From a phage, in the sequence record PZ386947.1: a stretch of DNA of 64,000 nt, one strand, 5' to 3'. The notes under the pieces are model-generated. The model saw only the letters and a list, made by a program, of their open reading frames with translations. It was not told the origin of the DNA and did not search any database. Positions 1 to 64,000 of the stretch are shown piece after piece. Every line of letters starts with the position of its first letter. Positions within the stretch are counted from its first letter, which is position 1. The position numbers were made by a program, and so were the translations under genes.

Positions 1-64
1 AAATAAGGAAGGCCTGATTGCCAGCTTAAACATACTCCATCAATATCAGTTAAAATAGTAGGCT

Positions 65-529
65 TCATAGAGAGTCTCTTAATAGGTTTAACACATCAAT
101 AAATTCAGCTTCTGTTAGTATTGTATCATCTTTTGTTAGACCACTAGCCATGCTGTGCTTCAAAACTTTTCCTTTCGAGGCTTGTAATGCATCGCGAAAG
201 CCTCTGTTTTGGATCGCTGCTTCAAAATATGCATTTGTGTATAATTCTTTCCACGCTGGGGAGTATCTTGAAAATGGAACTCCAAGCCAGAAGAGGGTTC
301 CGCGGTCCTGAGCTCTTGCATAAGACCTTCCAGCTTGTTGGGCGGCAAGCCCGGATAACCCAAATATACGACGTTGTTGTTCAACATTTTTCACCTTGCA
401 TCCTTGGAGGAATCCTTCAAGACCTCCAAATTGAATACCATCCATAACGAAAGGCCAATGGGCGAAATTACTTAATGCACATGATGGCCATCTAAAATTG
501 CTTCTAATCTCTAACTCAGACATTTTCAA
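65..529 (-). CDS. NADAR (YbiA-like) domain protein, likely ADP-ribose processing
   Basis: 154 aa; motifs LSNFAHWPF..DG..F and SGLAAQQAGR and C-terminal helix align by eye with E. coli YbiA/NADAR family; position matches the T4 gene 30.x cluster. Confidence 0.6.
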   Translation of the reverse strand: MKMSELEIRSNFRWPSCALSNFAHWPFVMDGIQFGGLEGFLQGCKVKNVEQQRRIFGLSGLAAQQAGRSYARAQDRGTLFWLGVPFSRYSPAWKELYTNAYFEAAIQNRGFRDALQASKGKVLKHSMASGLTKDDTILTEAEFIDVLNLLRDSL

Positions 530-722
530 TGCTTATAATTTCAACATCAGCCCAATGACCATAGTTTGGTAGACGAAATTCAACTGGCCAGTCACTGCCT
601 TTTTCTAATATAATAGACTTAACTTGTGGTTCTTCGTGTTCATCAGTATACGGATTTTTATCTGTTACTTTATATGTGACCTTAATGTACTGAATTCCAA
701 AAATCTTATTAATTATATTCAT
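516..722 (-). CDS. hypothetical early protein (gene 30.x cluster)
   Basis: 68 aa ORF packed head-to-tail with neighbours. Confidence 0.35.
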   Translation of the reverse strand: MNIINKIFGIQYIKVTYKVTDKNPYTDEHEEPQVKSIILEKGSDWPVEFRLPNYGHWADVEIISIENV

Positions 723-916
723 ACTATTTCCTTTAATCCGTAGATAGGAGATAATTCATCGCCCATACGAAGGTCTTCATTCCCATCTACCCAAAAAACA
801 ATATAAGCCTCTTTTATTTGAACACCACTCCATTTAAATGGAGGTAGAACCTTAGAAATTAATCCAGGTATACCAACTCCCTTTAATTCAACAGTTTGAC
901 CTAAAAAGAATTTCAT
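719..916 (-). CDS. hypothetical early protein
   Basis: 65 aa ORF, 4-nt overlap with upstream ORF. Confidence 0.35.
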   Translation of the reverse strand: MKFFLGQTVELKGVGIPGLISKVLPPFKWSGVQIKEAYIVFWVDGNEDLRMGDELSPIYGLKEIV

Positions 917-1203
917 CAGAACCTCATCTGAAAGCCGTGTGATTTAACATTACCGCCGCCAATATCAGAAATATTAATTTCACGCGCAATTGAAGGGTCA
1001 ATGTCAATTTCACGATTAAGTTTAGCGATAGCTAAAGTATCACGCCCATTTACTGTACGGAATTCTAAAGGACAAACCACATCAACGTAATTTTTAATCG
1101 ATTCACTGGTAGGTTGCAAATGAGCAGGAAGGTCTTTAGGCGCCTTAGAAAAAACCACTTCACAAAAATTTTTGCGGGTATCAAAATAAGTAGTCATAAA
1201 CAT
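916..1203 (-). CDS. hypothetical early protein
   Basis: Track ORF 916..1254 trimmed to ATG at 1203 (MFMTTYFDT...) preceded by GAGGA Shine-Dalgarno; GC hairpin 1222-1239 just upstream. Confidence 0.35.
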   Translation of the reverse strand: MFMTTYFDTRKNFCEVVFSKAPKDLPAHLQPTSESIKNYVDVVCPLEFRTVNGRDTLAIAKLNREIDIDPSIAREINISDIGGGNVKSHGFQMRF

Positions 1204-1243
1204 AATATTTTCCTCAGTAAGGGGCCGAAGCCCCTGTTTTATT

Positions 1244-1609
1244 TTAAATATCAAATTCGTTAAGAACTACATCAAAGATTGCTTCAAGATGTTCAGGTTT
1301 AGCTCTGTTACTCAGAATATGACGAATCCAAGTTTTAACCAGAAGCTTACGATTGACGCCATTCCAGCAAGGATGAGTCCCTAAATCACGTTGACGAAAA
1401 TCATCATCTAATGCGATTTTAAAAGAAGAACCTTCTTTCGTGATTGAAACCGTGATGCCATTTTCAAATCGCATATAAACGTAGTTAGGAGTCATATACT
1501 GTTCAATTTCGCATACTGATCCATTTTGATGTTTCCAAAGGCAGATAGTATCAATAGAACCTGCAATACCGTTAGAAACATATTTACGTTCAAAGTTGAT
1601 GTAGTTCAT
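1244..1609 (-). CDS. hypothetical early protein
   Basis: 121 aa ORF in minus-strand operon. Confidence 0.4.
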   Translation of the reverse strand: MNYINFERKYVSNGIAGSIDTICLWKHQNGSVCEIEQYMTPNYVYMRFENGITVSITKEGSSFKIALDDDFRQRDLGTHPCWNGVNRKLLVKTWIRHILSNRAKPEHLEAIFDVVLNEFDI

Positions 1610-1677
1610 TTTTATTCTCCGAGATGTTTAATTGCGGTACAGATATATAATATCATATCCTGTACCAAAGTAAACAA

Positions 1678-2010
1678 TTATTTTACTACTTTCCAATGCT
1701 TCATGTCAAGTTTACCAACTTTTTTCATCTTCTCAATTAAGCGTTCGGCACGTTGGCGAGCTGTAACATAATACCATTCACCTAATTCATTTTGTTCAAT
1801 TTTTCCAACGATTACTGTATTCAATTCATAAATCCAACCAGTAAAGAAATTATGAACTTGGATTGTAAAGGTGAAATCTGTTCCCATACCTTCTGTTGTT
1901 TCTACTTCAATAATATCACCTTCAACTGCCATTAAGAACCACATAGTTTCATCATATTTACCATTGAAGCATTTAGTTTTAACTGTAGCGTTCAGATTAA
2001 TCGTTTTCAT
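1678..2010 (-). CDS. hypothetical early protein
   Basis: 110 aa ORF in minus-strand operon. Confidence 0.4.
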   Translation of the reverse strand: MKTINLNATVKTKCFNGKYDETMWFLMAVEGDIIEVETTEGMGTDFTFTIQVHNFFTGWIYELNTVIVGKIEQNELGEWYYVTARQRAERLIEKMKKVGKLDMKHWKVVK

Positions 2011-2091
2011 TTTATTCTCCTTTGTTTGTGTAAGATAATACTATCACAAAGGAACCGTACTGTAAACAACTTTGTGCAATCTTTGGAAAAT

Positions 2092-2117
2092 AAAAAAAGG
2101 ACTCCCGAAGGAGTCCT
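2092..2117 (-). terminator. intrinsic terminator or RNA-stabilising hairpin
   Basis: Stem AGGACTCC / GGAGTCCT with CGAA loop, U-run on the minus strand; identical hairpin recurs at 54945-54964. Confidence 0.5.
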
Positions 2118-2121
2118 CAAC

Positions 2122-2298
2122 TTATGCTTTCTGCTTACCAAAACGAGAAGCATCATCTCGAAGAACCGCACGTGCTCGACGCATGATCTTCTCAACAGTT
2201 TGATTAATACGAGAGTTCGACCCACGCTTGTAGCCAGCGCGTTTAGAATCACCAACTTTCTTTTCAACTGCTTTCTTTGCTTTAGCTTGTTTTGCCAT
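2122..2298 (-). CDS. small basic protein (gene 30.9-like)
   Basis: Track ORF trimmed to ATG at 2298 (MAKQAKAKKAVEKK...); 58 aa, lysine/arginine rich. Confidence 0.4.
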   Translation of the reverse strand: MAKQAKAKKAVEKKVGDSKRAGYKRGSNSRINQTVEKIMRRARAVLRDDASRFGKQKA

Positions 2299-2417
2299 TA
2301 TAAATTCTCTTTTAAATGAAAATGCAGGACTTATTGGCATTGCCTGCGCAAGCCCTCAAGGGGTACTTAGGTTTTGAATATTTACCGACAGGATAACCAT
2401 AAACCTCGTCAACATAA

Positions 2418-2666
2418 TTACTTCAGTGTTACCACAAAGTGACGAACTGCTTTTCGTGCAGCAGAAGCCAAAGGCTTAGCATATTTAAGCTCATCTTTTT
2501 CCTGGAGCTCAGCGGCTAATGCAGTTTGAGCAGGATTCAGATGTTTGAAATAACGCAGGATTTCAAGAGCTTCGGCTTCAACATCAATAGATGCGCCATA
2601 GTTTTCGTGACCATTATTCCATGCGTTTCGTTGCAGTTCAAGAGCGTGTTGTAATTGTTTAATCAT
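2418..2666 (-). CDS. rIII: rIII lysis-inhibition accessory protein
   Basis: 82 aa, same length as T4 rIII and same position next to gene 31. Confidence 0.6.
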   Translation of the reverse strand: MIKQLQHALELQRNAWNNGHENYGASIDVEAEALEILRYFKHLNPAQTALAAELQEKDELKYAKPLASAARKAVRHFVVTLK

Positions 2667-2813
2667 TTAAAAATTCTCGTTAGAGATTAAAACTCGGTAG
2701 TCACGTTCTTCTGAATTTCATCTTCTTTCGACAGATCTCTCAGTTGTAGACTACCACATAGAATTGTTCGGTTAACTTATTATTCCGACACCCAATTCAT
2801 ATTATTATTTATA

Positions 2814-3149
2814 TCACTTATAAAGACACGGAATAGCTTTATAGTGACAGGTAACGAATTTTTGTTTAATTTCTTTTGGCTGCTTAAGACCCAGAGCTAC
2901 AAAAGGATGCGGAACATTTCGAATTTGACCAACTGGAAGAGAAGTCAAATCACCAACTTCGCAGAAACCTTCAGGAACATCAGGACCGACAGAGTGAACT
3001 ACACACAGTTCAGGAACTTCACCTTGAACACGTTTACCGATAATAAGTCCTGATTCTGTGACTTCTTCATCACCTGCTTGTGCAGGTTCAGAAACTAAAA
3101 TAACATATTCACCGACAGCACGAATTGGTAGCTGTTGTACTTCAGACAT
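2814..3149 (-). CDS. 31: gp31 co-chaperonin (GroES analogue)
   Basis: 111 aa; sequence [24 protein letters not shown]... recognised as T4 gp31; length matches. Confidence 0.85.
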
Positions 3150-3205
3150 TGTTTTTCCTTTTTGTTAACAGATGAATTAATAATAACAAATAATTCTTAA
3201 AGCAT

Positions 3206-3514
3206 TTATTTACCAATAAATTGGAGTAAATGCTCAACTTTCATACCATTAACAGAAATCAATTTGTCAATAGAAAAACCTCGCCATGCACCAAGTTCAA
3301 CATCAAATACTGGAATCATGTCAGTAGATTCTTTCCAAGTAGATTCAGTCAATTTGCCGGTTTGCATGGTTGGCATAAAGTCCGCATCACGAGTACCTTT
3401 CATAATACGAATAGTACCATCAGACTTTTCAAAAACTACGTTTGAAACACCCATGGACAATTTAGTTTTCAAAATTTCACGAATTGCTACTTTCTGCTCA
3501 GTTGTCAGTTTCAT
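3206..3514 (-). CDS. hypothetical protein (31.x)
   Basis: 102 aa ORF between cd cluster and gene 31. Confidence 0.4.
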   Translation of the reverse strand: MKLTTEQKVAIREILKTKLSMGVSNVVFEKSDGTIRIMKGTRDADFMPTMQTGKLTESTWKESTDMIPVFDVELGAWRGFSIDKLISVNGMKVEHLLQFIGK

Positions 3515-3754
3515 TTATTTACCTATCACAGTTTTAATATGAGTTGTTCCACGTTCTTTAAGGGTGGAAAGTAATTTTTGGCATTTTTCTAAATCAGATT
3601 TCCAACTATATGGTCTATCAATACTAGTCCAATCAGTTTTATAATACTGTTTCCATTTAGAGAAAAAATATTTCTTATACTCTACAGCAAATGAGATGTT
3701 CTCATTAGAATAAGAACTAATTGCTGTGAGCTTTACCAAACGAAATTTCATCAT
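3515..3754 (-). CDS. hypothetical protein (31.x)
   Basis: 79 aa ORF, 4-nt overlap with cd. Confidence 0.35.
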   Translation of the reverse strand: MMKFRLVKLTAISSYSNENISFAVEYKKYFFSKWKQYYKTDWTSIDRPYSWKSDLEKCQKLLSTLKERGTTHIKTVIGK

Positions 3755-4332
3755 TCACCACAGAATTCGTTGATATTTTCCCAGTTTAACTTATTTAAGT
3801 TTTTCTTAGGAACATTAAACACTTCAATACCTGCATTTCGCAGAATATCATCCCAGCCAGGTTTATTTTTATCGTATGTTTCACAATAAACCAGCTTTTT
3901 AATTCCAGATTGAGCTATTGCTTTTGCACAATCTGGGCAAGGAGAAAGTGTTACATACATAGTAGCACCTTCAATAGAAGAACCATTTCGTGCAGCAAAC
4001 AAAATTGCATTTAGCTCAGCATGAATTTCATTTTTAGACGACCATTCAGAGTGAGCGCTGCGGTGTTCTTTCGCCAAGACAAAGCGATCAGTTGAACCAA
4101 ATGATACGCATTCAGGCTTATGGCCTTGGATGATAGTATGTTTAGGTTTATTCAGCAACCAACCTTGCTCAGCGGCATAATCACAACAGTTCACACCTCC
4201 TGCGGGTGAACCATTATACCCAGTAGAAATAATACGTCCATTCTTTTCAATTACTGCTCCTACCTTCCAGGAGCAGCATTTTGATTCTTGTGATACTAAA
4301 TATGCAATTTGAAGTACTGTACTCGCTTTCAT
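3751..4332 (-). CDS. cd: dCMP deaminase
   Basis: 193 aa; zinc-binding deaminase motifs HAELNAI and PCPDCA; length equals T4 Cd. Confidence 0.85.
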   Translation of the reverse strand: MKASTVLQIAYLVSQESKCCSWKVGAVIEKNGRIISTGYNGSPAGGVNCCDYAAEQGWLLNKPKHTIIQGHKPECVSFGSTDRFVLAKEHRSAHSEWSSKNEIHAELNAILFAARNGSSIEGATMYVTLSPCPDCAKAIAQSGIKKLVYCETYDKNKPGWDDILRNAGIEVFNVPKKNLNKLNWENINEFCGE

Positions 4333-4667
4333 TTCATAATCACCAGATAAGCAGATTTAGCAGTTTCAACACGATAAATTTCGTGACGAAGTTTAGTTAT
4401 ACTTTTAATAACAGAACTAATTATATTCTGCCCATCTTTAAAGCGGTTTTTCTTATCAATAAAAATTGCGCCAACCATCTTTTTGTGAAGCTCAACTGGA
4501 TACTTCGTCACAATAATAGCATCATACACAGAAGGATGAATACTATTCACTAGAGTATCATTCATTAAAGTTATTCTAATGAACTGTGCTGTTTCAGAAT
4601 CAAGCGCTCTATGATCGCCAGTATCATTTTCAAGACAATTATCAATTATATCAGTTAAATTCATCAT
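4329..4667 (-). CDS. hypothetical protein (cd.x)
   Basis: 112 aa ORF, overlapping start/stop with neighbours. Confidence 0.4.
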   Translation of the reverse strand: MMNLTDIIDNCLENDTGDHRALDSETAQFIRITLMNDTLVNSIHPSVYDAIIVTKYPVELHKKMVGAIFIDKKNRFKDGQNIISSVIKSITKLRHEIYRVETAKSAYLVIMK

Positions 4668-4900
4668 AGTACGCCATACACCCTTTGTGCTTCAACTAAT
4701 CCATCAAAATCCAGTTTAAGATGCGATATTTGATCGCCATCACCTGGATTCACAATTACTAATACCGAACGAGGAGTTTCGGTAATAACACGAACCGATG
4801 TTTCAGGAAATCGTTCAGAAACCTTATTTACCAATTCCTGTGCAAATAGTTTAACTTTTTCTTGGAATTCTTTAACAGTAATTGGTTTTTCACTTAGCAT
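4664..4900 (-). CDS. hypothetical protein (cd.x)
   Basis: 78 aa ORF. Confidence 0.4.
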   Translation of the reverse strand: MLSEKPITVKEFQEKVKLFAQELVNKVSERFPETSVRVITETPRSVLVIVNPGDGDQISHLKLDFDGLVEAQRVYGVL

Positions 4901-4962
4901 TTTGTTTTCCTCATTTGTTTTGGTAGAGCTATAATATCACAACTCTACCGTAAAGTAAACTG

Positions 4963-5238
4963 TTAAATTGCTTTGAATTCTGATGTCTGTGATTCAAAGC
5001 GAATATCGCCTTTGATGACTAGCTCAGCATCAAGACCAAATACGACAATGATATGCGCAGAACCTGGATACAGCGTAATGGCAATAGAATCCACTTGGTC
5101 TGGAAGCAAAGTGTTCAATACATGAGTCACTTGAGCATGAATTCGAAGCTCGGCTGCGTTATCAAGCTTTTCAAACATATTATTAGCGATAATTTGGCTA
5201 AAAACTACTTCTACGATTTTAGAATAAGTCGGAAACAT
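4963..5238 (-). CDS. hypothetical protein (cd.x)
   Basis: 91 aa ORF. Confidence 0.35.
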   Translation of the reverse strand: MFPTYSKIVEVVFSQIIANNMFEKLDNAAELRIHAQVTHVLNTLLPDQVDSIAITLYPGSAHIIVVFGLDAELVIKGDIRFESQTSEFKAI

Positions 5239-5240
5239 AT

Positions 5241-5433
5241 TTACCTCACATAATTTTCTTCAAGCCAATCAATAACATCCAACGCATTATCAAAAGTTGA
5301 ACCATCTACTTTGTCTTCTGTTTCATAATCAAGAACATCTAAGCCTACTCTTCCATCAACAATAGGCCATAAACAAAATAGATATTTCTTTTCTTTTTCA
5401 ATTTTATCACAAAGTCGATAAATCTTTTCTATG

Positions 5434-5441
<8 letters not shown>
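5241..5441 (-). CDS. hypothetical protein (cd.x)
   Basis: 66 aa ORF. Confidence 0.35.
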
Positions 5442-6856
<1,415 letters not shown>

Positions 6857-6859
6857 TTA

Positions 6860-7090
6860 TTATTTCTCAACCAATGATTGAATATAATCATGTAGGTCTT
6901 TAGATGCTTTACCCCACTTATTTTGGTATTCATTTTTAAGATTAGCACGTGATTGAGCTAATAAAACATCATTAGTTGGAGGTAAAGATTCTAACCGCTG
7001 AATCTGGCGTCCGTAAATCATTGCAGCTATCTCGGATTCATAAATCAATCCTTTGAGATGTTCAAATTGATGCCATGAAATCATTTGCAT
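6860..7090 (-). CDS. hypothetical protein (pseT.x)
   Basis: 76 aa ORF. Confidence 0.35.
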   Translation of the reverse strand: MQMISWHQFEHLKGLIYESEIAAMIYGRQIQRLESLPPTNDVLLAQSRANLKNEYQNKWGKASKDLHDYIQSLVEK

Positions 7091-7380
7091 TTATCCTCTT
7101 TTAACTCTTGACGATAATAACATATCATAGTTTTCTGATCATGTACATATCGTTTTACATCATTGAGCCAAATACGAAATTCCTGGGAATCTTCGAATGG
7201 CATACCGACCCAAGCTTTACCATCAATAACTTTAACTTGCCAAAATAGTTTAGCTTCATCGTATGACTTTATCTGTACAGGCCAATTAGGATGAACTGTT
7301 TCTTTCTTTACTTCTAGAGGCTTTGTCGAACAACCAGCTAGAAGACCGATAGATAATATTACTGCTGATAGTCTAATCAT
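7081..7380 (-). CDS. outer-membrane spanin (Rz1-like lipoprotein)
   Basis: 99 aa; signal peptide with lipobox LLAGC; 4-nt overlap with upstream TM/coiled-coil ORF; corresponds to T4 pseT.2. Confidence 0.65.
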   Translation of the reverse strand: MIRLSAVILSIGLLAGCSTKPLEVKKETVHPNWPVQIKSYDEAKLFWQVKVIDGKAWVGMPFEDSQEFRIWLNDVKRYVHDQKTMICYYRQELKEDKCK

Positions 7381-7730
7381 TTAGAAAGGTCCTGGATGTC
7401 TTCTGCGAACTTGTTGAAGGAGTTGTTGATTTGTTTTTCAACCAATCCTGGCTTACGAGCCACCACATCCGCCTTCTTTGCATCTTTGCGCAGTTTTTCA
7501 TTTTCACGCTCAATAGCAGCAATCGCCTCACGATTTTTATTATTCATCGCATCAATATAATTATACTGAATTCGCAAATTATTTAATGCTAAGGCGTTTT
7601 CATTGGCCGTTTTTGTAATTTCTACAACAGACGTTTCTAATCTTTCAATTTTATTTTTTAAAATTAAAGAAGTTCCGCCTAATGCAATTACAATTAATAG
7701 CAAACCTGCTGTCGTATTACTTAATTGCAT
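7377..7730 (-). CDS. inner-membrane spanin (Rz-like)
   Basis: 117 aa; N-terminal TM helix (LLLIVIALGGTSLIL) then charged coiled-coil; corresponds to T4 pseT.3. Confidence 0.65.
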   Translation of the reverse strand: MQLSNTTAGLLLIVIALGGTSLILKNKIERLETSVVEITKTANENALALNNLRIQYNYIDAMNNKNREAIAAIERENEKLRKDAKKADVVARKPGLVEKQINNSFNKFAEDIQDLSK

Positions 7731-8227
7731 AAAGTTTTAATAACCTCTATAATATCGTCTTGAGAAAGACCGTTAATTAAAATATGATGTTCAGCCGGAG
7801 ATTTAGAAATTTTAAAGCATGCCTCAACATCTTCTGCCATATCCGATGCACTACGATTTGGATTACTAATACCAAGGCGGTGTTTTCCCGTTAAAGGATT
7901 AACGATGATATAGCATTTACAGTTGTTAATATGAACATTAGGTTGAGTCTGATTAATGAACACATCGCAATCATATTTCGCAAGCTGATTTTCTAAAAAG
8001 ACTTTCATCTCTTCAACCGCATCAGGAAGCATATCACGGGCTTGCTCAAGACGACGATTTCGATATTCTTTAATGGTCGTTTTCCGCTTGACTTGCTTAG
8101 CTAAATCTTTCTTAAGATCGGTGATATATCCAACTCGACGATTTCCTTTAAATACAGAAATCCCATCTGTAGTATCACCGTATGCTTCAACGACCATTTC
8201 AGTAGTAATAAGCTGCAAATCCATCAT
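7721..8227 (-). CDS. alc: Alc, blocks host transcription on cytosine-containing DNA
   Basis: 168 aa (T4 Alc is 167); position between pseT cluster and rnlA. Confidence 0.7.
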   Translation of the reverse strand: MMDLQLITTEMVVEAYGDTTDGISVFKGNRRVGYITDLKKDLAKQVKRKTTIKEYRNRRLEQARDMLPDAVEEMKVFLENQLAKYDCDVFINQTQPNVHINNCKCYIIVNPLTGKHRLGISNPNRSASDMAEDVEACFKISKSPAEHHILINGLSQDDIIEVIKTLCN

Positions 8228-8255
8228 AAAGTCCTCATGTTATGTCAGTAAGACT

Positions 8256-8285
8256 ACTATAACACAACACGAGGGACTTGTAAAC
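8256..8285 (-). promoter_or_regulatory. early sigma70-type promoter upstream of alc
   Basis: Minus strand GTTTAC (8285-8280), about 18-nt spacer, TATAGT-like -10. Confidence 0.45.
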
Positions 8286-8288
8286 AGC

Positions 8289-9876
<1,588 letters not shown>

Positions 9877-9904
9877 AATAAAATGGGCCTTGCGGCCCAC
9901 TCCT
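9877..9904 (-). promoter_or_regulatory. structured translation-initiation region of denA
   Basis: AAGGAG immediately after nrdB stop, then hairpin GGGCC-GCAA-GGCCC, then AUUUUAUU AUG; hairpin sits between Shine-Dalgarno and start codon. Confidence 0.45.
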
Positions 9905-11082
9905 TAAAAGTATTTTTTAAAACTCATCATAACTTTATCATCAACATCATTATCAATCTGTGCAACAAGATAAGATGACAGTTCTACTTCTTGTGGCGCT
10001 GATTGAACATTATCAGAATTAAGATATTCACGAATCCAAGGATATGGATGTTTAACCGGAGCATCGGTAATTGGGCATGGAAGACCACACTGTTTCATAC
10101 GAGATACAGTTAAGTAATCAATAAAGCTCCACATGCTATTTGTATTTAATCCAGGAACATCGCCATCTTTAAATAAATGAACTGCCCAATCTTTTTCTTG
10201 GCGGTTAACTTCCATGAAAATATCAACTGCTTCTTGTTCACACTCTTTGGCAATTTTAACCCATTCATCACCATCAGTGCCAAGTTGAAGTTGACGAATA
10301 ATATATTGTGTACCTTTAAGATGAAGCTGCTCATCACGTGCAATGAACTTCATAATCTTGGCATTACCTTCCATGATTTCCATATTCTTGTGGAAGTTAA
10401 AGGTACATGCAAAAGATACATAAAAACGAATAGCTTCCAATGCGTTGATTACGTGCAGGCAGAGGTAAAGAGAGCGCATTAGTTCACGTTTCCAATACAT
10501 TTCATGCTCTATGGCATCTTCAATAACGTCTTCGTCTGCATTAATTTCTTTTTGGTATTCGATATCAGCTTTAGCGTTTTCCCAATAACGAGTTTTAATC
10601 AGAACATCATCATAATAACGTCCAATGGATTCAGCACGTTTCATAATAGCTTCATCTAATACAATTTCATCAAATACTTTCGATGGATCAGTATAAAGAT
10701 TTCGCATGATATGTGTATATGAACGGCTGTGAATAGTTTCACTAAAAGTCCACGTAGCAACCCATGTATCAAGGCTTGGGTCTGAAATTAATGACATAAG
10801 TACAGCAGACGGCGCACGACCCTGAATGCTATCCAAAAGTGATTGATACTTCAGGTTATTAGTAAAAATATTTTGCTGATACTGAGGAAGCTTATTAAAT
10901 TGCGCAGCATCCATCATTAAGTTTACTTCTTCAGGACGCCAGAAAAATGACAACTGCTTTTCGGTTAAATCTTCAAAAACTTTATGACGTTGAATATCAT
11001 AACGCGCAATACCAAGACCTGAACCAAAAAACATAGGTTCTTTTAAAACATCAACTGGATTTGTATTAAAAACTGTGCTCAT
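9904..11082 (-). CDS. nrdB: ribonucleotide reductase small subunit
   Basis: 392 aa, continuous ORF with no intron interruption; length close to T4 NrdB; adjacent to nrdA. Confidence 0.9.
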   Translation of the reverse strand: MSTVFNTNPVDVLKEPMFFGSGLGIARYDIQRHKVFEDLTEKQLSFFWRPEEVNLMMDAAQFNKLPQYQQNIFTNNLKYQSLLDSIQGRAPSAVLMSLISDPSLDTWVATWTFSETIHSRSYTHIMRNLYTDPSKVFDEIVLDEAIMKRAESIGRYYDDVLIKTRYWENAKADIEYQKEINADEDVIEDAIEHEMYWKRELMRSLYLCLHVINALEAIRFYVSFACTFNFHKNMEIMEGNAKIMKFIARDEQLHLKGTQYIIRQLQLGTDGDEWVKIAKECEQEAVDIFMEVNRQEKDWAVHLFKDGDVPGLNTNSMWSFIDYLTVSRMKQCGLPCPITDAPVKHPYPWIREYLNSDNVQSAPQEVELSSYLVAQIDNDVDDKVMMSFKKYF

Positions 11083-11133
11083 AAATTTTCCACTTAGTTA
11101 ATAGATAGTGACTCGTCCATGAGTCAAATTATA

Positions 11134-13398
11134 TCATAATTTACAGGATGAACAATCTTCAGCTTTTGGAGTTTCTATTTCATAATCATCAGTACCAGAA
11201 CCATCACGGGTATTATGATAATAGAAATTTTTTCCGCCAAAATACCAAAAATACAAAAGGTCATCAATCATTATTGACATTGGAACCTTTCCTTTTGGAA
11301 AAATCTGTGGGTCATAATATGTATTCGCCGAAGCTGATTGACAAACCCATTTCAGCATAATAGCTACCTGCGTAAGATAAGGTTTATTACCTTTCTTAGC
11401 TAATTTCCATGTATAATCATAGAGGTCTATGTTATGCTCAATATTGGGCACGACTTGATTAAAGGAGCCCTCTTTTGATTCTTTAACAGAGACTGGTCCA
11501 CGTGGAGGCTCGATACCGTTTGTACTGTTAGAAACTTGGGAAGATGACTCACATGGCATAAGTGCTGATAATGTGCTATTACGGATGCCAAAGAGCTTAA
11601 GGTCTTCCCGCAGCGACGACCAGTCACAAACGTATTTTGGAGCTGCGATTTGGTCAATCTTTTTATTGTACCAGTCGATAGGTAATTCGCCTCGAGACCA
11701 ACGAGTGTCTGAATAATATTCGCAAGGTCCTTTTTCTTTGGCGAGCTTAATGGATGCTTTAATGAGTCCATACTGTAATCTCTCAAATAGTTCATGTGTT
11801 AAATCGTTAGCATCTTCATAAGAAGCAAAGTTACTTGCCAGCCAAGCTGCATAGTTAGTAACACCTACACCGAGGTTACGACGCTTTTTAGCTTTTTCTG
11901 CTTCAGGAACTGGATATCCTTGGTAATCCAAAAGATTATCAAGAGCACGAACTTGAACTTCTGCTAATTCATTAATTTTATCTTGGTCTTGCCAATCGAA
12001 GTTATCCAGCACAAATGCAGATAACGTGCACAATCCAATTTCAGCATCAGGACTATTCACATCATTTGTTGGAATAGCAATTTCACAGCACAAGTTACTC
12101 TGACGAATAGGTGCCTTTTCACGAATAAACGGAGTATAGTTATTCGTATTATCAATGAACTGTACATAAATCCTTGCTGTTCCTGAGCGTTCAGTCATGA
12201 GCAATTCAAATAGTTCACGGGCTTTAATACGCTTTTTACGAATATTAGGGTCTTTTTCTGCTGCTTCGTATAATTCACGGAAACGGTCTTGGTCTTTAAA
12301 ATAAGAATAATAAAGCTCGCCACCCATTTCATGCGGACTGAACAAAGTAATGTAATCGTTCTTTCCGAATCGTTCCATCATCAAATCATTCAGCTGAACA
12401 CCATAATCCATATGACGAATGCGGTTTTCTTCTACACCTTTGTTATTTTTCAAAACGAGAAGATTTTCAACTTCCAAATGCCAAATAGGATAATAAGCAG
12501 TAGCAGCGCCGCCACGAATTCCACCCTGTGAGCATGATTTAACAGCAGTCTGAAAATGTTTCCAAAAAGGAATAACCCCAGTATGGCGTACTTCACCCAT
12601 GCCAATCTTAGAACCTTCGGCACGAATCATACCAACGTTAATACCAATTCCAGCGCGTTTAGAGATATATTCAACAATCGAAGCGGAAGCCTTATTGATA
12701 GACTTCAGCGAATCACCTGCCTCAATAACAACACATGAACTAAACTGTCGAGTCGGAGTACGACAACCAGCCATAATAGGAGTTGGCAATGAAATCTGTC
12801 GAGTAGATACTGCTTCATAAAAACGAATAACATGTTTTAATCTGTCAACAGGTTCATCTTGATGCAATGCCATTCCAATAGTCATAAATGCAAACTGTGG
12901 AGTTTCATAAATTTGACCAGTGGTTTTATCTTTAACGAGATATTTTTCTTTTAATTGCATCGCCCCGGAATAAGTAAATTCCATATCCCGCTCGTGCTTA
13001 ATTTTTGATTCTAAAAATGTAATTTCTTCTGCTGAATATTTTGACAATAATTCAGGGTCATATTTACCTTCATTTACACAGTAAGAAATATGGTCAATAA
13101 ATGAACGTGGTTCATACTGCCCATAAACATGCTTACGAAGAGCAAACATTAAACAGCGTGCAGCTACATATTGATAATCAGGTTCTTCAACCGAAATAGA
13201 ATTCGCAGCGGCCTTAATGACAATAGTCTGAATATCATCAGTTGTCATTCCATCACGGAGATAAGATTTAATATTTTCATATAATTCATAAGGATCTACT
13301 GATGTTCCCTCAGCTGCCCAAGATAAAACTTTAATAATTTTTTGCGGGTCAAAGCTCTGAGAAACACCACTACTTTTGATAACATTAATTAATTGCAT
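11134..13398 (-). CDS. nrdA: ribonucleotide reductase large subunit
   Basis: 754 aa, same length as T4 NrdA; C-terminal CxxC tail. Confidence 0.9.
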   Translation of the reverse strand: MQLINVIKSSGVSQSFDPQKIIKVLSWAAEGTSVDPYELYENIKSYLRDGMTTDDIQTIVIKAAANSISVEEPDYQYVAARCLMFALRKHVYGQYEPRSFIDHISYCVNEGKYDPELLSKYSAEEITFLESKIKHERDMEFTYSGAMQLKEKYLVKDKTTGQIYETPQFAFMTIGMALHQDEPVDRLKHVIRFYEAVSTRQISLPTPIMAGCRTPTRQFSSCVVIEAGDSLKSINKASASIVEYISKRAGIGINVGMIRAEGSKIGMGEVRHTGVIPFWKHFQTAVKSCSQGGIRGGAATAYYPIWHLEVENLLVLKNNKGVEENRIRHMDYGVQLNDLMMERFGKNDYITLFSPHEMGGELYYSYFKDQDRFRELYEAAEKDPNIRKKRIKARELFELLMTERSGTARIYVQFIDNTNNYTPFIREKAPIRQSNLCCEIAIPTNDVNSPDAEIGLCTLSAFVLDNFDWQDQDKINELAEVQVRALDNLLDYQGYPVPEAEKAKKRRNLGVGVTNYAAWLASNFASYEDANDLTHELFERLQYGLIKASIKLAKEKGPCEYYSDTRWSRGELPIDWYNKKIDQIAAPKYVCDWSSLREDLKLFGIRNSTLSALMPCESSSQVSNSTNGIEPPRGPVSVKESKEGSFNQVVPNIEHNIDLYDYTWKLAKKGNKPYLTQVAIMLKWVCQSASANTYYDPQIFPKGKVPMSIMIDDLLYFWYFGGKNFYYHNTRDGSGTDDYEIETPKAEDCSSCKL

Positions 13399-13715
13399 AA
13401 GTCCTCAACTTGAAAATCGTCTTTAAACAATCGGTTAACTATATGAGCTATTATATCACCATGACACGGCTTTGGTTTACATGTGCATCCTAGCCTCATT
13501 CCACGTAAAGGCTCTAAATGTGCTTTAGTTATTTCTCCGGATTTAATTCGACGTATAAAATCTTTTTTGAATAATTCAATGGCAGCCTCTCGGCTGCCAG
13601 CATCTTTACCGACGTAATTTCCCCAAAATGTACCACGGTGAATATTAACATCAAAGTCGGATTTATATTTATTCACTACCCGACATAGACGGCCCGCGCG
13701 GTGATAATTCGGCAT
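13389..13715 (-). CDS. conserved hypothetical protein (nrdA.1)
   Basis: 108 aa ORF immediately upstream of nrdA. Confidence 0.45.
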
Positions 13716-13932
13716 ATTGTTTTTCCGTTAAAACAGTAATATCATAATAACAGTCAGAAGAAATTTTAATGGTGGAAACTTTATTATCAAAATACTCACG
13801 GGTCATTTTATGAGTATAATATTTTTTGCCATAAATGATAATAGGCTGATTTGGTCCTGGAACTTCTAACTCGCTTGGGTTAGGAAGTGTAAAAAGAACT
13901 GCACCAGAAGTATCTTTAAATCGTAAAATCAT
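13669..13932 (-). CDS. hypothetical protein (nrdA.2)
   Basis: 87 aa ORF between td and nrdA.1; true start uncertain. Confidence 0.35.
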
Positions 13933-13955
13933 AAATCCTCACAATTAAATTAAAA

Positions 13956-14816
13956 TTACACCGCCATCTTTCCTTTAATTGGCGGGTGAGATACATAGTC
14001 GTTAAGAACAAAATTATGCGGCTTTGCTAATTGACTCAACCAAAATACCTGTGATTCTGTGTTCCATTCATCAAATTCATCTGGGAATTTTAATTGTAAT
14101 TCGCATAAATCCATAGGTTCACGACGCAAAATTTCTTTACATTGTTCTACGTGATTCATATAGATATGAGTATTACCGCCAGAAAATATCAAATCTCCCG
14201 GAATAAGATTACATATCTTAGCTACAATATGAACTAACGCAGCATATGATGCAATATTAAATGGAAGACCGAGGAAAACATCTACTGATCGTTGATACCA
14301 CTGAAGGTCAAGGTATCCATTACGAACATTAAATTGATAGAACATATGACAAGGTGGTAATGCCATCTGCTTGAGTTCAGCTGGATTCCATGCTGAAACA
14401 ATTTGACGCCTATCATTTGGCAGTTTTTTAATACGATCAATAACTTCTATAATTTGGTCTACACCACCAAAATCACGCCATTGTTTTCCATAAATTGGAC
14501 CAAGTTCACCGCTATGGTATCCTAAATCTTTTGCTTGATTTTCGTAATTTTCATCCCAAACTGTTTTGCCTTGGATTAACGAATCATGCTGAATTAATCG
14601 TAAATCATTGACATTTGTGCTTCCTGATAAAAACCATAGAAGCTCAGCAATGCATGCATTCCACGCAAGCTTCTTAGTTGTTACCGCAGGAAAACCTTTA
14701 GTTAAATCCCAACGTAATTTAGTACCGAACAAAGCAATTGTTCCTGTGCCTGTTCGGTCATCGGTTTCATAGCCATTTTCAAAAATGTCTTTAATTAAAT
14801 CTTGGTATTGTTTCAT
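13956..14816 (-). CDS. td: thymidylate synthase
   Basis: 286 aa uninterrupted, identical in length to spliced T4 Td; thymidylate synthase active-site region (LPPCH). Confidence 0.9.
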   Translation of the reverse strand: MKQYQDLIKDIFENGYETDDRTGTGTIALFGTKLRWDLTKGFPAVTTKKLAWNACIAELLWFLSGSTNVNDLRLIQHDSLIQGKTVWDENYENQAKDLGYHSGELGPIYGKQWRDFGGVDQIIEVIDRIKKLPNDRRQIVSAWNPAELKQMALPPCHMFYQFNVRNGYLDLQWYQRSVDVFLGLPFNIASYAALVHIVAKICNLIPGDLIFSGGNTHIYMNHVEQCKEILRREPMDLCELQLKFPDEFDEWNTESQVFWLSQLAKPHNFVLNDYVSHPPIKGKMAV

Positions 14817-14861
14817 TTAGTACCTTATATAAATTATAATACATTTTATGAAGCTAAATAA

Positions 14862-15209
14862 TCAATACGGTTTAGCATCAAATTTTCTCTCAATTTCAGG
14901 CGTGAAATATAATTCTTTACCGCGTTTGGAAAAGCGACCAATAATATGATAATTATTCTCATCAAACGTGATATTACCAATATCCATAGCTTTCAACCAA
15001 ATATCGATATTTCTATCCAGCTTTATGTCAAAATTCCAATACGGTGAACTATTACCGAAAATACTGCAAGCGGATTCAGTGAAACAACTGCTATAAATCT
15101 TGTCTTTAGGAACTACTAATTGATAGACACCTTTAATAAACTGAGGACCCTGCCACTTTGGCTGTTTCGTGTCTTTTTCTAATAGAATAGGGTAATAATT
15201 AAAATTCAT
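14862..15209 (-). CDS. hypothetical protein (td.1)
   Basis: 115 aa ORF between frd and td. Confidence 0.4.
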   Translation of the reverse strand: MNFNYYPILLEKDTKQPKWQGPQFIKGVYQLVVPKDKIYSSCFTESACSIFGNSSPYWNFDIKLDRNIDIWLKAMDIGNITFDENNYHIIGRFSKRGKELYFTPEIERKFDAKPY

Positions 15210-15228
15210 ATTTCCGCCACGCGTTATT

Positions 15229-16055
<827 letters not shown>

Positions 16056-16066
16056 ATTATCTCCTA

Positions 16067-16399
16067 TTAAAAAGGATCAGGAACATATCCGCTAGCTTTA
16101 ATCATTTTAATTAACGTTAACATTCCTTTGTTAACTGCTCGTGAGATTTCATCAAAAACTTCATCACTAAAAAGTTCTAACACGCCCTTCTGAACTTTTA
16201 ATTTACAGCCAACAATTTCTTCATCGCCTACAGTAAATTCATTACCACCAATTCCACCGAAAAACTTAATTACACCAGTTAACTGTCTTCCACGAGAATA
16301 TGGGTCGTGTGATAAAGTAATATGAGTCACCCCGGGTACAGTTTTAAATTGGCAGCGAATATTTACTTGTGAAATTCCAGTTACATGAATGTCAGACAT
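16067..16399 (-). CDS. hypothetical protein (frd.x)
   Basis: 110 aa ORF. Confidence 0.4.
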   Translation of the reverse strand: MSDIHVTGISQVNIRCQFKTVPGVTHITLSHDPYSRGRQLTGVIKFFGGIGGNEFTVGDEEIVGCKLKVQKGVLELFSDEVFDEISRAVNKGMLTLIKMIKASGYVPDPF

Positions 16400-16409
16400 A
16401 ATATTTTCC

Positions 16410-16652
16410 TCAAATAGACTTTTTCACAATTTTCCAATCAGCTTTAAACTGATCGACGTCAGAGTGATAAATCCAAAATCCTGCGCTTTCACCGTCTTCA
16501 TAAAGCGGACACCCATCACATTCATCTTCCCATCCCATGCCACGTAAAAGGTGTTCAGCTTTTTCAACAAGTTCAGAATCTTTACCGATGATATTAAAAT
16601 ACCATTTACCTCTAACTTCCGAATCTTTGATGCTCTGACGTTGTAATCTCAT
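16410..16652 (-). CDS. hypothetical protein (frd.x)
   Basis: 80 aa ORF; early promoter GTTTAC...ATACTAT at about 16665-16700 upstream. Confidence 0.4.
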   Translation of the reverse strand: MRLQRQSIKDSEVRGKWYFNIIGKDSELVEKAEHLLRGMGWEDECDGCPLYEDGESAGFWIYHSDVDQFKADWKIVKKSI

Positions 16653-16710
16653 TTTATTCTCCTCAAGTTGATAAGGCTATAGTATCATTACTATAGCCCG
16701 TTGTAAACAA

Positions 16711-17013
16711 TTATTTTTGAATTTTATCGAGCCACTTACCAAGCTTAATCATTTCTTTAGTAGCCTTTTCCATACTTCTGAACTTGACCATTAGAGGATA
16801 GGTATCGACACCCATAACTAAACTGGTTACAAGACTGTGTTCACCCACAAGCCATAACGAATACGTTTGAATATCGAGCCCGTAATTTCTGTCTTTATGG
16901 ACCCGTACACCCATCACTTCAAATTTCTCACTAGCTTTTTCTACCGCATCCAGGAAATCATCTTTAGTCATATTAGGCCTTAAAAGTTTTTCGCAAAAGT
17001 TCAATGATTTCAT
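16711..17013 (-). CDS. hypothetical protein
   Basis: 100 aa ORF. Confidence 0.35.
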   Translation of the reverse strand: MKSLNFCEKLLRPNMTKDDFLDAVEKASEKFEVMGVRVHKDRNYGLDIQTYSLWLVGEHSLVTSLVMGVDTYPLMVKFRSMEKATKEMIKLGKWLDKIQK

Positions 17014-17338
17014 CTACATTGTTTTCGTCAACAATGCAGTGAATTTTTGTTACGCCAGAAACCTTGTCTTTGACTTCATCCTCTTCAGAAGTCGGTTCTT
17101 TATATTCGCGGAAACAATAAAACTCTTCTTCACAAACGTTAAAGTAAAAATGCTTTCCATTTGCGCATTCAATGTGTTTTATTACTCTAAATCCATCAAC
17201 AAAGAAAGCTTCTTTAACTTCAAACCATCCACCATTTTCTTGAATAATTTTAACTATCGATGAATTAGAACGTGGGCGATAATTAATAAATGTATCAATA
17301 AGTCTTGGAACAAGCTCATACTTTTTGCCAATATACAT
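16973..17338 (-). CDS. hypothetical protein
   Basis: 121 aa ORF; Shine-Dalgarno GAGGAAAACG upstream. Confidence 0.35.
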   Translation of the reverse strand: MYIGKKYELVPRLIDTFINYRPRSNSSIVKIIQENGGWFEVKEAFFVDGFRVIKHIECANGKHFYFNVCEEEFYCFREYKEPTSEEDEVKDKVSGVTKIHCIVDENNVDEIIELLRKTFKA

Positions 17339-17383
17339 TACGTTTTCCTCATTTTAACGGGGCTTGTAATAGCCCCTTGATAA

Positions 17384-17614
17384 TTATTGTTCAATCAATC
17401 CCATGTAAAATTCTGCGTCTTCAGAATCCATACCATCACAATATTCATTAGCCATAAAGCGGGTGAGGTCTTCAAGAGGACCTTCAATGACAATAGAAAA
17501 ATTGCAATAATTGGGATCATCGTGAATACTTGTGATACTAAGTTCAGGATAACGATTACGAATAATTTCTTCAATATATTCAAAATCAACGATGTCAATA
17601 TCAACTTTAGCCAT
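17384..17614 (-). CDS. hypothetical acidic protein
   Basis: Track ORF trimmed to ATG at 17614 ([13 protein letters not shown]...), 76 aa; AAAGAGGA Shine-Dalgarno; early promoter immediately upstream. Confidence 0.4.
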
Positions 17615-17711
17615 ATTGTTTTCCTCTTTAATCGTCAGCAGTATTGCCGATAGTTGTATAGTACCATAGAAGAACAGGGATGTAAACCATTTTGTGAAAA
17701 AATTTTGAAAT

Positions 17712-17734
17712 AAAAAAGGGACCTCTAGGGTCCC
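17712..17734 (-). terminator. intrinsic terminator downstream of gene 32
   Basis: Stem GGGACC / GGTCCC with 4-nt loop, followed by U6 on the minus strand, directly after gene 32 stop. Confidence 0.6.
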
Positions 17735-17757
17735 CAATTAATTAGTAATATAATCTG

Positions 17758-18666
17758 TTAAAGGTCATTCAAAAGGTCATCCAGGTCCGTGTCATCAGCA
17801 CTAGATGAACTGCCAGAGCTTGAGCTCATAAAATCATCTTCAGTTTTTGTTTTGAAGTCATCAACATTGAATGCATCCAAATCATCAGCAACTTTATCAG
17901 CTTTCTTAGCGGCAGTTGCAGCGGCACCACCCATTGCAGCAGTTCCCATAACTTGACTGAACTTAGTGCTCAGTTCTTCAAATGATTTGAATTTATCTTT
18001 AGAAGTCATTTCAGAAAGGTCAACCATTTGTTCGAACAGTTCTTTCTGGAAAGATTCATCGTCAATGTTTGGAATCGCAGATTGATTCAGGAATTTAGAT
18101 TCGTCGTAGTTACTAAAACCAGAAACTTGTTTAACTTTCAGTACAAAGTTAGCACCTTCCCACGGGCAAGTTACATCAACCGGAGTTTCACCCATTTCAA
18201 CATCAACTGCAATCATTGCATTGATTTTATCCCAGATTTTCTTACCGAAACGATATTTAAATACTTTACCTTCGTTTTCTGGAGCAGCTGGGTCTTTTAC
18301 AACAAGAATGTTAGCCCAGTAAGAAGTTTTACGTTTAACAAGACCGTACTCTTTATTGTCAGTGTTGTACAAATCATTTTTACTGATATACTGACATACT
18401 GGGCAAGAATCGTAATCACCGTGGGTAGATGAACAGTTTTCAATATACCATTTACCATTTTTCTTGAAACCGTGATTTACAAGAATTGCGAATGGTGCTT
18501 GTTCATCATTTTTAGACGGAAGAAAACGAATTACTGCTTGACCGTTACCCGCATTATCGAGTTTCAGTTTCCACTCGCCTTTATCTTCAGAAGAAAAACC
18601 ACCTTTATTTCCAGCCAGTTTAGCCATTTGTGCAGCGAGTTCAGCAGTAGATTTACGTTTAAACAT
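17758..18666 (-). CDS. 32: single-stranded DNA-binding protein gp32
   Basis: 302 aa; N-terminus [17 protein letters not shown] and zinc site [12 protein letters not shown] recognised as T4 gp32; acidic Ser/Asp-rich C-terminal tail. Confidence 0.9.
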
Positions 18667-18765
18667 TTTTATTTCCTTTTTAATTTAATTAACAGTTGGT
18701 GCTATGACGATGTATGACCTCATAGCTGGTCAGTGAGATAATTATAATCTATTTATAATAAGCAA

Positions 18766-19419
18766 TTAATACTTGCAAGATTTCACAGTTTCAATGAAAA
18801 CATTTTTAGCTTTCTGTGAATCAATATTTAAAATTTTTCTATAAGCCTTTAACTTTATAGAATAATTATTCCAGACTAAATTATCAGTCTGTTCATCATG
18901 TTTATCAATTATATTTAAAAACGAATCAAGCAAGATAAACGTCTCAAACGAAATTATGTTCGATTGCAGAAGTTTAAAAATATAACTTGACTGAACCTTT
19001 GGATTATATTCAAAGATTTCTTTAAAAGCAGAAACTTCAACTTTTTTACTAAAATAATAAATGTTGCGAATATCTTCTTCAAACTTAAATTTAATTTGCT
19101 TTAAGCGTCCGATATATTCACGATAAAACACAAGTGCATCAGCGTCAGAGATGTCACCAATCCAAGCATCTTGGTTAGCAACCAAATTACTTATAAAGAT
19201 TAAAGCAAGTTCCTTTAATTTATATTTTTCTGATAACTTCTGGAAAAAATACTTATCCCTTCGCTTTTGATAAGCGGCATCAGACACCCGCATGCACCAA
19301 TTATACTTAATTACATCATACTTTCCATTCATATGTTGTTTTATCATTAAGTATAATTTATAAACTGATTTACCATCAATGTATCTTTCACCACCAGCAG
19401 GCATGCGGAGTTTAATCAT
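18766..19419 (-). CDS. 59: gp59 helicase loader
   Basis: 217 aa, same length and position as T4 gp59 (between 32 and 33). Confidence 0.7.
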   Translation of the reverse strand: MIKLRMPAGGERYIDGKSVYKLYLMIKQHMNGKYDVIKYNWCMRVSDAAYQKRRDKYFFQKLSEKYKLKELALIFISNLVANQDAWIGDISDADALVFYREYIGRLKQIKFKFEEDIRNIYYFSKKVEVSAFKEIFEYNPKVQSSYIFKLLQSNIISFETFILLDSFLNIIDKHDEQTDNLVWNNYSIKLKAYRKILNIDSQKAKNVFIETVKSCKY

Positions 19420-19754
19420 AGCAGAAAATCTAATGTATTAGTTTTTTCACAACGAACAACAGAAGGACGTAAAAGATTTTCGTCAATGGCTTCTGACTGA
19501 ATTTTTTCAATTATACCCGAAGGAATAAATTTAGCAAATTGAGTTTCAGGAATAGAGTTTTCTTCCAAGAATGCTGTTGTAGCTTCAAGATAACTCATTC
19601 CAAACTCTTCTATCATTTTTTCAATAATAAATCCGTTTTCTTGACGATCAAGAAGCTTTGCTATTTCATCCTTTTCTTTCTTGATTGAAAGTTCTTTTTC
19701 TGAAAGACCGGTCTCATCGACCGGACGAATATCATTTAGAGAAAACTGTGTCAT
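19416..19754 (-). CDS. 33: gp33 late transcription co-activator
   Basis: Trimmed to ATG at 19754 (MTQFSLNDIRP...), 112 aa as in T4 gp33. Confidence 0.7.
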   Translation of the reverse strand: MTQFSLNDIRPVDETGLSEKELSIKKEKDEIAKLLDRQENGFIIEKMIEEFGMSYLEATTAFLEENSIPETQFAKFIPSGIIEKIQSEAIDENLLRPSVVRCEKTNTLDFLL

Positions 19755-20001
19755 AAAGTTCAACTACCTCTTCAGTTTCAGCTTCAAACACATCACGATT
19801 ATCTTTATGATACAAAGCTAATAGACGATTAAACATCTTACCATCAACGCCAAGTTCATCTTTGGCACGAATTCGAATATCTTTAATCAGTTCATTATAA
19901 CCGGAAATTTTCAGTTTATGGTCAGATGCTTCTTTAATAAATTTAGCCAAGTCTTCGCCATGGATAGCTTCATCAAATTCAACCATTTCTTTTTTAGCCA
20001 T
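19732..20001 (-). CDS. dsbA: DsbA double-stranded DNA-binding protein
   Basis: 89 aa, same length and position as T4 DsbA. Confidence 0.65.
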   Translation of the reverse strand: MAKKEMVEFDEAIHGEDLAKFIKEASDHKLKISGYNELIKDIRIRAKDELGVDGKMFNRLLALYHKDNRDVFEAETEEVVELYDTVFSK

Positions 20002-20009
20002 TATTCACC

Positions 20010-20927
20010 TCAAAATTCATTAATGCTATTAGTTAATTTAGAAAGACCCGCTTTTACAAAATATGAATAAATTTTGCCACGCGGTGGTAATTTATATGAA
20101 TTATAGTAATTCACAATGTTTGAAGCAATATTATCAGGAATATAATCAAAATCAATTAGAACTAAATTTTCTTTATAACGATTATACTCAGATTCTGAGA
20201 GAAGTACCTTAGCTTGCTCACGATCATTAGCAATAGCTTCAACGATTGAAGTTTTCATTGAAGGAGTCCGTTCACCTTCAACTCTGGTAAACCAAAAGTC
20301 AGAACGTACTTTAACTGAAGCAACGTTATCCTTTTTGTCACCCTTAAGAATTTTAGTCATACAATCAATTTCAGCAGAACCGCTTTTAATTTTAACCCAT
20401 TTCTTGTGCATCGGTGACCATTGCTTAACATTTGGATATTTGTGAAGTTGAGTAAAGTCACCGTCCGATGAAATGATTAAAATCTTATGTCCTTCTAAAG
20501 AGAACTTTTTAACAAGAACAGCAATGTGGTCATCTGCTTCATACTTATCAATATCCATAACAATGTATGGCATATAAGCTTTCAATTCATCTATAACTTT
20601 ATGACTGGATTCAAAATAACCTTCCCAGTCCCAAGTAGATTCTTCTCGTGCTTTTCCACGGTTTTTCTTATAATAATAAGCGAAATCACGACGCCAGTAT
20701 CCAGATTTCGCGTTATCAATACATAGTACAATTTTAGTGTATCCAAGCGTTTTTGCTTTTTTGACATTAAACTTAATTGAGTTCAATATCAAATGACGAA
20801 CCATTGATAAATTAATTTTTTCTTTATCTGGGAAGTTTACCAGAGCAGTTGAAAGAGCAATTTGACTAAAGTCAATAAAGCAAATTCCTTCTTTGTAATC
20901 TTCATCCAGCATCATTTCTAAATCCAT
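20010..20927 (-). CDS. rnh: RNase H (5-prime to 3-prime exonuclease / flap endonuclease)
   Basis: Trimmed to ATG at 20927 (MDLEMMLDEDYKEG...), 305 aa as in T4 RNase H. Confidence 0.85.
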   Translation of the reverse strand: MDLEMMLDEDYKEGICFIDFSQIALSTALVNFPDKEKINLSMVRHLILNSIKFNVKKAKTLGYTKIVLCIDNAKSGYWRRDFAYYYKKNRGKAREESTWDWEGYFESSHKVIDELKAYMPYIVMDIDKYEADDHIAVLVKKFSLEGHKILIISSDGDFTQLHKYPNVKQWSPMHKKWVKIKSGSAEIDCMTKILKGDKKDNVASVKVRSDFWFTRVEGERTPSMKTSIVEAIANDREQAKVLLSESEYNRYKENLVLIDFDYIPDNIASNIVNYYNSYKLPPRGKIYSYFVKAGLSKLTNSINEF

Positions 20928-20989
20928 ATGAACCTCGTTCAATTAGTGAGATTTCTATTATATACTATCTAAATCTTAAAGTAAACAGG

Positions 20990-20997
20990 TATAAATA
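20990..20997 (+). promoter_or_regulatory. late promoter (TATAAATA) for gene 34
   Basis: Exact TATAAATA 35 nt upstream of gene 34 ATG; GGAG Shine-Dalgarno follows. Confidence 0.6.
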
Positions 20998-21031
20998 CTT
21001 ATTATTGAAAACACAATAGGAGCCCGGGAGA

Positions 21032-24000
21032 ATGGCCGAGATTAAAAGAAAGTTCAGAGCAGAAGATGGTCTGGACGCAGGTGGCGATAAAATAATCAAC
21101 GTAGCTTTAGCTGATCGTACCGTAGGAACTGACGGTGTTAACGTTGATTACTTAATTCAAGAAAACACAGTTCAGCAATATGATCCAACTCGTGGATATT
21201 TAAAAGATTTTGTAATCATTTATAATAATCGTTTTTGGGCAGCAACGGATAATATTCCAAAACCTGCTGGAAATTTTAATAGAATTCGTTGGAAAGCATT
21301 ACGTACTGATGCCGTATATACAACCGTATCATCTGGACCATATCAATTAAAATCCGGAGAAGCAATTTCAGTAGATACATCAGTTGGCAATGACATTGAG
21401 TTTACTTTACCACCTTCTCCGCTTGATGGAGAAACCGTAATAATTCAAGATATTGGTGGAAAACCTGGCATAAATCAGGTTAAAATAAATTCTTCAAATC
21501 AGAGTATTGTCAATTTTAGAGGTGAACAGGTACGTTCAGTTTTAATGACTCATCCAAAGTCACAGATGGTATTCATTTTTAATAACCGTTTGTGGCAAAT
21601 GTATATTGCTGATTATAGCAGAGAAGCTGCAATTGTTACTCCATCGACTGCATATCAAGCACAATCTAATGATTTTATCGTACGTAGATTTACTTCTGCC
21701 GCACCGATTAATGTTAAACTTCCAAGATTTGCCAATCATGGAGATATCATTAATTTCGTTGATTTAGATAAATTAAATCCACTTTATCATACAATTGTTA
21801 CGACATATGATGAAACAACGTCAGTGCAAGAAGTTGGAACTCATTCCATTGAAGGCCGTACATCGATTGACGGTTTCTTGATGTTTGATGATAATGAGAA
21901 ATTGTGGAGATTGTTTGACGGGGATAGTAAAGCACGTTTACGCATTATAACGACTAATTCAAACATTCGTCCAAATGAAGAAGTTATGGTATTTGGTGCG
22001 AATAATGGAACAACTCAAACAATTGAGCTTCAGCTTCCGACTGATATTTCTGTTGGTGATACTGTTAAAATTTCCATGAATTACATGAGAAAAGGACAAA
22101 CAGTTAAAATCAAAGCTGCCGGTGAAGATAAAATTGCTTCTTCAGTTCAATTGCTGCAATTCCCAAAACGTTCAGAATATCCGCCTGAAGCTGAATGGGT
22201 AACAGTTCAAGAATTAGTTTTTAATGGTGAAACTAATTATGTACCAGTTTTGCAACTTGCTTATATAGAAGATTCTGATGGAAAATACTGGGTTGTACAG
22301 CAAAACGTTCCAACAGTTGAAAGAGTCGATTCTTTAAATAATTCTACTAGAGCAAGATTAGGCGTAATTGCTTTAGCTACACAAGCTCAAGCAAATGCTG
22401 ATTTAGAAAATTCTCCGCAAAAAGAATTGGCAATTACTCCAGAAACGTTAGCTAATCGTACTGCTACTGAAACTCGCAGAGGTATTGCAAGAATAGCAAC
22501 TACTGCTCAAGTAAATCAGAACACCACATTCTCTTTTGCAGATGACCTTATCATCACTCCTAAAAAGCTGAATGAAAGAACTGCTACAGAAACTCGTAGA
22601 GGTGTCGCTGAAATTGCTACGCAGCAGGAAACTAATACAGGTACTGATGATACTACAATCATCACTCCTAAAAAGCTTCAAGCTCGTCAAGGTTCTGAAT
22701 CATTATCTGGTATTGTAACTTTTGTATCTACCGCAGGAGCTACTCCAGCTTCTAGTCGTGAATTAAATGGTACGAATGTTTATAATAAAAACACTAATAA
22801 TTTAGTTGTTTCACCTAAAGCTTTGGATCAGTATAAAGCTACTCCAACGCAACAAGGCGCAGTAATTTTAGCAGATGAAAGTGAAGTAATTGCTGGACAA
22901 AGCCAAGAAGGATGGGCAAATGCGGTTGTAACGCCAGAAACGTTACATAAAAAGACATCAACTGATGCAAGAATTGGTTTAATTGAAATTGCTACGCAAA
23001 GTGAAGTTAATACAGGAACTGATTATACTCGCGCAGTCACTCCTAAAACTTTAAATGACCGTAAAGCAACTGAAAGTTTAAGTGGTATAGCTGAAATTGC
23101 TACACAGGTTGAATTCGACGCAGGCGTCGACGATACTCGTATCTCTACACCATTAAAAATTAAAACCAGATTTAATAGTACTGATCGTACTTCTGTTGTT
23201 GCTCTATCTGGATTAGTTGAATCAGGAACTCTCTGGGACCATTATACCCTTAATATTCTTGAAGCAAATGAGACACAGCGTGGTACACTTCGTGTAGCTA
23301 CACAAGTTGAAGCTGCTGCAGGAACATTAGATAATGTTTTAATAACTCCTAAAAAGCTTTTAGGTACTAAATCTACTGAAGCACAGGAAGGTGTCATTAA
23401 AGTTGCAACTCAGTCTGAAACTGTGGCTGGAACGTCAGCAAATACTGCTGTATCTCCAAAAAATTTAAAATGGATTGTGCAGAGTGAACCTACTTGGGCA
23501 GCTACTACTGCAATAAGAGGTTTTGTTAAAACTTCATCTGGTTCAATTACATTCGTTGGTAATGATACGGTAGGTTCAACACAGCCATTAGAATCATATG
23601 AGAAAAATGGTTATGCAGTATCACCATATGAATTAAATCGCGTATTAGCAAATTATTTGCCATTAAAAGCAAAAGCTGTAGATAGTAATTTATTAGATGG
23701 TCTAGATTCGCTCCAGTTCATTCGTAGGGACATTGCACAAACAGTTAATGGTTCACTAACCTTAACCCAACAAACGAATCTGAGTGCCCCTCTTGTATCA
23801 TCTAGTACTGCTACATTCGGTGGATCAGTTTCAGCAAATAGTACATTAACTATTTCTAATACTGGAACGGCAACTCGTCTGATTTTTGAGAAAGGACCTC
23901 AAACTGGAACAAACCCAGCTCAAACGATGACAGTCAGAGTGTGGGGAAATCAATTTAGTGGGGAATCAGACACAACACGTTCTACCGTATTTGAAGTTAG

Positions 24001-24901
24001 TGATGAAACGTCTAGTCATTTTTATTCTCAGCGTAATAAAGCTGGAAATATAACATTTAATATCAACGGTACAGTAACACCGATAAATGTTAATGCTTCA
24101 GGAACATTGAATGCAAATGGTGTAGCAACATTTGGTAATTCAGTCACTGCAACTGGTGAAATTATTTCTCGAAGCGCAAATGCTTTCCGTGCTATTAGCG
24201 GAAATTATGGTTTCATTGTTCGCAATGACGGGTCAGTAACGAATTTTATGCTTACTGCATCGGGTGATCAGACTGGCGGATTTAATGGATTGCGTCCTTT
24301 AGCTATTAATAATGCATCTGGCCAAGTAACGATTGGTGAAAGCTTAATCATTGCAAAAGGTGCTACTATAAGTTCGGGTGGTTTGACTGTTAACTCGAGA
24401 ATTCGTTCTCAGGGTACTAAAACCTCTGATTTATATACCCGTGCGCCAACATCTGATACAGTAGGATTCTGGTCAATCGATATTAATGATTCAGCCACTT
24501 ATAACCAGTTTCCGGGTTATTTTAAAATGGTTGAAAAAACTAATGAAGTGACTGGACTTCCATACTTAGAACGTGGTGAAGAAGTTAAATCTCCTGGTAC
24601 ATTGACTCAGTTTGGTAACACACTTGATTCACTTTACCAAGATTGGATTACTTATCCAACGACCCCAGAAGCACGTACCACTCGCTGGACGCGTACATGG
24701 CAGAAAACTAAAAATTCTTGGTCAAGTTTTGTTCAGGTATTTGATGGAGGTAACCCTCCTCAACCTTCGGATATAGGAGCAATCCCATCTGATAATGGAA
24801 TAATAGGTAATCTTACCATTCGTGATTTCTTACGAATTGGTAATGTTCGCATTATTCCTGACCCAGTGAATAAAACTGTTAAATTTGAGTGGATTGAATA
24901 A
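21032..24901 (+). CDS. 34: long tail fiber proximal subunit gp34
   Basis: 1289 aa, identical in length to T4 gp34; N-terminus MAEIKRKFRAEDGLDAGGDKI... Confidence 0.95.
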   Translation: MAEIKRKFRAEDGLDAGGDKIINVALADRTVGTDGVNVDYLIQENTVQQYDPTRGYLKDFVIIYNNRFWAATDNIPKPAGNFNRIRWKALRTDAVYTTVSSGPYQLKSGEAISVDTSVGNDIEFTLPPSPLDGETVIIQDIGGKPGINQVKINSSNQSIVNFRGEQVRSVLMTHPKSQMVFIFNNRLWQMYIADYSREAAIVTPSTAYQAQSNDFIVRRFTSAAPINVKLPRFANHGDIINFVDLDKLNPLYHTIVTTYDETTSVQEVGTHSIEGRTSIDGFLMFDDNEKLWRLFDGDSKARLRIITTNSNIRPNEEVMVFGANNGTTQTIELQLPTDISVGDTVKISMNYMRKGQTVKIKAAGEDKIASSVQLLQFPKRSEYPPEAEWVTVQELVFNGETNYVPVLQLAYIEDSDGKYWVVQQNVPTVERVDSLNNSTRARLGVIALATQAQANADLENSPQKELAITPETLANRTATETRRGIARIATTAQVNQNTTFSFADDLIITPKKLNERTATETRRGVAEIATQQETNTGTDDTTIITPKKLQARQGSESLSGIVTFVSTAGATPASSRELNGTNVYNKNTNNLVVSPKALDQYKATPTQQGAVILADESEVIAGQSQEGWANAVVTPETLHKKTSTDARIGLIEIATQSEVNTGTDYTRAVTPKTLNDRKATESLSGIAEIATQVEFDAGVDDTRISTPLKIKTRFNSTDRTSVVALSGLVESGTLWDHYTLNILEANETQRGTLRVATQVEAAAGTLDNVLITPKKLLGTKSTEAQEGVIKVATQSETVAGTSANTAVSPKNLKWIVQSEPTWAATTAIRGFVKTSSGSITFVGNDTVGSTQPLESYEKNGYAVSPYELNRVLANYLPLKAKAVDSNLLDGLDSLQFIRRDIAQTVNGSLTLTQQTNLSAPLVSSSTATFGGSVSANSTLTISNTGTATRLIFEKGPQTGTNPAQTMTVRVWGNQFSGESDTTRSTVFEVSDETSSHFYSQRNKAGNITFNINGTVTPINVNASGTLNANGVATFGNSVTATGEIISRSANAFRAISGNYGFIVRNDGSVTNFMLTASGDQTGGFNGLRPLAINNASGQVTIGESLIIAKGATISSGGLTVNSRIRSQGTKTSDLYTRAPTSDTVGFWSIDINDSATYNQFPGYFKMVEKTNEVTGLPYLERGEEVKSPGTLTQFGNTLDSLYQDWITYPTTPEARTTRWTRTWQKTKNSWSSFVQVFDGGNPPQPSDIGAIPSDNGIIGNLTIRDFLRIGNVRIIPDPVNKTVKFEWIE
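22430..23475 (+). repeat. internal tandem sequence repeats within gene 34 (fibrous shaft)
   Basis: Repeated ~40-aa units of form (I)TPK(K)L..R.ATE..RG.A.IAT..E.N.GTDD seen at least six times in the translation. Confidence 0.6.
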
Positions 24902-24909
24902 GAGGTATT

Positions 24910-26025
24910 ATGGAAAAATTTATGGCAGAGTTTGGACAAGGATATGTCCAAACGCCATTTTTATCGGAAAGCAATTCAGTAAGATATAAAATAAGCATAG
25001 CGGGTTCTTGCCCGCTTTCTACTGCGGGGCCATATGTTAAATTTCAGGATAATCCCGTTGGAAATCAAACATTTAGTGCAGGTCTTCATTTAAGAGTTTT
25101 TGACCCTTCTACGGGAGCATTAGTTGATAGCAAGTCATATGCTTTTTCTGCTTCAAACAATACAACATCTGCCGCTTTTGTCAGTTTCATGAATTCTTTG
25201 TCAAACAATAGACTTGTTGCTATATTAACTAGCGGAAAGGTTAATTTTCCTCCTGAAGTGGTATCTTGGTTAAGGGGAGCAGGAACTTCAGTTTTTCCAT
25301 CAGATTCAGTATTGTCAAGATTTGACGTATCATATGCTGCTTTTTATACTTCTTCTAAAAGAGCTATTGCATTAGAGCATGTTAAACTAAGTAATAGAAA
25401 AAGCACAGATGATTATCAAACTATTTTAGATGTTGTATTTGATAGTTTAGAAGACGTCGGAGCGACAGGATTTCCAAAAAGAACTTATGAAAGTGTAGAG
25501 CAATTCATGTCAGCAGTTGGTGGAACTAATAACGAAATTGCGCGATTGCCAACTTCAGCTGCTATAAGTAAACTTTCTGACTATAATTTAATTCCTGGTG
25601 ATGTTCTTTATCTTAAAGCACAGTTATATGCTGATGCTGATTTACTTGATCTTGGAACTACAAACATATCCATTCGTTTTTATGATGCATCAAATGGATA
25701 TATTTCCTCGACCCAAGCTGAGTTTACTGGGCAAGCTGGGTCTTGGGAATTAAAAGAAGACTATGTAGTTGTTCCTGAAAATGCAGTAGGATTTACGATA
25801 TATGCACAAAGAACTGCCCAAGCAGGTCAAGGCGGCATGAGAAATTTAAGCTTTTCTGAAGTATCAAGAAATGGCGGAATTTCAAAACCTGCTGAATTTG
25901 GTGTCAATGGTATTCGTGTTAATTATATCGGTGAATCCTCTTTACCTCCAGATATAATGGTACTTCCTACACAGGCATCGTCTAAAACTGGTAAAGTGTT
26001 TGGACAGGAATTTAGAGAAGTTTAA
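24910..26025 (+). CDS. 35: long tail fiber hinge connector gp35
   Basis: 371 aa (T4 gp35 is 372), immediately after gene 34. Confidence 0.85.
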   Translation: MEKFMAEFGQGYVQTPFLSESNSVRYKISIAGSCPLSTAGPYVKFQDNPVGNQTFSAGLHLRVFDPSTGALVDSKSYAFSASNNTTSAAFVSFMNSLSNNRLVAILTSGKVNFPPEVVSWLRGAGTSVFPSDSVLSRFDVSYAAFYTSSKRAIALEHVKLSNRKSTDDYQTILDVVFDSLEDVGATGFPKRTYESVEQFMSAVGGTNNEIARLPTSAAISKLSDYNLIPGDVLYLKAQLYADADLLDLGTTNISIRFYDASNGYISSTQAEFTGQAGSWELKEDYVVVPENAVGFTIYAQRTAQAGQGGMRNLSFSEVSRNGGISKPAEFGVNGIRVNYIGESSLPPDIMVLPTQASSKTGKVFGQEFREV

Positions 26026-26030
26026 ACTGA

Positions 26031-26054
26031 GGGAGCCTTCAGGTTCCTTTTTTC
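26031..26054 (+). terminator. intrinsic terminator or attenuator after gene 35
   Basis: Stem GGAGCC / GGTTCC with TTCA loop, followed by T7 run. Confidence 0.5.
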
Positions 26055-26056
26055 TT

Positions 26057-26064
26057 TATAAATA
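26057..26064 (+). promoter_or_regulatory. late promoter (TATAAATA) for gene 36
   Basis: Exact TATAAATA 24 nt upstream of gene 36 ATG. Confidence 0.55.
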
Positions 26065-26087
26065 ATATTAAAATAAAGGGGCATACA

Positions 26088-26738
26088 ATGGCTGATTTAA
26101 AAGTAGGTTCAACTGTGGGTGGATCTGTCATTTGGCATCAAGGAAATTTTCCATTGAATTCAGCCGGTGACGATGTACTCTACAAATCATTTAAAATATA
26201 TTCAGAATATAATAAACCACAGGCAGCTGATAATGATTTCGTTTCTAAATCTACTGGTGGTACTTACACAGGCCCAGTTACTATTAATTATGGTGTAAAT
26301 AGTTATCTTCAATTAAGTAATAATGAAACCCCCATCCGAATTCGTTCTGGTGGCGGCACTGGCAATACTCTTGTAGTTGGTGGCTCTTCTGGCGGTATTA
26401 GTTTTAGACCAGCAGGTAGTGAAATCACTACTGGACAAATTACTATTACGCCAGAAGGTTTGACAACATTTACCAAAGCTGTAAAGGCTCCATCTGTAAC
26501 TGTTACATCTACTCCTTCCGCAGCATCTGATGCTACTCGTAAAGATTATGTTGATGGAGCAATAAATACTGTTACAGCAAATGCAAACTCTAGGGTATTA
26601 CGCTCTGGAGACACTATGACAGGAAATTTAACTGCGCCAAACCTTTTTTCACAGAATCCTGCATCTCAACCTTCACACGTTCCACGATTTGACCAAATCG
26701 TAATTAAGGATTCTGTTCAAGATTTCGGCTATTATTAA
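26088..26738 (+). CDS. 36: long tail fiber distal connector gp36
   Basis: 216 aa, position between 35 and 37. Confidence 0.8.
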
Positions 26739-26746
26739 GAGGACTT

Positions 26747-29692
26747 ATGGCTACTTTAAAACAAATACAATTTAAAAGAAGCAAAACTGCAGGTCAACGT
26801 CCTGCTGCTTCAGTATTAGCCGAAGGTGAATTGGCTATAAACTTAAAAGATAAAACAATTTTCACAAAAGATGACTCAGGTAGTGTTATAGAATTAGGTT
26901 TAAAATATGGAGGAACTATAAATGGGTCTTTAGAGGTTACAGAAAATATAACTGGAACTTTAATTGGAAATTCTAGCACAGCTACTAAATTGCAAACACC
27001 TAGGAAAATTAATGGTATATCTTTTGATGGGTCAAAGGACATTACCTTAACTCCATCTGACATAAATGTCAATAGCACAACATTTATAAAAAATAATGGC
27101 GAATTACCTACTGATGCTAATTTAGATACGTATGGGCCCATTGAAGAATATCTTGGTGTTTGGTCGAAATCTACTTCAACAAATGCGCAACCAGCAAATA
27201 AATTCCCAGAAAAAAATGCCGTAGGTGTACTAGAAGTGTTTGTGGCCGGCCAATTTGCTGGCACTCAGCGTTATACTGTAAGATCTGGTAACGTCTATAC
27301 TCGTTCCTTATCTGCTAAATGGAATGGCGTCGATGGTCCATGGGGTGTGTGGCGTAATGTTCAAGCGTCAACTCGTCCACTTTCACAAACGATTGACCTT
27401 GATAGCTTGGGAGAATTAGAACATTGTGGCTTATGGCGAAACAGTTCAAGCGCAATCGCATCATTTGATCGCCATTATCCAGAAGAAGGATCAGCCGCAC
27501 AAGGATTTTTAGAAATATTTGAAGGTGGTTTATACACGAGAACTCAGCGTTATACTACCCGCATGGGTATGGTTTATACTCGTTGTCTCGCTGCTGCATG
27601 GGATGCTAGTGCACCTAAGTGGGAGGAATGGAAGCAGGTTGGTCATGGCACACCAGCGACTTTCTATGATGGTGACCTTAATGATTTTAAAACTCCTGGG
27701 TTATATAATATTTTAGGCACCGATGCCGTTATTAACTGCCCTACAGGTGAAGGTTTGCCGCCTGTTATTGTTGGTTTGCTGGAAGTTAAACAGCGTGCTT
27801 CTGGTGGTGCTATTTTCCAAAAATTTACTACTGCCGGAACAGGCGCAACTACTCGCGGACGTATTTTTGAGCGTGCATATACTGGTGGTGCGTGGGGTGC
27901 ATGGAACGAAGTATATACATCTTACTCTCTGCCAATTACTTTGGGTATGGGTGGTATTAAAGCTCAATTAGCGGAGTTAGATTGGCAAACCTTTGATTTT
28001 GTTCCTGGTAGTATGTTTAGCGTTCCTTTGAACAAAATAAAGAACATGCCAGCAAATATGGATTGGGGGACGATTGACGGAAACTTGGTTATGTTTTCCG
28101 TTGGTCCTAGCGAACACACTGGCACAGGGCGTACTGTTCAGGTTTGGCGCGGTACTGTATCCCAGACAAACTACCGTTATTTCGTTGTTCGTATCGCTGG
28201 TAATCCAGGAAGTAGGACTAATACTTGTCGCCGTGTTGTTCTTGAAGACGGATCACATACTTGGACTGCTCAACAAAACTTTAGGGGATTGCTGAATATC
28301 ACTGCTGCTGTTAATCTTGGTGCTAATCAGAAAATTTCACTTGCTCCAGGAGCATATATTCAAGCCCCTGCTAGCGGTTCTGGTTCTAATACTTACGCAA
28401 ATCAGAATACTACCATTGCGCCATTATATCAGGCTATTGACAATTCAAATAAAAACCAGTTTGCGCCAATTGTTAAACAGAAAAATACTGTAAGTAATAT
28501 CACCTTTGCCACTGGTATGGCTATAGGTACATCCGAATATAAGATCATTGCTCAGGGTGATTTATCCGCTGATGGAACAGCAGATGGGTTAAAACAGTGG
28601 ACTTTCATGCCGTCAGGTTATTTTAAATCTCCAGGGCGTGTATATGTCGGTGGTGCGTTCCTTAATACAGATGGTAATATTGCCGGTTCAATCTGGAAGA
28701 AATATAACAATGCGACAAATTTAGATGCTGCCTTGAATACTCGCGTAGGTAAAGGCGGTGATACGATGACAGGTCGGTTAACAATCAATACACCTAATGA
28801 TTCTATTGTATTATCAACGACTGCTAGTAATTCTTTGCATATTCGTGGTGACATAGACGGGACTGGTAACTGGTATATTGGTAAGGGTGGTGCTGATAAT
28901 TCGCTAGCATTTTATAGCTATGCTTCTCAGGCGGCAGTACATATCACAAACAATGGTGAGATTGCGTTAAACCCGCAAAATACCACAATGGTTAACGTTA
29001 ACCGTGACCGTGTACACATTAACGGTTCTGGATGGATTGCTAGACAACCGGGTGATTGGGGCAACCAATGGCAAGTAGAAGCTCCATTATTCGTTGATCA
29101 TGGTTATGTTTCACAGGATTGTTATTATCCTATTCTTAAAGCAAGAAGCGTTATAACCAATCAAGGATATAGCACCGCTGTTGACTTTGGTATGCGTCGT
29201 ATTCCATCACAGTGGGGGCAAGCAATCATTCGTGTCGGATCCACGGAGGCTTCTCCTGATGCTGGACACCCACAAGCTGTGTTTGAATTCCATCATGATG
29301 GATTCTTTTATACACCAGGAAATGGTAGCTTTAGCGATGTGTATATTCGTTCTGACTCCCGTCTCAAGATTAATAAAGAAGAATTAGAATATGGAGCGGT
29401 CGAAAAAGTTTGCCGACTGAAAGTTTATATTTACGATAAAGTTAAGTCTATTAAAGACCGTAGTGTTATTAAACGTGAAGTTGGTATTATTGCTCAGGAC
29501 CTTGAAAAGGAATTACCGGAAGCTGTATCTAAAGTTGAAGTTGATGGATCTGATGTTCTGACAATTTCTAACTCTGCTGTGAATGCTCTTTTAATTAAGG
29601 CTATTCAGGAAATGAGTGAAGAAATTAAAGAATTGAAAACGCCTCTCTTTACTAAAATTGCTCGCAAAATTAGTAAATATTTTAAATTCTAA
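26747..29692 (+). CDS. 37: long tail fiber distal subunit gp37
   Basis: 981 aa; N-terminus [22 protein letters not shown] typical of gp37; shorter than T4 gp37, consistent with a T2-type gp37/gp38 arrangement. Confidence 0.9.
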
Positions 29693-29698
29693 CAACAA

Positions 29699-29716
29699 GG
29701 GGGAAATGCCCCCTTT
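29699..29716 (+). promoter_or_regulatory. intergenic hairpin between genes 37 and 38
   Basis: GGGGG-AAATG-CCCCC stem-loop plus TTT, directly upstream of GGAG Shine-Dalgarno of gene 38. Confidence 0.45.
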
Positions 29717-29728
29717 GGAGTATAAATT

Positions 29729-30508
29729 ATGGCAGTAGTTGGAGTTCCTGGCTGGATTGGAAGTTCAGCCGTAAATGAAACGGGTCAGCGCTGGATGAGT
29801 CAAGCAGCTGGTCAATTAAGATTGGGTGTTCCTTGCTGGATGAGTCAATTTGCAGGTCGCTCAAGAGAAATTATTCATACACTTGGAGCAGACCATAACT
29901 TCAATGGTCAATGGTTCCGAGATAGATGTTTTGAGGCAGGTAGTACACCTATAGTGTTTAATATCACTGGAGATTTAGTATCATATTCTAAAGATGTTCC
30001 TTTATTCTTCATGTATGGAGATACACCGAATGAATATGTTCAGTTGAATATACACGGCGTAGCGATGTATGGCCGTGGCGGTAATGGCGGTAGCAATAGT
30101 CCTGGTTCAGCTGGCGGTCATTGTATTCAAAACGATATTGGTGGGAGACTAAGAATTAATAATGGCGGAGCTATTGCTGGAGGTGGCGGCGGCGGAGGCG
30201 GCGGCAACAGGGGTAGACTATCCTTTGGCGGCGGAGGCGGTCGTCCATTTGGCGCTGGTGGGTCTTCCTCTCATATGAGTGCTGGTGCAACCTCCGGCAC
30301 TATTTACGCTCCGGGTGCAGGATCTGTCGGTGAGGGGTCTCTTAGTGCATATACAGGCGGGAATGGCGGTGAAGTTGGCTCCGCAGGAGGTAGATGTAAT
30401 ACTCACGGTACCGGTACAGAATATGACGGCGGTGCTGCTGGTTATGCCGTCATAGGGTCTACGCCGACATGGCAAAACGTTGGAGCAATATATGGTCCAA
30501 GAGTATAA
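29729..30508 (+). CDS. 38: gp38 receptor-binding adhesin (T2-type, glycine-rich)
   Basis: 259 aa with multiple poly-Gly stretches ([24 protein letters not shown]) separating short variable segments; follows gene 37. Confidence 0.8.
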
Positions 30509-30538
30509 TGTGAATAAATACCCTTAAAAGGAGGGTCT

Positions 30539-31195
30539 ATGGCAGCACCTAGAATATCATTTTCGCCCTCTGATATTCTATTTGGTGTTCTAGATCGCTT
30601 GTTCAAAGATAATGCTACCGGGAAAGTTCTTGCTTCCCGGGTAGCTGTCGTAATTCTTTTGTTTATAATGGCGATTGTTTGGTATAGGGGAGATAGTTTC
30701 TTTGAGTACTATAAGCAATCAAAGTATGAAACATACAGCGAAATTATTGAAAAGGAAAGAAATGCACGCTTTGAATCTGTCGCCCTGGAACAACTCCAGA
30801 TAGTTCATATATCATCTGAGGCAGACTTTAGTGCGGTATATTCTTTCCGCCCTAAAAACTTAAACTATTTTGTTGATATTATAGCATACGAAGGAAAATT
30901 ACCTTCAACAATAAGCGAAAAATCACTTGGAGGATATCCTGTTGATAAAACTATGGATGAATATGCAGTTCATTTAAATGGACGTCATTATTATTCCGAC
31001 TCAAAATTTGCTTTTTTACCAACTAAAAAGCCTACTCCCGAAATAAATTACATGTACAGTTGTCCATATTTCAATTTGGATAATATCTATGCTGGAACAA
31101 TAACCATGTACTGGTATAGAAATGATCATATAAGTAATGACCGCCTTGAATCAATATGTTCTCAGGCGGCCAGAATATTAGGAAGGGCTAAATAA
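30539..31195 (+). CDS. t: holin
   Basis: 218 aa; MAAPRISFSPSDILFGVLDRLFKDNATGKVLASRVAVVILLFIMAIVW recognised as T4 holin T, one TM helix plus large periplasmic domain. Confidence 0.9.
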   Translation: MAAPRISFSPSDILFGVLDRLFKDNATGKVLASRVAVVILLFIMAIVWYRGDSFFEYYKQSKYETYSEIIEKERNARFESVALEQLQIVHISSEADFSAVYSFRPKNLNYFVDIIAYEGKLPSTISEKSLGGYPVDKTMDEYAVHLNGRHYYSDSKFAFLPTKKPTPEINYMYSCPYFNLDNIYAGTITMYWYRNDHISNDRLESICSQAARILGRAK

Positions 31196-31468
31196 TTATT
31201 TGTTTGTATACATCTCTAGATATCGATATACACCCTCAAAACCCTCGTTGAATTCGTCGATGAGGGTTTTCTTATCTTCTTGGGTTAATTCAGAAACAAT
31301 TTTACGGAATGAATTCTGATTTAACTTTCTACCTTCATGCGTTACTCCAATCTCATTCAGAAATGCAATAAAATTAGCACGATTCTCAACAATATCTTCT
31401 CTGGAAAATTTAATCAAAATAGACGCAACAGTAATAATTTCACGAACTGTATCAATGTTTTTATTCAT
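31196..31468 (-). CDS. asiA: anti-sigma70 factor AsiA
   Basis: 90 aa; sequence MNKNIDTVREIITVASILIKFSREDIVENRANFIAFLNEIG... recognised as T4 AsiA. Confidence 0.9.
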   Translation of the reverse strand: MNKNIDTVREIITVASILIKFSREDIVENRANFIAFLNEIGVTHEGRKLNQNSFRKIVSELTQEDKKTLIDEFNEGFEGVYRYLEMYTNK

Positions 31469-31629
31469 TAACTATACCACTCAATTAGTTGACTTTATTA
31501 TAATATCATCAGACGCTTGATTTGTAAACTGGTCTGTGTTATTTTCTTCAAAAATTTTTTCTACGAATTCCTTGAACGACTCGCGTTCCTGAGCTACATT
31601 ATGCTCGATTACTTTTTCAAGATTATGAC

Positions 31630-31908
31630 TCATTCGAAATAATCTTCAATTTCATAATCATGGACATAAATCATTATAGTTTTTAATACATCATCAATAC
31701 TTTTTCCTGGAGCTGGAATTACGTAAAAATATCCTGCTTTTGAGAGGTCTTTATAAGTTCCAATCAAGAAATCATTATTCTCAAGATGTAGTTCTTCAAT
31801 TAATTCATTAACAATTGAGTGGTATAAATTTGGTAGAAACTTATATAGCTTTTCTAGAATATCAATTTTGATTGTGTATTGAACCACAGATTGAGAATCA
31901 ATAATCAT
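31630..31908 (-). CDS. arn: Arn-like anti-restriction protein (McrBC inhibitor)
   Basis: 92 aa acidic protein, same length and position (next to asiA) as T4 Arn. Confidence 0.5.
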   Translation of the reverse strand: MIIDSQSVVQYTIKIDILEKLYKFLPNLYHSIVNELIEELHLENNDFLIGTYKDLSKAGYFYVIPAPGKSIDDVLKTIMIYVHDYEIEDYFE

Positions 31909-31991
31909 AGACCTTCCCCTTATGTTTCTGTTTGCGATTAGATTCTTTAAACGCTTTCTTCTTATCCTTATGAACAGAAGCTTTATTAAAA

Positions 31992-32210
31992 TTATGTTTT
32001 GCGACTAAATTGTTCATAGTGCTGAATTACCTCTCTCAAACATTTGCATGTGAATGAAAACTTTTTAGCTACACCACATTCAAATATATGTTCTCTTAAA
32101 TCACGTGTATCAATATATCCCATCTCAACAATAAAATGCCGTATTAGATTTTTATCTTTATCATTGAGAGAATTAAAATAGTCAGATTTTGAATTAATTT
32201 CCCTGGCCAA
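31992..32210 (-). CDS. hypothetical protein (arn.x)
   Basis: 72 aa ORF. Confidence 0.35.
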   Translation of the reverse strand: MAREINSKSDYFNSLNDKDKNLIRHFIVEMGYIDTRDLREHIFECGVAKKFSFTCKCLREVIQHYEQFSRKT

Positions 32211-32490
32211 ATTGAATCACCTTCAGTTGACGTTTTAATTCTTTTATCATTTCTTCGTTCATCGCAATATAAAGATCGCGTAAAGCAGGTTTTAACATTC
32301 CATTTACTGGAGAACTAAATGGACATACATAATCTTTTCCTACGAGCTTTTTAGTTAATTCCATATCACAGAATTTAAATCCCGGTTCATTGGTATAAAT
32401 TCCCCAATTAGTTGACATCATTTTATTGGCATATTCCAGCGCCTGGATTTGATTCATAATTCCATCAATTTGAAACTTTTTAATATTCAT
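32194..32490 (-). CDS. hypothetical protein (arn.x)
   Basis: 98 aa ORF. Confidence 0.35.
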   Translation of the reverse strand: MNIKKFQIDGIMNQIQALEYANKMMSTNWGIYTNEPGFKFCDMELTKKLVGKDYVCPFSSPVNGMLKPALRDLYIAMNEEMIKELKRQLKVIQFGQGN

Positions 32491-32954
32491 TAGTAAAGGT
32501 CCTCAGAGTAAAGTTCTTTTTCACTACCACCACGTTCAATACGTACTTGTCCAGCGTAAGTTGCAATAATCATTGCTTCTTCACGTGTCCAATAATTACT
32601 ATATTGGTCAATAAACCCTTGGTCATCATCACAAACTTGTTGAGTAACTAATTGAGGTTTAACTACATCTAAAACTGCTGCCATATCTTTAGAATAATGA
32701 CGAGCACCAGGAATAACAAGAGTTCCACCATCCTTTAATTTAAACCGATTAGCAGCACATACAATTCGTCGTTGATACTTTTGGTTTTCATCCCAGTATG
32801 CAGGCTGCCAACAGATTTCAGGAACTTCTTTCAGAACATCTTCTTCCGTATAATTAGTATAACCTGCTGATTTAAATTTTTCGGCTAAACTCTCTGGAGT
32901 CTCACGAGATAATGCAACGTTTAGCATTTCAAGTCTTTCTTCAAATGTTTTCAT
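32490..32954 (-). CDS. hypothetical protein (arn.x)
   Basis: 154 aa ORF. Confidence 0.4.
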
Positions 32955-33280
32955 TTAAACCATCCTTTAATACGCTGCCACAAAGTTTTCTGTTGAGCTT
33001 TGTTAACACCAATTGAACGAATAACTGGTTGAGATTCCTGGAATTCTTTATAATCAGCAAGGTAAATTTCGTAAGCTGCATCCGTAAATGAACTTATCGC
33101 TGCCATAAAATTATTGCGAATACCTACTGGAGCATCTTTACTTTCACGAATAATCATGTATTTACCAGTCTTAATCTTTACGATAGTTCCAAGATAAGCT
33201 CCATGGTACCAGATGTCCCACCCCTCTTGAGTGGGTTCTGCACAACGACGAAGTTCATTGACAATTTCTAACTTGTTCAT
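32951..33280 (-). CDS. hypothetical protein (arn.x)
   Basis: 109 aa ORF. Confidence 0.4.
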
Positions 33281-33290
33281 TATTTATTCC

Positions 33291-33926
33291 TCACAGTTCA
33301 GATGCTACAGTGATTACAGCTTCAATGTTTTCTACCGAGCGTTTAATGTCAAGATACACATTACCGTTTTTAGCGATTTTACATGACATTCCGATATCAG
33401 TAAATTTCTGAATATGATGTTCCATCATTTTGTATCCAAAAATTCGCATATTTCCATTGTTGTTAATTTCAAAATTACGAATTCCGTGAGTGCGTTTTTC
33501 TAAAATAGCGAGATAGTTACTGCGGTAAGTTTCAACCTTTTTAAGAACAAATCCATTTTCATCTAAAAGTTTTAACATGAAGTCTTTATCTTCTTCCATA
33601 TCAGAAGTAATTTCGCGAGCTTTACGAGTTGCTCGTTTTTTCAGCAGTTCCGGAGCGTTTTCCTGTGCGTATAAAGTTGCTGCATTTGAAATAATATCCT
33701 GAGCTTCACCAGTAATGATTAATCCATCACCAGATTTCTCCACCAGGCCTTTTTTAATCAATACCCCAATATTACTATTAACTACTGCATTACCTAAATC
33801 TGGATGCACCTCACGAACTTCTGCGGCTGTAATGAAATCTTTCTTAGCAATGGTAATTAAAATCGCAGCAGTTTTTTCATTCAGAACATCGTTAGAAGCT
33901 TTGATGATGTAAGTTACTTTAGACAT
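33291..33926 (-). CDS. motA: MotA middle-transcription activator
   Basis: 211 aa; N-terminus MSKVTYIIKASNDVLNEKTAAILITIAKKDFITAAEVREVHPDLG recognised as T4 MotA. Confidence 0.85.
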   Translation of the reverse strand: MSKVTYIIKASNDVLNEKTAAILITIAKKDFITAAEVREVHPDLGNAVVNSNIGVLIKKGLVEKSGDGLIITGEAQDIISNAATLYAQENAPELLKKRATRKAREITSDMEEDKDFMLKLLDENGFVLKKVETYRSNYLAILEKRTHGIRNFEINNNGNMRIFGYKMMEHHIQKFTDIGMSCKIAKNGNVYLDIKRSVENIEAVITVASEL

Positions 33927-34031
33927 TTTAATCTCCGTTTCAGTTCATTTATTTGATAGGTCTATAGTATCATGTTTAAAGCAGAAGTAAACACTTTTTT
34001 GCACTCTTTTTCAAGAGCTCTAATAAAGTAC

Positions 34032-34259
34032 TTACTTAATGTTCAGATTACGAACTTCGATTTCGTCTTCATGGGCAAAATCAAACTGTTTGAATTCTGT
34101 GTCACCTTTAAATTTAAAAATCATTGTGAAGAAAGTCAGAACACCAGGTTTTTCTTCACGAACTCCACAGATATCATATTCAATACCATCTACAACCAGT
34201 TTGTTAGCAGTCAGAGCATTTTTAGCTTTAACGATTTCGTTTTCGATTTTAAATTTCAT
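34032..34259 (-). CDS. hypothetical protein
   Basis: 75 aa ORF with GGAGATACAAAA Shine-Dalgarno; early promoter GTTTAC...TGGTACTATAC at about 34300-34340 upstream. Confidence 0.4.
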   Translation of the reverse strand: MKFKIENEIVKAKNALTANKLVVDGIEYDICGVREEKPGVLTFFTMIFKFKGDTEFKQFDFAHEDEIEVRNLNIK

Positions 34260-34363
34260 TTTTTGTATCTCCGGGTTGTTTGTTTCAGTTCATTTATTTG
34301 ATAGTTGTATAGTACCACAGTATGCTTTGGTTGTAAACCGTTTTGTGAAAAAATTTTTGAAAT

Positions 34364-34389
34364 AAAAAAGGGAGAGCCGAGGCTCTCCC
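34364..34389 (-). terminator. intrinsic terminator
   Basis: Stem GGGAGAGCC / GGCTCTCCC followed by U6 on the minus strand. Confidence 0.6.
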
Positions 34390-34394
34390 TAAAA

Positions 34395-34544
34395 TTACTG
34401 CATGACTGTGATAACTGTCATGATAACACGTTGAATTCCGAACGCAAGAAGACCTCCTGCTACGGCAGGAACAACACCTAAACCCGCCAGTAAAATGCCA
34501 CCAGATACTAATGCAGCGCTTGTGATACCAATGAATGGACTCAT
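34395..34544 (-). CDS. small glycine-zipper membrane peptide
   Basis: Hand-translated 49 aa MSPFIGITSAALVSGGILLAGLGVVPAVAGGLLAFGIQRVIMTVITVMQ; ATG overlaps gene 52 stop (ATGA); below ORF-track size cutoff. Confidence 0.4.
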   Translation of the reverse strand: MSPFIGITSAALVSGGILLAGLGVVPAVAGGLLAFGIQRVIMTVITVMQ

Positions 34545-35869
34545 TTGATTTCCTCTAAATCTTTGGTGTATTCTGTAACTACATCAGTAGTTTTCCAATA
34601 TTCGTTTTCTTCTTTTTTGGCTTTAGCTTCTTCAGCAAGTTTCTTTGCTTCGTCGGAAGTCATATGAAAAATGTTCATTCCAACTAGTTTATCAACATAA
34701 GAAGAATACATATCAATTTTAGAAAGTTCTTCGGTCAGTTCTTTGCGAGTTTTACCTTGTACAACAATTTCACCTGAAATTACTTTCTTAATGAAATGTG
34801 CCTTGGCAAAAGCTAAACGAAATGCTGATTCAGTTTCTTTGATTTTGTTATCAATTCGTTTTTGGACATAAGTTTTACGAACTTCAACGAAGTCTTTGAT
34901 TAAATCAACTACATTATCGTAAACTTGCAGCTTTCCTTTCTCATTAATGACGGTAATATTCTGGGAACGACGCTCAATCAACCCGAAGTCTTTCATAATT
35001 TTTGCATGGCGTTCTTCTTCGTTATCGCTCAAAGAGTATTCTTTACGGAATTTAACTTTAAAGCCAAACCCATGCTCACCGCAAGCATCATCCCACGTAA
35101 TAAAGCCTTTATCTTCAAGCGGGTCTAAAATTTTGCTCACGTAAGTTTCACGATCATACTTATACGGAATCTCAGTGATATGCATTTGAGTTCGTGAAGT
35201 AAACTTGTACGTTCCACGAATTTCATATTGACCGTCAATTTCAACGACTTCACCGCGAAATTCTGGAAATTCTACCTTCGGTTTAGTTACTTTCTTTCCT
35301 TGAAGAGCTTGCAATACAGCTTTCTTGACAGAAGAAACACTATGAGGAAGAATATAAGTTGCATAACCAGTTGCAATACCGGAAACACCATTAAGAAGAA
35401 CAGTAGGAATAATAGGCAAATAGAAAGCAGGCGGAATGTGTTCTTTATCTTGATGTACCGGAGCATATTCAGTATCTTTATATACGTTATAGAAATTTTT
35501 ACTTACACGAGCAAAAATATAACGACTTGCTGCTGCTTTTTGGACGGTACGAGAACCAAAGTTTCCTTGACCATCTAACAGAGGAAAGTTATTATTCCAA
35601 GTATTAGCCATCAAAGCACCTGCGTCTTGTGCAGAGTTTTCACCATGATGATATCCAAGGTCTGCTACACCACCTGCAATAGAAGCGAGTTTGTGAAACT
35701 TATCTTTATTTCCTCGTGCCAAATCAAGAGCTCGAGCAATAACAAATCGTTGAACTGGCTTAAATCCATCAATCATATTTGGGATAGCACGATTTTCAAC
35801 CGTGTACATAGCATAAGCCAATGCTTCATTATCAATGATACTTTTTAAATCACGATTATTCAGTTGCAT
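34541..35869 (-). CDS. 52: DNA topoisomerase II medium subunit gp52
   Basis: 442 aa as in T4 gp52; GyrA-like segment with catalytic-Tyr region. Confidence 0.9.
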   Translation of the reverse strand: MQLNNRDLKSIIDNEALAYAMYTVENRAIPNMIDGFKPVQRFVIARALDLARGNKDKFHKLASIAGGVADLGYHHGENSAQDAGALMANTWNNNFPLLDGQGNFGSRTVQKAAASRYIFARVSKNFYNVYKDTEYAPVHQDKEHIPPAFYLPIIPTVLLNGVSGIATGYATYILPHSVSSVKKAVLQALQGKKVTKPKVEFPEFRGEVVEIDGQYEIRGTYKFTSRTQMHITEIPYKYDRETYVSKILDPLEDKGFITWDDACGEHGFGFKVKFRKEYSLSDNEEERHAKIMKDFGLIERRSQNITVINEKGKLQVYDNVVDLIKDFVEVRKTYVQKRIDNKIKETESAFRLAFAKAHFIKKVISGEIVVQGKTRKELTEELSKIDMYSSYVDKLVGMNIFHMTSDEAKKLAEEAKAKKEENEYWKTTDVVTEYTKDLEEIK

Positions 35870-35873
35870 AAAT

Positions 35874-36014
35874 TTACCATACTAGTGAATGTAGTGCCAT
35901 AATAACATCAGAAATGAAAAGCACGACTTGAATTAATCCGAACATTATTCCGTAATATAATGCTATCAATAAAATAGCAAGGGCTAATGAATAGCCCAAG
36001 ATTTTCTTAATCAT
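35874..36014 (-). CDS. small hydrophobic membrane peptide (52.1-like)
   Basis: Hand-translated 46 aa MIKKILGYSLALAILLIALYYGIMFGLIQVVLFISDVIMALHSLVW; ATG overlaps ac stop. Confidence 0.35.
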   Translation of the reverse strand: MIKKILGYSLALAILLIALYYGIMFGLIQVVLFISDVIMALHSLVW

Positions 36015-36165
36015 TAGTAGATAACAACACAAATGTTAAATATGCACACATACCCTGAGCTAAAGCTTGCGAAAACACACTGCTGGCATCAATACAGATA
36101 GTTAAAACACATGCTACTATCCAACAAATAAATGAAATAACTCCTAATAATTTTGCAATATTCAT
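36007..36165 (-). CDS. ac: small membrane protein (ac-like, acridine sensitivity locus)
   Basis: Hand-translated 52 aa MNIAKLLGVISFICWIVACVLTICIDASSVFSQALAQGMCAYLTFVLLSTND; GAGGA Shine-Dalgarno; position between stp and gene 52 as in T4. Confidence 0.5.
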   Translation of the reverse strand: MNIAKLLGVISFICWIVACVLTICIDASSVFSQALAQGMCAYLTFVLLSTND

Positions 36166-36172
36166 ATTTTCC

Positions 36173-36253
36173 TCACTGGCGTCCGAAGACGCCTTTAGTT
36201 TTAAGATTATTACGATAGAACTGCATCACGTGTTCGTTGTGGAAATTACTCAT
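36173..36253 (-). CDS. stp: Stp peptide (activator of host PrrC anticodon nuclease / anti-restriction)
   Basis: Hand-translated 26 aa [26 protein letters not shown], which matches the T4 Stp peptide as I recall it; ATG overlaps ndd stop (TAATG). Confidence 0.75.
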
Positions 36254-36711
36254 TAATATGCCTGCAAAACGAATTTAAAGTTATCAGCCAACATACGGTT
36301 CATTTCTTCAAGTGTTTGATACTCGGAATGATGATTACGGGTAAACGCCAAAGCTAACTGACCTTTACCAAATCCTGTCGTCAGAGGTTTCATCTTAGAA
36401 GCAGGCAGATAAAATACTGTGTATACCATATTGTTATTTGCAATAGTACGTGCAAGCTGAGACCGACGTTGACGAATATGACTTAGAACTGCACTGAATC
36501 CTTGCTTAGAACGCTGATTACCTACATAAAATCGTGCAGACACACATGGATTACTAAATGGACGACCATCTAATTTACTTACTAAAAAGTAAAATCCAGG
36601 TTTAGATAAAATATCTTTATGCGGAGTTCCTAAAAACCACTCACCACCCTTGATTGTACCAATAACAGTAGCGCCTGCGTTGTTCAGATCAGTAACAGTC
36701 ATGTATTTCAT
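36253..36711 (-). CDS. ndd: Ndd nucleoid disruption protein
   Basis: Trimmed to ATG at 36711 ([13 protein letters not shown]...) with AGAGGA Shine-Dalgarno, 152 aa (T4 Ndd about 151); position between denB and stp. Confidence 0.65.
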
Positions 36712-36769
36712 ATTAATTTCCTCTAAATTATTTTCTACTCCAAGGCCGCATGAATACGCGGCCATTAAA

Positions 36770-36985
36770 TTAATCGTCGCAGTCGACGCTCAATTCCCAA
36801 AACTCTTCTACAGTATAAGTTTCAGTATCATTTTCAATACAGAAACGTTCATTACTGTTATTTGCTAAAGTAGCATTAACTGTCGGTTTCTCGCTAGTGC
36901 TCTTAAGAGGTGAAATACGAATTAACTGATCACCGTTATCTAAACAGAAAATTTCACCAACTTTTACATCTTTAAAACTTTTCAT
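36770..36985 (-). CDS. hypothetical protein (ndd.x)
   Basis: 71 aa ORF. Confidence 0.35.
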
Positions 36986-37100
36986 AATTCACCTCAAGGA
37001 GTATAAAATCCAAATGCAGTTGTTGACCATCCCATCCAATACGGAAAATTTGCACCAATGTAAAACATAAGAATATAAAACCAAATGTTTAGTAAATTCA

Positions 37101-37319
37101 TCATTTTACACCATTCCAAATTGTTTCAACTACGGATTTTAAACCATTCTGATGAATATCCATTCCGACTACCGCCATCAAATAGATTCCAACTACAACT
37201 GAACCTAAGGCAAAAATCAGCATGAAAATGAATAAAGCCGGAAAAATATTATCGAAAAACCATTCAATAAATGTAAAAGCACTGCGTTTACGCTTCATAT
37301 TTTCCTCACATAAATCCAA
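37101..37319 (-). CDS. small membrane protein
   Basis: 72 aa with two hydrophobic segments. Confidence 0.35.
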   Translation of the reverse strand: MDLCEENMKRKRSAFTFIEWFFDNIFPALFIFMLIFALGSVVVGIYLMAVVGMDIHQNGLKSVVETIWNGVK

Positions 37320-37419
37320 AGTAAACGTTTAATACATCAATCATTAAAACGATTGGGAATATACTCAAAACTATTAGTATTATAACTACATTCCATATAG
37401 CTTTAACAATCTTTTTCAT
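37306..37419 (-). CDS. small membrane peptide
   Basis: Track ORF trimmed to ATG at 37419 (MKKIVKAIWNVVIILIVLSIFPIVLMIDVLNVYFGFM), GGAGGAACAGAAA Shine-Dalgarno, early promoter upstream. Confidence 0.35.
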   Translation of the reverse strand: MKKIVKAIWNVVIILIVLSIFPIVLMIDVLNVYFGFM

Positions 37420-37662
37420 TTTCTGTTCCTCCGTAGTTGATAGGGTAATAGTACCACGGAAGAACAGTCTTGTAAACAACTTTTTTAAAAATATTCGTAA
37501 TAAATGTGAATACCAACTACTACCGCTGAAACTTGCACAACCCACCACGCACAAGCAATAAGTACAGAATTCAAAATTTTCATAATAACCTCATCACAAA
37601 AGTAAATGTTAAACAAATTACTGGAATACTAATTAACCAAACAAAACACCACCATAATGAAC

Positions 37663-37926
37663 TCATAGCTCAATCTCAGCGATTTTCATTTCACTACTAT
37701 TAATAGCCGCTTTAAGACTATCTGAAAGAATTACATTCCAGTGGTCATTCATATGACCATTAACTAAGCGTGTAATTTCTTCAGGAGTTGAAAAATAAGG
37801 CTGATCAGACTCCCAATGCGATAATCCTAAGCGAGTATAAATCATGCCTTCATCATCGCTAGAATATTCAACTGACACAAACTCATCAGTTATTTTATGT
37901 TTAGCGTAATAAAATTTAAATTTCAT
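37663..37926 (-). CDS. hypothetical protein (ndd.x)
   Basis: 87 aa ORF with GGAGGAGTAAAA Shine-Dalgarno and early promoter upstream. Confidence 0.4.
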   Translation of the reverse strand: MKFKFYYAKHKITDEFVSVEYSSDDEGMIYTRLGLSHWESDQPYFSTPEEITRLVNGHMNDHWNVILSDSLKAAINSSEMKIAEIEL

Positions 37927-37998
37927 TTTTACTCCTCCGTAGCTGATAGTTGTATTACCACGGTCCTTGTGGTATGTAAACCATTTTGTGAAATTTTT

Positions 37999-38556
37999 TT
38001 AAATGGAAAGATACCATCCGTTGTAGTTGCTTTTTCTTACAACCTTACGAAGGTCTTCTCTGTCACCGATGAACTTCGGAGTGTACTGGATGACACCTGG
38101 ATGAATTTCTTTAGTGTTGAATATAATTATACAGTCAGCGACTTGATGATTTAGAATGGGCCCTAGATTTATTCCAGAACCGTATGGATACTCTCCGCTG
38201 CATCCTGTTGTTACAGAAATCCAACGTGAGTCAGTTTGGTGTGTCTTAACTTCTACACGAAGCCCGCAGTATCTTGGATGCGCCAATACATCCCATGCGT
38301 ATGTATACGGGTCATTAACATCCTCTTGGCCTTTATTAACATACCCGCTTAACCAATCTGCTACAAAAAATTCTGCGTACACAGCGATACGACATCTTTC
38401 AATAACTTCTGCTTTATCCTGGTTCGGGTTTTGTTTTAAAGAGTATCTTGCTGTATCAGCAATTTTGACCTTCATTTCACTAGTCAAGTCACTGTTCGAT
38501 AGGGTAAATGTCGGAATCTGAAATAGTCTCTGTAAACCCGGATTCGTTTTCTGCAT
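37999..38556 (-). CDS. denB: endonuclease IV
   Basis: 185 aa as in T4 DenB; position between rIIB and ndd. Confidence 0.75.
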   Translation of the reverse strand: MQKTNPGLQRLFQIPTFTLSNSDLTSEMKVKIADTARYSLKQNPNQDKAEVIERCRIAVYAEFFVADWLSGYVNKGQEDVNDPYTYAWDVLAHPRYCGLRVEVKTHQTDSRWISVTTGCSGEYPYGSGINLGPILNHQVADCIIIFNTKEIHPGVIQYTPKFIGDREDLRKVVRKSNYNGWYLSI

Positions 38557-38818
38557 TTAGACTTTCCTTTTTACCACTGAGATAGGCGTTATATACTTTA
38601 AGAGTGCCATAATAAATTCGGTCATTTTCATCTAAAGACTCGCGGTCAAGTTCATCGAGCTCTTTTTTATCCATGACTATAACATCATTACAGTAAAGAA
38701 ACCCAAGTTTTTCGTGACCAAACTCAAATTTATTACAGTACACAATATTAGCGTGATGATTTCCGTGCAGTTTAATCTCTTTTATGTCGGAATCACCGAT
38801 ATTCATACAATAAATCAT
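38489..38818 (-). CDS. hypothetical acidic protein (denB.1-like)
   Basis: 109 aa ORF whose 3-prime 68 nt overlap the denB 5-prime end. Confidence 0.35.
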   Translation of the reverse strand: MIYCMNIGDSDIKEIKLHGNHHANIVYCNKFEFGHEKLGFLYCNDVIVMDKKELDELDRESLDENDRIYYGTLKVYNAYLSGKKESLNAENESGFTETISDSDIYPIEQ

Positions 38819-38830
38819 AATTTTTCCTTA

Positions 38831-38852
38831 AAACAAAAGGGCCGAAGCCCTT
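38831..38852 (-). terminator. intrinsic terminator or attenuator hairpin
   Basis: Stem AAGGGC / GCCCTT with UUCG-type loop on the minus strand, then U-rich tract; same hairpin sequence recurs at 39064-39079. Confidence 0.5.
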
Positions 38853-38854
38853 AT

Positions 38855-39049
38855 TTATTTGAATTGTGCAATTCTTTTCTCTAGACATTCAGCATAAGAT
38901 TTCATTGAGATGAACTGTGAAAGTAGCAATTCTTGCTCAACTGCACTAACTGTTAGAAACTTTGCGCTTTCTAAAAATTTGCTCAGTGCATTAATTTTGA
39001 GCATTAATTGATCGTATTCTTCTTTTACTCGTGCTTGATAACCTAACAT
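38855..39049 (-). CDS. hypothetical protein (rIIB-downstream)
   Basis: 64 aa ORF with AAGGA Shine-Dalgarno. Confidence 0.35.
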   Translation of the reverse strand: MLGYQARVKEEYDQLMLKINALSKFLESAKFLTVSAVEQELLLSQFISMKSYAECLEKRIAQFK

Positions 39050-39063
39050 AATTTTCCTTAGTT

Positions 39064-39079
39064 AAGGGCCGAAGCCCTT
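39064..39079 (-). promoter_or_regulatory. hairpin overlapping rIIB stop codon
   Basis: AAGGGC-CGAA-GCCCTT stem-loop, second copy of the 38837-38852 element. Confidence 0.4.
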
Positions 39080-40016
39080 ATTTAAATTGTTCAGTAACGT
39101 CTTCAACTACTTCGTATTGGCAGGTACGCATTTTAGCATCGTTGTAATCAATCGGAATTGATACTACATCACGCGGATGTACTTTAACTTTTACGACTCG
39201 GCTGGTTGAACTGCCAAAGTGACGAATATAAGATTTAGAACACACATGCAGACCACGAGAACAAGTTTGTGTATCATCGTCATTCACACGAGTACGTGGC
39301 ATTTTAACTACTTTACCCGGACTGTTATCAAAGGTGTTTGAGTGACAGTCAAAGTAATTGCTGCGAACTACTTTCCAAGCATAGAAGTAACCATCTTCTG
39401 TAATTTCAATATCGTTTGCTACCAAGAAATCAAAGAGTCGAGATACCGCTTTTTGGCTTGGGTTTTCCAGCAGATTTTCCAAGAACGGAAAATAAAATTC
39501 AAAGTTTTCGCCTTTTTCCATCGAGTCAAGAATACGATCAACCAAACCAGACCGCAATTCAATATTTTGATAGAACAAGCTTCCACCTTCAATTCGAACA
39601 TCGCCGGAAATATATTTTTCAACAGCGCGACGAACATTAATTTTTTGTGCCGCTTCTTCCAACTTATCCGCTACAAGCAGATTAAGAATTTCCTGGAAGT
39701 TTGAATGAGTATTAGGAGTTGCATTATAAGTTACACCGTCAACAGTAATTGAAATGAATTTTTTAGATGCATTCCAAATAATGTCAGATTTAGCAACTGG
39801 AGCAATAACTGCATCGCTATTAACTTTAACTGTAATATCACCGCTAATAGTAACTTTAGAACGTTTAGCTTCTTCAGCATTTTTCAAAACACGACGGATT
39901 GTGTCAACCGATACATCCTTCCAATAAGCTAATTCCTGCTGAGTGTAATTACCACTTGAATACAGTTTAACAATTTCAGCTTGTTCGTTTTTGGTCAGGC
40001 ATTTAATATTGTACAT
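39078..40016 (-). CDS. rIIB: rIIB membrane-associated lysis-inhibition protein
   Basis: 312 aa, identical in length to T4 rIIB; immediately downstream of rIIA. Confidence 0.9.
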   Translation of the reverse strand: MYNIKCLTKNEQAEIVKLYSSGNYTQQELAYWKDVSVDTIRRVLKNAEEAKRSKVTISGDITVKVNSDAVIAPVAKSDIIWNASKKFISITVDGVTYNATPNTHSNFQEILNLLVADKLEEAAQKINVRRAVEKYISGDVRIEGGSLFYQNIELRSGLVDRILDSMEKGENFEFYFPFLENLLENPSQKAVSRLFDFLVANDIEITEDGYFYAWKVVRSNYFDCHSNTFDNSPGKVVKMPRTRVNDDDTQTCSRGLHVCSKSYIRHFGSSTSRVVKVKVHPRDVVSIPIDYNDAKMRTCQYEVVEDVTEQFK

Positions 40017-40027
40017 AATTTTCCTTA

Positions 40028-42205
40028 TTAGGCCGCAAGGGCCTTCATAGTTTTAGCGATTTGGGAAACTTCATCATCACTTAAAGAGTTGCGATATCCG
40101 ATGAAGTCGGAAACAATACGGAATTTCTTGGTAAACTCAGCAACCATTTTATCACTGTTTTTTGAAGCATTATTTGATAATACATCAAAAAGATTAGTTA
40201 CTGTCCAGATGTCATGACCGATGGTATCTTTTCCACCATTAAAATATACACCGCGCAATGAACTAACTATATTAGCGAGTCGTGTATATTCTTCAGAAAC
40301 TTCATCTGTACTGAAGTACTTCATCATAAAATCTAGTTCAGGATACTTGATAATTTTATCAATATATCGTTGAGCTGAACTTGAATAACCTACATACTTA
40401 TCATAATCTACATCATCAAAAGCATCTACATATAAATCACGCAAAGCTTCAAAAATACATTGGCACTGACCGAGTTCTTTTACCTTTTTCTGTAAAAGCG
40501 GACGAATAACATAAAATTCATTAATGCCAATAAGATTAGCCATACGAATCAAAATATTCATAGATGGATGACAAAGAGATGTAGTACCATCCATAGAGAA
40601 AATATCAGAACGATGCATATACGCTACATAACCAGTAATTTCATCTGCTTCTGACGTAAGTGTAAATAGTTCCTCTTTTTCCCAGCGCCCGTCTTTAATT
40701 TCAAACTTAAATGCTGTAGCAGCTTTAGGACGAGGAGCTTTACTTTTAACTACCTTTGGAATATAGCTTTTAACTAAAGCTTCAATTTCTGACAAATAAT
40801 GAATGTTAACTTCATCACTTTCAAACATCGCCATAATATCAGGAAGTAAATCAATCTGCGATTCTACTTCTGGGTTAATAAACAGAAGGCGTTCGTTATG
40901 ATGAATATTTAAAGTGTTATTAAATTCACTATCATCTAACGCATGTGCTAATCCACGGACAATATTAACACGATTTTTAATATCATCAATAACGATATTA
41001 ATTTTTGTTGTATTAATACCAAACAGACGATAGCTTGATGCAACGGCTGAAGTTTCATGGCTTTGCTTAATACGTTTCAGCCGAGGGTCAAGATTTACTT
41101 CATACACAACTCCTGCATTGCATAACTTACTATCAGGTTCAAACATGCTCTGCATCTTCTTATATGACAGATTTTTAGTCGTAAATTTGACTGAATTACT
41201 AATCATATAATCTCGAGCAGAATACCCCATCTTCATCAATTCGCGATATGTGTGACGAGGAGATGTAGATTCTTTAAATCGTTTTACATCTTCATTAAAT
41301 GCTTTCTCACTGAGTTCTTTAACTCGTTCAATAATATTTTTACGAGTGCGATCATCCAGTGAAAGAGCCTCGCGAGATGGAGCAATATCAAGTGAACCCA
41401 TTGGAAACTTAATGTAATTCACTTCATTGCGAATGCTTAGCCAGTTACGGTCTCTAATAACACCATCGATAGGATAAACAATACCGCCATAGATAGCATA
41501 CAATCCGCCGCGATCAGGCCAGTATCTTTCTGGATTTACACCGTAATAGTCATCAAAATCTGGAAAATAATCAATTTCGCGGTCAAGACCATTAATGATA
41601 GCCAAATCTTTGAATGGTCGCATGATATAAGAAACTTCATAAGCAAAGTTTCTAAAGTCTTTTTCTTCAACTGGAACTACGATTTCAATGCCAGTTTTAT
41701 CATCTGGACCCATTTCTTTTACGAATGTAGGTTTAATCTGTGGACCATCACCATCCATGTAAGCTACATAACCACGAATTTCACCTTTATGATACGAAGT
41801 AATACTAAACGTATCAGTATAACTAAACGGAGATTTAGAACCTAAACCAAATCCGCCAATGAAATCGTTAGATTCAGCTTTAGATGAACTGAAGTATGAA
41901 TTATACAAGCCAGGAGAATTATCATCACCTTGAATATCAAAATCACTCATACCCGGACCAAAATCTCGACAAACAAATCGCGGGTCTAAACGTCCTGGAA
42001 CTTGTATGATAAATTTTTCAGGATTTCCATTGAGAGCATGGGCATCAATCATATTAGTAATCAATTCACGGACTACTGCGCGAATCTTGTTTGTATACAA
42101 ATCAGATGACAGAATTTTAAATACTTTAGGAGATGCTGTGATGCTAAATGCTTTTGATTTAGAACCATTGCCAAGAATTGTTTCTTTTTCAGTGGTGATA
42201 ATCAT
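40028..42205 (-). CDS. rIIA: rIIA lysis-inhibition protein
   Basis: 725 aa, identical in length to T4 rIIA; N-terminal GHKL-type ATPase-like region. Confidence 0.9.
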
Positions 42206-42215
42206 AATTTCCTCA

Positions 42216-42419
42216 TTAATTCATATTACGCTTAATAACTTCAGCAACTTCTAGTAGTTCATCTTTAGTTGCAGTGTCGGATTGAATTTTATCTCTAATA
42301 TCTTTAAAGCGGTTTTTAAATTCTTCGGCTTCTCCCATATCGAAAAAGCGTTGAATGATTCTATATTCTCGATGAACTGCTTTATCAAAAAGTTCTAAAT
42401 TTACTTTATATGATTTCAT
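42216..42419 (-). CDS. hypothetical protein (rIIA.1)
   Basis: 67 aa ORF between gene 39 and rIIA. Confidence 0.45.
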
Positions 42420-42444
42420 TTCAATATCCTCATTTGCCCAATTA

Positions 42445-42474
42445 ATTATACCACATCCTTGTGGTAAAGTAAAC
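42445..42474 (-). promoter_or_regulatory. early sigma70-type promoter for rIIA.1 / rIIA
   Basis: Minus strand GTTTAC (42474-42469), 18-nt spacer, perfect TATAAT (42450-42445). Confidence 0.55.
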
Positions 42475-44294
42475 TATTGGCTCATCCATTCTTTACGAAG
42501 ATCAGCATTATCTCCCATGAGCATTTCAAAAAGCTCTTTCCAGTTCTCAGGAAGTTTAACAACATCATATACTGGGTTTTGAATCATCTCACGATATTCA
42601 GATTTTTCCAAAGAGCCAAGTCCTTTAATATAACGGATGCTATGTTTAGGTAGAGCATCTTTGGCACTCTCATATTCAGCGACTGTATAAAACCATTCTT
42701 GTTTTTTACCGACCTGAGCGATGATTACAGGAGTTTTGACAAAGCGAATTCGTCCTTGCTCAAACAATTCTGGCCAATTACTAAAAAATCCGAGCAGAGA
42801 AGGATAAATGCTTCCTAGACCATCATGGTCAGCATCAGTCATAATAGCAATATTATGATAATTCAAGTTTTCAGCTTTTTCACCGAGAACTAATCCAGTG
42901 ATTGCGCAAATATCAAATAGTTCTTTGTTTTTAAGCATATCGGCATATGACATACCCCAGCTATTAAGAACTTTACCGCGCAATGGATAACCACCATGAA
43001 GTTCTTTATCACGAACATCAATAAGATATCCGATAGCTGAATCACCCTCAGTCAAGAACAATGTAGTGTCAGCATCTTTACCGCAAAGATTCGCTTTAAT
43101 ATGTTTATGAACCTTAGCTTTAGAAGCCTTTTTAGCTGCTTTAGTTTCTGCTGCTTTTTCTGCTGCCAATTTACGGGCCAAGGCAGCTTCAATAATTGGC
43201 ATCAAAATAGCTTCATTATTTAGAATAGCGCGTGAAATCTTTTTAGCATCAAGCTGAATATGACTACGAATTTCGCCAAATGGAGAAGTCAAACGCTCTT
43301 TAGTTTGAGAATCAAATCGCATGTTTTTCATATCACGGACAAACATAACGATAGTCAAACATTCTTTGACACGCGCTTTAGTCACATCAATTTTGAACTT
43401 ACGTTTGATTTGCGGAATAAGGTCTTCACAAATATCATCCATAACACAGTCAATGTGATGGCCACCATTCTTAGTGTGAATGTTATTCACATAAGTTAAT
43501 TGGCGAAATCCATCCGGTGAACGACCAACCGCAATAGAACAATTTTCTTGTTCTTGAACAATAGCATGTTCATCATACTGTCGTGCATATTTCTTAAAAT
43601 TGCCCTGAACCTTTTTACCATTAAAGGTAAATTGAATATCAGGATAAACAACAGCAAGTGTCTGGAGACGATCTAGTGTAATGTCAAGATAAACTTGGGA
43701 CAGCTCATTAGTTTCAAATGACATAAAATCAGGAATGAAAGTAACACGAGTTCCTTTCCATTTTCCAGGAATAGTTTCCCAGGATTTATTTTCCATGCCA
43801 TTTGAACAACGAACTACAATATTATTTTGACCATCGCCAGTTTCACCGACAAACATCACAGAAAAAATGTTAGTTAAACTAGAACCAACACCATTCATAC
43901 CACCGGTGACGCGTTCTTTATCATCACCAAAGTTACCACCTGCTTTTGGAATAGTCCAAGCAGCAACTGGGCCAGGAATTTCTTCACCGGTAGGTGTTTT
44001 AACCATCGCTTGTGGAATACCGCGACCGTTATCTTCAACTGTTACCTGATTATTTTTAATGGTAACATTAATTTTATTTGCGAATTTAAACTTAGTACGA
44101 ATACCTTCATCTACTGAGTTATCGATAATTTCATCAATAAGCTTAACAAGACCAGGTACATACTGAACACTTTCCCATTTACCAAACAGAAAGCGCTCAT
44201 GCATTTCATTAGCTGAAGAGCCAATGTACATGCCGCTACGCTTTTTGATATGTTCAATATCGCTCAGAATTTTAATTTCATTCTTAATCATCAC
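42474..44294 (-). CDS. 39: DNA topoisomerase II large subunit, unsplit (gp39 plus gp60 equivalent)
   Basis: 606 aa continuous GyrB-like ORF (ATPase domain plus TOPRIM); T4 splits this into gene 39 and gene 60, here it is one ORF. Confidence 0.9.
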   Translation of the reverse strand: MMIKNEIKILSDIEHIKKRSGMYIGSSANEMHERFLFGKWESVQYVPGLVKLIDEIIDNSVDEGIRTKFKFANKINVTIKNNQVTVEDNGRGIPQAMVKTPTGEEIPGPVAAWTIPKAGGNFGDDKERVTGGMNGVGSSLTNIFSVMFVGETGDGQNNIVVRCSNGMENKSWETIPGKWKGTRVTFIPDFMSFETNELSQVYLDITLDRLQTLAVVYPDIQFTFNGKKVQGNFKKYARQYDEHAIVQEQENCSIAVGRSPDGFRQLTYVNNIHTKNGGHHIDCVMDDICEDLIPQIKRKFKIDVTKARVKECLTIVMFVRDMKNMRFDSQTKERLTSPFGEIRSHIQLDAKKISRAILNNEAILMPIIEAALARKLAAEKAAETKAAKKASKAKVHKHIKANLCGKDADTTLFLTEGDSAIGYLIDVRDKELHGGYPLRGKVLNSWGMSYADMLKNKELFDICAITGLVLGEKAENLNYHNIAIMTDADHDGLGSIYPSLLGFFSNWPELFEQGRIRFVKTPVIIAQVGKKQEWFYTVAEYESAKDALPKHSIRYIKGLGSLEKSEYREMIQNPVYDVVKLPENWKELFEMLMGDNADLRKEWMSQ

Positions 44295-44360
44295 TTATCC
44301 TCGTTTGGTTTCGGGAATATTATACTCCAGTAATCATAAAGCTAAAGGCCCGAAGGCCTT

Positions 44361-44630
44361 TTATTTAAAACGGATAGTCGAATCCTTGAAGAATAGACCA
44401 GAACATACTGTTCCTTCTACTTTCTGCCCAGTAGGTCCAACAGCACGAAATCCAGTGTGTTGGAAATCATTTTCAGAGCAACCGAACCAGTTATATCCAG
44501 TGATTTCAATATTAGTAAAACCGCTTGAAGATAAAACTTTGGTTGCATTATCAGCATCAGTACATCCTACTAAAGATACTGCTAATACTAATGCTGCAAT
44601 AGAACGATTAATATATTTCATAATTTTCAC
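44361..44630 (-). CDS. small secreted lipoprotein
   Basis: 89 aa; signal peptide with lipobox LVGC (MKIMKYINRSIAALVLAVSLVGC...). Confidence 0.5.
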   Translation of the reverse strand: MKIMKYINRSIAALVLAVSLVGCTDADNATKVLSSSGFTNIEITGYNWFGCSENDFQHTGFRAVGPTGQKVEGTVCSGLFFKDSTIRFK

Positions 44631-44998
44631 TTAAATTTAATGGCTTGAAGAAGACTAATAATTCTCAAGCGACTTCTTTCATCTTTAACTGTAAAAGAAA
44701 GAGGGTCACCAGATTTCATAGTAATAGTACATTCAAAATCAAAATCTTCGGGAACTTCTTCGAATAGGTCAAATTCTTCATCATAAATTAGAACATTACT
44801 CTGAAAACTGTGAAGAATTTTTCCATCATTTCCAGATGCTGTACTAATCATTGTAACATTATTACCTTTCATATCTTCAACGATAAATTCGCTTGTAGAT
44901 ATTACATTACTAATAGAACCATTCCTATAAATAGCAGAAAATAGATATTTCTTTTCTTCACCTTCGCGAATACGATACTTCTTACCGATTTTAAACAT
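44627..44998 (-). CDS. hypothetical protein
   Basis: 123 aa ORF. Confidence 0.4.
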   Translation of the reverse strand: MFKIGKKYRIREGEEKKYLFSAIYRNGSISNVISTSEFIVEDMKGNNVTMISTASGNDGKILHSFQSNVLIYDEEFDLFEEVPEDFDFECTITMKSGDPLSFTVKDERSRLRIISLLQAIKFK

Positions 44999-45000
44999 AA

Positions 45001-45177
45001 TTACCCTTTAAGTAAGTCGTAAAAACCGCCATTCACATGCTTAGGAGCAGAAGGCCGACGAGTAGACAGACGATGACATTTAGGACAAACATCATTTTCT
45101 CGTTCAGAAATCTTTTTAATTTTTTCATATTCATGCCCGCAATCTTCGGATTGGCATTTATAATCATACATTGGCAT
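45001..45177 (-). CDS. small zinc-ribbon protein
   Basis: Hand-translated 58 aa MPMYDYKCQSEDCGHEYEKIKKISERENDVCPKCHRL... with CxxC...CxxC; AAGGA Shine-Dalgarno. Confidence 0.4.
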   Translation of the reverse strand: MPMYDYKCQSEDCGHEYEKIKKISERENDVCPKCHRLSTRRPSAPKHVNGGFYDLLKG

Positions 45178-45179
45178 AA

Positions 45180-45599
45180 TTATTCCTTAAAGTGTGCTTT
45201 CAACATCTGATACAAGGACCATGCCTGTTCATTATTTTCAATAGTAACTTTCATGACCGGGAATTCTGTGAAATCTTCTATTTGTTCTTGCTCTTCCTGC
45301 TTTTGCTCTTCGGACGCTTGATATGGATTTCCAACTTCGTCAAAGAACTCTGCTTCATTCGTGGAGAGCCAGATAAAGTTTTCATCAAGGATATCACCGC
45401 CTGTTGCGTATCCAACCGTGCCAGTAGATGTCACAATTTTAGTAGGACGACTGAGATGGTCAACATCTAAAATTTTAAAAGGTTCCATACCTAAACGTCG
45501 TGCGTAGATTCCGTTATCAGTATGGTCTTTAATAAAAGCTTCTTGAGCTTGTTTATTTTTAAATTGATACCATTTATTAACTTCAAATCTAATAGCCAT
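45180..45599 (-). CDS. hypothetical protein (possibly goF-like)
   Basis: 139 aa ORF at the position of T4 goF; assignment is by position and length only. Confidence 0.35.
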
Positions 45600-45814
45600 T
45601 AATAAATTTCCTTCCAGTAAGTTGTACCGTCTTCAGTGATTTCACGGAATACATCATAAATCGGTTGTTTATCACCAACCTTTTCATACACATAAACCGA
45701 AGTCAAGTGAGTAAACTTGATGGTGTGTTCCTTTTTAACTACTACCAAATCTGGATCAAATAATACATCTTCAAATTCGTCATTAGTGCAATTCTGAACA
45801 ATTTTACGTTTCAT
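45599..45814 (-). CDS. hypothetical protein (possibly cef-like)
   Basis: 71 aa ORF, same length as T4 Cef; positional assignment only. Confidence 0.3.
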
Positions 45815-45827
45815 TACAATTTCCTCA

Positions 45828-46109
45828 TTAATTGAACAGTGGAGCGATGCGTTTCAGAAGAGTAGCAGCACCTTTGGCAAATTTTACATCATGAAAAACA
45901 GTTTCTTCTTCCGTTACAACACGAGCTTTAATGTTTTCACAATCCCAATTTTTGCGAACAATCTTCAAAAGCTGCAGTAAATCTTTACATTCAGCAATAT
46001 CGATAACACATCCACGAGAATCTTCCATTATCGCACGATAACCGTAAGCCATACCATAATCGTTGAAAGATTGCTCGATGATAATTAAGTTTTCCATTTT
46101 ATTCTCCAA
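45828..46109 (-). CDS. hypothetical protein (motB.x)
   Basis: 93 aa ORF. Confidence 0.35.
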   Translation of the reverse strand: MENKMENLIIIEQSFNDYGMAYGYRAIMEDSRGCVIDIAECKDLLQLLKIVRKNWDCENIKARVVTEEETVFHDVKFAKGAATLLKRIAPLFN

Positions 46110-46194
46110 GTTGTTTTCTGTATCAGTAGTTGATATTGATATAGTACCATAATCAACTACTGATGTATATAGTTTTATGAAAAAATTTTAAACT

Positions 46195-46686
46195 TTATGC
46201 ATAGAGAGCATTGCTATAGTGTTTAATCCAACTTTCAGGAATGACTTTGTATGTTCCTAAAAATACCACATTGTATAACTTAACGCCATCTTCTACCCAT
46301 TGATCGGTAATATATCCACACATAGCGCGAGTACGCCGAGGAAGTGGTTGTCCACCTTCGATAAATTTAAACTCATAAGGAGCAATGAACTTAATAGCTT
46401 TACCGAGTTTCCACTTAAAGTCTACACCTACATGCGAAGTATCAATCGTTTCAATTCCTTTAGCAGGAACAGCTTTCAAAAACGCAGATTCAAGAAATTT
46501 CGCGCGAACATAACCAAACTGAGGTTTAGACTTTCCATCTTTAGGAATGATACGCACTTTTACTTCAGAATCTTCATCTTTAACACCATGTTTAAGCTGA
46601 ATGCTTACAATTTCAACCAATTTTCCTGCTGCTTTAGAACGGGATTTATCAGATACACGAGCAATTTCACCAATATTAATAATCAT
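46195..46686 (-). CDS. motB: MotB-like DNA-binding protein
   Basis: 163 aa (T4 MotB 162 aa) at the expected position upstream of dexA cluster; early promoter directly upstream. Confidence 0.5.
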   Translation of the reverse strand: MIINIGEIARVSDKSRSKAAGKLVEIVSIQLKHGVKDEDSEVKVRIIPKDGKSKPQFGYVRAKFLESAFLKAVPAKGIETIDTSHVGVDFKWKLGKAIKFIAPYEFKFIEGGQPLPRRTRAMCGYITDQWVEDGVKLYNVVFLGTYKVIPESWIKHYSNALYA

Positions 46687-46730
46687 AGTTATCTCTCACT
46701 TGTTAAAAAGATTTTATACTCCACGGGACC

Positions 46731-46760
46731 ATTATACTCTGGTCCCAAGAGTTTGTAAAC
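46731..46760 (-). promoter_or_regulatory. early sigma70-type promoter for motB
   Basis: Minus strand GTTTAC (46760-46755), 18-nt spacer, TATAAT (46736-46731); -10 lies in the loop of inverted repeat GGGACC/GGTCCC. Confidence 0.5.
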
Positions 46761-46762
46761 TA

Positions 46763-47302
46763 TTAATTTAAAATAGCTACCACCGCACTACGAGGTACTA
46801 CACTAAAATCACCTGCATGAACAACGTTCAGAAGTTCAACACCATCTTCAATCCATTGGTCTGTTACCCAACCACAGACCGAAATAAATGGAGTCTTGAT
46901 AGCTACCGCACGAGTTAGAAGGTCAGTAGGATCGCATTCTTGAAAGAGGATGAACTCTGCTTCAAAAACTATAGTTTTAATTACTTCATCATTATCTAAA
47001 CGGTGCACTCGAATCACGTAAGCTTTATTCTTATCATGCCAGTTACTTTTTGAAAAGCTTTTAACCACAAACTCGCCTTCACCAAAAACATTAGTCAATG
47101 CTTTATAACCCAAATTTAGTTCAGTAGTTTTAATTTCAGTTTCAGCCAGTTTGTAGATTTTGCCGATTTCAATAGCGGTAGTCATAGTAGGTTCCTTAAT
47201 TTCCAGTGGTTTAACAGGGCATACATAAGTGCTTACAACATCAAAATCAATCAGTTTAGCTACCGGATTTGGTATGTATTCAGGATTATAATTAAATTTC
47301 AT
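46763..47302 (-). CDS. MotB-paralogous protein
   Basis: 179 aa; C-terminal segment CGWVTDQWIEDGVELLNVV parallels CGYITDQWVEDGVKLYNVV of the adjacent MotB-like ORF. Confidence 0.4.
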   Translation of the reverse strand: MKFNYNPEYIPNPVAKLIDFDVVSTYVCPVKPLEIKEPTMTTAIEIGKIYKLAETEIKTTELNLGYKALTNVFGEGEFVVKSFSKSNWHDKNKAYVIRVHRLDNDEVIKTIVFEAEFILFQECDPTDLLTRAVAIKTPFISVCGWVTDQWIEDGVELLNVVHAGDFSVVPRSAVVAILN

Positions 47303-47304
47303 AA

Positions 47305-47844
47305 TTATCTCATTTCAATAAAATCTATGAGTTCAGCATGCGATTTGCGGAACATTACTTGGTGCCCACCAATGATAACTTCATCTTCAGGAACTTCGTA
47401 TACAGCGAGATAAAATCCTTTAGAAGATAATTCTTCCCGCTCTTCTCGTGTGAACCATCTCATCATATCATATTCACTAGCGAAAGCAAAATGATAAAGA
47501 GCTATAAACCACCCTGGAATATGATATTCTACTCCAACATAATCTTTCTTGAACTTAGTATTAATTACTATATTAGCGTTTTTAACTAATAGTTTATCTT
47601 CGTGTGGTAAAGGAATTCTTTTATTATTATCGCTATGATGCATAAAATTAGGTCTGTCATAACCTACGTGTAATAGCCACTCTTCGCTCCATGAATCTAT
47701 TATACTCCTGTACGGCGTTATTTGAACACAAAGATTTCGACGTATTGTTATAGCATCTTCATAATCAAGAATACTAAACGATGATTCAACACGATAAATT
47801 TTCATTTTATTATCCTCAGTAGCTATGGTGTTATAATACCACAA
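47305..47844 (-). CDS. hypothetical protein (dexA-downstream)
   Basis: 179 aa ORF; early promoter GTTTAC...TGGTATTAT at about 47830-47865 upstream. Confidence 0.4.
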   Translation of the reverse strand: MWYYNTIATEDNKMKIYRVESSFSILDYEDAITIRRNLCVQITPYRSIIDSWSEEWLLHVGYDRPNFMHHSDNNKRIPLPHEDKLLVKNANIVINTKFKKDYVGVEYHIPGWFIALYHFAFASEYDMMRWFTREEREELSSKGFYLAVYEVPEDEVIIGGHQVMFRKSHAELIDFIEMR

Positions 47845-47868
47845 CTAACCGAGGAAGTAAACAACTTT

Positions 47869-48552
47869 TTATCGTTTTGTTGGAAGAGATAGAGGATCGC
47901 ATTCTTCCTCTGACGGAGCATCTTCAAGACCCATAGCATATCGCAAAGCATACTTCATCATCAGAATGTCTTTCGCACAGTCATGAATAGAATCATGCGC
48001 AACGAATCCATCTAAAGTTCCCTTTGGAAGAGGACATGTGGTCATATCACGAACAAGCAGAAGTGCTTCAATTCTGGTACGAATATCACGCTGATTCCAA
48101 AATTTACATGGTTCTAACTTAAATGTGTCAAGCTCATTCTCAGATACACCATTAAGACGCTGAATATCACGAATGAGATCGACTAAAATTGGAAAATCAA
48201 ATGACATTCCACGACACCAGCCTTGAGATTTCCAAGGATCGATATTATGTGCATTAATGTAATCATTAAATTTTGCAATACCATCGATAGTGCTTACATC
48301 TTCATCTGATGGTGCAATATTTTTTCGAGCTTCAGGAGATTGGTTCTTCCACCATTCAATAGTGCTTTTAGTAAAAAGACGATGTCCTTTTTGGCTTTTT
48401 AAATCAAATTTGATTTTAATGCCGCGTGAAACTAATTCATCAAATGTTTCAACTACTTCTGGGTTAGGGTCAAAAGCAATTACAGCTAAATCAATAACAG
48501 CTGCCTTTTCGCCGCTTCCCATTGTTTCAAAATCTATAATAAAATCAAACAT
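47869..48552 (-). CDS. dexA: exonuclease A (DEDD-type 3-prime to 5-prime exonuclease)
   Basis: 227 aa as in T4 DexA; N-terminal Exo I-like motif IIDFETMG. Confidence 0.8.
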   Translation of the reverse strand: MFDFIIDFETMGSGEKAAVIDLAVIAFDPNPEVVETFDELVSRGIKIKFDLKSQKGHRLFTKSTIEWWKNQSPEARKNIAPSDEDVSTIDGIAKFNDYINAHNIDPWKSQGWCRGMSFDFPILVDLIRDIQRLNGVSENELDTFKLEPCKFWNQRDIRTRIEALLLVRDMTTCPLPKGTLDGFVAHDSIHDCAKDILMMKYALRYAMGLEDAPSEEECDPLSLPTKR

Positions 48553-48794
48553 TAAATTTTCCTCGCTAAATCACGAATTTGACCTACAGTATAGTCTTGA
48601 ATATAAACTTTATTGATAGGCTCATCAATAAATTTTGCCATAGATTCAATATCTTTTTGTATTTCTTCAAGACTGTATACTATCTTTAAAGCTTTTTCGC
48701 GAATAGTAATATTTTCAGGACCCGGATTTTCTTCAATGACAGCTTTAACATTTGTCATAAGAGATTTAAATTGGTACCAACTTAATTCAATCAT
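48552..48794 (-). CDS. hypothetical protein (dexA.1)
   Basis: 80 aa; paralogous to the adjacent 86-aa ORF. Confidence 0.4.
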   Translation of the reverse strand: MIELSWYQFKSLMTNVKAVIEENPGPENITIREKALKIVYSLEEIQKDIESMAKFIDEPINKVYIQDYTVGQIRDLARKI

Positions 48795-49047
48795 TAATAA
48801 TCGCCTTATAAAGATAGCTAATTTCGCCTAAAACGTAATCATTGATTGTAACAGTTTTAACTTCACCACAAAAGAATTCTAACGCAATTAAATCTCGTTC
48901 AATTTCTTCTAATTGAAGCATCAACTTACTAGATTCTATTTTTACAGTTTCACGATTTTTGCTATAAGCAATTTCATAAATTTCGCTTACTTTATCTTGA
49001 AGAAGATAAAACTGATCTTTAGTTATTTCCACGAATAGCTTCCTCAA
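48787..49047 (-). CDS. hypothetical protein (dexA.2)
   Basis: 86 aa; shares LEEI(Q/E)(K/R)D...(V/I).I.DY..G.I pattern with dexA.1. Confidence 0.4.
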   Translation of the reverse strand: MRKLFVEITKDQFYLLQDKVSEIYEIAYSKNRETVKIESSKLMLQLEEIERDLIALEFFCGEVKTVTINDYVLGEISYLYKAIIND

Positions 49048-49053
49048 ATTTAA

Positions 49054-50373
49054 TCATACATAAAACACATCATAACGACCACGGGTAACACCAACATAAA
49101 GAAGTTGTTGAGCCAATTCAGCATCTGCATAATGAATACAAGGCGTATAAATGAAAGCACGGTCTACAGACATGCCCTGTGCTTTATGGAATGTTGATGC
49201 AGGAAGTGCTTTCACTTTACTAAACTGTGATTTAGCATCCCAAAAATCACTCCATGGAGCTTTTCCGCCTTTGTTCCAATTTTTATAAGTTTCTGCCGTT
49301 TTACCTAAAAATAGGTTAAACTTATACAGTTCTTCATCAGATGAAATTATTTTAATCTTTTCACGATAATATTCATCATCGCCATAAGTTTCTACTGTTA
49401 AATCCCAATGACGAATTAAGTATTCTCCAGGAACACCACGAGCTTTAACAAACGTCGATGTATACTCTGCTTCTATAATACGAACTAATTGTCCGTTATT
49501 AAAAATAATTTCTAGCACAGGCTTTCCATCAATTTTATATGTTTTAATTAATGGTTCCTGCATTACAATAATTTCACCGACAATAAAATCTTTATCAGTT
49601 TCAAAAATCTTTTTACGAATAATGCTATTTAACTTGTCAACAGATTTATTCGTAAATGCCATTACGCGATTTTCAAACAAATCATCTAGTGATTTTACGA
49701 TTGAAAAATAATTTACCATAAAATCGCGTAAAGCGGTATCACCTGTAAATCCACGTACTCCATGCCCGTCAACAATTTTATCATAAATCCACTTACCGTT
49801 ACGAACATCAGTAGCTACATCAATAATAGGAGCATTACTGCGTTTAACTTCAGTAAGTTCACACTGATAAAAATCTTTGTGTGTAAAGAACGGACTGATA
49901 TAAGCAGTGTTTTCTCCTGGGTCAACAGGTCTAATTTGCTTATTATCACCTATTCCAATTATAGTACACCACGGCGGGATAGTTGAAAGCAGAATTTTAA
50001 ATAGCTTTCTATCATACATTGACACTTCGTCGCAGATTAATACCCTGCATTTAGCTAAATCTGGTACTTCCTTCTGCTCAAAAAGAACATTTTCTTCATA
50101 TGTTACTGGGTTAATTTTAAGAATACTATGAATAGTACTCGCTTCTTTCCCTGATAGTTTTGAAAGAATCTTTTTAGCCGCATGCGTAGGAGCTGCTAAA
50201 ATAATACCAGTTTCACCCGTAGATATTAAAGCTTCAATGATGAATTTAGTAAGAGTAGTCTTACCGGTACCAGCAGGTCCATTAATAGTTACATGATGTT
50301 TCTTTTCTTTAATAGCCCTCATAACGATGTTAAAGGCATTTTTCTGGCCTTCTGTCAAATCATCAAATGTCAT
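49054..50373 (-). CDS. dda: Dda DNA helicase (SF1B)
   Basis: 439 aa as in T4 Dda; Walker A GPAGTGKTT. Confidence 0.9.
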   Translation of the reverse strand: MTFDDLTEGQKNAFNIVMRAIKEKKHHVTINGPAGTGKTTLTKFIIEALISTGETGIILAAPTHAAKKILSKLSGKEASTIHSILKINPVTYEENVLFEQKEVPDLAKCRVLICDEVSMYDRKLFKILLSTIPPWCTIIGIGDNKQIRPVDPGENTAYISPFFTHKDFYQCELTEVKRSNAPIIDVATDVRNGKWIYDKIVDGHGVRGFTGDTALRDFMVNYFSIVKSLDDLFENRVMAFTNKSVDKLNSIIRKKIFETDKDFIVGEIIVMQEPLIKTYKIDGKPVLEIIFNNGQLVRIIEAEYTSTFVKARGVPGEYLIRHWDLTVETYGDDEYYREKIKIISSDEELYKFNLFLGKTAETYKNWNKGGKAPWSDFWDAKSQFSKVKALPASTFHKAQGMSVDRAFIYTPCIHYADAELAQQLLYVGVTRGRYDVFYV

Positions 50374-50681
50374 CGGAAAGTCCCTGCAATTGGAATACTA
50401 ACAATACGCCCAGTATCTAGAATTCGTTGATATAATCTTTGTGTATCTACATCAGGCTTAACATGTTTAACTTCTATTTTATTAAACCAAAACTTGCGTG
50501 GAGTCTCAACTAGTCTTGGAATTCCCATACCTAAAGCTAGTTTATATTGGTCTTTGAGAGTAGTAAAAACTCTATCAGCAATCTCTCTTTCAAAAAATAC
50601 AGCAGGACGATGTTCATCAAGTGGAACTGGCGCAGTAAATCCATCTTTGTCTCGGTAAACTATCGCATATACATAAACCAT
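50370..50681 (-). CDS. hypothetical protein (dda.1)
   Basis: 103 aa ORF, ATGA overlap with dda. Confidence 0.45.
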   Translation of the reverse strand: MVYVYAIVYRDKDGFTAPVPLDEHRPAVFFEREIADRVFTTLKDQYKLALGMGIPRLVETPRKFWFNKIEVKHVKPDVDTQRLYQRILDTGRIVSIPIAGTFR

Positions 50682-50682
50682 A

Positions 50683-51429
50683 TTATCCTCGGATAAGTTT
50701 AAAAATTGAACAATTTAGCGGGTATCCTCTTTTCAGTTTAAGTTTATCAATAAAAGACAAGTTTTGATACCGCTCTACACCTTGAATAATTTTATCACAC
50801 ATATCATATTGCATTTCTGCTTCTGACAACTTTTTCACAATTTTCCAATCCGAGCCTTTAAGAAGAACGTTCAATTTAACAACTTCAGCGCCTTCTGCTA
50901 TGCGAGAACCATCAATACGTGCTTTAAGTGCTATAATCCTTAGCTTAATGTCAGAGGTCTGTTTTGATTTAGAAAGCTGAGAAATGTGTTCAATTCGGTT
51001 TTCACGTTTTTTCTGTATAGCTTTAATTTGATTATAAGTCTTTTTGATTTTAGCCCATTTCTTTTCATCTAAATTTAGTTTATGAACTTTTTTCGCAGAT
51101 GAACGACCAATTCGCAAAGCAAATAAATCACGCTTTTCAATCAACTCTTCTAAAGTATAATCAGAACGAAATGTATTATACTTTTTCTTTACTGCAATAA
51201 CATTCCCTTTAATGTATCCAACGTTATTATCAAAACGTTCTAATGATAATTTCTCTCCTTCAATACGATTATCAAAAGGTTCTCCCGAGTAAGCGCAAAC
51301 TTTTTGATCTAAAATGTTCTTAATGTAATTGAAGTCTAAGTTAAAATCTTTAGAACGTCTTTTTGCAGATGCCTGAGTATGCTCTAAACGACGTTTAATT
51401 TTACGAATTTGATTATTAGACAGCTTCAT
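50683..51429 (-). CDS. srd: Srd-like protein
   Basis: 248 aa basic protein at the T4 srd position between dda.1 and modA; contains an HNH-like segment C.YSG...LSLERFDNNVGYIKGNVIAVKKKYN. Confidence 0.45.
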   Translation of the reverse strand: MKLSNNQIRKIKRRLEHTQASAKRRSKDFNLDFNYIKNILDQKVCAYSGEPFDNRIEGEKLSLERFDNNVGYIKGNVIAVKKKYNTFRSDYTLEELIEKRDLFALRIGRSSAKKVHKLNLDEKKWAKIKKTYNQIKAIQKKRENRIEHISQLSKSKQTSDIKLRIIALKARIDGSRIAEGAEVVKLNVLLKGSDWKIVKKLSEAEMQYDMCDKIIQGVERYQNLSFIDKLKLKRGYPLNCSIFKLIRG

Positions 51430-51510
51430 ATTTTTCTCACATCTTACGGACGGTTAACTACTTATACTATAACATTTTTACCTTAACTTGTAAACAACTT
51501 TATGTAAAAA

Positions 51511-51535
51511 TGCTTTAAAACTTTCATGGTATAAT
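51511..51535 (+). promoter_or_regulatory. middle-promoter-like element on the plus strand (antisense to modA)
   Basis: MotA-box-like TGCTTTA at 51511-51517, then extended -10 TGgTATAAT at 51527-51535 with middle-promoter spacing; plus strand, facing into minus-strand modA. Confidence 0.35.
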
Positions 51536-51552
51536 GAATCTAAGTCCTTCCA

Positions 51553-52155
51553 TTATAGATTAAATCCTTCAAAATCAAGAGTATAGATAGTGTATGTTGA
51601 ATACTTTTTATACTCATATCTATCTGCAATTCTAAATACACTTCCAGCTGGTATCATTACTTCTTGTTCATCTGAAACTAATTCCATATTACGATAACGA
51701 TGACTATCCGGAAACTTAAAGTTTGGATTGTATTCTTTACAGCGTAGAGCTTTTATAGCATACTCCTGGAAATTGAATACCATAGGAGCTTTGAATTCAA
51801 AAATAACTTGTGTGTTATACTCTAAACCGGAAGCAAAATGTAGAGCTATATTTTTATCATATGAAGCTGATACGACTTTATCAAATGTAATAATATCAAT
51901 TCCTTGATTTAACACCTGCTTAGTCTCAGCTGGAACACCTCTCCAAAGAGGTTTATCGTTTGGAACCAAACGAGATTTGATTATTTCATTTAACCAAGAA
52001 TGATCGTCTGGTTTATTAGTAATACAATGAATTAAAAGTTCAATTTCAGATAAATTAAACCCTTCAGAAAGTAATTCTTCACGAATAGAAGCACGCACCG
52101 ATGCATCCATTGATTTTATTTTAAAATCTTTTAGTTGCATTACTGAGTATTTCAT
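51553..52155 (-). CDS. modA: ADP-ribosyltransferase ModA
   Basis: 200 aa as in T4 ModA; paralogous to adjacent modB; 4-nt overlap between the pair. Confidence 0.75.
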   Translation of the reverse strand: MKYSVMQLKDFKIKSMDASVRASIREELLSEGFNLSEIELLIHCITNKPDDHSWLNEIIKSRLVPNDKPLWRGVPAETKQVLNQGIDIITFDKVVSASYDKNIALHFASGLEYNTQVIFEFKAPMVFNFQEYAIKALRCKEYNPNFKFPDSHRYRNMELVSDEQEVMIPAGSVFRIADRYEYKKYSTYTIYTLDFEGFNL

Positions 52156-52775
52156 TCAACTACCTCAATATCATAAACTTTAAATGTTCCAAATGAATCG
52201 TGTAATTTTTCTTTTGAAATAGAAGTTATTCTATACTTTCCAATTGGAATCATCCATTCCTGTTCACGCACAATCATCATTAAGTTATCAGTACGCTCTG
52301 AATCTAATCCATCAGTATCTTCATACGTGTACTTAAACTCAGTATTAGGAGAAGAAAGTATAATATCGCTGATATGGTCAGAATAATTAAAAGCTTTATT
52401 AGTTTTTAAGCGAAGTATTATTTTAGTAAAATATTCAGCGTAAGAAAAAGAACATGCTGTGAGCAAACTAGTAGTAAATGAATCTACTCTATTCGTTGAA
52501 AACACTTCTCCAACTTGTAAATCTTTAATAAGTTCTTCTGTTGATTTTGATATACCACGATATAACTGATAAGGTGATTTAGTTAAATGCTTTTTAATGA
52601 TTTTATTCAACTGCCGATGAAGAGCTTCATTCTTTTTGGCTTCCATACATTGCCAAAGAACTGACTGCTCAAAGTCAGTAAATTTTTCACAGACCTTTTT
52701 ATACATATCATATTGAAAATCGACGCTTTCAGCTTTTATAGATAACTGTTCAACATCTGCAAGATTAATAATCAT
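52152..52775 (-). CDS. modB: ADP-ribosyltransferase ModB
   Basis: 207 aa as in T4 ModB; LYRGIS (R-motif region) and FSTNRVD (STS-like). Confidence 0.75.
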   Translation of the reverse strand: MIINLADVEQLSIKAESVDFQYDMYKKVCEKFTDFEQSVLWQCMEAKKNEALHRQLNKIIKKHLTKSPYQLYRGISKSTEELIKDLQVGEVFSTNRVDSFTTSLLTACSFSYAEYFTKIILRLKTNKAFNYSDHISDIILSSPNTEFKYTYEDTDGLDSERTDNLMMIVREQEWMIPIGKYRITSISKEKLHDSFGTFKVYDIEVVE

Positions 52776-52801
52776 GATAGCCTCCGTATACTTCAGAAGC
52801 T

Positions 52802-52831
52802 ATCATATCATCGTTAGAAAGGAAAGTAAAC
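52802..52831 (-). promoter_or_regulatory. early sigma70-type promoter for modB
   Basis: Minus strand GTTTAC (52831-52826), 18-nt spacer, TATGAT -10. Confidence 0.45.
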
Positions 52832-52842
52832 AACTTTTTGAA

Positions 52843-53025
52843 TTATTTTGCCCAGGGAGCCCAGGGCGGAGGGTCAAGATGGTATGAAGCTAGTTCTTCT
52901 AGAAGAGCATCTGGGGCTTCAATTCCATAATTCTGTAATACTATACGGTACTCTTTCTTATAATCACTGGAATCATTCTGGTTATTCGTAAAATGATTAT
53001 CTTCTAACATCTCAAATAAATCCAT
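52843..53025 (-). CDS. hypothetical protein (modA.x)
   Basis: 60 aa acidic ORF. Confidence 0.35.
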   Translation of the reverse strand: MDLFEMLEDNHFTNNQNDSSDYKKEYRIVLQNYGIEAPDALLEELASYHLDPPPWAPWAK

Positions 53026-53033
53026 ATTAATTC

Positions 53034-53504
53034 CTAGCGATAAAAACCAAATTGACGATTAGCTTCAATAATCTTTCTTTCTTCTTCGGACATTCTCCAG
53101 CGTAGTCCAACATCAAAATGAGCCCAGACCATCTTAACAAATGCATTTATATCTTTAATATCTTCAATAATGAATGATTTACTTTTAGAAGGTTGACTCG
53201 CTAATTTAACTTTATCGTCTTCAAACAGGTCAAAAAGACCATATTCATGGGCTCTTTTATAGCCTTTAATAGTTAAAGCTTCAGAAGAAGAAAAAGGTGA
53301 ATCTGTATTCTGCAAAATATCTTCAGTATGCTTTATAATTAGAATAACATTTTCTGGATATTTTCTTTCTTTTATATCTTTAATTAAAAGATCCGGATTT
53401 TCTGCTAAAGGAATAATTAATGAGCACTTTTTATCAAGTGTATTTACTGATTTACCTTCTTTGGACATAAATTCTATTGAATAATGTTTTGCTACTTCAA
53501 TCAT
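53034..53504 (-). CDS. hypothetical protein (modA.x)
   Basis: 156 aa ORF. Confidence 0.4.
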
Positions 53505-53657
53505 GTGATTTCCTTTTGCCTACTAATGGACCGTCAGGAATTTTATTTTCCTGAATGTATTTTTCATTTTCTTCCATCATTTTACTGCCAATTTTAAGAA
53601 GCAAATCCATTGCTTCATTTGCTTTAGCTTTAGCCTCTTCTAATATCATATCTCTGT

Positions 53658-53861
53658 TCACGATTTATCCCCATAGATGTCTCTCATTAATTTAAGCGCT
53701 GAGCGTTCTAATTTCTTTTCTTTCTCAGCACTAATCATTGATTTCATCCATTCTTCCGATTCGTTCTGCATTTCTTTATTTGCTTGTTCAACCCAACCAT
53801 CATCAATATACATCGAGTTTGGTCTATTGAACCATTCAAGCATCTTCTTCAGAGCTTTCAT
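53658..53861 (-). CDS. hypothetical protein
   Basis: 67 aa ORF. Confidence 0.35.
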
Positions 53862-54333
53862 TTGTTTTACCTAAAACAACAGTAGGAGCATCATCAAATT
53901 CATGAATTTTTAGCAAATTTGGATGTAAACTATTCCATACAGAAGAAATAAAGTATGATAACGCATCTTCACTTGCAATTATAAATTTATTTCCTTTATC
54001 TATTTTCCAACTATATAGTGAATCGTACGAATAAAAAGATAAAGGCTTATCATTATATTGTTCTGCGCTAACATTAATGTATTCGGATTTAGTAAATGCT
54101 TCAATTGCTCTAAATGGAATATTTGGTACAGTTTCAATAATACCAATCTTTTTAAGTTTTATTTCAGCATCTTCTGGAACTGGCATTGAAACGAAATTTT
54201 CTACGAGATACATTGGGTCACAATAACCCTTATCAATCATTACTGCTACGGTAATTGGAACGTCTTTAGCAAACGACATACTATTACTGCTAATATACAT
54301 TTCAAACAAAATCGCTTCCATAATTTTCCTCAA
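53836..54333 (-). CDS. hypothetical protein
   Basis: 165 aa ORF. Confidence 0.4.
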
Positions 54334-54668
54334 TCACAAGATGTAGATGAACAACTAGAATCACAAGAACTTCCACATGAATCGCCCGTCCATACATGAA
54401 CAGGAACATTAGTGTCATATGAATCAGAACTAGACTGTGTATTCTGCGTATTAGATGATGTAGGTGTTGACCAACGCCAAGGATTTTTATAATATTCCTG
54501 GGCTTCTTCATAAGTCATAGTAACTGCTTCTACTGTTCCATCTCCCATATAAACATATTCAACTACAGTTAAAGGGAGGTAGTCATTTGAAATAGGAACT
54601 ACACCTTCTCCGGGAGTTGTAGAGAAAAAATCCGTAAAGAAACTTTTAAACCAATTAAAGATAAACAT
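54330..54668 (-). CDS. hypothetical protein with Cys/Ser-rich C-terminal tail
   Basis: 112 aa; C-terminus ...[22 protein letters not shown]. Confidence 0.4.
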
Positions 54669-54874
54669 TACAAAAAGCCTCTTTTGAATTCGACCTGCTT
54701 CTCACCATAATCATATCGAATCTCTGCGTTAAATTCAACAGACCCATCTGCGTGCATCATAAATGAATGCACAACAACTTCTGTAGACCAGGGTTGCAAT
54801 TCATATTTCTTCATTACATGCCGTGAAATGATAATATCTAAATCTTCATTTGGTTTAATCCAACGATTTAACAT
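54668..54874 (-). CDS. hypothetical protein
   Basis: 68 aa ORF. Confidence 0.35.
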   Translation of the reverse strand: MLNRWIKPNEDLDIIISRHVMKKYELQPWSTEVVVHSFMMHADGSVEFNAEIRYDYGEKQVEFKRGFL

Positions 54875-54939
54875 AGTGCTCTCCTCTATAAGATAATTCT
54901 ATTATACCATACTCATTTTGATATGTAAACCATTTAAAT

Positions 54940-54964
54940 GAAAAAGGACTCCCGAAGGAGTCCT
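54940..54964 (-). terminator. intrinsic terminator downstream of soc
   Basis: Stem AGGACTCC / GGAGTCCT with CGAA loop plus U-run on the minus strand; identical to hairpin at 2098-2117. Confidence 0.55.
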
Positions 54965-54969
54965 TGAAT

Positions 54970-55215
54970 TTATTCACCAGTTACTTTCCACAAATCTTCG
55001 TTTGCAGTAATCCATTCAGTACGTTGATTTTCTTCATATACTGTAGAATATGCTGCTTTTTCTGAAGGGAATGTCTGGTAATGTGCACCAGAAATTTTGT
55101 GAACGTCAGAATAAAGAGGGAAAGCTACGGAAATTTCCTTTCCTTCAATTTTCTTATTTCCATCTAATTTCTGCTCAAATGTTTTGATATTAACATAACC
55201 ACGAGTACTAGCCAT
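54970..55215 (-). CDS. soc: small outer capsid protein Soc
   Basis: 81 aa; MASTRGYVNIKTFEQKLDGNKKIEGKEISVAFPLYSDVHKISGAHYQTFPSEKAAYSTVYEENQRTEWI... recognised as T4 Soc. Confidence 0.9.
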   Translation of the reverse strand: MASTRGYVNIKTFEQKLDGNKKIEGKEISVAFPLYSDVHKISGAHYQTFPSEKAAYSTVYEENQRTEWITANEDLWKVTGE

Positions 55216-55245
55216 GTAATTCTCCTTTTATTTAAATTACATGAT

Positions 55246-55253
55246 TATTTATA
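55246..55253 (-). promoter_or_regulatory. late promoter (TATAAATA) for soc
   Basis: Minus-strand TATAAATA about 30 nt upstream of soc ATG. Confidence 0.5.
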
Positions 55254-55298
55254 ATAAATTCTCGCGGCTTTTAAGTCGTCGTTTATTTAAACGAGCTA

Positions 55299-55817
55299 TT
55301 AATAGCCTCGGTCTTGACGAGCGAAATTTTCAGCATTTTTCAGATAATAAAGTTTAAATATTTCTTCAGCTGACATTCCAAGAGCAATAAATTTATTCAT
55401 GAAAAAGTGAAATTGGTCAATCAGTTCAAATTTAATTTCAAGCTGATCTTCAGGAGATAAGTCTTGAATTTTCTTGGATTGCATTTCAGAATAACGTTTC
55501 TTCCAAGGTTTCCATACGGCAGAAGCTTCTTTTTCACCATTACTCATACCACCAAGAGAAGTATATAGTTCGCGAGTTTCATCTGCGATATAATCGTCTT
55601 GGTTTCGCAACCAAGCAAGAACTTCTCCTGCAGTTTCAAGTGAATCGGGATGACGATTTGTTTCTGGTTTATCATTAGCCAAACGAATCTGTAAATGCCG
55701 CTGCATATCAAGCATAACCTGCAGTGGGTCAATATTGTGCATAATATTCTCAGCATATGCACGATTTGCTTTATCAACACCTTCGATCAAATGAGCGCAT
55801 TCATTAAAGTGAGCCAT
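55299..55817 (-). CDS. 56: dCTP/dCDP pyrophosphatase (MazG-like)
   Basis: Track ORF trimmed to ATG at 55817 (MAHFNECAHLIEGVDKAN...), 172 aa (T4 gp56 about 171). Confidence 0.8.
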   Translation of the reverse strand: MAHFNECAHLIEGVDKANRAYAENIMHNIDPLQVMLDMQRHLQIRLANDKPETNRHPDSLETAGEVLAWLRNQDDYIADETRELYTSLGGMSNGEKEASAVWKPWKKRYSEMQSKKIQDLSPEDQLEIKFELIDQFHFFMNKFIALGMSAEEIFKLYYLKNAENFARQDRGY

Positions 55818-55888
55818 TATTTTTCCTTTCAATTCATGAGTTAGTAGATTAATTATACAATAAATATATAAAGCAATAAGGAGGACAT

Positions 55889-56089
55889 ATGGTACAAAAA
55901 TTAATGGCACTTGTTAATGCCATCAAAGGTAATAAAAAGCGTATAGCTTTTACTATTTCTGCTATGGTAGGAATTTTACTCTGGAACTTTATTCTATCAC
56001 CTGTTGCAATTGCACATGGTATTAATATTCCAGTAGTTACTCTTGATACATTCGTAGATCTAGCATTTGCTTTAGTTGGGTTAATTTAA
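55889..56089 (+). CDS. small membrane protein on the opposite strand (orphan)
   Basis: 66 aa with two hydrophobic helices; strong AAGGAGG Shine-Dalgarno 5 nt before ATG; lies in the 56-61 intergenic gap on the plus strand. Confidence 0.4.
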   Translation: MVQKLMALVNAIKGNKKRIAFTISAMVGILLWNFILSPVAIAHGINIPVVTLDTFVDLAFALVGLI

Positions 56090-57114
56090 ATCTTGGCATA
56101 TTTAGATAGCCGCATTTTAGCCATCAACCCCTGGGCAATATTATTTTTCATATATTCCATAATTTGTTCAGGGGTTGCACCTTCCTTTCTAATCATATCA
56201 TTAACATCTTTTGATTTCCAGGGAGATTTATCCCAAAACATAACCCTTTCTCCTGCATCAACTAATTTAGTCATTCGTTTGATAGTGTCAGGATGACGAG
56301 GTTCATTATCTAAAACCCACACACGTCTATCTTTAAATGGAACAACTTCTAGGTCTAATTGACCACCCGTAATAGCTATACCATTTTCAATAAAAAGTGA
56401 ATCTATAGGTCCTTCTAGAACATATACATCACCATTTTTAACTCGTTCGACTCCATAGATTTTTGTTGCCTCAGGATAAGCTTTGATAGTGATATATTTT
56501 TGAGGAGCATCTTTCTTTAATGCACGTCCTTGAAAAGACTCAGCTTTTCCATTAGCATTATAAATTGGAATAACAAGACGAGGCTCAGGTATTTCCTTTT
56601 TGTATGTTCCCGGTGCTATGCTATTAACTAATTTAGGCCATTCGGTTGTAAACCAAAGATATTTCCATTTATCCTTTGGAATACAACGAGCTTTTATATA
56701 TTTTATAATTGCATGGTCTTCCGCCAGTTTATCTAATCGAACACATGACGGAAGAGATTTAATTATTTTCTTCTCAGGTTGTTTAGGAAGTTCTTTAGGT
56801 TTTTCTACTGGACGACTTTTACCTTTTTCTTTTCTTATTTCAAAGATATACTCACGATATAAATCAGGTTCAAACTCCTTTAAATATATTCCGATTGGTG
56901 CATGATAGTTACAGTTATAACAATGAATATTTCCTTCATTATTATCACCATAATACCATCCACGAGCTTTATTCTGGTCGGTTTTTGAATCTCCACAAAC
57001 AGGACATCTAAACCGTAATTTAAAAGTTGAACTATTATTTACTTGTGTGAATTTAGGTAAATGAGCCAATGCACGATATGCAAACTCATTATCAATCCAA
57101 GGTATTGATGACAT
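56086..57114 (-). CDS. 61: DNA primase gp61
   Basis: 342 aa as in T4 gp61; N-terminal zinc-binding CPVCGDS...CYNC and TOPRIM core. Confidence 0.9.
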   Translation of the reverse strand: MSSIPWIDNEFAYRALAHLPKFTQVNNSSTFKLRFRCPVCGDSKTDQNKARGWYYGDNNEGNIHCYNCNYHAPIGIYLKEFEPDLYREYIFEIRKEKGKSRPVEKPKELPKQPEKKIIKSLPSCVRLDKLAEDHAIIKYIKARCIPKDKWKYLWFTTEWPKLVNSIAPGTYKKEIPEPRLVIPIYNANGKAESFQGRALKKDAPQKYITIKAYPEATKIYGVERVKNGDVYVLEGPIDSLFIENGIAITGGQLDLEVVPFKDRRVWVLDNEPRHPDTIKRMTKLVDAGERVMFWDKSPWKSKDVNDMIRKEGATPEQIMEYMKNNIAQGLMAKMRLSKYAKI

Positions 57115-57116
57115 TT

Positions 57117-57281
57117 TTACTCTTCTTTTTCTTTAGATTCCTCTTTTTTCTTTTTAGGAATCTGCTCAGGACCTTTATTTACTACAGCGCCTGATGTTGT
57201 TCCAGTAGAGATATTTTCAGGACTACCACCTGAATCTCCAGCGACCATATCTTCTTTGATAAATTCTTTATATGTTTTCAT
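57117..57281 (-). CDS. small basic protein (61.1-like)
   Basis: Hand-translated 54 aa MKTYKEFIKEDMVAGDSGGSPENISTGTTSGAVVIKVLSRFLKRKKRNLKKKKR; below ORF-track size cutoff. Confidence 0.3.
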   Translation of the reverse strand: MKTYKEFIKEDMVAGDSGGSPENISTGTTSGAVVNKGPEQIPKKKKEESKEKEE

Positions 57282-57282
57282 A

Positions 57283-57909
57283 TTAACCTCTATTCATAAA
57301 AGCATTAAAAATTTGGTCATCAATAGAAACATTTACTTTAGACTGTTTTTCTGATGGTAATTCATATCCACATATTACAATTTTGTGATCAATATCAAAA
57401 TACACAGAAGCAATATGATTAATGATGTTTTCAGTAAAGTCTAAATCAACATCAATATCTTTTTGACCACAGCCCAAAGGATAAATAATGCGAGTAATTC
57501 GATTATCTTTAACAAATATTCCACCGACATACTCTGTACTGCGTTTAAAGTCTACACGCCGACGAAATGAAAAATATTCAGGCTCTTTATGAGCTCGGCT
57601 CATAGGACACAACGAGTAACTAGAATAAGAGATGTCAAATCCTACGCCTTCGATATGAGCCAAAGTGTCATGATTAAACCAATTATAATCGTACGCCAAA
57701 TCCATTAGATTATAATATGTAAAAGGCACCGGATTAACATCATTAGTCACAAGCATGTAATTAGCAACTGCTATAATTTCATTGTTTTTAACGAATACAA
57801 ACCGTGATTGATGCGAATGACCTGGACCCGCGTTTTCACGATTAATGATATAACACTGGGCACCTTTATATTTGTATGTATCTTTGCATTTGTGCATTTG
57901 ATAGAGCAT
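57283..57909 (-). CDS. hypothetical protein at the T4 61.2 position (possible AdfA-like anti-DarT factor)
   Basis: 208 aa ORF between 61.1 and sp; identification is positional only and rests on my recollection that T4 61.2 is AdfA. Confidence 0.35.
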   Translation of the reverse strand: MLYQMHKCKDTYKYKGAQCYIINRENAGPGHSHQSRFVFVKNNEIIAVANYMLVTNDVNPVPFTYYNLMDLAYDYNWFNHDTLAHIEGVGFDISYSSYSLCPMSRAHKEPEYFSFRRRVDFKRSTEYVGGIFVKDNRITRIIYPLGCGQKDIDVDLDFTENIINHIASVYFDIDHKIVICGYELPSEKQSKVNVSIDDQIFNAFMNRG

Positions 57910-58202
57910 TATTCACCTACCACTTCAGCGATGATATTTTTGTTATTAAAGTTTTTATCGCAATACAGAACATAATTATACTGCATTACACCACCAGACT
58001 TAAGTTGTTTTTGCACTTCAGCTTTCATTTCAGGACGATCGCGCTCAACGATATTCATAATATCCGCTTCAATTTGAGTTTCAACCTCAGTCTGATCCGC
58101 AGTCATAGACCATTCACACAAATCTTTATCATAACCTGCCATAGCAGGCTGAGCAGCACAAGAAGCTAAAGCAAAAATTGTGGCAAAGATAAATTTTTTC
58201 AT
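57909..58202 (-). CDS. sp: Spackle periplasmic protein (superinfection exclusion / lysozyme inhibitor)
   Basis: 97 aa as in T4 Sp; cleavable signal peptide MKKFIFATIFALASCAAQPAMA. Confidence 0.8.
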   Translation of the reverse strand: MKKFIFATIFALASCAAQPAMAGYDKDLCEWSMTADQTEVETQIEADIMNIVERDRPEMKAEVQKQLKSGGVMQYNYVLYCDKNFNNKNIIAEVVGE

Positions 58203-58230
58203 GATAATCTCCTCAGTAGTTTATGTTTAT

Positions 58231-58260
58231 ATAGTATCTCAATTTCCAACAAAAGTAAAC
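58231..58260 (-). promoter_or_regulatory. early sigma70-type promoter for sp
   Basis: Minus strand GTTTAC (58260-58255), 18-nt spacer, TACTAT -10. Confidence 0.45.
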
Positions 58261-58262
58261 AG

Positions 58263-58520
58263 TTATTTTAAAATTTCTGCGTAATCACATGTTACAAACT
58301 GTTTCTCTAGCTTGACGATTTTACGAAAGTATCTTTTGCATTGGCGAATCTGCCGCTTCGTAGGGCGAACAGCAAACTTAATAAATTCCACTCGACCAAA
58401 TGGAGGACTTTCTTCTGCTGGAATATCTAACACCAATTCCCACGTATCTGCAATAAGTGCTTTGAATTGCGTATTTTTCCTGACGTTATACGGAGTAGGT
58501 TTAAATAAAACAATATGCAT
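58263..58520 (-). CDS. small basic protein at the T4 61.4 position (possible TifA-like toxin-antitoxin inhibitor)
   Basis: Track ORF begins at a TTG; likely ATG at 58520 (MHIVLFKPTPYNV..., 85 aa) with GAGGA Shine-Dalgarno, 1 nt after dmd stop; TifA assignment positional and from memory. Confidence 0.4.
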   Translation of the reverse strand: MHIVLFKPTPYNVRKNTQFKALIADTWELVLDIPAEESPPFGRVEFIKFAVRPTKRQIRQCKRYFRKIVKLEKQFVTCDYAEILK

Positions 58521-58521
58521 A

Positions 58522-58704
58522 TTATCCTCGGCAATCCACTTCACACACTTTCTTGTCATCAATGAAAGCTTTAACTAATGCTTTATTAACTTCAGCATAT
58601 TGAGTAGTAGCCCATTGAACGTCATCTTTCATCATTGTGGTTTCTTTAGTAAACATGCTTTCATTCTTAAACCACCCCATAAAAACTACCTTTACCAATT
58701 CCAT
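58522..58704 (-). CDS. dmd: Dmd antitoxin (inhibitor of host RnlA/LsoA toxins)
   Basis: 60 aa; MELVKVVFMGWFKNESMFTKE...VDCRG recognised as T4 Dmd. Confidence 0.8.
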   Translation of the reverse strand: MELVKVVFMGWFKNESMFTKETTMMKDDVQWATTQYAEVNKALVKAFIDDKKVCEVDCRG

Positions 58705-58733
58705 AACAATCTCCTCATTTAACCAACAAGACT

Positions 58734-58763
58734 ACTATACCATAGTCTTGTCAGCTTGTAAAC
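58734..58763 (-). promoter_or_regulatory. early sigma70-type promoter for dmd
   Basis: Minus strand GTTTAC (58763-58758), 18-nt spacer, TATAGT -10. Confidence 0.45.
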
Positions 58764-60190
58764 TAAAATTTTAATTCATTTGCCAAAGCATCTAACTGAG
58801 CTCGAGTGGATTCATTTCTTTGATAGCGATTCTGCTCAGCCTGAATCTGTTGTGAACCTGCTACTTCACTCACTTCAGTTGGAGTAGAATCTTGTTCAAT
58901 TTCTACCCATTTTTGATTTCCTTTTTGAACACCCATCAAAAACTTATTCCACTTATTCTTATCACCATATCGTGATTTGATTTGCTTAATGAGTTGTTGT
59001 TCAGCAGCTGCTAGCTCTTCGGTTTCAATGACCGCAAGCATAAAATCAGCTGTTGCTGGAAGACCAGCAGATTCTGCAATATCGCTCATGTTAACATCAG
59101 AAGAATCCCAAGCCTGTTTACCAACCTGTGCTGCAGTCCAAAGAACAGTTTCGGTTTCAACAGCAAGAGCACGCAATTCCTCTGCAATAGCTTTAACAGT
59201 TGTGTAACTATTTTCTGAGTAAACTCTGATGCGGCAAGATTTACAAATACCTAGATAGTCGACAATAATGATTGTTGGAACAAAATTCTTTTTGAGCTTC
59301 AATTCATTCAAGAGAGACCTGAATGTGTTAGCATCTGCCCCACCAGTAGGGTACTGTTTAACAATTAAACGACCGAGAGTAGATTTCTCACGCCATTTTT
59401 CCATTTTTCCTTTATACTCAGCGTAAGAAATATGCCCATCATCAATGTCATCAAGAGAAACATCAAGCATATTAGCGTCAATACGTTTAGCACAGACTTC
59501 TTCTGCCATTTCCATGGAAATGTAAAGAACATTATGTCCGAGCTGTAAATAATCTGCCGCTAATGAACACAATCCTAATGATTTACCAACGTTAACGCCA
59601 GCCATTAAAACGTTCAGTGTTCCAGTTTCAGCTCCGCCTTTCGTAATTTTGTTTAGAATTCTGAGTTTAAATGGAACCTTACGAGCTTTATTCATATAAG
59701 ATAGCCAACGTGCTTCGTAGTCATCCATCCAATCATGACCAACGTAGCTATCAAATGAAATTGATAATGCTTGGCGCATGATGTCAGGAATAGCACCAAC
59801 ATCCGGCATTTTCTTATTTCGTTTTTCCGGAGGAAGTTCAGCATTAGTTTGAATTTCGATTATTTTAGACGTAGCATTAAACATCGCCCTTTGCTGAACA
59901 TATTTTTCTGTTTCTTTTATTAACCAACTGTGGTCTTCCGGAGAATCAGCTAGTTTTGAAATAAGTGTTTTTACACCAGAATATTCCGTTTCAGTAAATG
60001 AACTATTTTCTAATGCAACATTTAACGCATTAATAGATGGAACGCTATGATACTCATTAACATGGGATTTAATTAATTTGAATGTATTTTTAGCTGGACC
60101 ACTTTCAAAATATTCTGAATCCATATATGGCCAAACTTTTGAAAAATAAGCTTGATCAAATATGAGATGAGAAAGAATAATTTCTACCAC
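58763..60190 (-). CDS. 41: replicative DNA helicase gp41 (DnaB-like)
   Basis: 475 aa as in T4 gp41; Walker A GVNVGKS. Confidence 0.9.
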   Translation of the reverse strand: MVEIILSHLIFDQAYFSKVWPYMDSEYFESGPAKNTFKLIKSHVNEYHSVPSINALNVALENSSFTETEYSGVKTLISKLADSPEDHSWLIKETEKYVQQRAMFNATSKIIEIQTNAELPPEKRNKKMPDVGAIPDIMRQALSISFDSYVGHDWMDDYEARWLSYMNKARKVPFKLRILNKITKGGAETGTLNVLMAGVNVGKSLGLCSLAADYLQLGHNVLYISMEMAEEVCAKRIDANMLDVSLDDIDDGHISYAEYKGKMEKWREKSTLGRLIVKQYPTGGADANTFRSLLNELKLKKNFVPTIIIVDYLGICKSCRIRVYSENSYTTVKAIAEELRALAVETETVLWTAAQVGKQAWDSSDVNMSDIAESAGLPATADFMLAVIETEELAAAEQQLIKQIKSRYGDKNKWNKFLMGVQKGNQKWVEIEQDSTPTEVSEVAGSQQIQAEQNRYQRNESTRAQLDALANELKF

Positions 60191-60199
60191 ACTTACTCC

Positions 60200-60556
60200 T
60201 TAAAAGAATTTAAATTTTTTCTTTGACCTTTTATTAAATGCATCTTGCAGTTGCATTGTAATACATTTTTCTACATGAGGAGCTAACTCAGCTTTTCTTT
60301 CTTGGTCAAGAACAGCAAAGTCCATTACAACCTTTCCATCAACCCAATCTAATTTTGTCACATACACAATGTGTGTAGAACCATCTTCTAGTTTAATGAC
60401 AATCTCCTGGATAACATTTTCCATAGCAGATTTAATTATCTTAAGAGACTCATTAAAAAGACGTTCTTTTCTTTCTTCTTCCCCCTCCGAAGAGGGAGAT
60501 TCATCGATAATTTCTAGATCTAAATCATCTTTACTCATTAAATTCTTCCATATCAC
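60200..60556 (-). CDS. 40: gp40-like head assembly protein
   Basis: 118 aa (T4 gp40 about 120) between uvsX and 41; positional. Confidence 0.5.
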   Translation of the reverse strand: MIWKNLMSKDDLDLEIIDESPSSEGEEERKERLFNESLKIIKSAMENVIQEIVIKLEDGSTHIVYVTKLDWVDGKVVMDFAVLDQERKAELAPHVEKCITMQLQDAFNKRSKKKFKFF

Positions 60557-61712
60557 TTAACTGCTCGAGGTCAGTTTCTAAATCAGCAGCTGATTTACTT
60601 TTACTTTCTGGAGATTTAAATTTTTCAACCTTTGAGTTAATCAATTCATCAACTTCAGCTTCAACAATTTCATTACTATCAATAGCACCTAACTGATAAG
60701 CACGTTTAATAGCATCTCGGAATGGTTGATGCTTAAATAAAGGACCCCAGAATGTAGTGCAGTTGGTATCTTTTGCACGCCAAGATTTTTCTTCGCGAAT
60801 CATCTCGCCGGTTTCTTCATCAAGAAATTCACGAGCATACCAGCCATTTTTAGGTTTTACCACGAATCCTAATTCTAGAGCCATATCTAACAATCCAGAA
60901 TAAGGATCGATACCACCGTCAAATTTAACATCAATAAAGAATTTACTTTTTTCTTTAACGGTACGAGATTTTTCTACATTTAGAACAAATTGATACCCCT
61001 GAAGATCAGAACCATCTTTAATCTGACGCTTACCGATAATGAATACAGTATCAGCCGAATACATTACGCCTGTACCACCTGTCATCACGGTTTTACTAAA
61101 CATTTCAATTGTTTCAATTGTATGGTTAACCGCAACACATGGAATATTTTTAATGCTAAAGTAAGGAGTAACAATACGGAATAATGACTTCAGTGATTTA
61201 GCACGAGTCATATCTGCCACAGATTTTTCATTCAAGGCATCTTCAGTTTCTTTCTTAGAAGCCATATTACCGATTGAGTCGATGAATACAATAACTTTTT
61301 CACCGCGCTCAATAGCTTCAAGCTGATTCACCATATCAATTTTCAGCTGTTCAACTGACTGGATTGGCGTATGAATTACTCGTTCCGGGTCAACTCCCAT
61401 GGATCGCAAATAAGCTGGAGTAATACCAAATTCGCTATCATAGAATAGACAAACCGCGTCAGGATATTTGTTCAAATATGCCGCAACCATAGTCAAAGAC
61501 ATATTTGATTTAAAGTGTTTAGAAGGCCCTGCGAAAATAGTTAAACCAGACTGCATACCGCCATCAATCGCACCAGAAATAGCAATATTAAGCATTGGAA
61601 TTTTTGTACGAATTACATCCTTTTCATTAAAGAATTTAGATGTAGTCAGTTCAGCAGTCATTTTAGAAGTGGAAGCTTTAATCAAACGGGATTTTAAATC
61701 TGCAATAGGCAT
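60531..61712 (-). CDS. uvsX: UvsX recombinase (RecA-like)
   Basis: 393 aa; near-identical over long stretches to T4 UvsX as I recall it (e.g. DLKSRLIKASTSK, Walker A GPSKHFKS). Confidence 0.9.
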   Translation of the reverse strand: MPIADLKSRLIKASTSKMTAELTTSKFFNEKDVIRTKIPMLNIAISGAIDGGMQSGLTIFAGPSKHFKSNMSLTMVAAYLNKYPDAVCLFYDSEFGITPAYLRSMGVDPERVIHTPIQSVEQLKIDMVNQLEAIERGEKVIVFIDSIGNMASKKETEDALNEKSVADMTRAKSLKSLFRIVTPYFSIKNIPCVAVNHTIETIEMFSKTVMTGGTGVMYSADTVFIIGKRQIKDGSDLQGYQFVLNVEKSRTVKEKSKFFIDVKFDGGIDPYSGLLDMALELGFVVKPKNGWYAREFLDEETGEMIREEKSWRAKDTNCTTFWGPLFKHQPFRDAIKRAYQLGAIDSNEIVEAEVDELINSKVEKFKSPESKSKSAADLETDLEQLSDMEEFNE

Positions 61713-61789
61713 TCATTTTTTCCATAGGCATCATTATATTTTCCTCACTGGTTAAAGATAGAGTAATTATAACACAATAAATTTAGGCA

Positions 61790-62638
61790 TTAATCAACTG
61801 CTATTGGATGAATAGCATTAAACTTATGAAATGCTTCTGATTTTTCTTTACGAGAAACACACATGCGAAGAACCTTTAATGGCTCGTCTTCTTCACCCAA
61901 CGATTTTCGTTTTTCAATATTAGAAGTTTTCCAACGAGCTTGCTCTGGAAACTCTCTATTGATTTGCTCAAGCGCTCTATTATGTTTAGAATTACTACGA
62001 ATTGAACTGCACCCGCCAGGAGCTTGTGCTTTTCCAGATACAACCAGATATTTGAACAAGGCCAAATGCGGATAACCTTGATTAATTAAATTGAGAAATG
62101 CATACATATCTTCGCACAAATCAATTTTTCCATACCCAATTTGTTCTGTCGTAAGTTTTCCGAGGTCATACCATGTATTCGTGAATCCATATGAATTTTC
62201 ACGATAATTACCCCAAGATGAAGTAATTTTAAAAATAGGTAGACGAGCATGGCCATGATAATACCCACAATCCATGGCATCCTCAACATATTGAATCAAT
62301 TCATAGAACTGTTCACGAGTCAATTGATTGACTTTATCCACACAACGACGATCATCTCTTTTTCGCATTGAACTCATACGAATAGTAGTATCATCGTCAA
62401 TCATCCAGATTCGTTGACCTGCATACATATCAGTAATTGCTTTACGAGTACCAGCAATTCCATTTACATCATCAGGAATAGTTATAATTTTAGCTCTAGA
62501 CCCATAGGCATCATAATAAGCTTTTTCTTCATGTTCACGCACTACAATATGGGGTTCATAATCAGTCGGAAACATATCAAGGGCAGAAACTGCCCCGACA
62601 CGCTGATAACTTGGAATTACGAATTGAATCATTTCCAC
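61790..62638 (-). CDS. GT-A fold glycosyltransferase at the beta-gt locus (HMC-DNA glycosylation)
   Basis: 282 aa; N-terminal VIPSYQR and DxD-like IWMIDDDTTI motif typical of GT-A enzymes; sits between uvsX and gene 42 where T4 has beta-gt, but length and fold differ. Confidence 0.5.
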   Translation of the reverse strand: MEMIQFVIPSYQRVGAVSALDMFPTDYEPHIVVREHEEKAYYDAYGSRAKIITIPDDVNGIAGTRKAITDMYAGQRIWMIDDDTTIRMSSMRKRDDRRCVDKVNQLTREQFYELIQYVEDAMDCGYYHGHARLPIFKITSSWGNYRENSYGFTNTWYDLGKLTTEQIGYGKIDLCEDMYAFLNLINQGYPHLALFKYLVVSGKAQAPGGCSSIRSNSKHNRALEQINREFPEQARWKTSNIEKRKSLGEEDEPLKVLRMCVSRKEKSEAFHKFNAIHPIAVD

Positions 62639-63369
62639 TCACCTTTATAGTCTTTTTTCACAATATGAGTTTCGCCAGTATTCCACCAATGATCAACCAA
62701 GTAAAAATGACGAGAATATACATGAAGACTTCCGACATTCCATATAATAGAACCTGCTTTATACTGACGAGTTGAATCGCCGGCATTCAAATCAGATACT
62801 AATTTATCTAATACGTATTTTTGCCATGCATAATCATTACGGAATCCGAAGACCACGTCATTTGAGCGCATGCTTACTACTGCATTGACTTTCTTATCAC
62901 GAATCAGGTACTGTACTGTATTAGTACACATGAAATCTGACATACCATCTTTATTGTAGTCAAATTGCATGGATGGACGAGTATAAATCATGATACCACG
63001 TCGAGAATCAGGATTTTGACCAAGTTCAGCTAAACACATATCATACTGGGCATAGTTATCTTCTGACCAAATAGCCCAACCATAATTCGAGTTAATTTCG
63101 CCTTTAGAAGATGCTACCTGCTGCCAAATCTTTGGTGTTTCACCTGGAATATCTTTAACAAACAAGCTCTTAGATTTATACCATTCAAGTTCACGCTGAA
63201 TGTATTCATCATTAAGAGCGCCAAAAATAAACGGTTCATCTGCTACAAATGATGCGCCAATAATTTCAATAGTTTTAACACCGGTTTTATCAACTACGAA
63301 ATCTTTTTCTTTTAATGCAAGCCCCAAATGAAGACGGATTTCTTCAACTGTCATAGAGTCACTAATCAT
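62629..63369 (-). CDS. 42: dCMP hydroxymethylase
   Basis: 246 aa as in T4 gp42; thymidylate-synthase-like fold. Confidence 0.85.
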   Translation of the reverse strand: MISDSMTVEEIRLHLGLALKEKDFVVDKTGVKTIEIIGASFVADEPFIFGALNDEYIQRELEWYKSKSLFVKDIPGETPKIWQQVASSKGEINSNYGWAIWSEDNYAQYDMCLAELGQNPDSRRGIMIYTRPSMQFDYNKDGMSDFMCTNTVQYLIRDKKVNAVVSMRSNDVVFGFRNDYAWQKYVLDKLVSDLNAGDSTRQYKAGSIIWNVGSLHVYSRHFYLVDHWWNTGETHIVKKDYKGEWK

Positions 63370-63376
63370 TTAAACC

Positions 63377-63526
63377 TCAATTGATACATTCATATTTAAC
63401 TTGTAACAGTAATAAACCCCAACCTAAAATAATAGTTGGAATCATAAGAGGAACCGTTACACTATAGTATATACTTATTATAATCATCAAGATTAAAAGC
63501 AACACTGCTATAATTTTGCTTTTCAT
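63377..63526 (-). CDS. small membrane peptide
   Basis: Hand-translated 49 aa MKSKIIAVLLLILMIIISIYYSVTVPLMIPTIILGWGLLLLQVKYECIN; ATG overlaps imm stop (ATGA). Confidence 0.35.
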   Translation of the reverse strand: MKSKIIAVLLLILMIIISIYYSVTVPLMIPTIILGWGLLLLQVKYECIN

Positions 63527-63774
63527 TCCTTCTCTCTGATGATAATTACCTGATTTGGTTGTGCAGACTTTTTAGTTTCACCCGCAATTGACCAAATAAA
63601 TGTAATAAACCAACCAATAATTGACCAGTTAAACAGTAAAGATGTGAAAAAGATTCCTACTGTCGATTTTGACCCACGCATCAAGGCGATAAACCATGGA
63701 AGCATGTATATAATAATAGCCAACACACCTGAAACTAAAACCATAAAAATTGAACCTGCTACTAAAGTTTCCAT
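63523..63774 (-). CDS. imm: Imm superinfection immunity membrane protein
   Basis: 83 aa as in T4 Imm; two TM helices. Confidence 0.85.
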   Translation of the reverse strand: METLVAGSIFMVLVSGVLAIIIYMLPWFIALMRGSKSTVGIFFTSLLFNWSIIGWFITFIWSIAGETKKSAQPNQVIIIREKE

Positions 63775-63781
63775 GTTTTCA

Positions 63782-63997
63782 TCACTTAGTCAAATTTTTT
63801 ACACATGAATTATAAGAATTCACTACATACTCCATCGGAGCATTTTTACCAGTACGCCATTGGTAATTATTAGCCCAATTAGCCCAAATTTCGGCGCAGT
63901 AGTTTTCAATTTTTTCTTCGCGTGTAATTACATCAGAATTACGATATGCTTGAGCAGATTCATCTGGACGAATAGCTTCGTCAAAATTCGCCTGCAT
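63782..63997 (-). CDS. hypothetical protein (imm.1-like)
   Basis: 71 aa ORF upstream of imm; start lies 3 nt from the window edge. Confidence 0.35.
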   Translation of the reverse strand: MQANFDEAIRPDESAQAYRNSDVITREEKIENYCAEIWANWANNYQWRTGKNAPMEYVVNSYNSCVKNLTK

Positions 63998-64000
63998 TTG

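Follow-up and report, generated by a model that had tools for sequence, protein, structure and literature searches.

The window analyzed here, that is, the whole 64-kb stretch of phage DNA, contains a short open reading frame (ORF) on the plus strand between the dCTPase gene 56 (55299-55817, minus strand) and the primase gene 61 (56086-57114, minus strand). This ORF extends over 55889..56089, starts with ATG, ends with TAA, and encodes a protein of 66 aa; the ATG at 55889 is the earliest start codon past the upstream in-frame stop. All annotated or credible neighbors, namely, soc (54970-55215), 56, 61, 61.1, 61.2, and the exclusion gene sp (57909-58202, 1.8 kb from the ORF), are located on the minus strand. 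An initial sequence-only reading had described a 66-aa plus-strand ORF filling the 56-61 gap amid minus-strand neighbors, and this arrangement was found exactly as described. The ORF and primase gene 61 converge, and their stop codons overlap by 4 nt in the sequence TTAA (56086-56089); a stop overlap of the same 4 nt is also annotated in T4T, moskry, IME540, CIP9, and UTK0003. On its other side, the ORF is separated from gene 56 by a spacer of 71 bp (55818-55888), which contains a putative MotA-type promoter. Searches with tblastn yielded no match to dam or to gene 69 (segF by its later name) anywhere in the window, in agreement with the earlier impression that both of these T4 genes are absent here.

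This region of the window is 100% identical to that of Shigella phage CM8 (MK962750), in which the ORF is annotated as a CDS for a hypothetical protein, CM8_00030. It is an orthologue of T4T dam.1 and of RB32ORF030w. The encoded protein has the same length of 66 aa as phage T4T dam.1 (ADJ39749), to which it is 98.5% identical, and it matches PHROG 2024 over its full length (E = 1.4e-31), a family labeled as being of unknown function; a profile search likewise placed it in the family (E about 1e-20), and the UniRef entry is named "Uncharacterized protein dam.1." With the ORF protein as the query, tblastn detected homologues in 697 phage records, and with a diverged Kanagawavirus homologue as the query, it detected them in 946. 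The ORF had initially been called an orphan, a term that is wrong given these 697 to 946 phage records and the membership in PHROG 2024. The gene is in fact already on record: CM8 and hundreds of further T-even genomes have it annotated as a conserved hypothetical one, and T4T has it under the name dam.1.

Nevertheless, annotation of the gene is uneven. In the T4 reference sequences NC_000866 and AF158101, the ORF is intact at 17738..17938 (plus strand), inside the 309-bp gap between dam and 61, without being annotated. The orthologous ORF of Edwardsiella phage PEi20 (1480-1665 of the extracted locus) is likewise intact and lacks annotation. T4 thus possesses both dam and the ORF, whereas CM8 has kept the ORF without dam and segF. 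Since T4 carries the ORF next to the primase gene in addition to dam, in a form that is 98.5% identical, and CM8 carries the ORF only, it is neither an orphan nor, as had also been proposed, the remnant of a replaced cassette. The sequence-only reading was therefore supported in part: the gene is real, and dam and segF are missing, but the gene is not an orphan and does not derive from a lost cassette. In the literature on dam.1, on ORF030w, on T4 ribosome profiling, and on T4 start-site mapping, we found nothing on this ORF; it is not mentioned in the main text of the CRISPRi-ART paper or in one section on HIDEN-SEQ, and no function is recorded for any family member.

Searches for more distant relatives remained within the family. 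A phmmer search of 1.8 billion representatives returned small phage proteins as the only relatives; three long repeat proteins that also scored were rejected as compositional or repeat artifacts (LLWNF/Y propeller repeats and SH3 repeats). Comparisons with Pfam, NCBIfam, and PDB sequence profiles and Foldseek comparisons with PDB and with BFVD, a library of predicted structures of viral proteins, gave family members or noise only. When all ORFs in the window were searched with the family profile, only the ORF itself matched, and no paralogue was found.

To what extent the ORF behaves as a gene can be judged from its variation. ORF length by itself is no better than chance here, and several spurious plus-strand ORFs of 65 to 101 aa lie antisense to neighboring genes in the window. 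We judged the ORF to be real because of its translation signals and its conservation, not because of its length. In a comparison of distinct sequences, 13 from Tequatrovirus and 8 from Mosigvirus, variation was concentrated at the third codon position, with 8, 3, and 14 variable sites at codon positions 1, 2, and 3 in Tequatrovirus and 7, 1, and 19 in Mosigvirus. The Nei-Gojobori dN/dS ratio in the ORF frame was 0.14 (Tequatrovirus) and 0.13 (Mosigvirus), the lowest value among the six frames; the next-lowest value belonged to the antisense frame that shares third positions with the ORF, as expected. These codon comparisons indicate that the ORF is under purifying selection and is a real gene. 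Across genera, protein identity drops to about 25%, while the frame, the length, and residues W32, N33, P38, A40, G44, P48, and G64 persist. The antisense frame itself is open over 78 codons (55852-56085, minus strand) in CM8, T4, and PEi20. Coding on that strand was rejected, as this frame lacks a start codon in CM8 and is interrupted by stops in VR7, Q7622, JEC, and UTK0003; its openness is probably a by-product of sense codon usage.

The position of the gene is as constant as its frame. The loci that we examined represent 8 of the 16 named genera of Tevenvirinae (Tequatro-, Mosig-, Gapriver-, Dhaka-, Kanagawa-, Jiaoda-, Moon-, and Gelderlandvirus), and in all eight, a family ORF of 61 to 74 codons lies on the opposite strand beside the 3' end of the primase gene. 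An alignment across T-even genomes had been suggested as a check on the ORF, and in every genus sampled, it confirmed conservation in frame and position. The ORF is always convergent with primase gene 61, on the side of the primase that faces gene 56, and the distance between the two is usually the 4-nt overlap, with up to 18 nt observed in Jiaodavirus. In contrast, what lies between gene 56 and the ORF differs from phage to phage: T4 has dam there, fPS-90 a homing endonuclease gene, Kanagawavirus a small MazG-like gene, and CM8 nothing. Judged by this comparison, this stretch appears to be a variable cargo slot beside an ORF that is itself fixed. Like its CM8 counterpart, T4T dam.1 overlaps the primase stop by 4 nt and is preceded by ATAAATA and AAGGAGG; the difference is that dam separates the ORF from gene 56 in T4, whereas in CM8 the promoter region of gene 56 immediately adjoins the ORF. 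In the three Straboviridae lineages examined outside Tevenvirinae (Krischvirus ECD7, Pseudotevenvirus IME-CF2, and the taxonomically unassigned Klebsiella phage Lychee_ER51), the distance between genes 61 and 56 is only 7 to 15 nt, with no such ORF between them. In these genomes, then, the dam.1 family appears specific to Tevenvirinae.

One locus deviates in copy number. Gaprivervirus VR7 carries two tandem diverged paralogues (1295-1492 and 1501-1770 of the locus), one belonging to the T4 type and the other to the Dhaka/Kanagawa type. The second of them is not annotated and runs 89 codons into the primase gene, which may reflect either a frameshift or a real extension.

The sequence upstream of the ORF contains recognizable signals for its expression. 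A Shine-Dalgarno sequence, AAGGAGG, is located at 55878..55884 on the plus strand, 4 nt 5' of the ATG; it had earlier been described as near perfect. This heptamer occurs at just two sites on both strands of the 64-kb window, the second of which precedes the holin gene t. Further upstream, 22 nt 5' of the ATG, we observed a late-promoter-like element, AATAAATA (55859..55866, plus strand), which is the A(-13) variant of TATAAATA. T4 late promoters consist of the 8-bp sequence TATAAATA and have no -35 element; 9 of 50 listed promoters have A at -13, making A(-13) the commonest natural variant of the T4 late promoter (PMC2988020), and A or T at this position is frequent in related phages (PMC2988020; PMC1524935). 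With transcription predicted to start near 55872-55874, the element at the ORF fits the pattern of T4 late promoters, in which such an element lies about 10 bp 5' of the start and is not accompanied by a -35 element. No sigma-70-like promoter was predicted upstream on the plus strand, and no plus-strand terminator was predicted after the ORF.

Both signals are conserved among the orthologues. The GGAGG Shine-Dalgarno core was present in 11 of 11 orthologues and is retained at the 13 loci in which this gene is the first one. Nine of 11 orthologous loci have an ATAAATA core 19 to 29 nt 5' of the ATG, and the remaining two have ATTAAATA. Given a background of 1.9e-4 per position, the binomial probability of this recurrence is about 5e-20, a value that is not corrected for shared ancestry. 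The base at -13 is A in CM8, G in the T4 version, and C in other genera, and the positions of ATAAATA and GGAGG are conserved despite diverged flanks and different upstream neighbors. Within the window, WATAAATA is rarer than expected (13 copies versus 22.8 from shuffles), which is consistent with avoidance of stray late promoters, and apart from the copy at the ORF, well-placed ones are found before soc, gp34, gp36, and holin t. The region upstream of t (30513-30541; ATG at 30539) contains the same AATAAATA followed by AAGGAGG 4 nt 5' of the ATG, as at 55859-55891.

The strand of the gene points in the same direction. T4 early and middle transcripts all have one polarity (counterclockwise), and only late transcripts run both ways (PMC2988020; PMC1524935). 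The strand of the ORF is opposite to that of all its early and middle neighbors, as is possible for late genes under this polarity rule, and late expression is therefore expected. Taking strand and promoter-like element together, we infer that the ORF is transcribed late.

Hydropathy and charge counts predict a transmembrane helix at codons 19 to 42 (55943..56014), and an AlphaFold2 model built with 33 family sequences (mean pLDDT, 72) has helices at residues 2 to 12, 16 to 42, and 52 to 62. The N-terminal flank of the transmembrane segment carries a charge of +5/0 (GNKKR), the C-terminal flank carries 0 to -2, and a positive N-terminal flank was found in 7 of 7 members tested. The protein is thus probably oriented N-in/C-out, as judged from hydropathy and the positive-inside rule only. 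The ORF had been credited with two hydrophobic helices, of which one, the segment at approximately residues 19 to 42, is a clear transmembrane candidate. The C-terminal helix (52 to 62) is above the hydropathy threshold in proteins of the Tequatrovirus and Mosigvirus type only and is charged across the family, with E, K, R, or H present elsewhere, and a location at the membrane interface appears more likely for it than a second span. The proposal of a genuine gene for a small membrane protein on the opposite strand can accordingly be upheld, with the membrane location being a prediction.

Conservation is highest at codons 32 to 53 (55982..56047), where alignments and column entropies define the block W32-N33-x4-P38-x-A40-x3-G44-x2-L47-P48-x-V-(T/P)-L-(D/E)53. 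W32, N33, and P38 are invariant, A40, G44, P48, and G64 are nearly so, and the family core motif W-N-x4-P-x-A-x3-G-x3-P is present in the window protein. This peak coincides with the outer-leaflet half of the predicted helix and the loop after it. An invariant Asn together with a small-xxx-small pair in a transmembrane helix suggests helix-helix association; conservation along one side of the helix was not significant (periodicity P = 0.27).

The same block can be read in another way. Residues 1 to 42 might form a long signal peptide that signal peptidase I cuts after A40-I-A42, in which case the active product would be a 24-residue periplasmic peptide, HGINIPVVTLDTFVDLAFALVGLI. The invariant P38, the nearly invariant A40, and the usually small residue at position 42 (A, T, or S) do resemble a Pro at -5 and an AXA site, and the conserved G44..L47-P48..(D/E)53 stretch would directly follow the supposed cleavage site. 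We compared the protein with the known features of signal peptidase I substrates, namely, a short n-region, an h-region of 7 to 15 residues, and small residues at -3 and -1. An n-region of 18 residues and a hydrophobic core of 19 to 24 residues are long for a cleaved signal, and 14 of 33 members have Thr at -1, which is unusual for this peptidase. Moreover, the invariant W32-N33 pair would fall within the supposed h-region, where it is not expected of a mere targeting signal. We thus regard a secreted-peptide precursor as unlikely.

Small membrane proteins of T-even phages with known roles offer several points of comparison. Like the ORF, holin gene t is located on the plus strand, is preceded by AATAAATA and by AAGGAGG 4 nt 5' of its ATG, and encodes a membrane protein (in the case of the ORF, a predicted one). 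However, holin T is a protein of 218 aa with a large periplasmic domain, and the family-profile search revealed no sequence relationship between the two. Of the features of holins in general, the ORF product has the predicted transmembrane domain, at least one of which is needed. Its C terminus (...DLAFALVGLI) has no K or R after the transmembrane segment and hence no holin-type charged tail. The gene does not lie in a lysis cassette but between dCTPase and primase, and no Pfam or NCBIfam holin model matched it. A single UniRef label "Holin," on the OE5505 homologue, has no visible support.

The SAR-domain antiholin RI is, like the ORF product, a small T4 envelope protein with an N-terminal hydrophobic helix, and there is a local resemblance between F-I-L-S-P-V-A-I-A in the ORF and F-V-L-S-P-S-I-E-A in RI. 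RI differs in having a 70-residue periplasmic domain, which the ORF product lacks. Kinship with RI was rejected after hhalign gave a probability of 0.3% and left the resembling stretch unaligned.

Imm and Sp are small T-even envelope proteins as well, and exclusion proteins such as these are early. This bears on the suggestion, already made when the ORF was first noticed, that it encodes a superinfection-exclusion or toxin-like membrane peptide, which would either block incoming phage DNA early in infection or depolarize the membrane. Several observations are in line with such a role: the product is small and hydrophobic, sp lies nearby on the other strand (57909-58202), and read-through on the minus strand would be antisense to the ORF, as in type I toxin systems. 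Unlike imm and sp, however, which are early, minus-strand genes, the ORF is on the strand reserved for late transcription and behind a late-type promoter element. The lack of a predicted sigma-70-like promoter upstream on the plus strand speaks against early expression, as do the conserved upstream element, which is of the late type, and the fact that T4 early and middle transcription is all of the opposite polarity (PMC2988020). The database comparisons with Pfam, NCBIfam, PDB, and BFVD gave no match outside the family. An exclusion or toxin role would fit the late-type signal and the strand polarity poorly, and we consider it quite improbable.

The DNA of the ORF also carries elements that are read on the minus strand. 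A putative MotA-type middle promoter for gene 56 can be read at 55852..55876, with TTGCTTTA at 55876-55869, an 11-nt spacer, and TATAAT at 55857-55852; the plus-strand late-promoter element falls inside this 11-nt spacer. The region aligns with the T4 region 5' of gene 56, where T4 records call the transcript the oriA primer. In addition, a terminator-like 11-bp hairpin followed by UUUUUG lies 3' of the primase gene at 55901..55926 (minus strand), within codons 5 to 13 of the ORF, with a folding energy of -12.4 kcal/mol (z = -3.5). The annotators of fPS-90 independently predicted both a middle promoter and a terminator at the equivalent places.

Farther along, within the 3' coding region of the primase gene, we noted a long inverted repeat, AACCCCTG...CAGGGGTT in its extended form (56125-56176; RNA z = -3.6). 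It is common to T4 and Kanagawavirus, was not found in Mosig-, Dhaka-, or Jiaodavirus, and may simply reflect TPEQ and QGL codons. A conserved RNA structure 3' of the ORF stop was rejected, since RNAalifold yielded no consensus structure and no covariation across nine genera.

These overlaps raise the possibility that the locus acts at the RNA or DNA level and that the peptide is incidental. A late clockwise transcript could be antisense to the primase mRNA, considering that the ORF converges on and overlaps the primase gene with no predicted plus-strand terminator. Alternatively, the minus-strand elements could be what matters, i.e., the middle promoter of gene 56 (the counterpart of the promoter of the T4 oriA primer transcript) and the post-primase terminator, which overlap the signals and the 5' end of the ORF. 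The hairpin, however, is limited to Tequatrovirus (the T4 version is weaker, and Mosig-, Gapriver-, Dhaka-, Kanagawa-, and Jiaodavirus have none) and was for this reason rejected as the cause of the conservation. The MotA box does not keep its place relative to the ATG from genus to genus, while ATAAATA and GGAGG do. Neither element thus explains conservation across the whole family. There was no Rfam match in 55600-56400, and the dN/dS ratio of 0.13 to 0.14 in the ORF frame argues for selection on the peptide, as does the persistence of an open frame of 61 to 74 codons with invariant residues in eight genera, down to about 25% identity. A function confined to the nucleic acid is therefore very improbable. 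Finally, the ORF might have arisen by chance in an AT-rich spacer without being a gene, and plus-strand ORFs of about this size that are spurious are indeed common in the window, but the comparative data on conservation, synteny, dN/dS, and signals effectively refute this reading.

We consider it likely that the locus contains a genuine, late-expressed gene for a small inner-membrane protein, the CM8 orthologue of the T4 dam.1 family. According to this model, the gp55-dependent late RNA polymerase would transcribe the ORF from the AATAAATA promoter, producing a leader of about 16 nt, and the consensus Shine-Dalgarno sequence would ensure efficient translation. The 66-aa product would then be a single-pass inner-membrane protein with its basic N terminus in the cytoplasm and a tail of approximately 24 residues at the periplasmic face. 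The invariant W-N...P-x-A-xxx-G...LP block, located in the juxtamembrane loop and in the half of the helix within the outer leaflet, would probably bind another membrane protein or the protein itself. As to what such a protein might do, we favor, with low confidence, an accessory function in late events at the envelope, e.g., in lysis timing or lysis inhibition, a guess that has the predicted late timing and membrane location and the expression signals shared with t as its sole grounds.

Several aspects of this gene make it worth recording. It is missing from the T4 reference annotation, it is present in all eight Tevenvirinae genera sampled, and its expression signals closely resemble those of the holin gene. 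Beyond the existing annotations as a hypothetical protein, the comparison adds evidence for purifying selection on the ORF and for late-type expression signals. Analyses that build on the T4 reference annotation will overlook the dam.1 ORF, and knockout work on it would be reasonable, as its product is predicted to be a late, strongly translated membrane protein of the T4 model system. A more far-reaching version of the late membrane protein reading, which we hold to be doubtful, is that dam.1 encodes an overlooked late inner-membrane factor common to Tevenvirinae, which would use the invariant W-N/A-xxx-G face of its helix to bind a component of lysis or lysis inhibition (holin T or its partners) or a membrane-bound component of morphogenesis. 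If this were true, even in T4, the best-studied phage, a gene with an effect on lysis timing or burst would still be awaiting annotation.

Follow-up and report, generated by a model that had tools for sequence, protein, structure and literature searches.

A T2/T6-type gene for the second glucose of 5-hydroxymethylcytosine between uvsX and gene 42 of a T4-like phage

The activity of the enzyme that adds a second glucose to the DNA of phages T2 and T6, beta-glucosyl-HMC-alpha-glucosyltransferase (ba-gt, or ggt), has reportedly been known since the early 1960s, from papers by Kornberg and Lehman. Its genes in T2 and T6 are said to have been cloned by Winkler and Rueger in 1993, and the family of the TET-associated glycosyltransferases (TAGT) is said to have been defined by Iyer et al. 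in 2013. The T2/T6 enzyme glucosylates 5-hydroxymethylcytosine (hmC) that is already alpha-glucosylated, and the product is gentiobiosyl-hmC (PMC13216743, PMC13160076). When ba-gt is deleted from T6, only alpha-glucosyl-hmC is left and the sensitivity to Brig1 is raised (PMC11078745), and the DNA of T6 without ba-gt becomes a substrate of BapA (PMC13160076). In DNA from phage Solly, analysed by HPLC/MS, about one third of the modified cytosine is 5-hmdC and about two thirds is alpha-5-gentiobiosyl-mdC; alpha-glucosyl-mdC occurs at a low background level, and the beta-glucosyl form was not found (PMC13390438). The enzymes of T2 and T6 differ at a few residues only, and yet the gentiobiosyl-hmC level is about 5% in T2 (PMC13390438, PMC13160076), compared with 72% in T6; an intermediate ratio of 1:2:2 has been found in the Durham phages Geo, EL and BGP (PMC13390438). 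The level of diglucosylation thus does not evidently follow from the sequence of the enzyme alone, and expression or the alpha-glucosyltransferase partner could also matter for it. For T6, an AlphaFold3 model published in 2026 gave the enzyme a GT-A fold and placed it as the sister of GT2 (PMC13216743).

Typical TAGT proteins occur together with a TET/JBP-type dioxygenase, which makes 5hmC on DNA, and many of them are thought to glycosylate hmC directly. In the case of ba-gt, in contrast, gene 42 provides hmC already as a nucleotide, and the second glucose goes onto the first sugar and not onto the base. The beta-glucosyltransferase of T4 (beta-gt, family GT63) resembles ba-gt in its genomic position, its UDP-glucose donor, its beta (inverting) stereochemistry and its part in the hypermodification of hmC DNA. 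It is, however, a two-domain GT-B protein of 351 aa, which needs no metal and has bare hmC as its substrate, whereas the ba-gt described below has 280 aa in a single predicted GT-A domain and presumably alpha-glucosyl-hmC as its acceptor. The arabinosyltransferases of RB69 and DLP3 also put a sugar, the first or the second, onto a modified cytosine in Straboviridae DNA, but they are GT-B-like, they use an NDP-arabinose donor and their substrate is 5-hydroxycytosine. Their genes are found in a sugar-nucleotide synthesis cluster and beside rIIA, and not between gene 42 and uvsX.

The window considered here is a stretch of 64,000 nucleotides of phage DNA (PZ386947.1). An uninterrupted open reading frame occupies 61790..62638 on its minus strand, and the gene that an earlier note had recognised there from the letters of the sequence is confirmed: the frame is unbroken, homologues are encoded in 689 phage records, and the protein matches PHROG 842, 'beta-glucosyl-HMC-alpha-glucosyltransferase', at 6.4e-89 over residues 1-275. 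From the number of homologues and the strength of this match it can be judged that the frame is far beyond chance. The length of 282 aa given in the note counts from a GTG, and here the frame stands but the count does not, since translation probably begins with the ATG at 62632, two codons inside the GTG-started frame. The coding sequence of ba-gt is then 61790..62632 on the minus strand, with 280 aa and a TAA stop at 61790-61792, an assignment in which open reading frame, sequence identity, Pfam and PHROG concur. The ATG corresponds to the annotated limits of the coding sequence in the GenBank records of CM8, T2 and Solly, and a Shine-Dalgarno-like AAAGGTGAG is found upstream of it. Together with the TGA stop of gene 42 it forms the overlap ATGA (62629..62632, minus strand; sequence GGTGAGTGGAAATGATTCAA), and this arrangement of start and stop suggests that the two genes are translationally coupled.

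A pseudogene was considered and rejected, since the frame has neither a frameshift nor an internal stop codon and the protein is the same as that of Solly, a phage with measured gentiobiosyl-hmC. Three antisense frames on the plus strand within ba-gt (61863-62075, 62249-62371 and 62414-62650) have no match to a PHROG family and are considered to be chance frames. When promoters and terminators were scanned for between 60400 and 64000, the sites were no commoner than in shuffled sequence, and one terminator-like site was found against 1.9 expected from the shuffles. This site, at 62580-62596 on the minus strand over codons 13-20 of ba-gt, is a GC-rich hairpin of 7 bp with a T-rich run behind it, and is probably there by chance. 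Rfam at gathering thresholds and ARAGORN gave no hits across the whole window.

The neighbours are those that had been claimed. On one side lies uvsX, for a UvsX-like recombinase (60531-61712, minus strand; PHROG 97, 1.5e-109), and on the other side gene 42, for dCMP hydroxymethylase (62629..63369, minus strand; PHROG 160, of the thymidylate synthase family, 4.9e-67, and the annotation of CM8). The DNA of gene 42 is 95.6% identical to that of T4 gene 42. That T4 has its 351-aa beta-gt in the corresponding place is also borne out, with segA beside it. Shigella phage CM8 (MK962750, genus Tequatrovirus) has exactly the sequence of the stretch 61400-63400 (100% identity), and a base-by-base check of window 40028-64000 against CM8 1-23973 gives no mismatch over that span. 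Position 40028 is base 1 of the linear CM8 record, at the end of rIIA, and the window straddles the arbitrary ends of this record, as is expected for a circularly permuted genome. When the annotation of CM8_00029 is mapped with an offset of +40027, gene 56, for dCTP pyrophosphatase (dCTPase), falls on 55299..55817 of the minus strand, where the frame translates without a stop; CM8 1-18500 and window 40028-58527 have the same sequence. The gene for the alpha-glucosyltransferase is located at CM8 34861-36063, some 12 kb beyond ba-gt and outside the window, and the annotation of CM8 1-45000 contains no beta-gt. In T2, T6 and Solly, too, uvsX, ba-gt and gene 42 follow one another in this order on the minus strand. 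The 2-kb stretch 61400-63400 is matched by 606 phage records, 475 of which cover at least 80% of it; by this count the arrangement is the common one among T4-like coliphages, and T4 is the exception.

Some smaller features of the region may be recorded here. Between gene 42 and imm there is a very hydrophobic frame of 49 aa (63377-63526, minus strand), the start of which overlaps the imm stop; it is unannotated in CM8 and annotated in Solly (SOLLY_046). In other records a '42.1' or a hypothetical gene is found inside the 2-kb stretch 61400-63400. Directly 3' of the ba-gt stop, at 61789-61766 on the minus strand, occurs TGCCTA-N12-TATAAT, which is absent from the listing of the general sigma-70 scan. 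A MotA box has the sequence TGCTTA, with a spacing of about 12 nt to the -10 element downstream of it; the element found here resembles a middle promoter of the MotA-dependent type of T4, and from its position it could drive uvsX.

The ba-gt protein of the window is 100% identical over its 280 aa to CM8_00040, which is annotated as 'beta-glucosyl-HMC-alpha-glucosyl-transferase', and to SOLLY_044 of phage vB_Eco_Solly. Comparison with the T2 and T6 enzymes, which the earlier note had proposed as a check together with a Pfam search, gives an identity of 99% over the full length of 280 aa for T2 (AP018813, MH751506) as well as for T6 (AP018814, MH550421). The differences from the window protein are R11H and P251S in both T2 records, and Y40N, D55G and R106H in both T6 records, to which AP018814 adds the in-frame loss of one aspartate of a DDD motif and MH550421 adds Q10amber. 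The window allele has R11 and P251 in common with T6, and Y40, D55 and R106 in common with T2; it carries neither R11H nor the lesions of the two T6 records. In length, in its position between gene 42 and uvsX, in the ATGA overlap, in sequence, and in having an alpha-glucosyltransferase partner in the genome, the gene is like ba-gt of T2 and T6 and shows no difference of substance from it. It belongs to the ba-gt group of T2 and T6 inside the TAGT family, and is not a mere look-alike.

The Pfam search places the protein in PF20691 (TET-associated glycosyltransferase), a family of GT-A fold close to GT2, with 38.9 bits against a gathering cut-off of 27.5 bits, and residues 3-207 are aligned to positions 2-205 of the 205 in the profile. 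NCBIfam has no match. The contrary outcome named in the earlier note, an ordinary T4-type beta-gt, is not what is found: sequence similarity to T4 beta-gt is undetectable (best E = 2.2), and the predicted fold is GT-A instead of the two-domain GT-B fold of that enzyme. From the arabinosyltransferases of the RB69 type the protein is set apart by their published description, as its model is GT-A and its neighbour is a gene 42 of the T4 type.

A sequence search of the PDB returned no relative (best E-value 1.6, for an unrelated protein), and the evidence on the fold therefore comes from prediction. An AlphaFold2 model built on the family alignment (mean pLDDT 93.1, pTM 0.91) has alternating strands and helices in a single Rossmann-like alpha/beta/alpha domain, which can be superposed on solved GT-A enzymes. 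Together with the match to PF20691 this model supports the assignment of ba-gt, made in the earlier note, as a GT-A fold glycosyltransferase. In a Foldseek comparison with viral models, a Klebsiella-phage ba-gt comes out on top (TM 0.96), followed by many proteins called 'TET-associated glycosyltransferase'.

A homology search in two rounds yielded 51 relatives with identities as low as about 13%, most of them with PF20691, and the conservation counts that follow refer to an alignment of 48 of these. R11 (62600-62602, minus strand), R63 and the DDD motif are invariant, and I6, P7, R32, Y39, T62 and R212 are conserved in at least 90% of the sequences. The VIPSYQR motif that had been noticed is present as residues 5-11 (62600..62620, minus strand), after strand beta1 (E3-7 in the model), with I6, P7 and Y9 nearly invariant; it resembles the 'PxYN' nucleotide-binding start of GT2 enzymes. 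The second motif, IWMIDDDTT, is likewise present as residues 75-83 (62384-62410) and contains the DxD-type triplet D79-D80-D81 (62390..62398, minus strand), directly after strand beta4 and between E74-78 and E82-90. The conservation of this triplet, on which the GT-A reading had been made to depend, is complete in the TAGT family (48/48). In the model, its place after the fourth strand (74-78) is the usual DxD site of GT-A enzymes, and by analogy with these it is predicted to bind a metal and the UDP diphosphate. At E174-D175 ('CED'; 62108..62113, minus strand), where a helix of residues 174-184 starts in the model, D175 is found in 42 of the 48 sequences and is a candidate for the catalytic base of an inverting GT-A enzyme. 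A family-specific PGGC(S)xxR motif, P205-R212 (61997..62020, minus strand), with G206 and G207 in 42/48, C208 in 39/48 and R212 in 46/48, possibly contacts the acceptor or the DNA. The IPSYxR, TR and DDD motifs are common to TAGT proteins and the window protein, as is the predicted fold for the TAGT proteins of phages.

A pathway can be proposed in which gene 42 and gene 56 would together exchange cytosine for hmC in the phage DNA. Gene 42 would supply hm-dCMP, the base of which is glucosylated at a later stage, and the dCTPase of gene 56 would keep unmodified cytosine out of the DNA. The alpha-glucosyltransferase would then put a first, alpha-linked glucose on hmC, and ba-gt would move a second glucose from UDP-glucose to O6 of the first one. 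In this last step the anomeric carbon of UDP-alpha-glucose would be inverted, with DDD holding a divalent metal and the diphosphate and with D175 as the base, and the product would be alpha-gentiobiosyl-hmC (beta-1,6-glucosyl-alpha-glucosyl-hmC). That gentiobiosyl-hmC is the product also in the present phage is read from the phage with the identical protein and is, to that extent, an expectation by analogy. As R11 and DDD are intact in the window allele, the pattern would probably be T6-like: gentiobiosyl-hmC would make up about two thirds and bare hmC about one third, and monoglucosyl-hmC would be scarce. We hold it to be almost certain that the gene encodes the second-glucose enzyme of the T2/T6 type, with this pathway and a T6-like pattern. 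The earlier suggestion of a sugar chemistry other than that of T4 beta-gt is thereby upheld, through the identity with the gentiobiose-adding enzymes of T2, T6 and Solly.

Other readings can be compared with this one. A genuine ba-gt could work at the low level of T2, so that a few per cent of the base would be gentiobiosyl-hmC and most of it alpha-monoglucosyl-hmC. The window protein is only two residues from the T2 enzyme, T2 itself has its low level, and intermediate ratios occur in related phages that carry ba-gt (PMC13390438). However, one of these two residues is R11, invariant in the 48 sequences, which the window protein keeps and which is H11 in both T2 records, and Solly, with an identical protein, reaches about two thirds gentiobiosyl-hmC (PMC13390438). 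A T2-like level is, with this, very improbable.

The gene could also stand in functionally for T4 beta-gt and put beta-linked glucose directly onto hmC that the alpha-glucosyltransferase leaves bare. It shares the locus of T4 beta-gt, its enzyme is predicted to be inverting and to form a beta linkage, and among the records, some of which have 'hypothetical' for the homologues of ba-gt, there are those that carry the annotation 'b-gt' or 'putative beta-glucosyltransferase'. But in the Tequatrovirus phages with ba-gt, including the one with the identical protein, beta-glucosyl-hmC was not detected, and about one third of their hmC remains bare (PMC13390438); T6 without ba-gt has only alpha-glucosyl-hmC (PMC11078745), and the protein is unrelated to beta-gt in sequence or fold. 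Such a substitution is hardly to be believed. The transfer of another sugar, for instance arabinose as in phages of the RB69 type, deserves mention because the TAGT family is diverse and many of its members come without alpha-gt or beta-gt and have products that are not known (PMC13216743). It is made practically negligible by the identity of 99-100% to enzymes of gentiobiose-bearing phages, and by the resemblance of the RB69/DLP3 arabinosyltransferases to GT-B enzymes (PimA, sucrose-phosphate synthase) and not to GT-A (PMC13326640). The 95.6% identity of gene 42 to the hydroxymethylase gene of T4 makes it improbable, further, that gene 42 codes for the 5-hydroxy-dCMP synthase found in arabinosylating phages.

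The second-glucose enzyme of the T2/T6 type also invites a look at the alleles of the reference phages. In the two T2 records (AP018813 and MH751506), R11H falls on a residue that is invariant in the family, and from the sequences it is a candidate cause of the gentiobiosylation of about 5% in T2 against about 72% in T6. An IMG/VR scan found the codon context of H11 in 0 contigs and that of R11 in 5, small numbers which say just that H11 is not common. In T6 record MH550421 codon 10 has changed from CAG to TAG and the coding sequence is annotated from a later start, and in AP018814 an in-frame deletion of 3 nt at codon 79 removes one aspartate of the invariant DDD. The sequenced laboratory stocks of T6 may, accordingly, not all be wild type for gentiobiosylation. 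T4, finally, contains a stretch of 25 nt (NC_000866 24238-24262) that is 96% identical to the last codons and the stop of ba-gt (window 61788-61812), and it sits between the stop of T4 beta-gt and the start of segA; apart from it, the homologous parts of the window and T4 end at window 61700 and 62647. To judge from this alignment, the stretch has the look of a scar: ba-gt would have been ancestral at the locus, and beta-gt (plus segA) would have taken its place in T4. Taken jointly, that the window allele is the natural, fully active form, that the T2 and T6 laboratory stocks are impaired, that R11H explains the level in T2, and that beta-gt/segA of T4 replaced an ancestral ba-gt, is a tentative proposal and on the whole an unlikely one to hold in all its parts.

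The finding is correct but already known, and the locus described here is in the ordinary state of most T4-like coliphages. It adds nothing new on the class of the enzyme, and the reading as a T6 type follows directly from what had been annotated and published before. Papers from 2024-2026 already give the GT-A fold, the shared position with T4 beta-gt and the effects on defence systems (PMC13390438, PMC13216743, PMC11078745, PMC13160076). For annotation there is a lesson, in that many records still label ba-gt as 'hypothetical', 'b-gt' or 'putative beta-glucosyltransferase'. That the modification bears on the sensitivity to defence systems, as had been expected, is borne out by the literature on gentiobiosyl-hmC, which in vitro resists the Brig1 glycosylase and the BapA glucosidase, and is still cut by enzymes of the GmrSD/BrxU type (PMC11078745, PMC13160076, PMC13216743, PMC13390438). 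Which defences of bacteria are able to attack a T-even phage depends on the pattern of sugars on its hmC, and for phage therapy and the prediction of host range it is useful to know that the present phage is of the T6 type and not of the T4 type.
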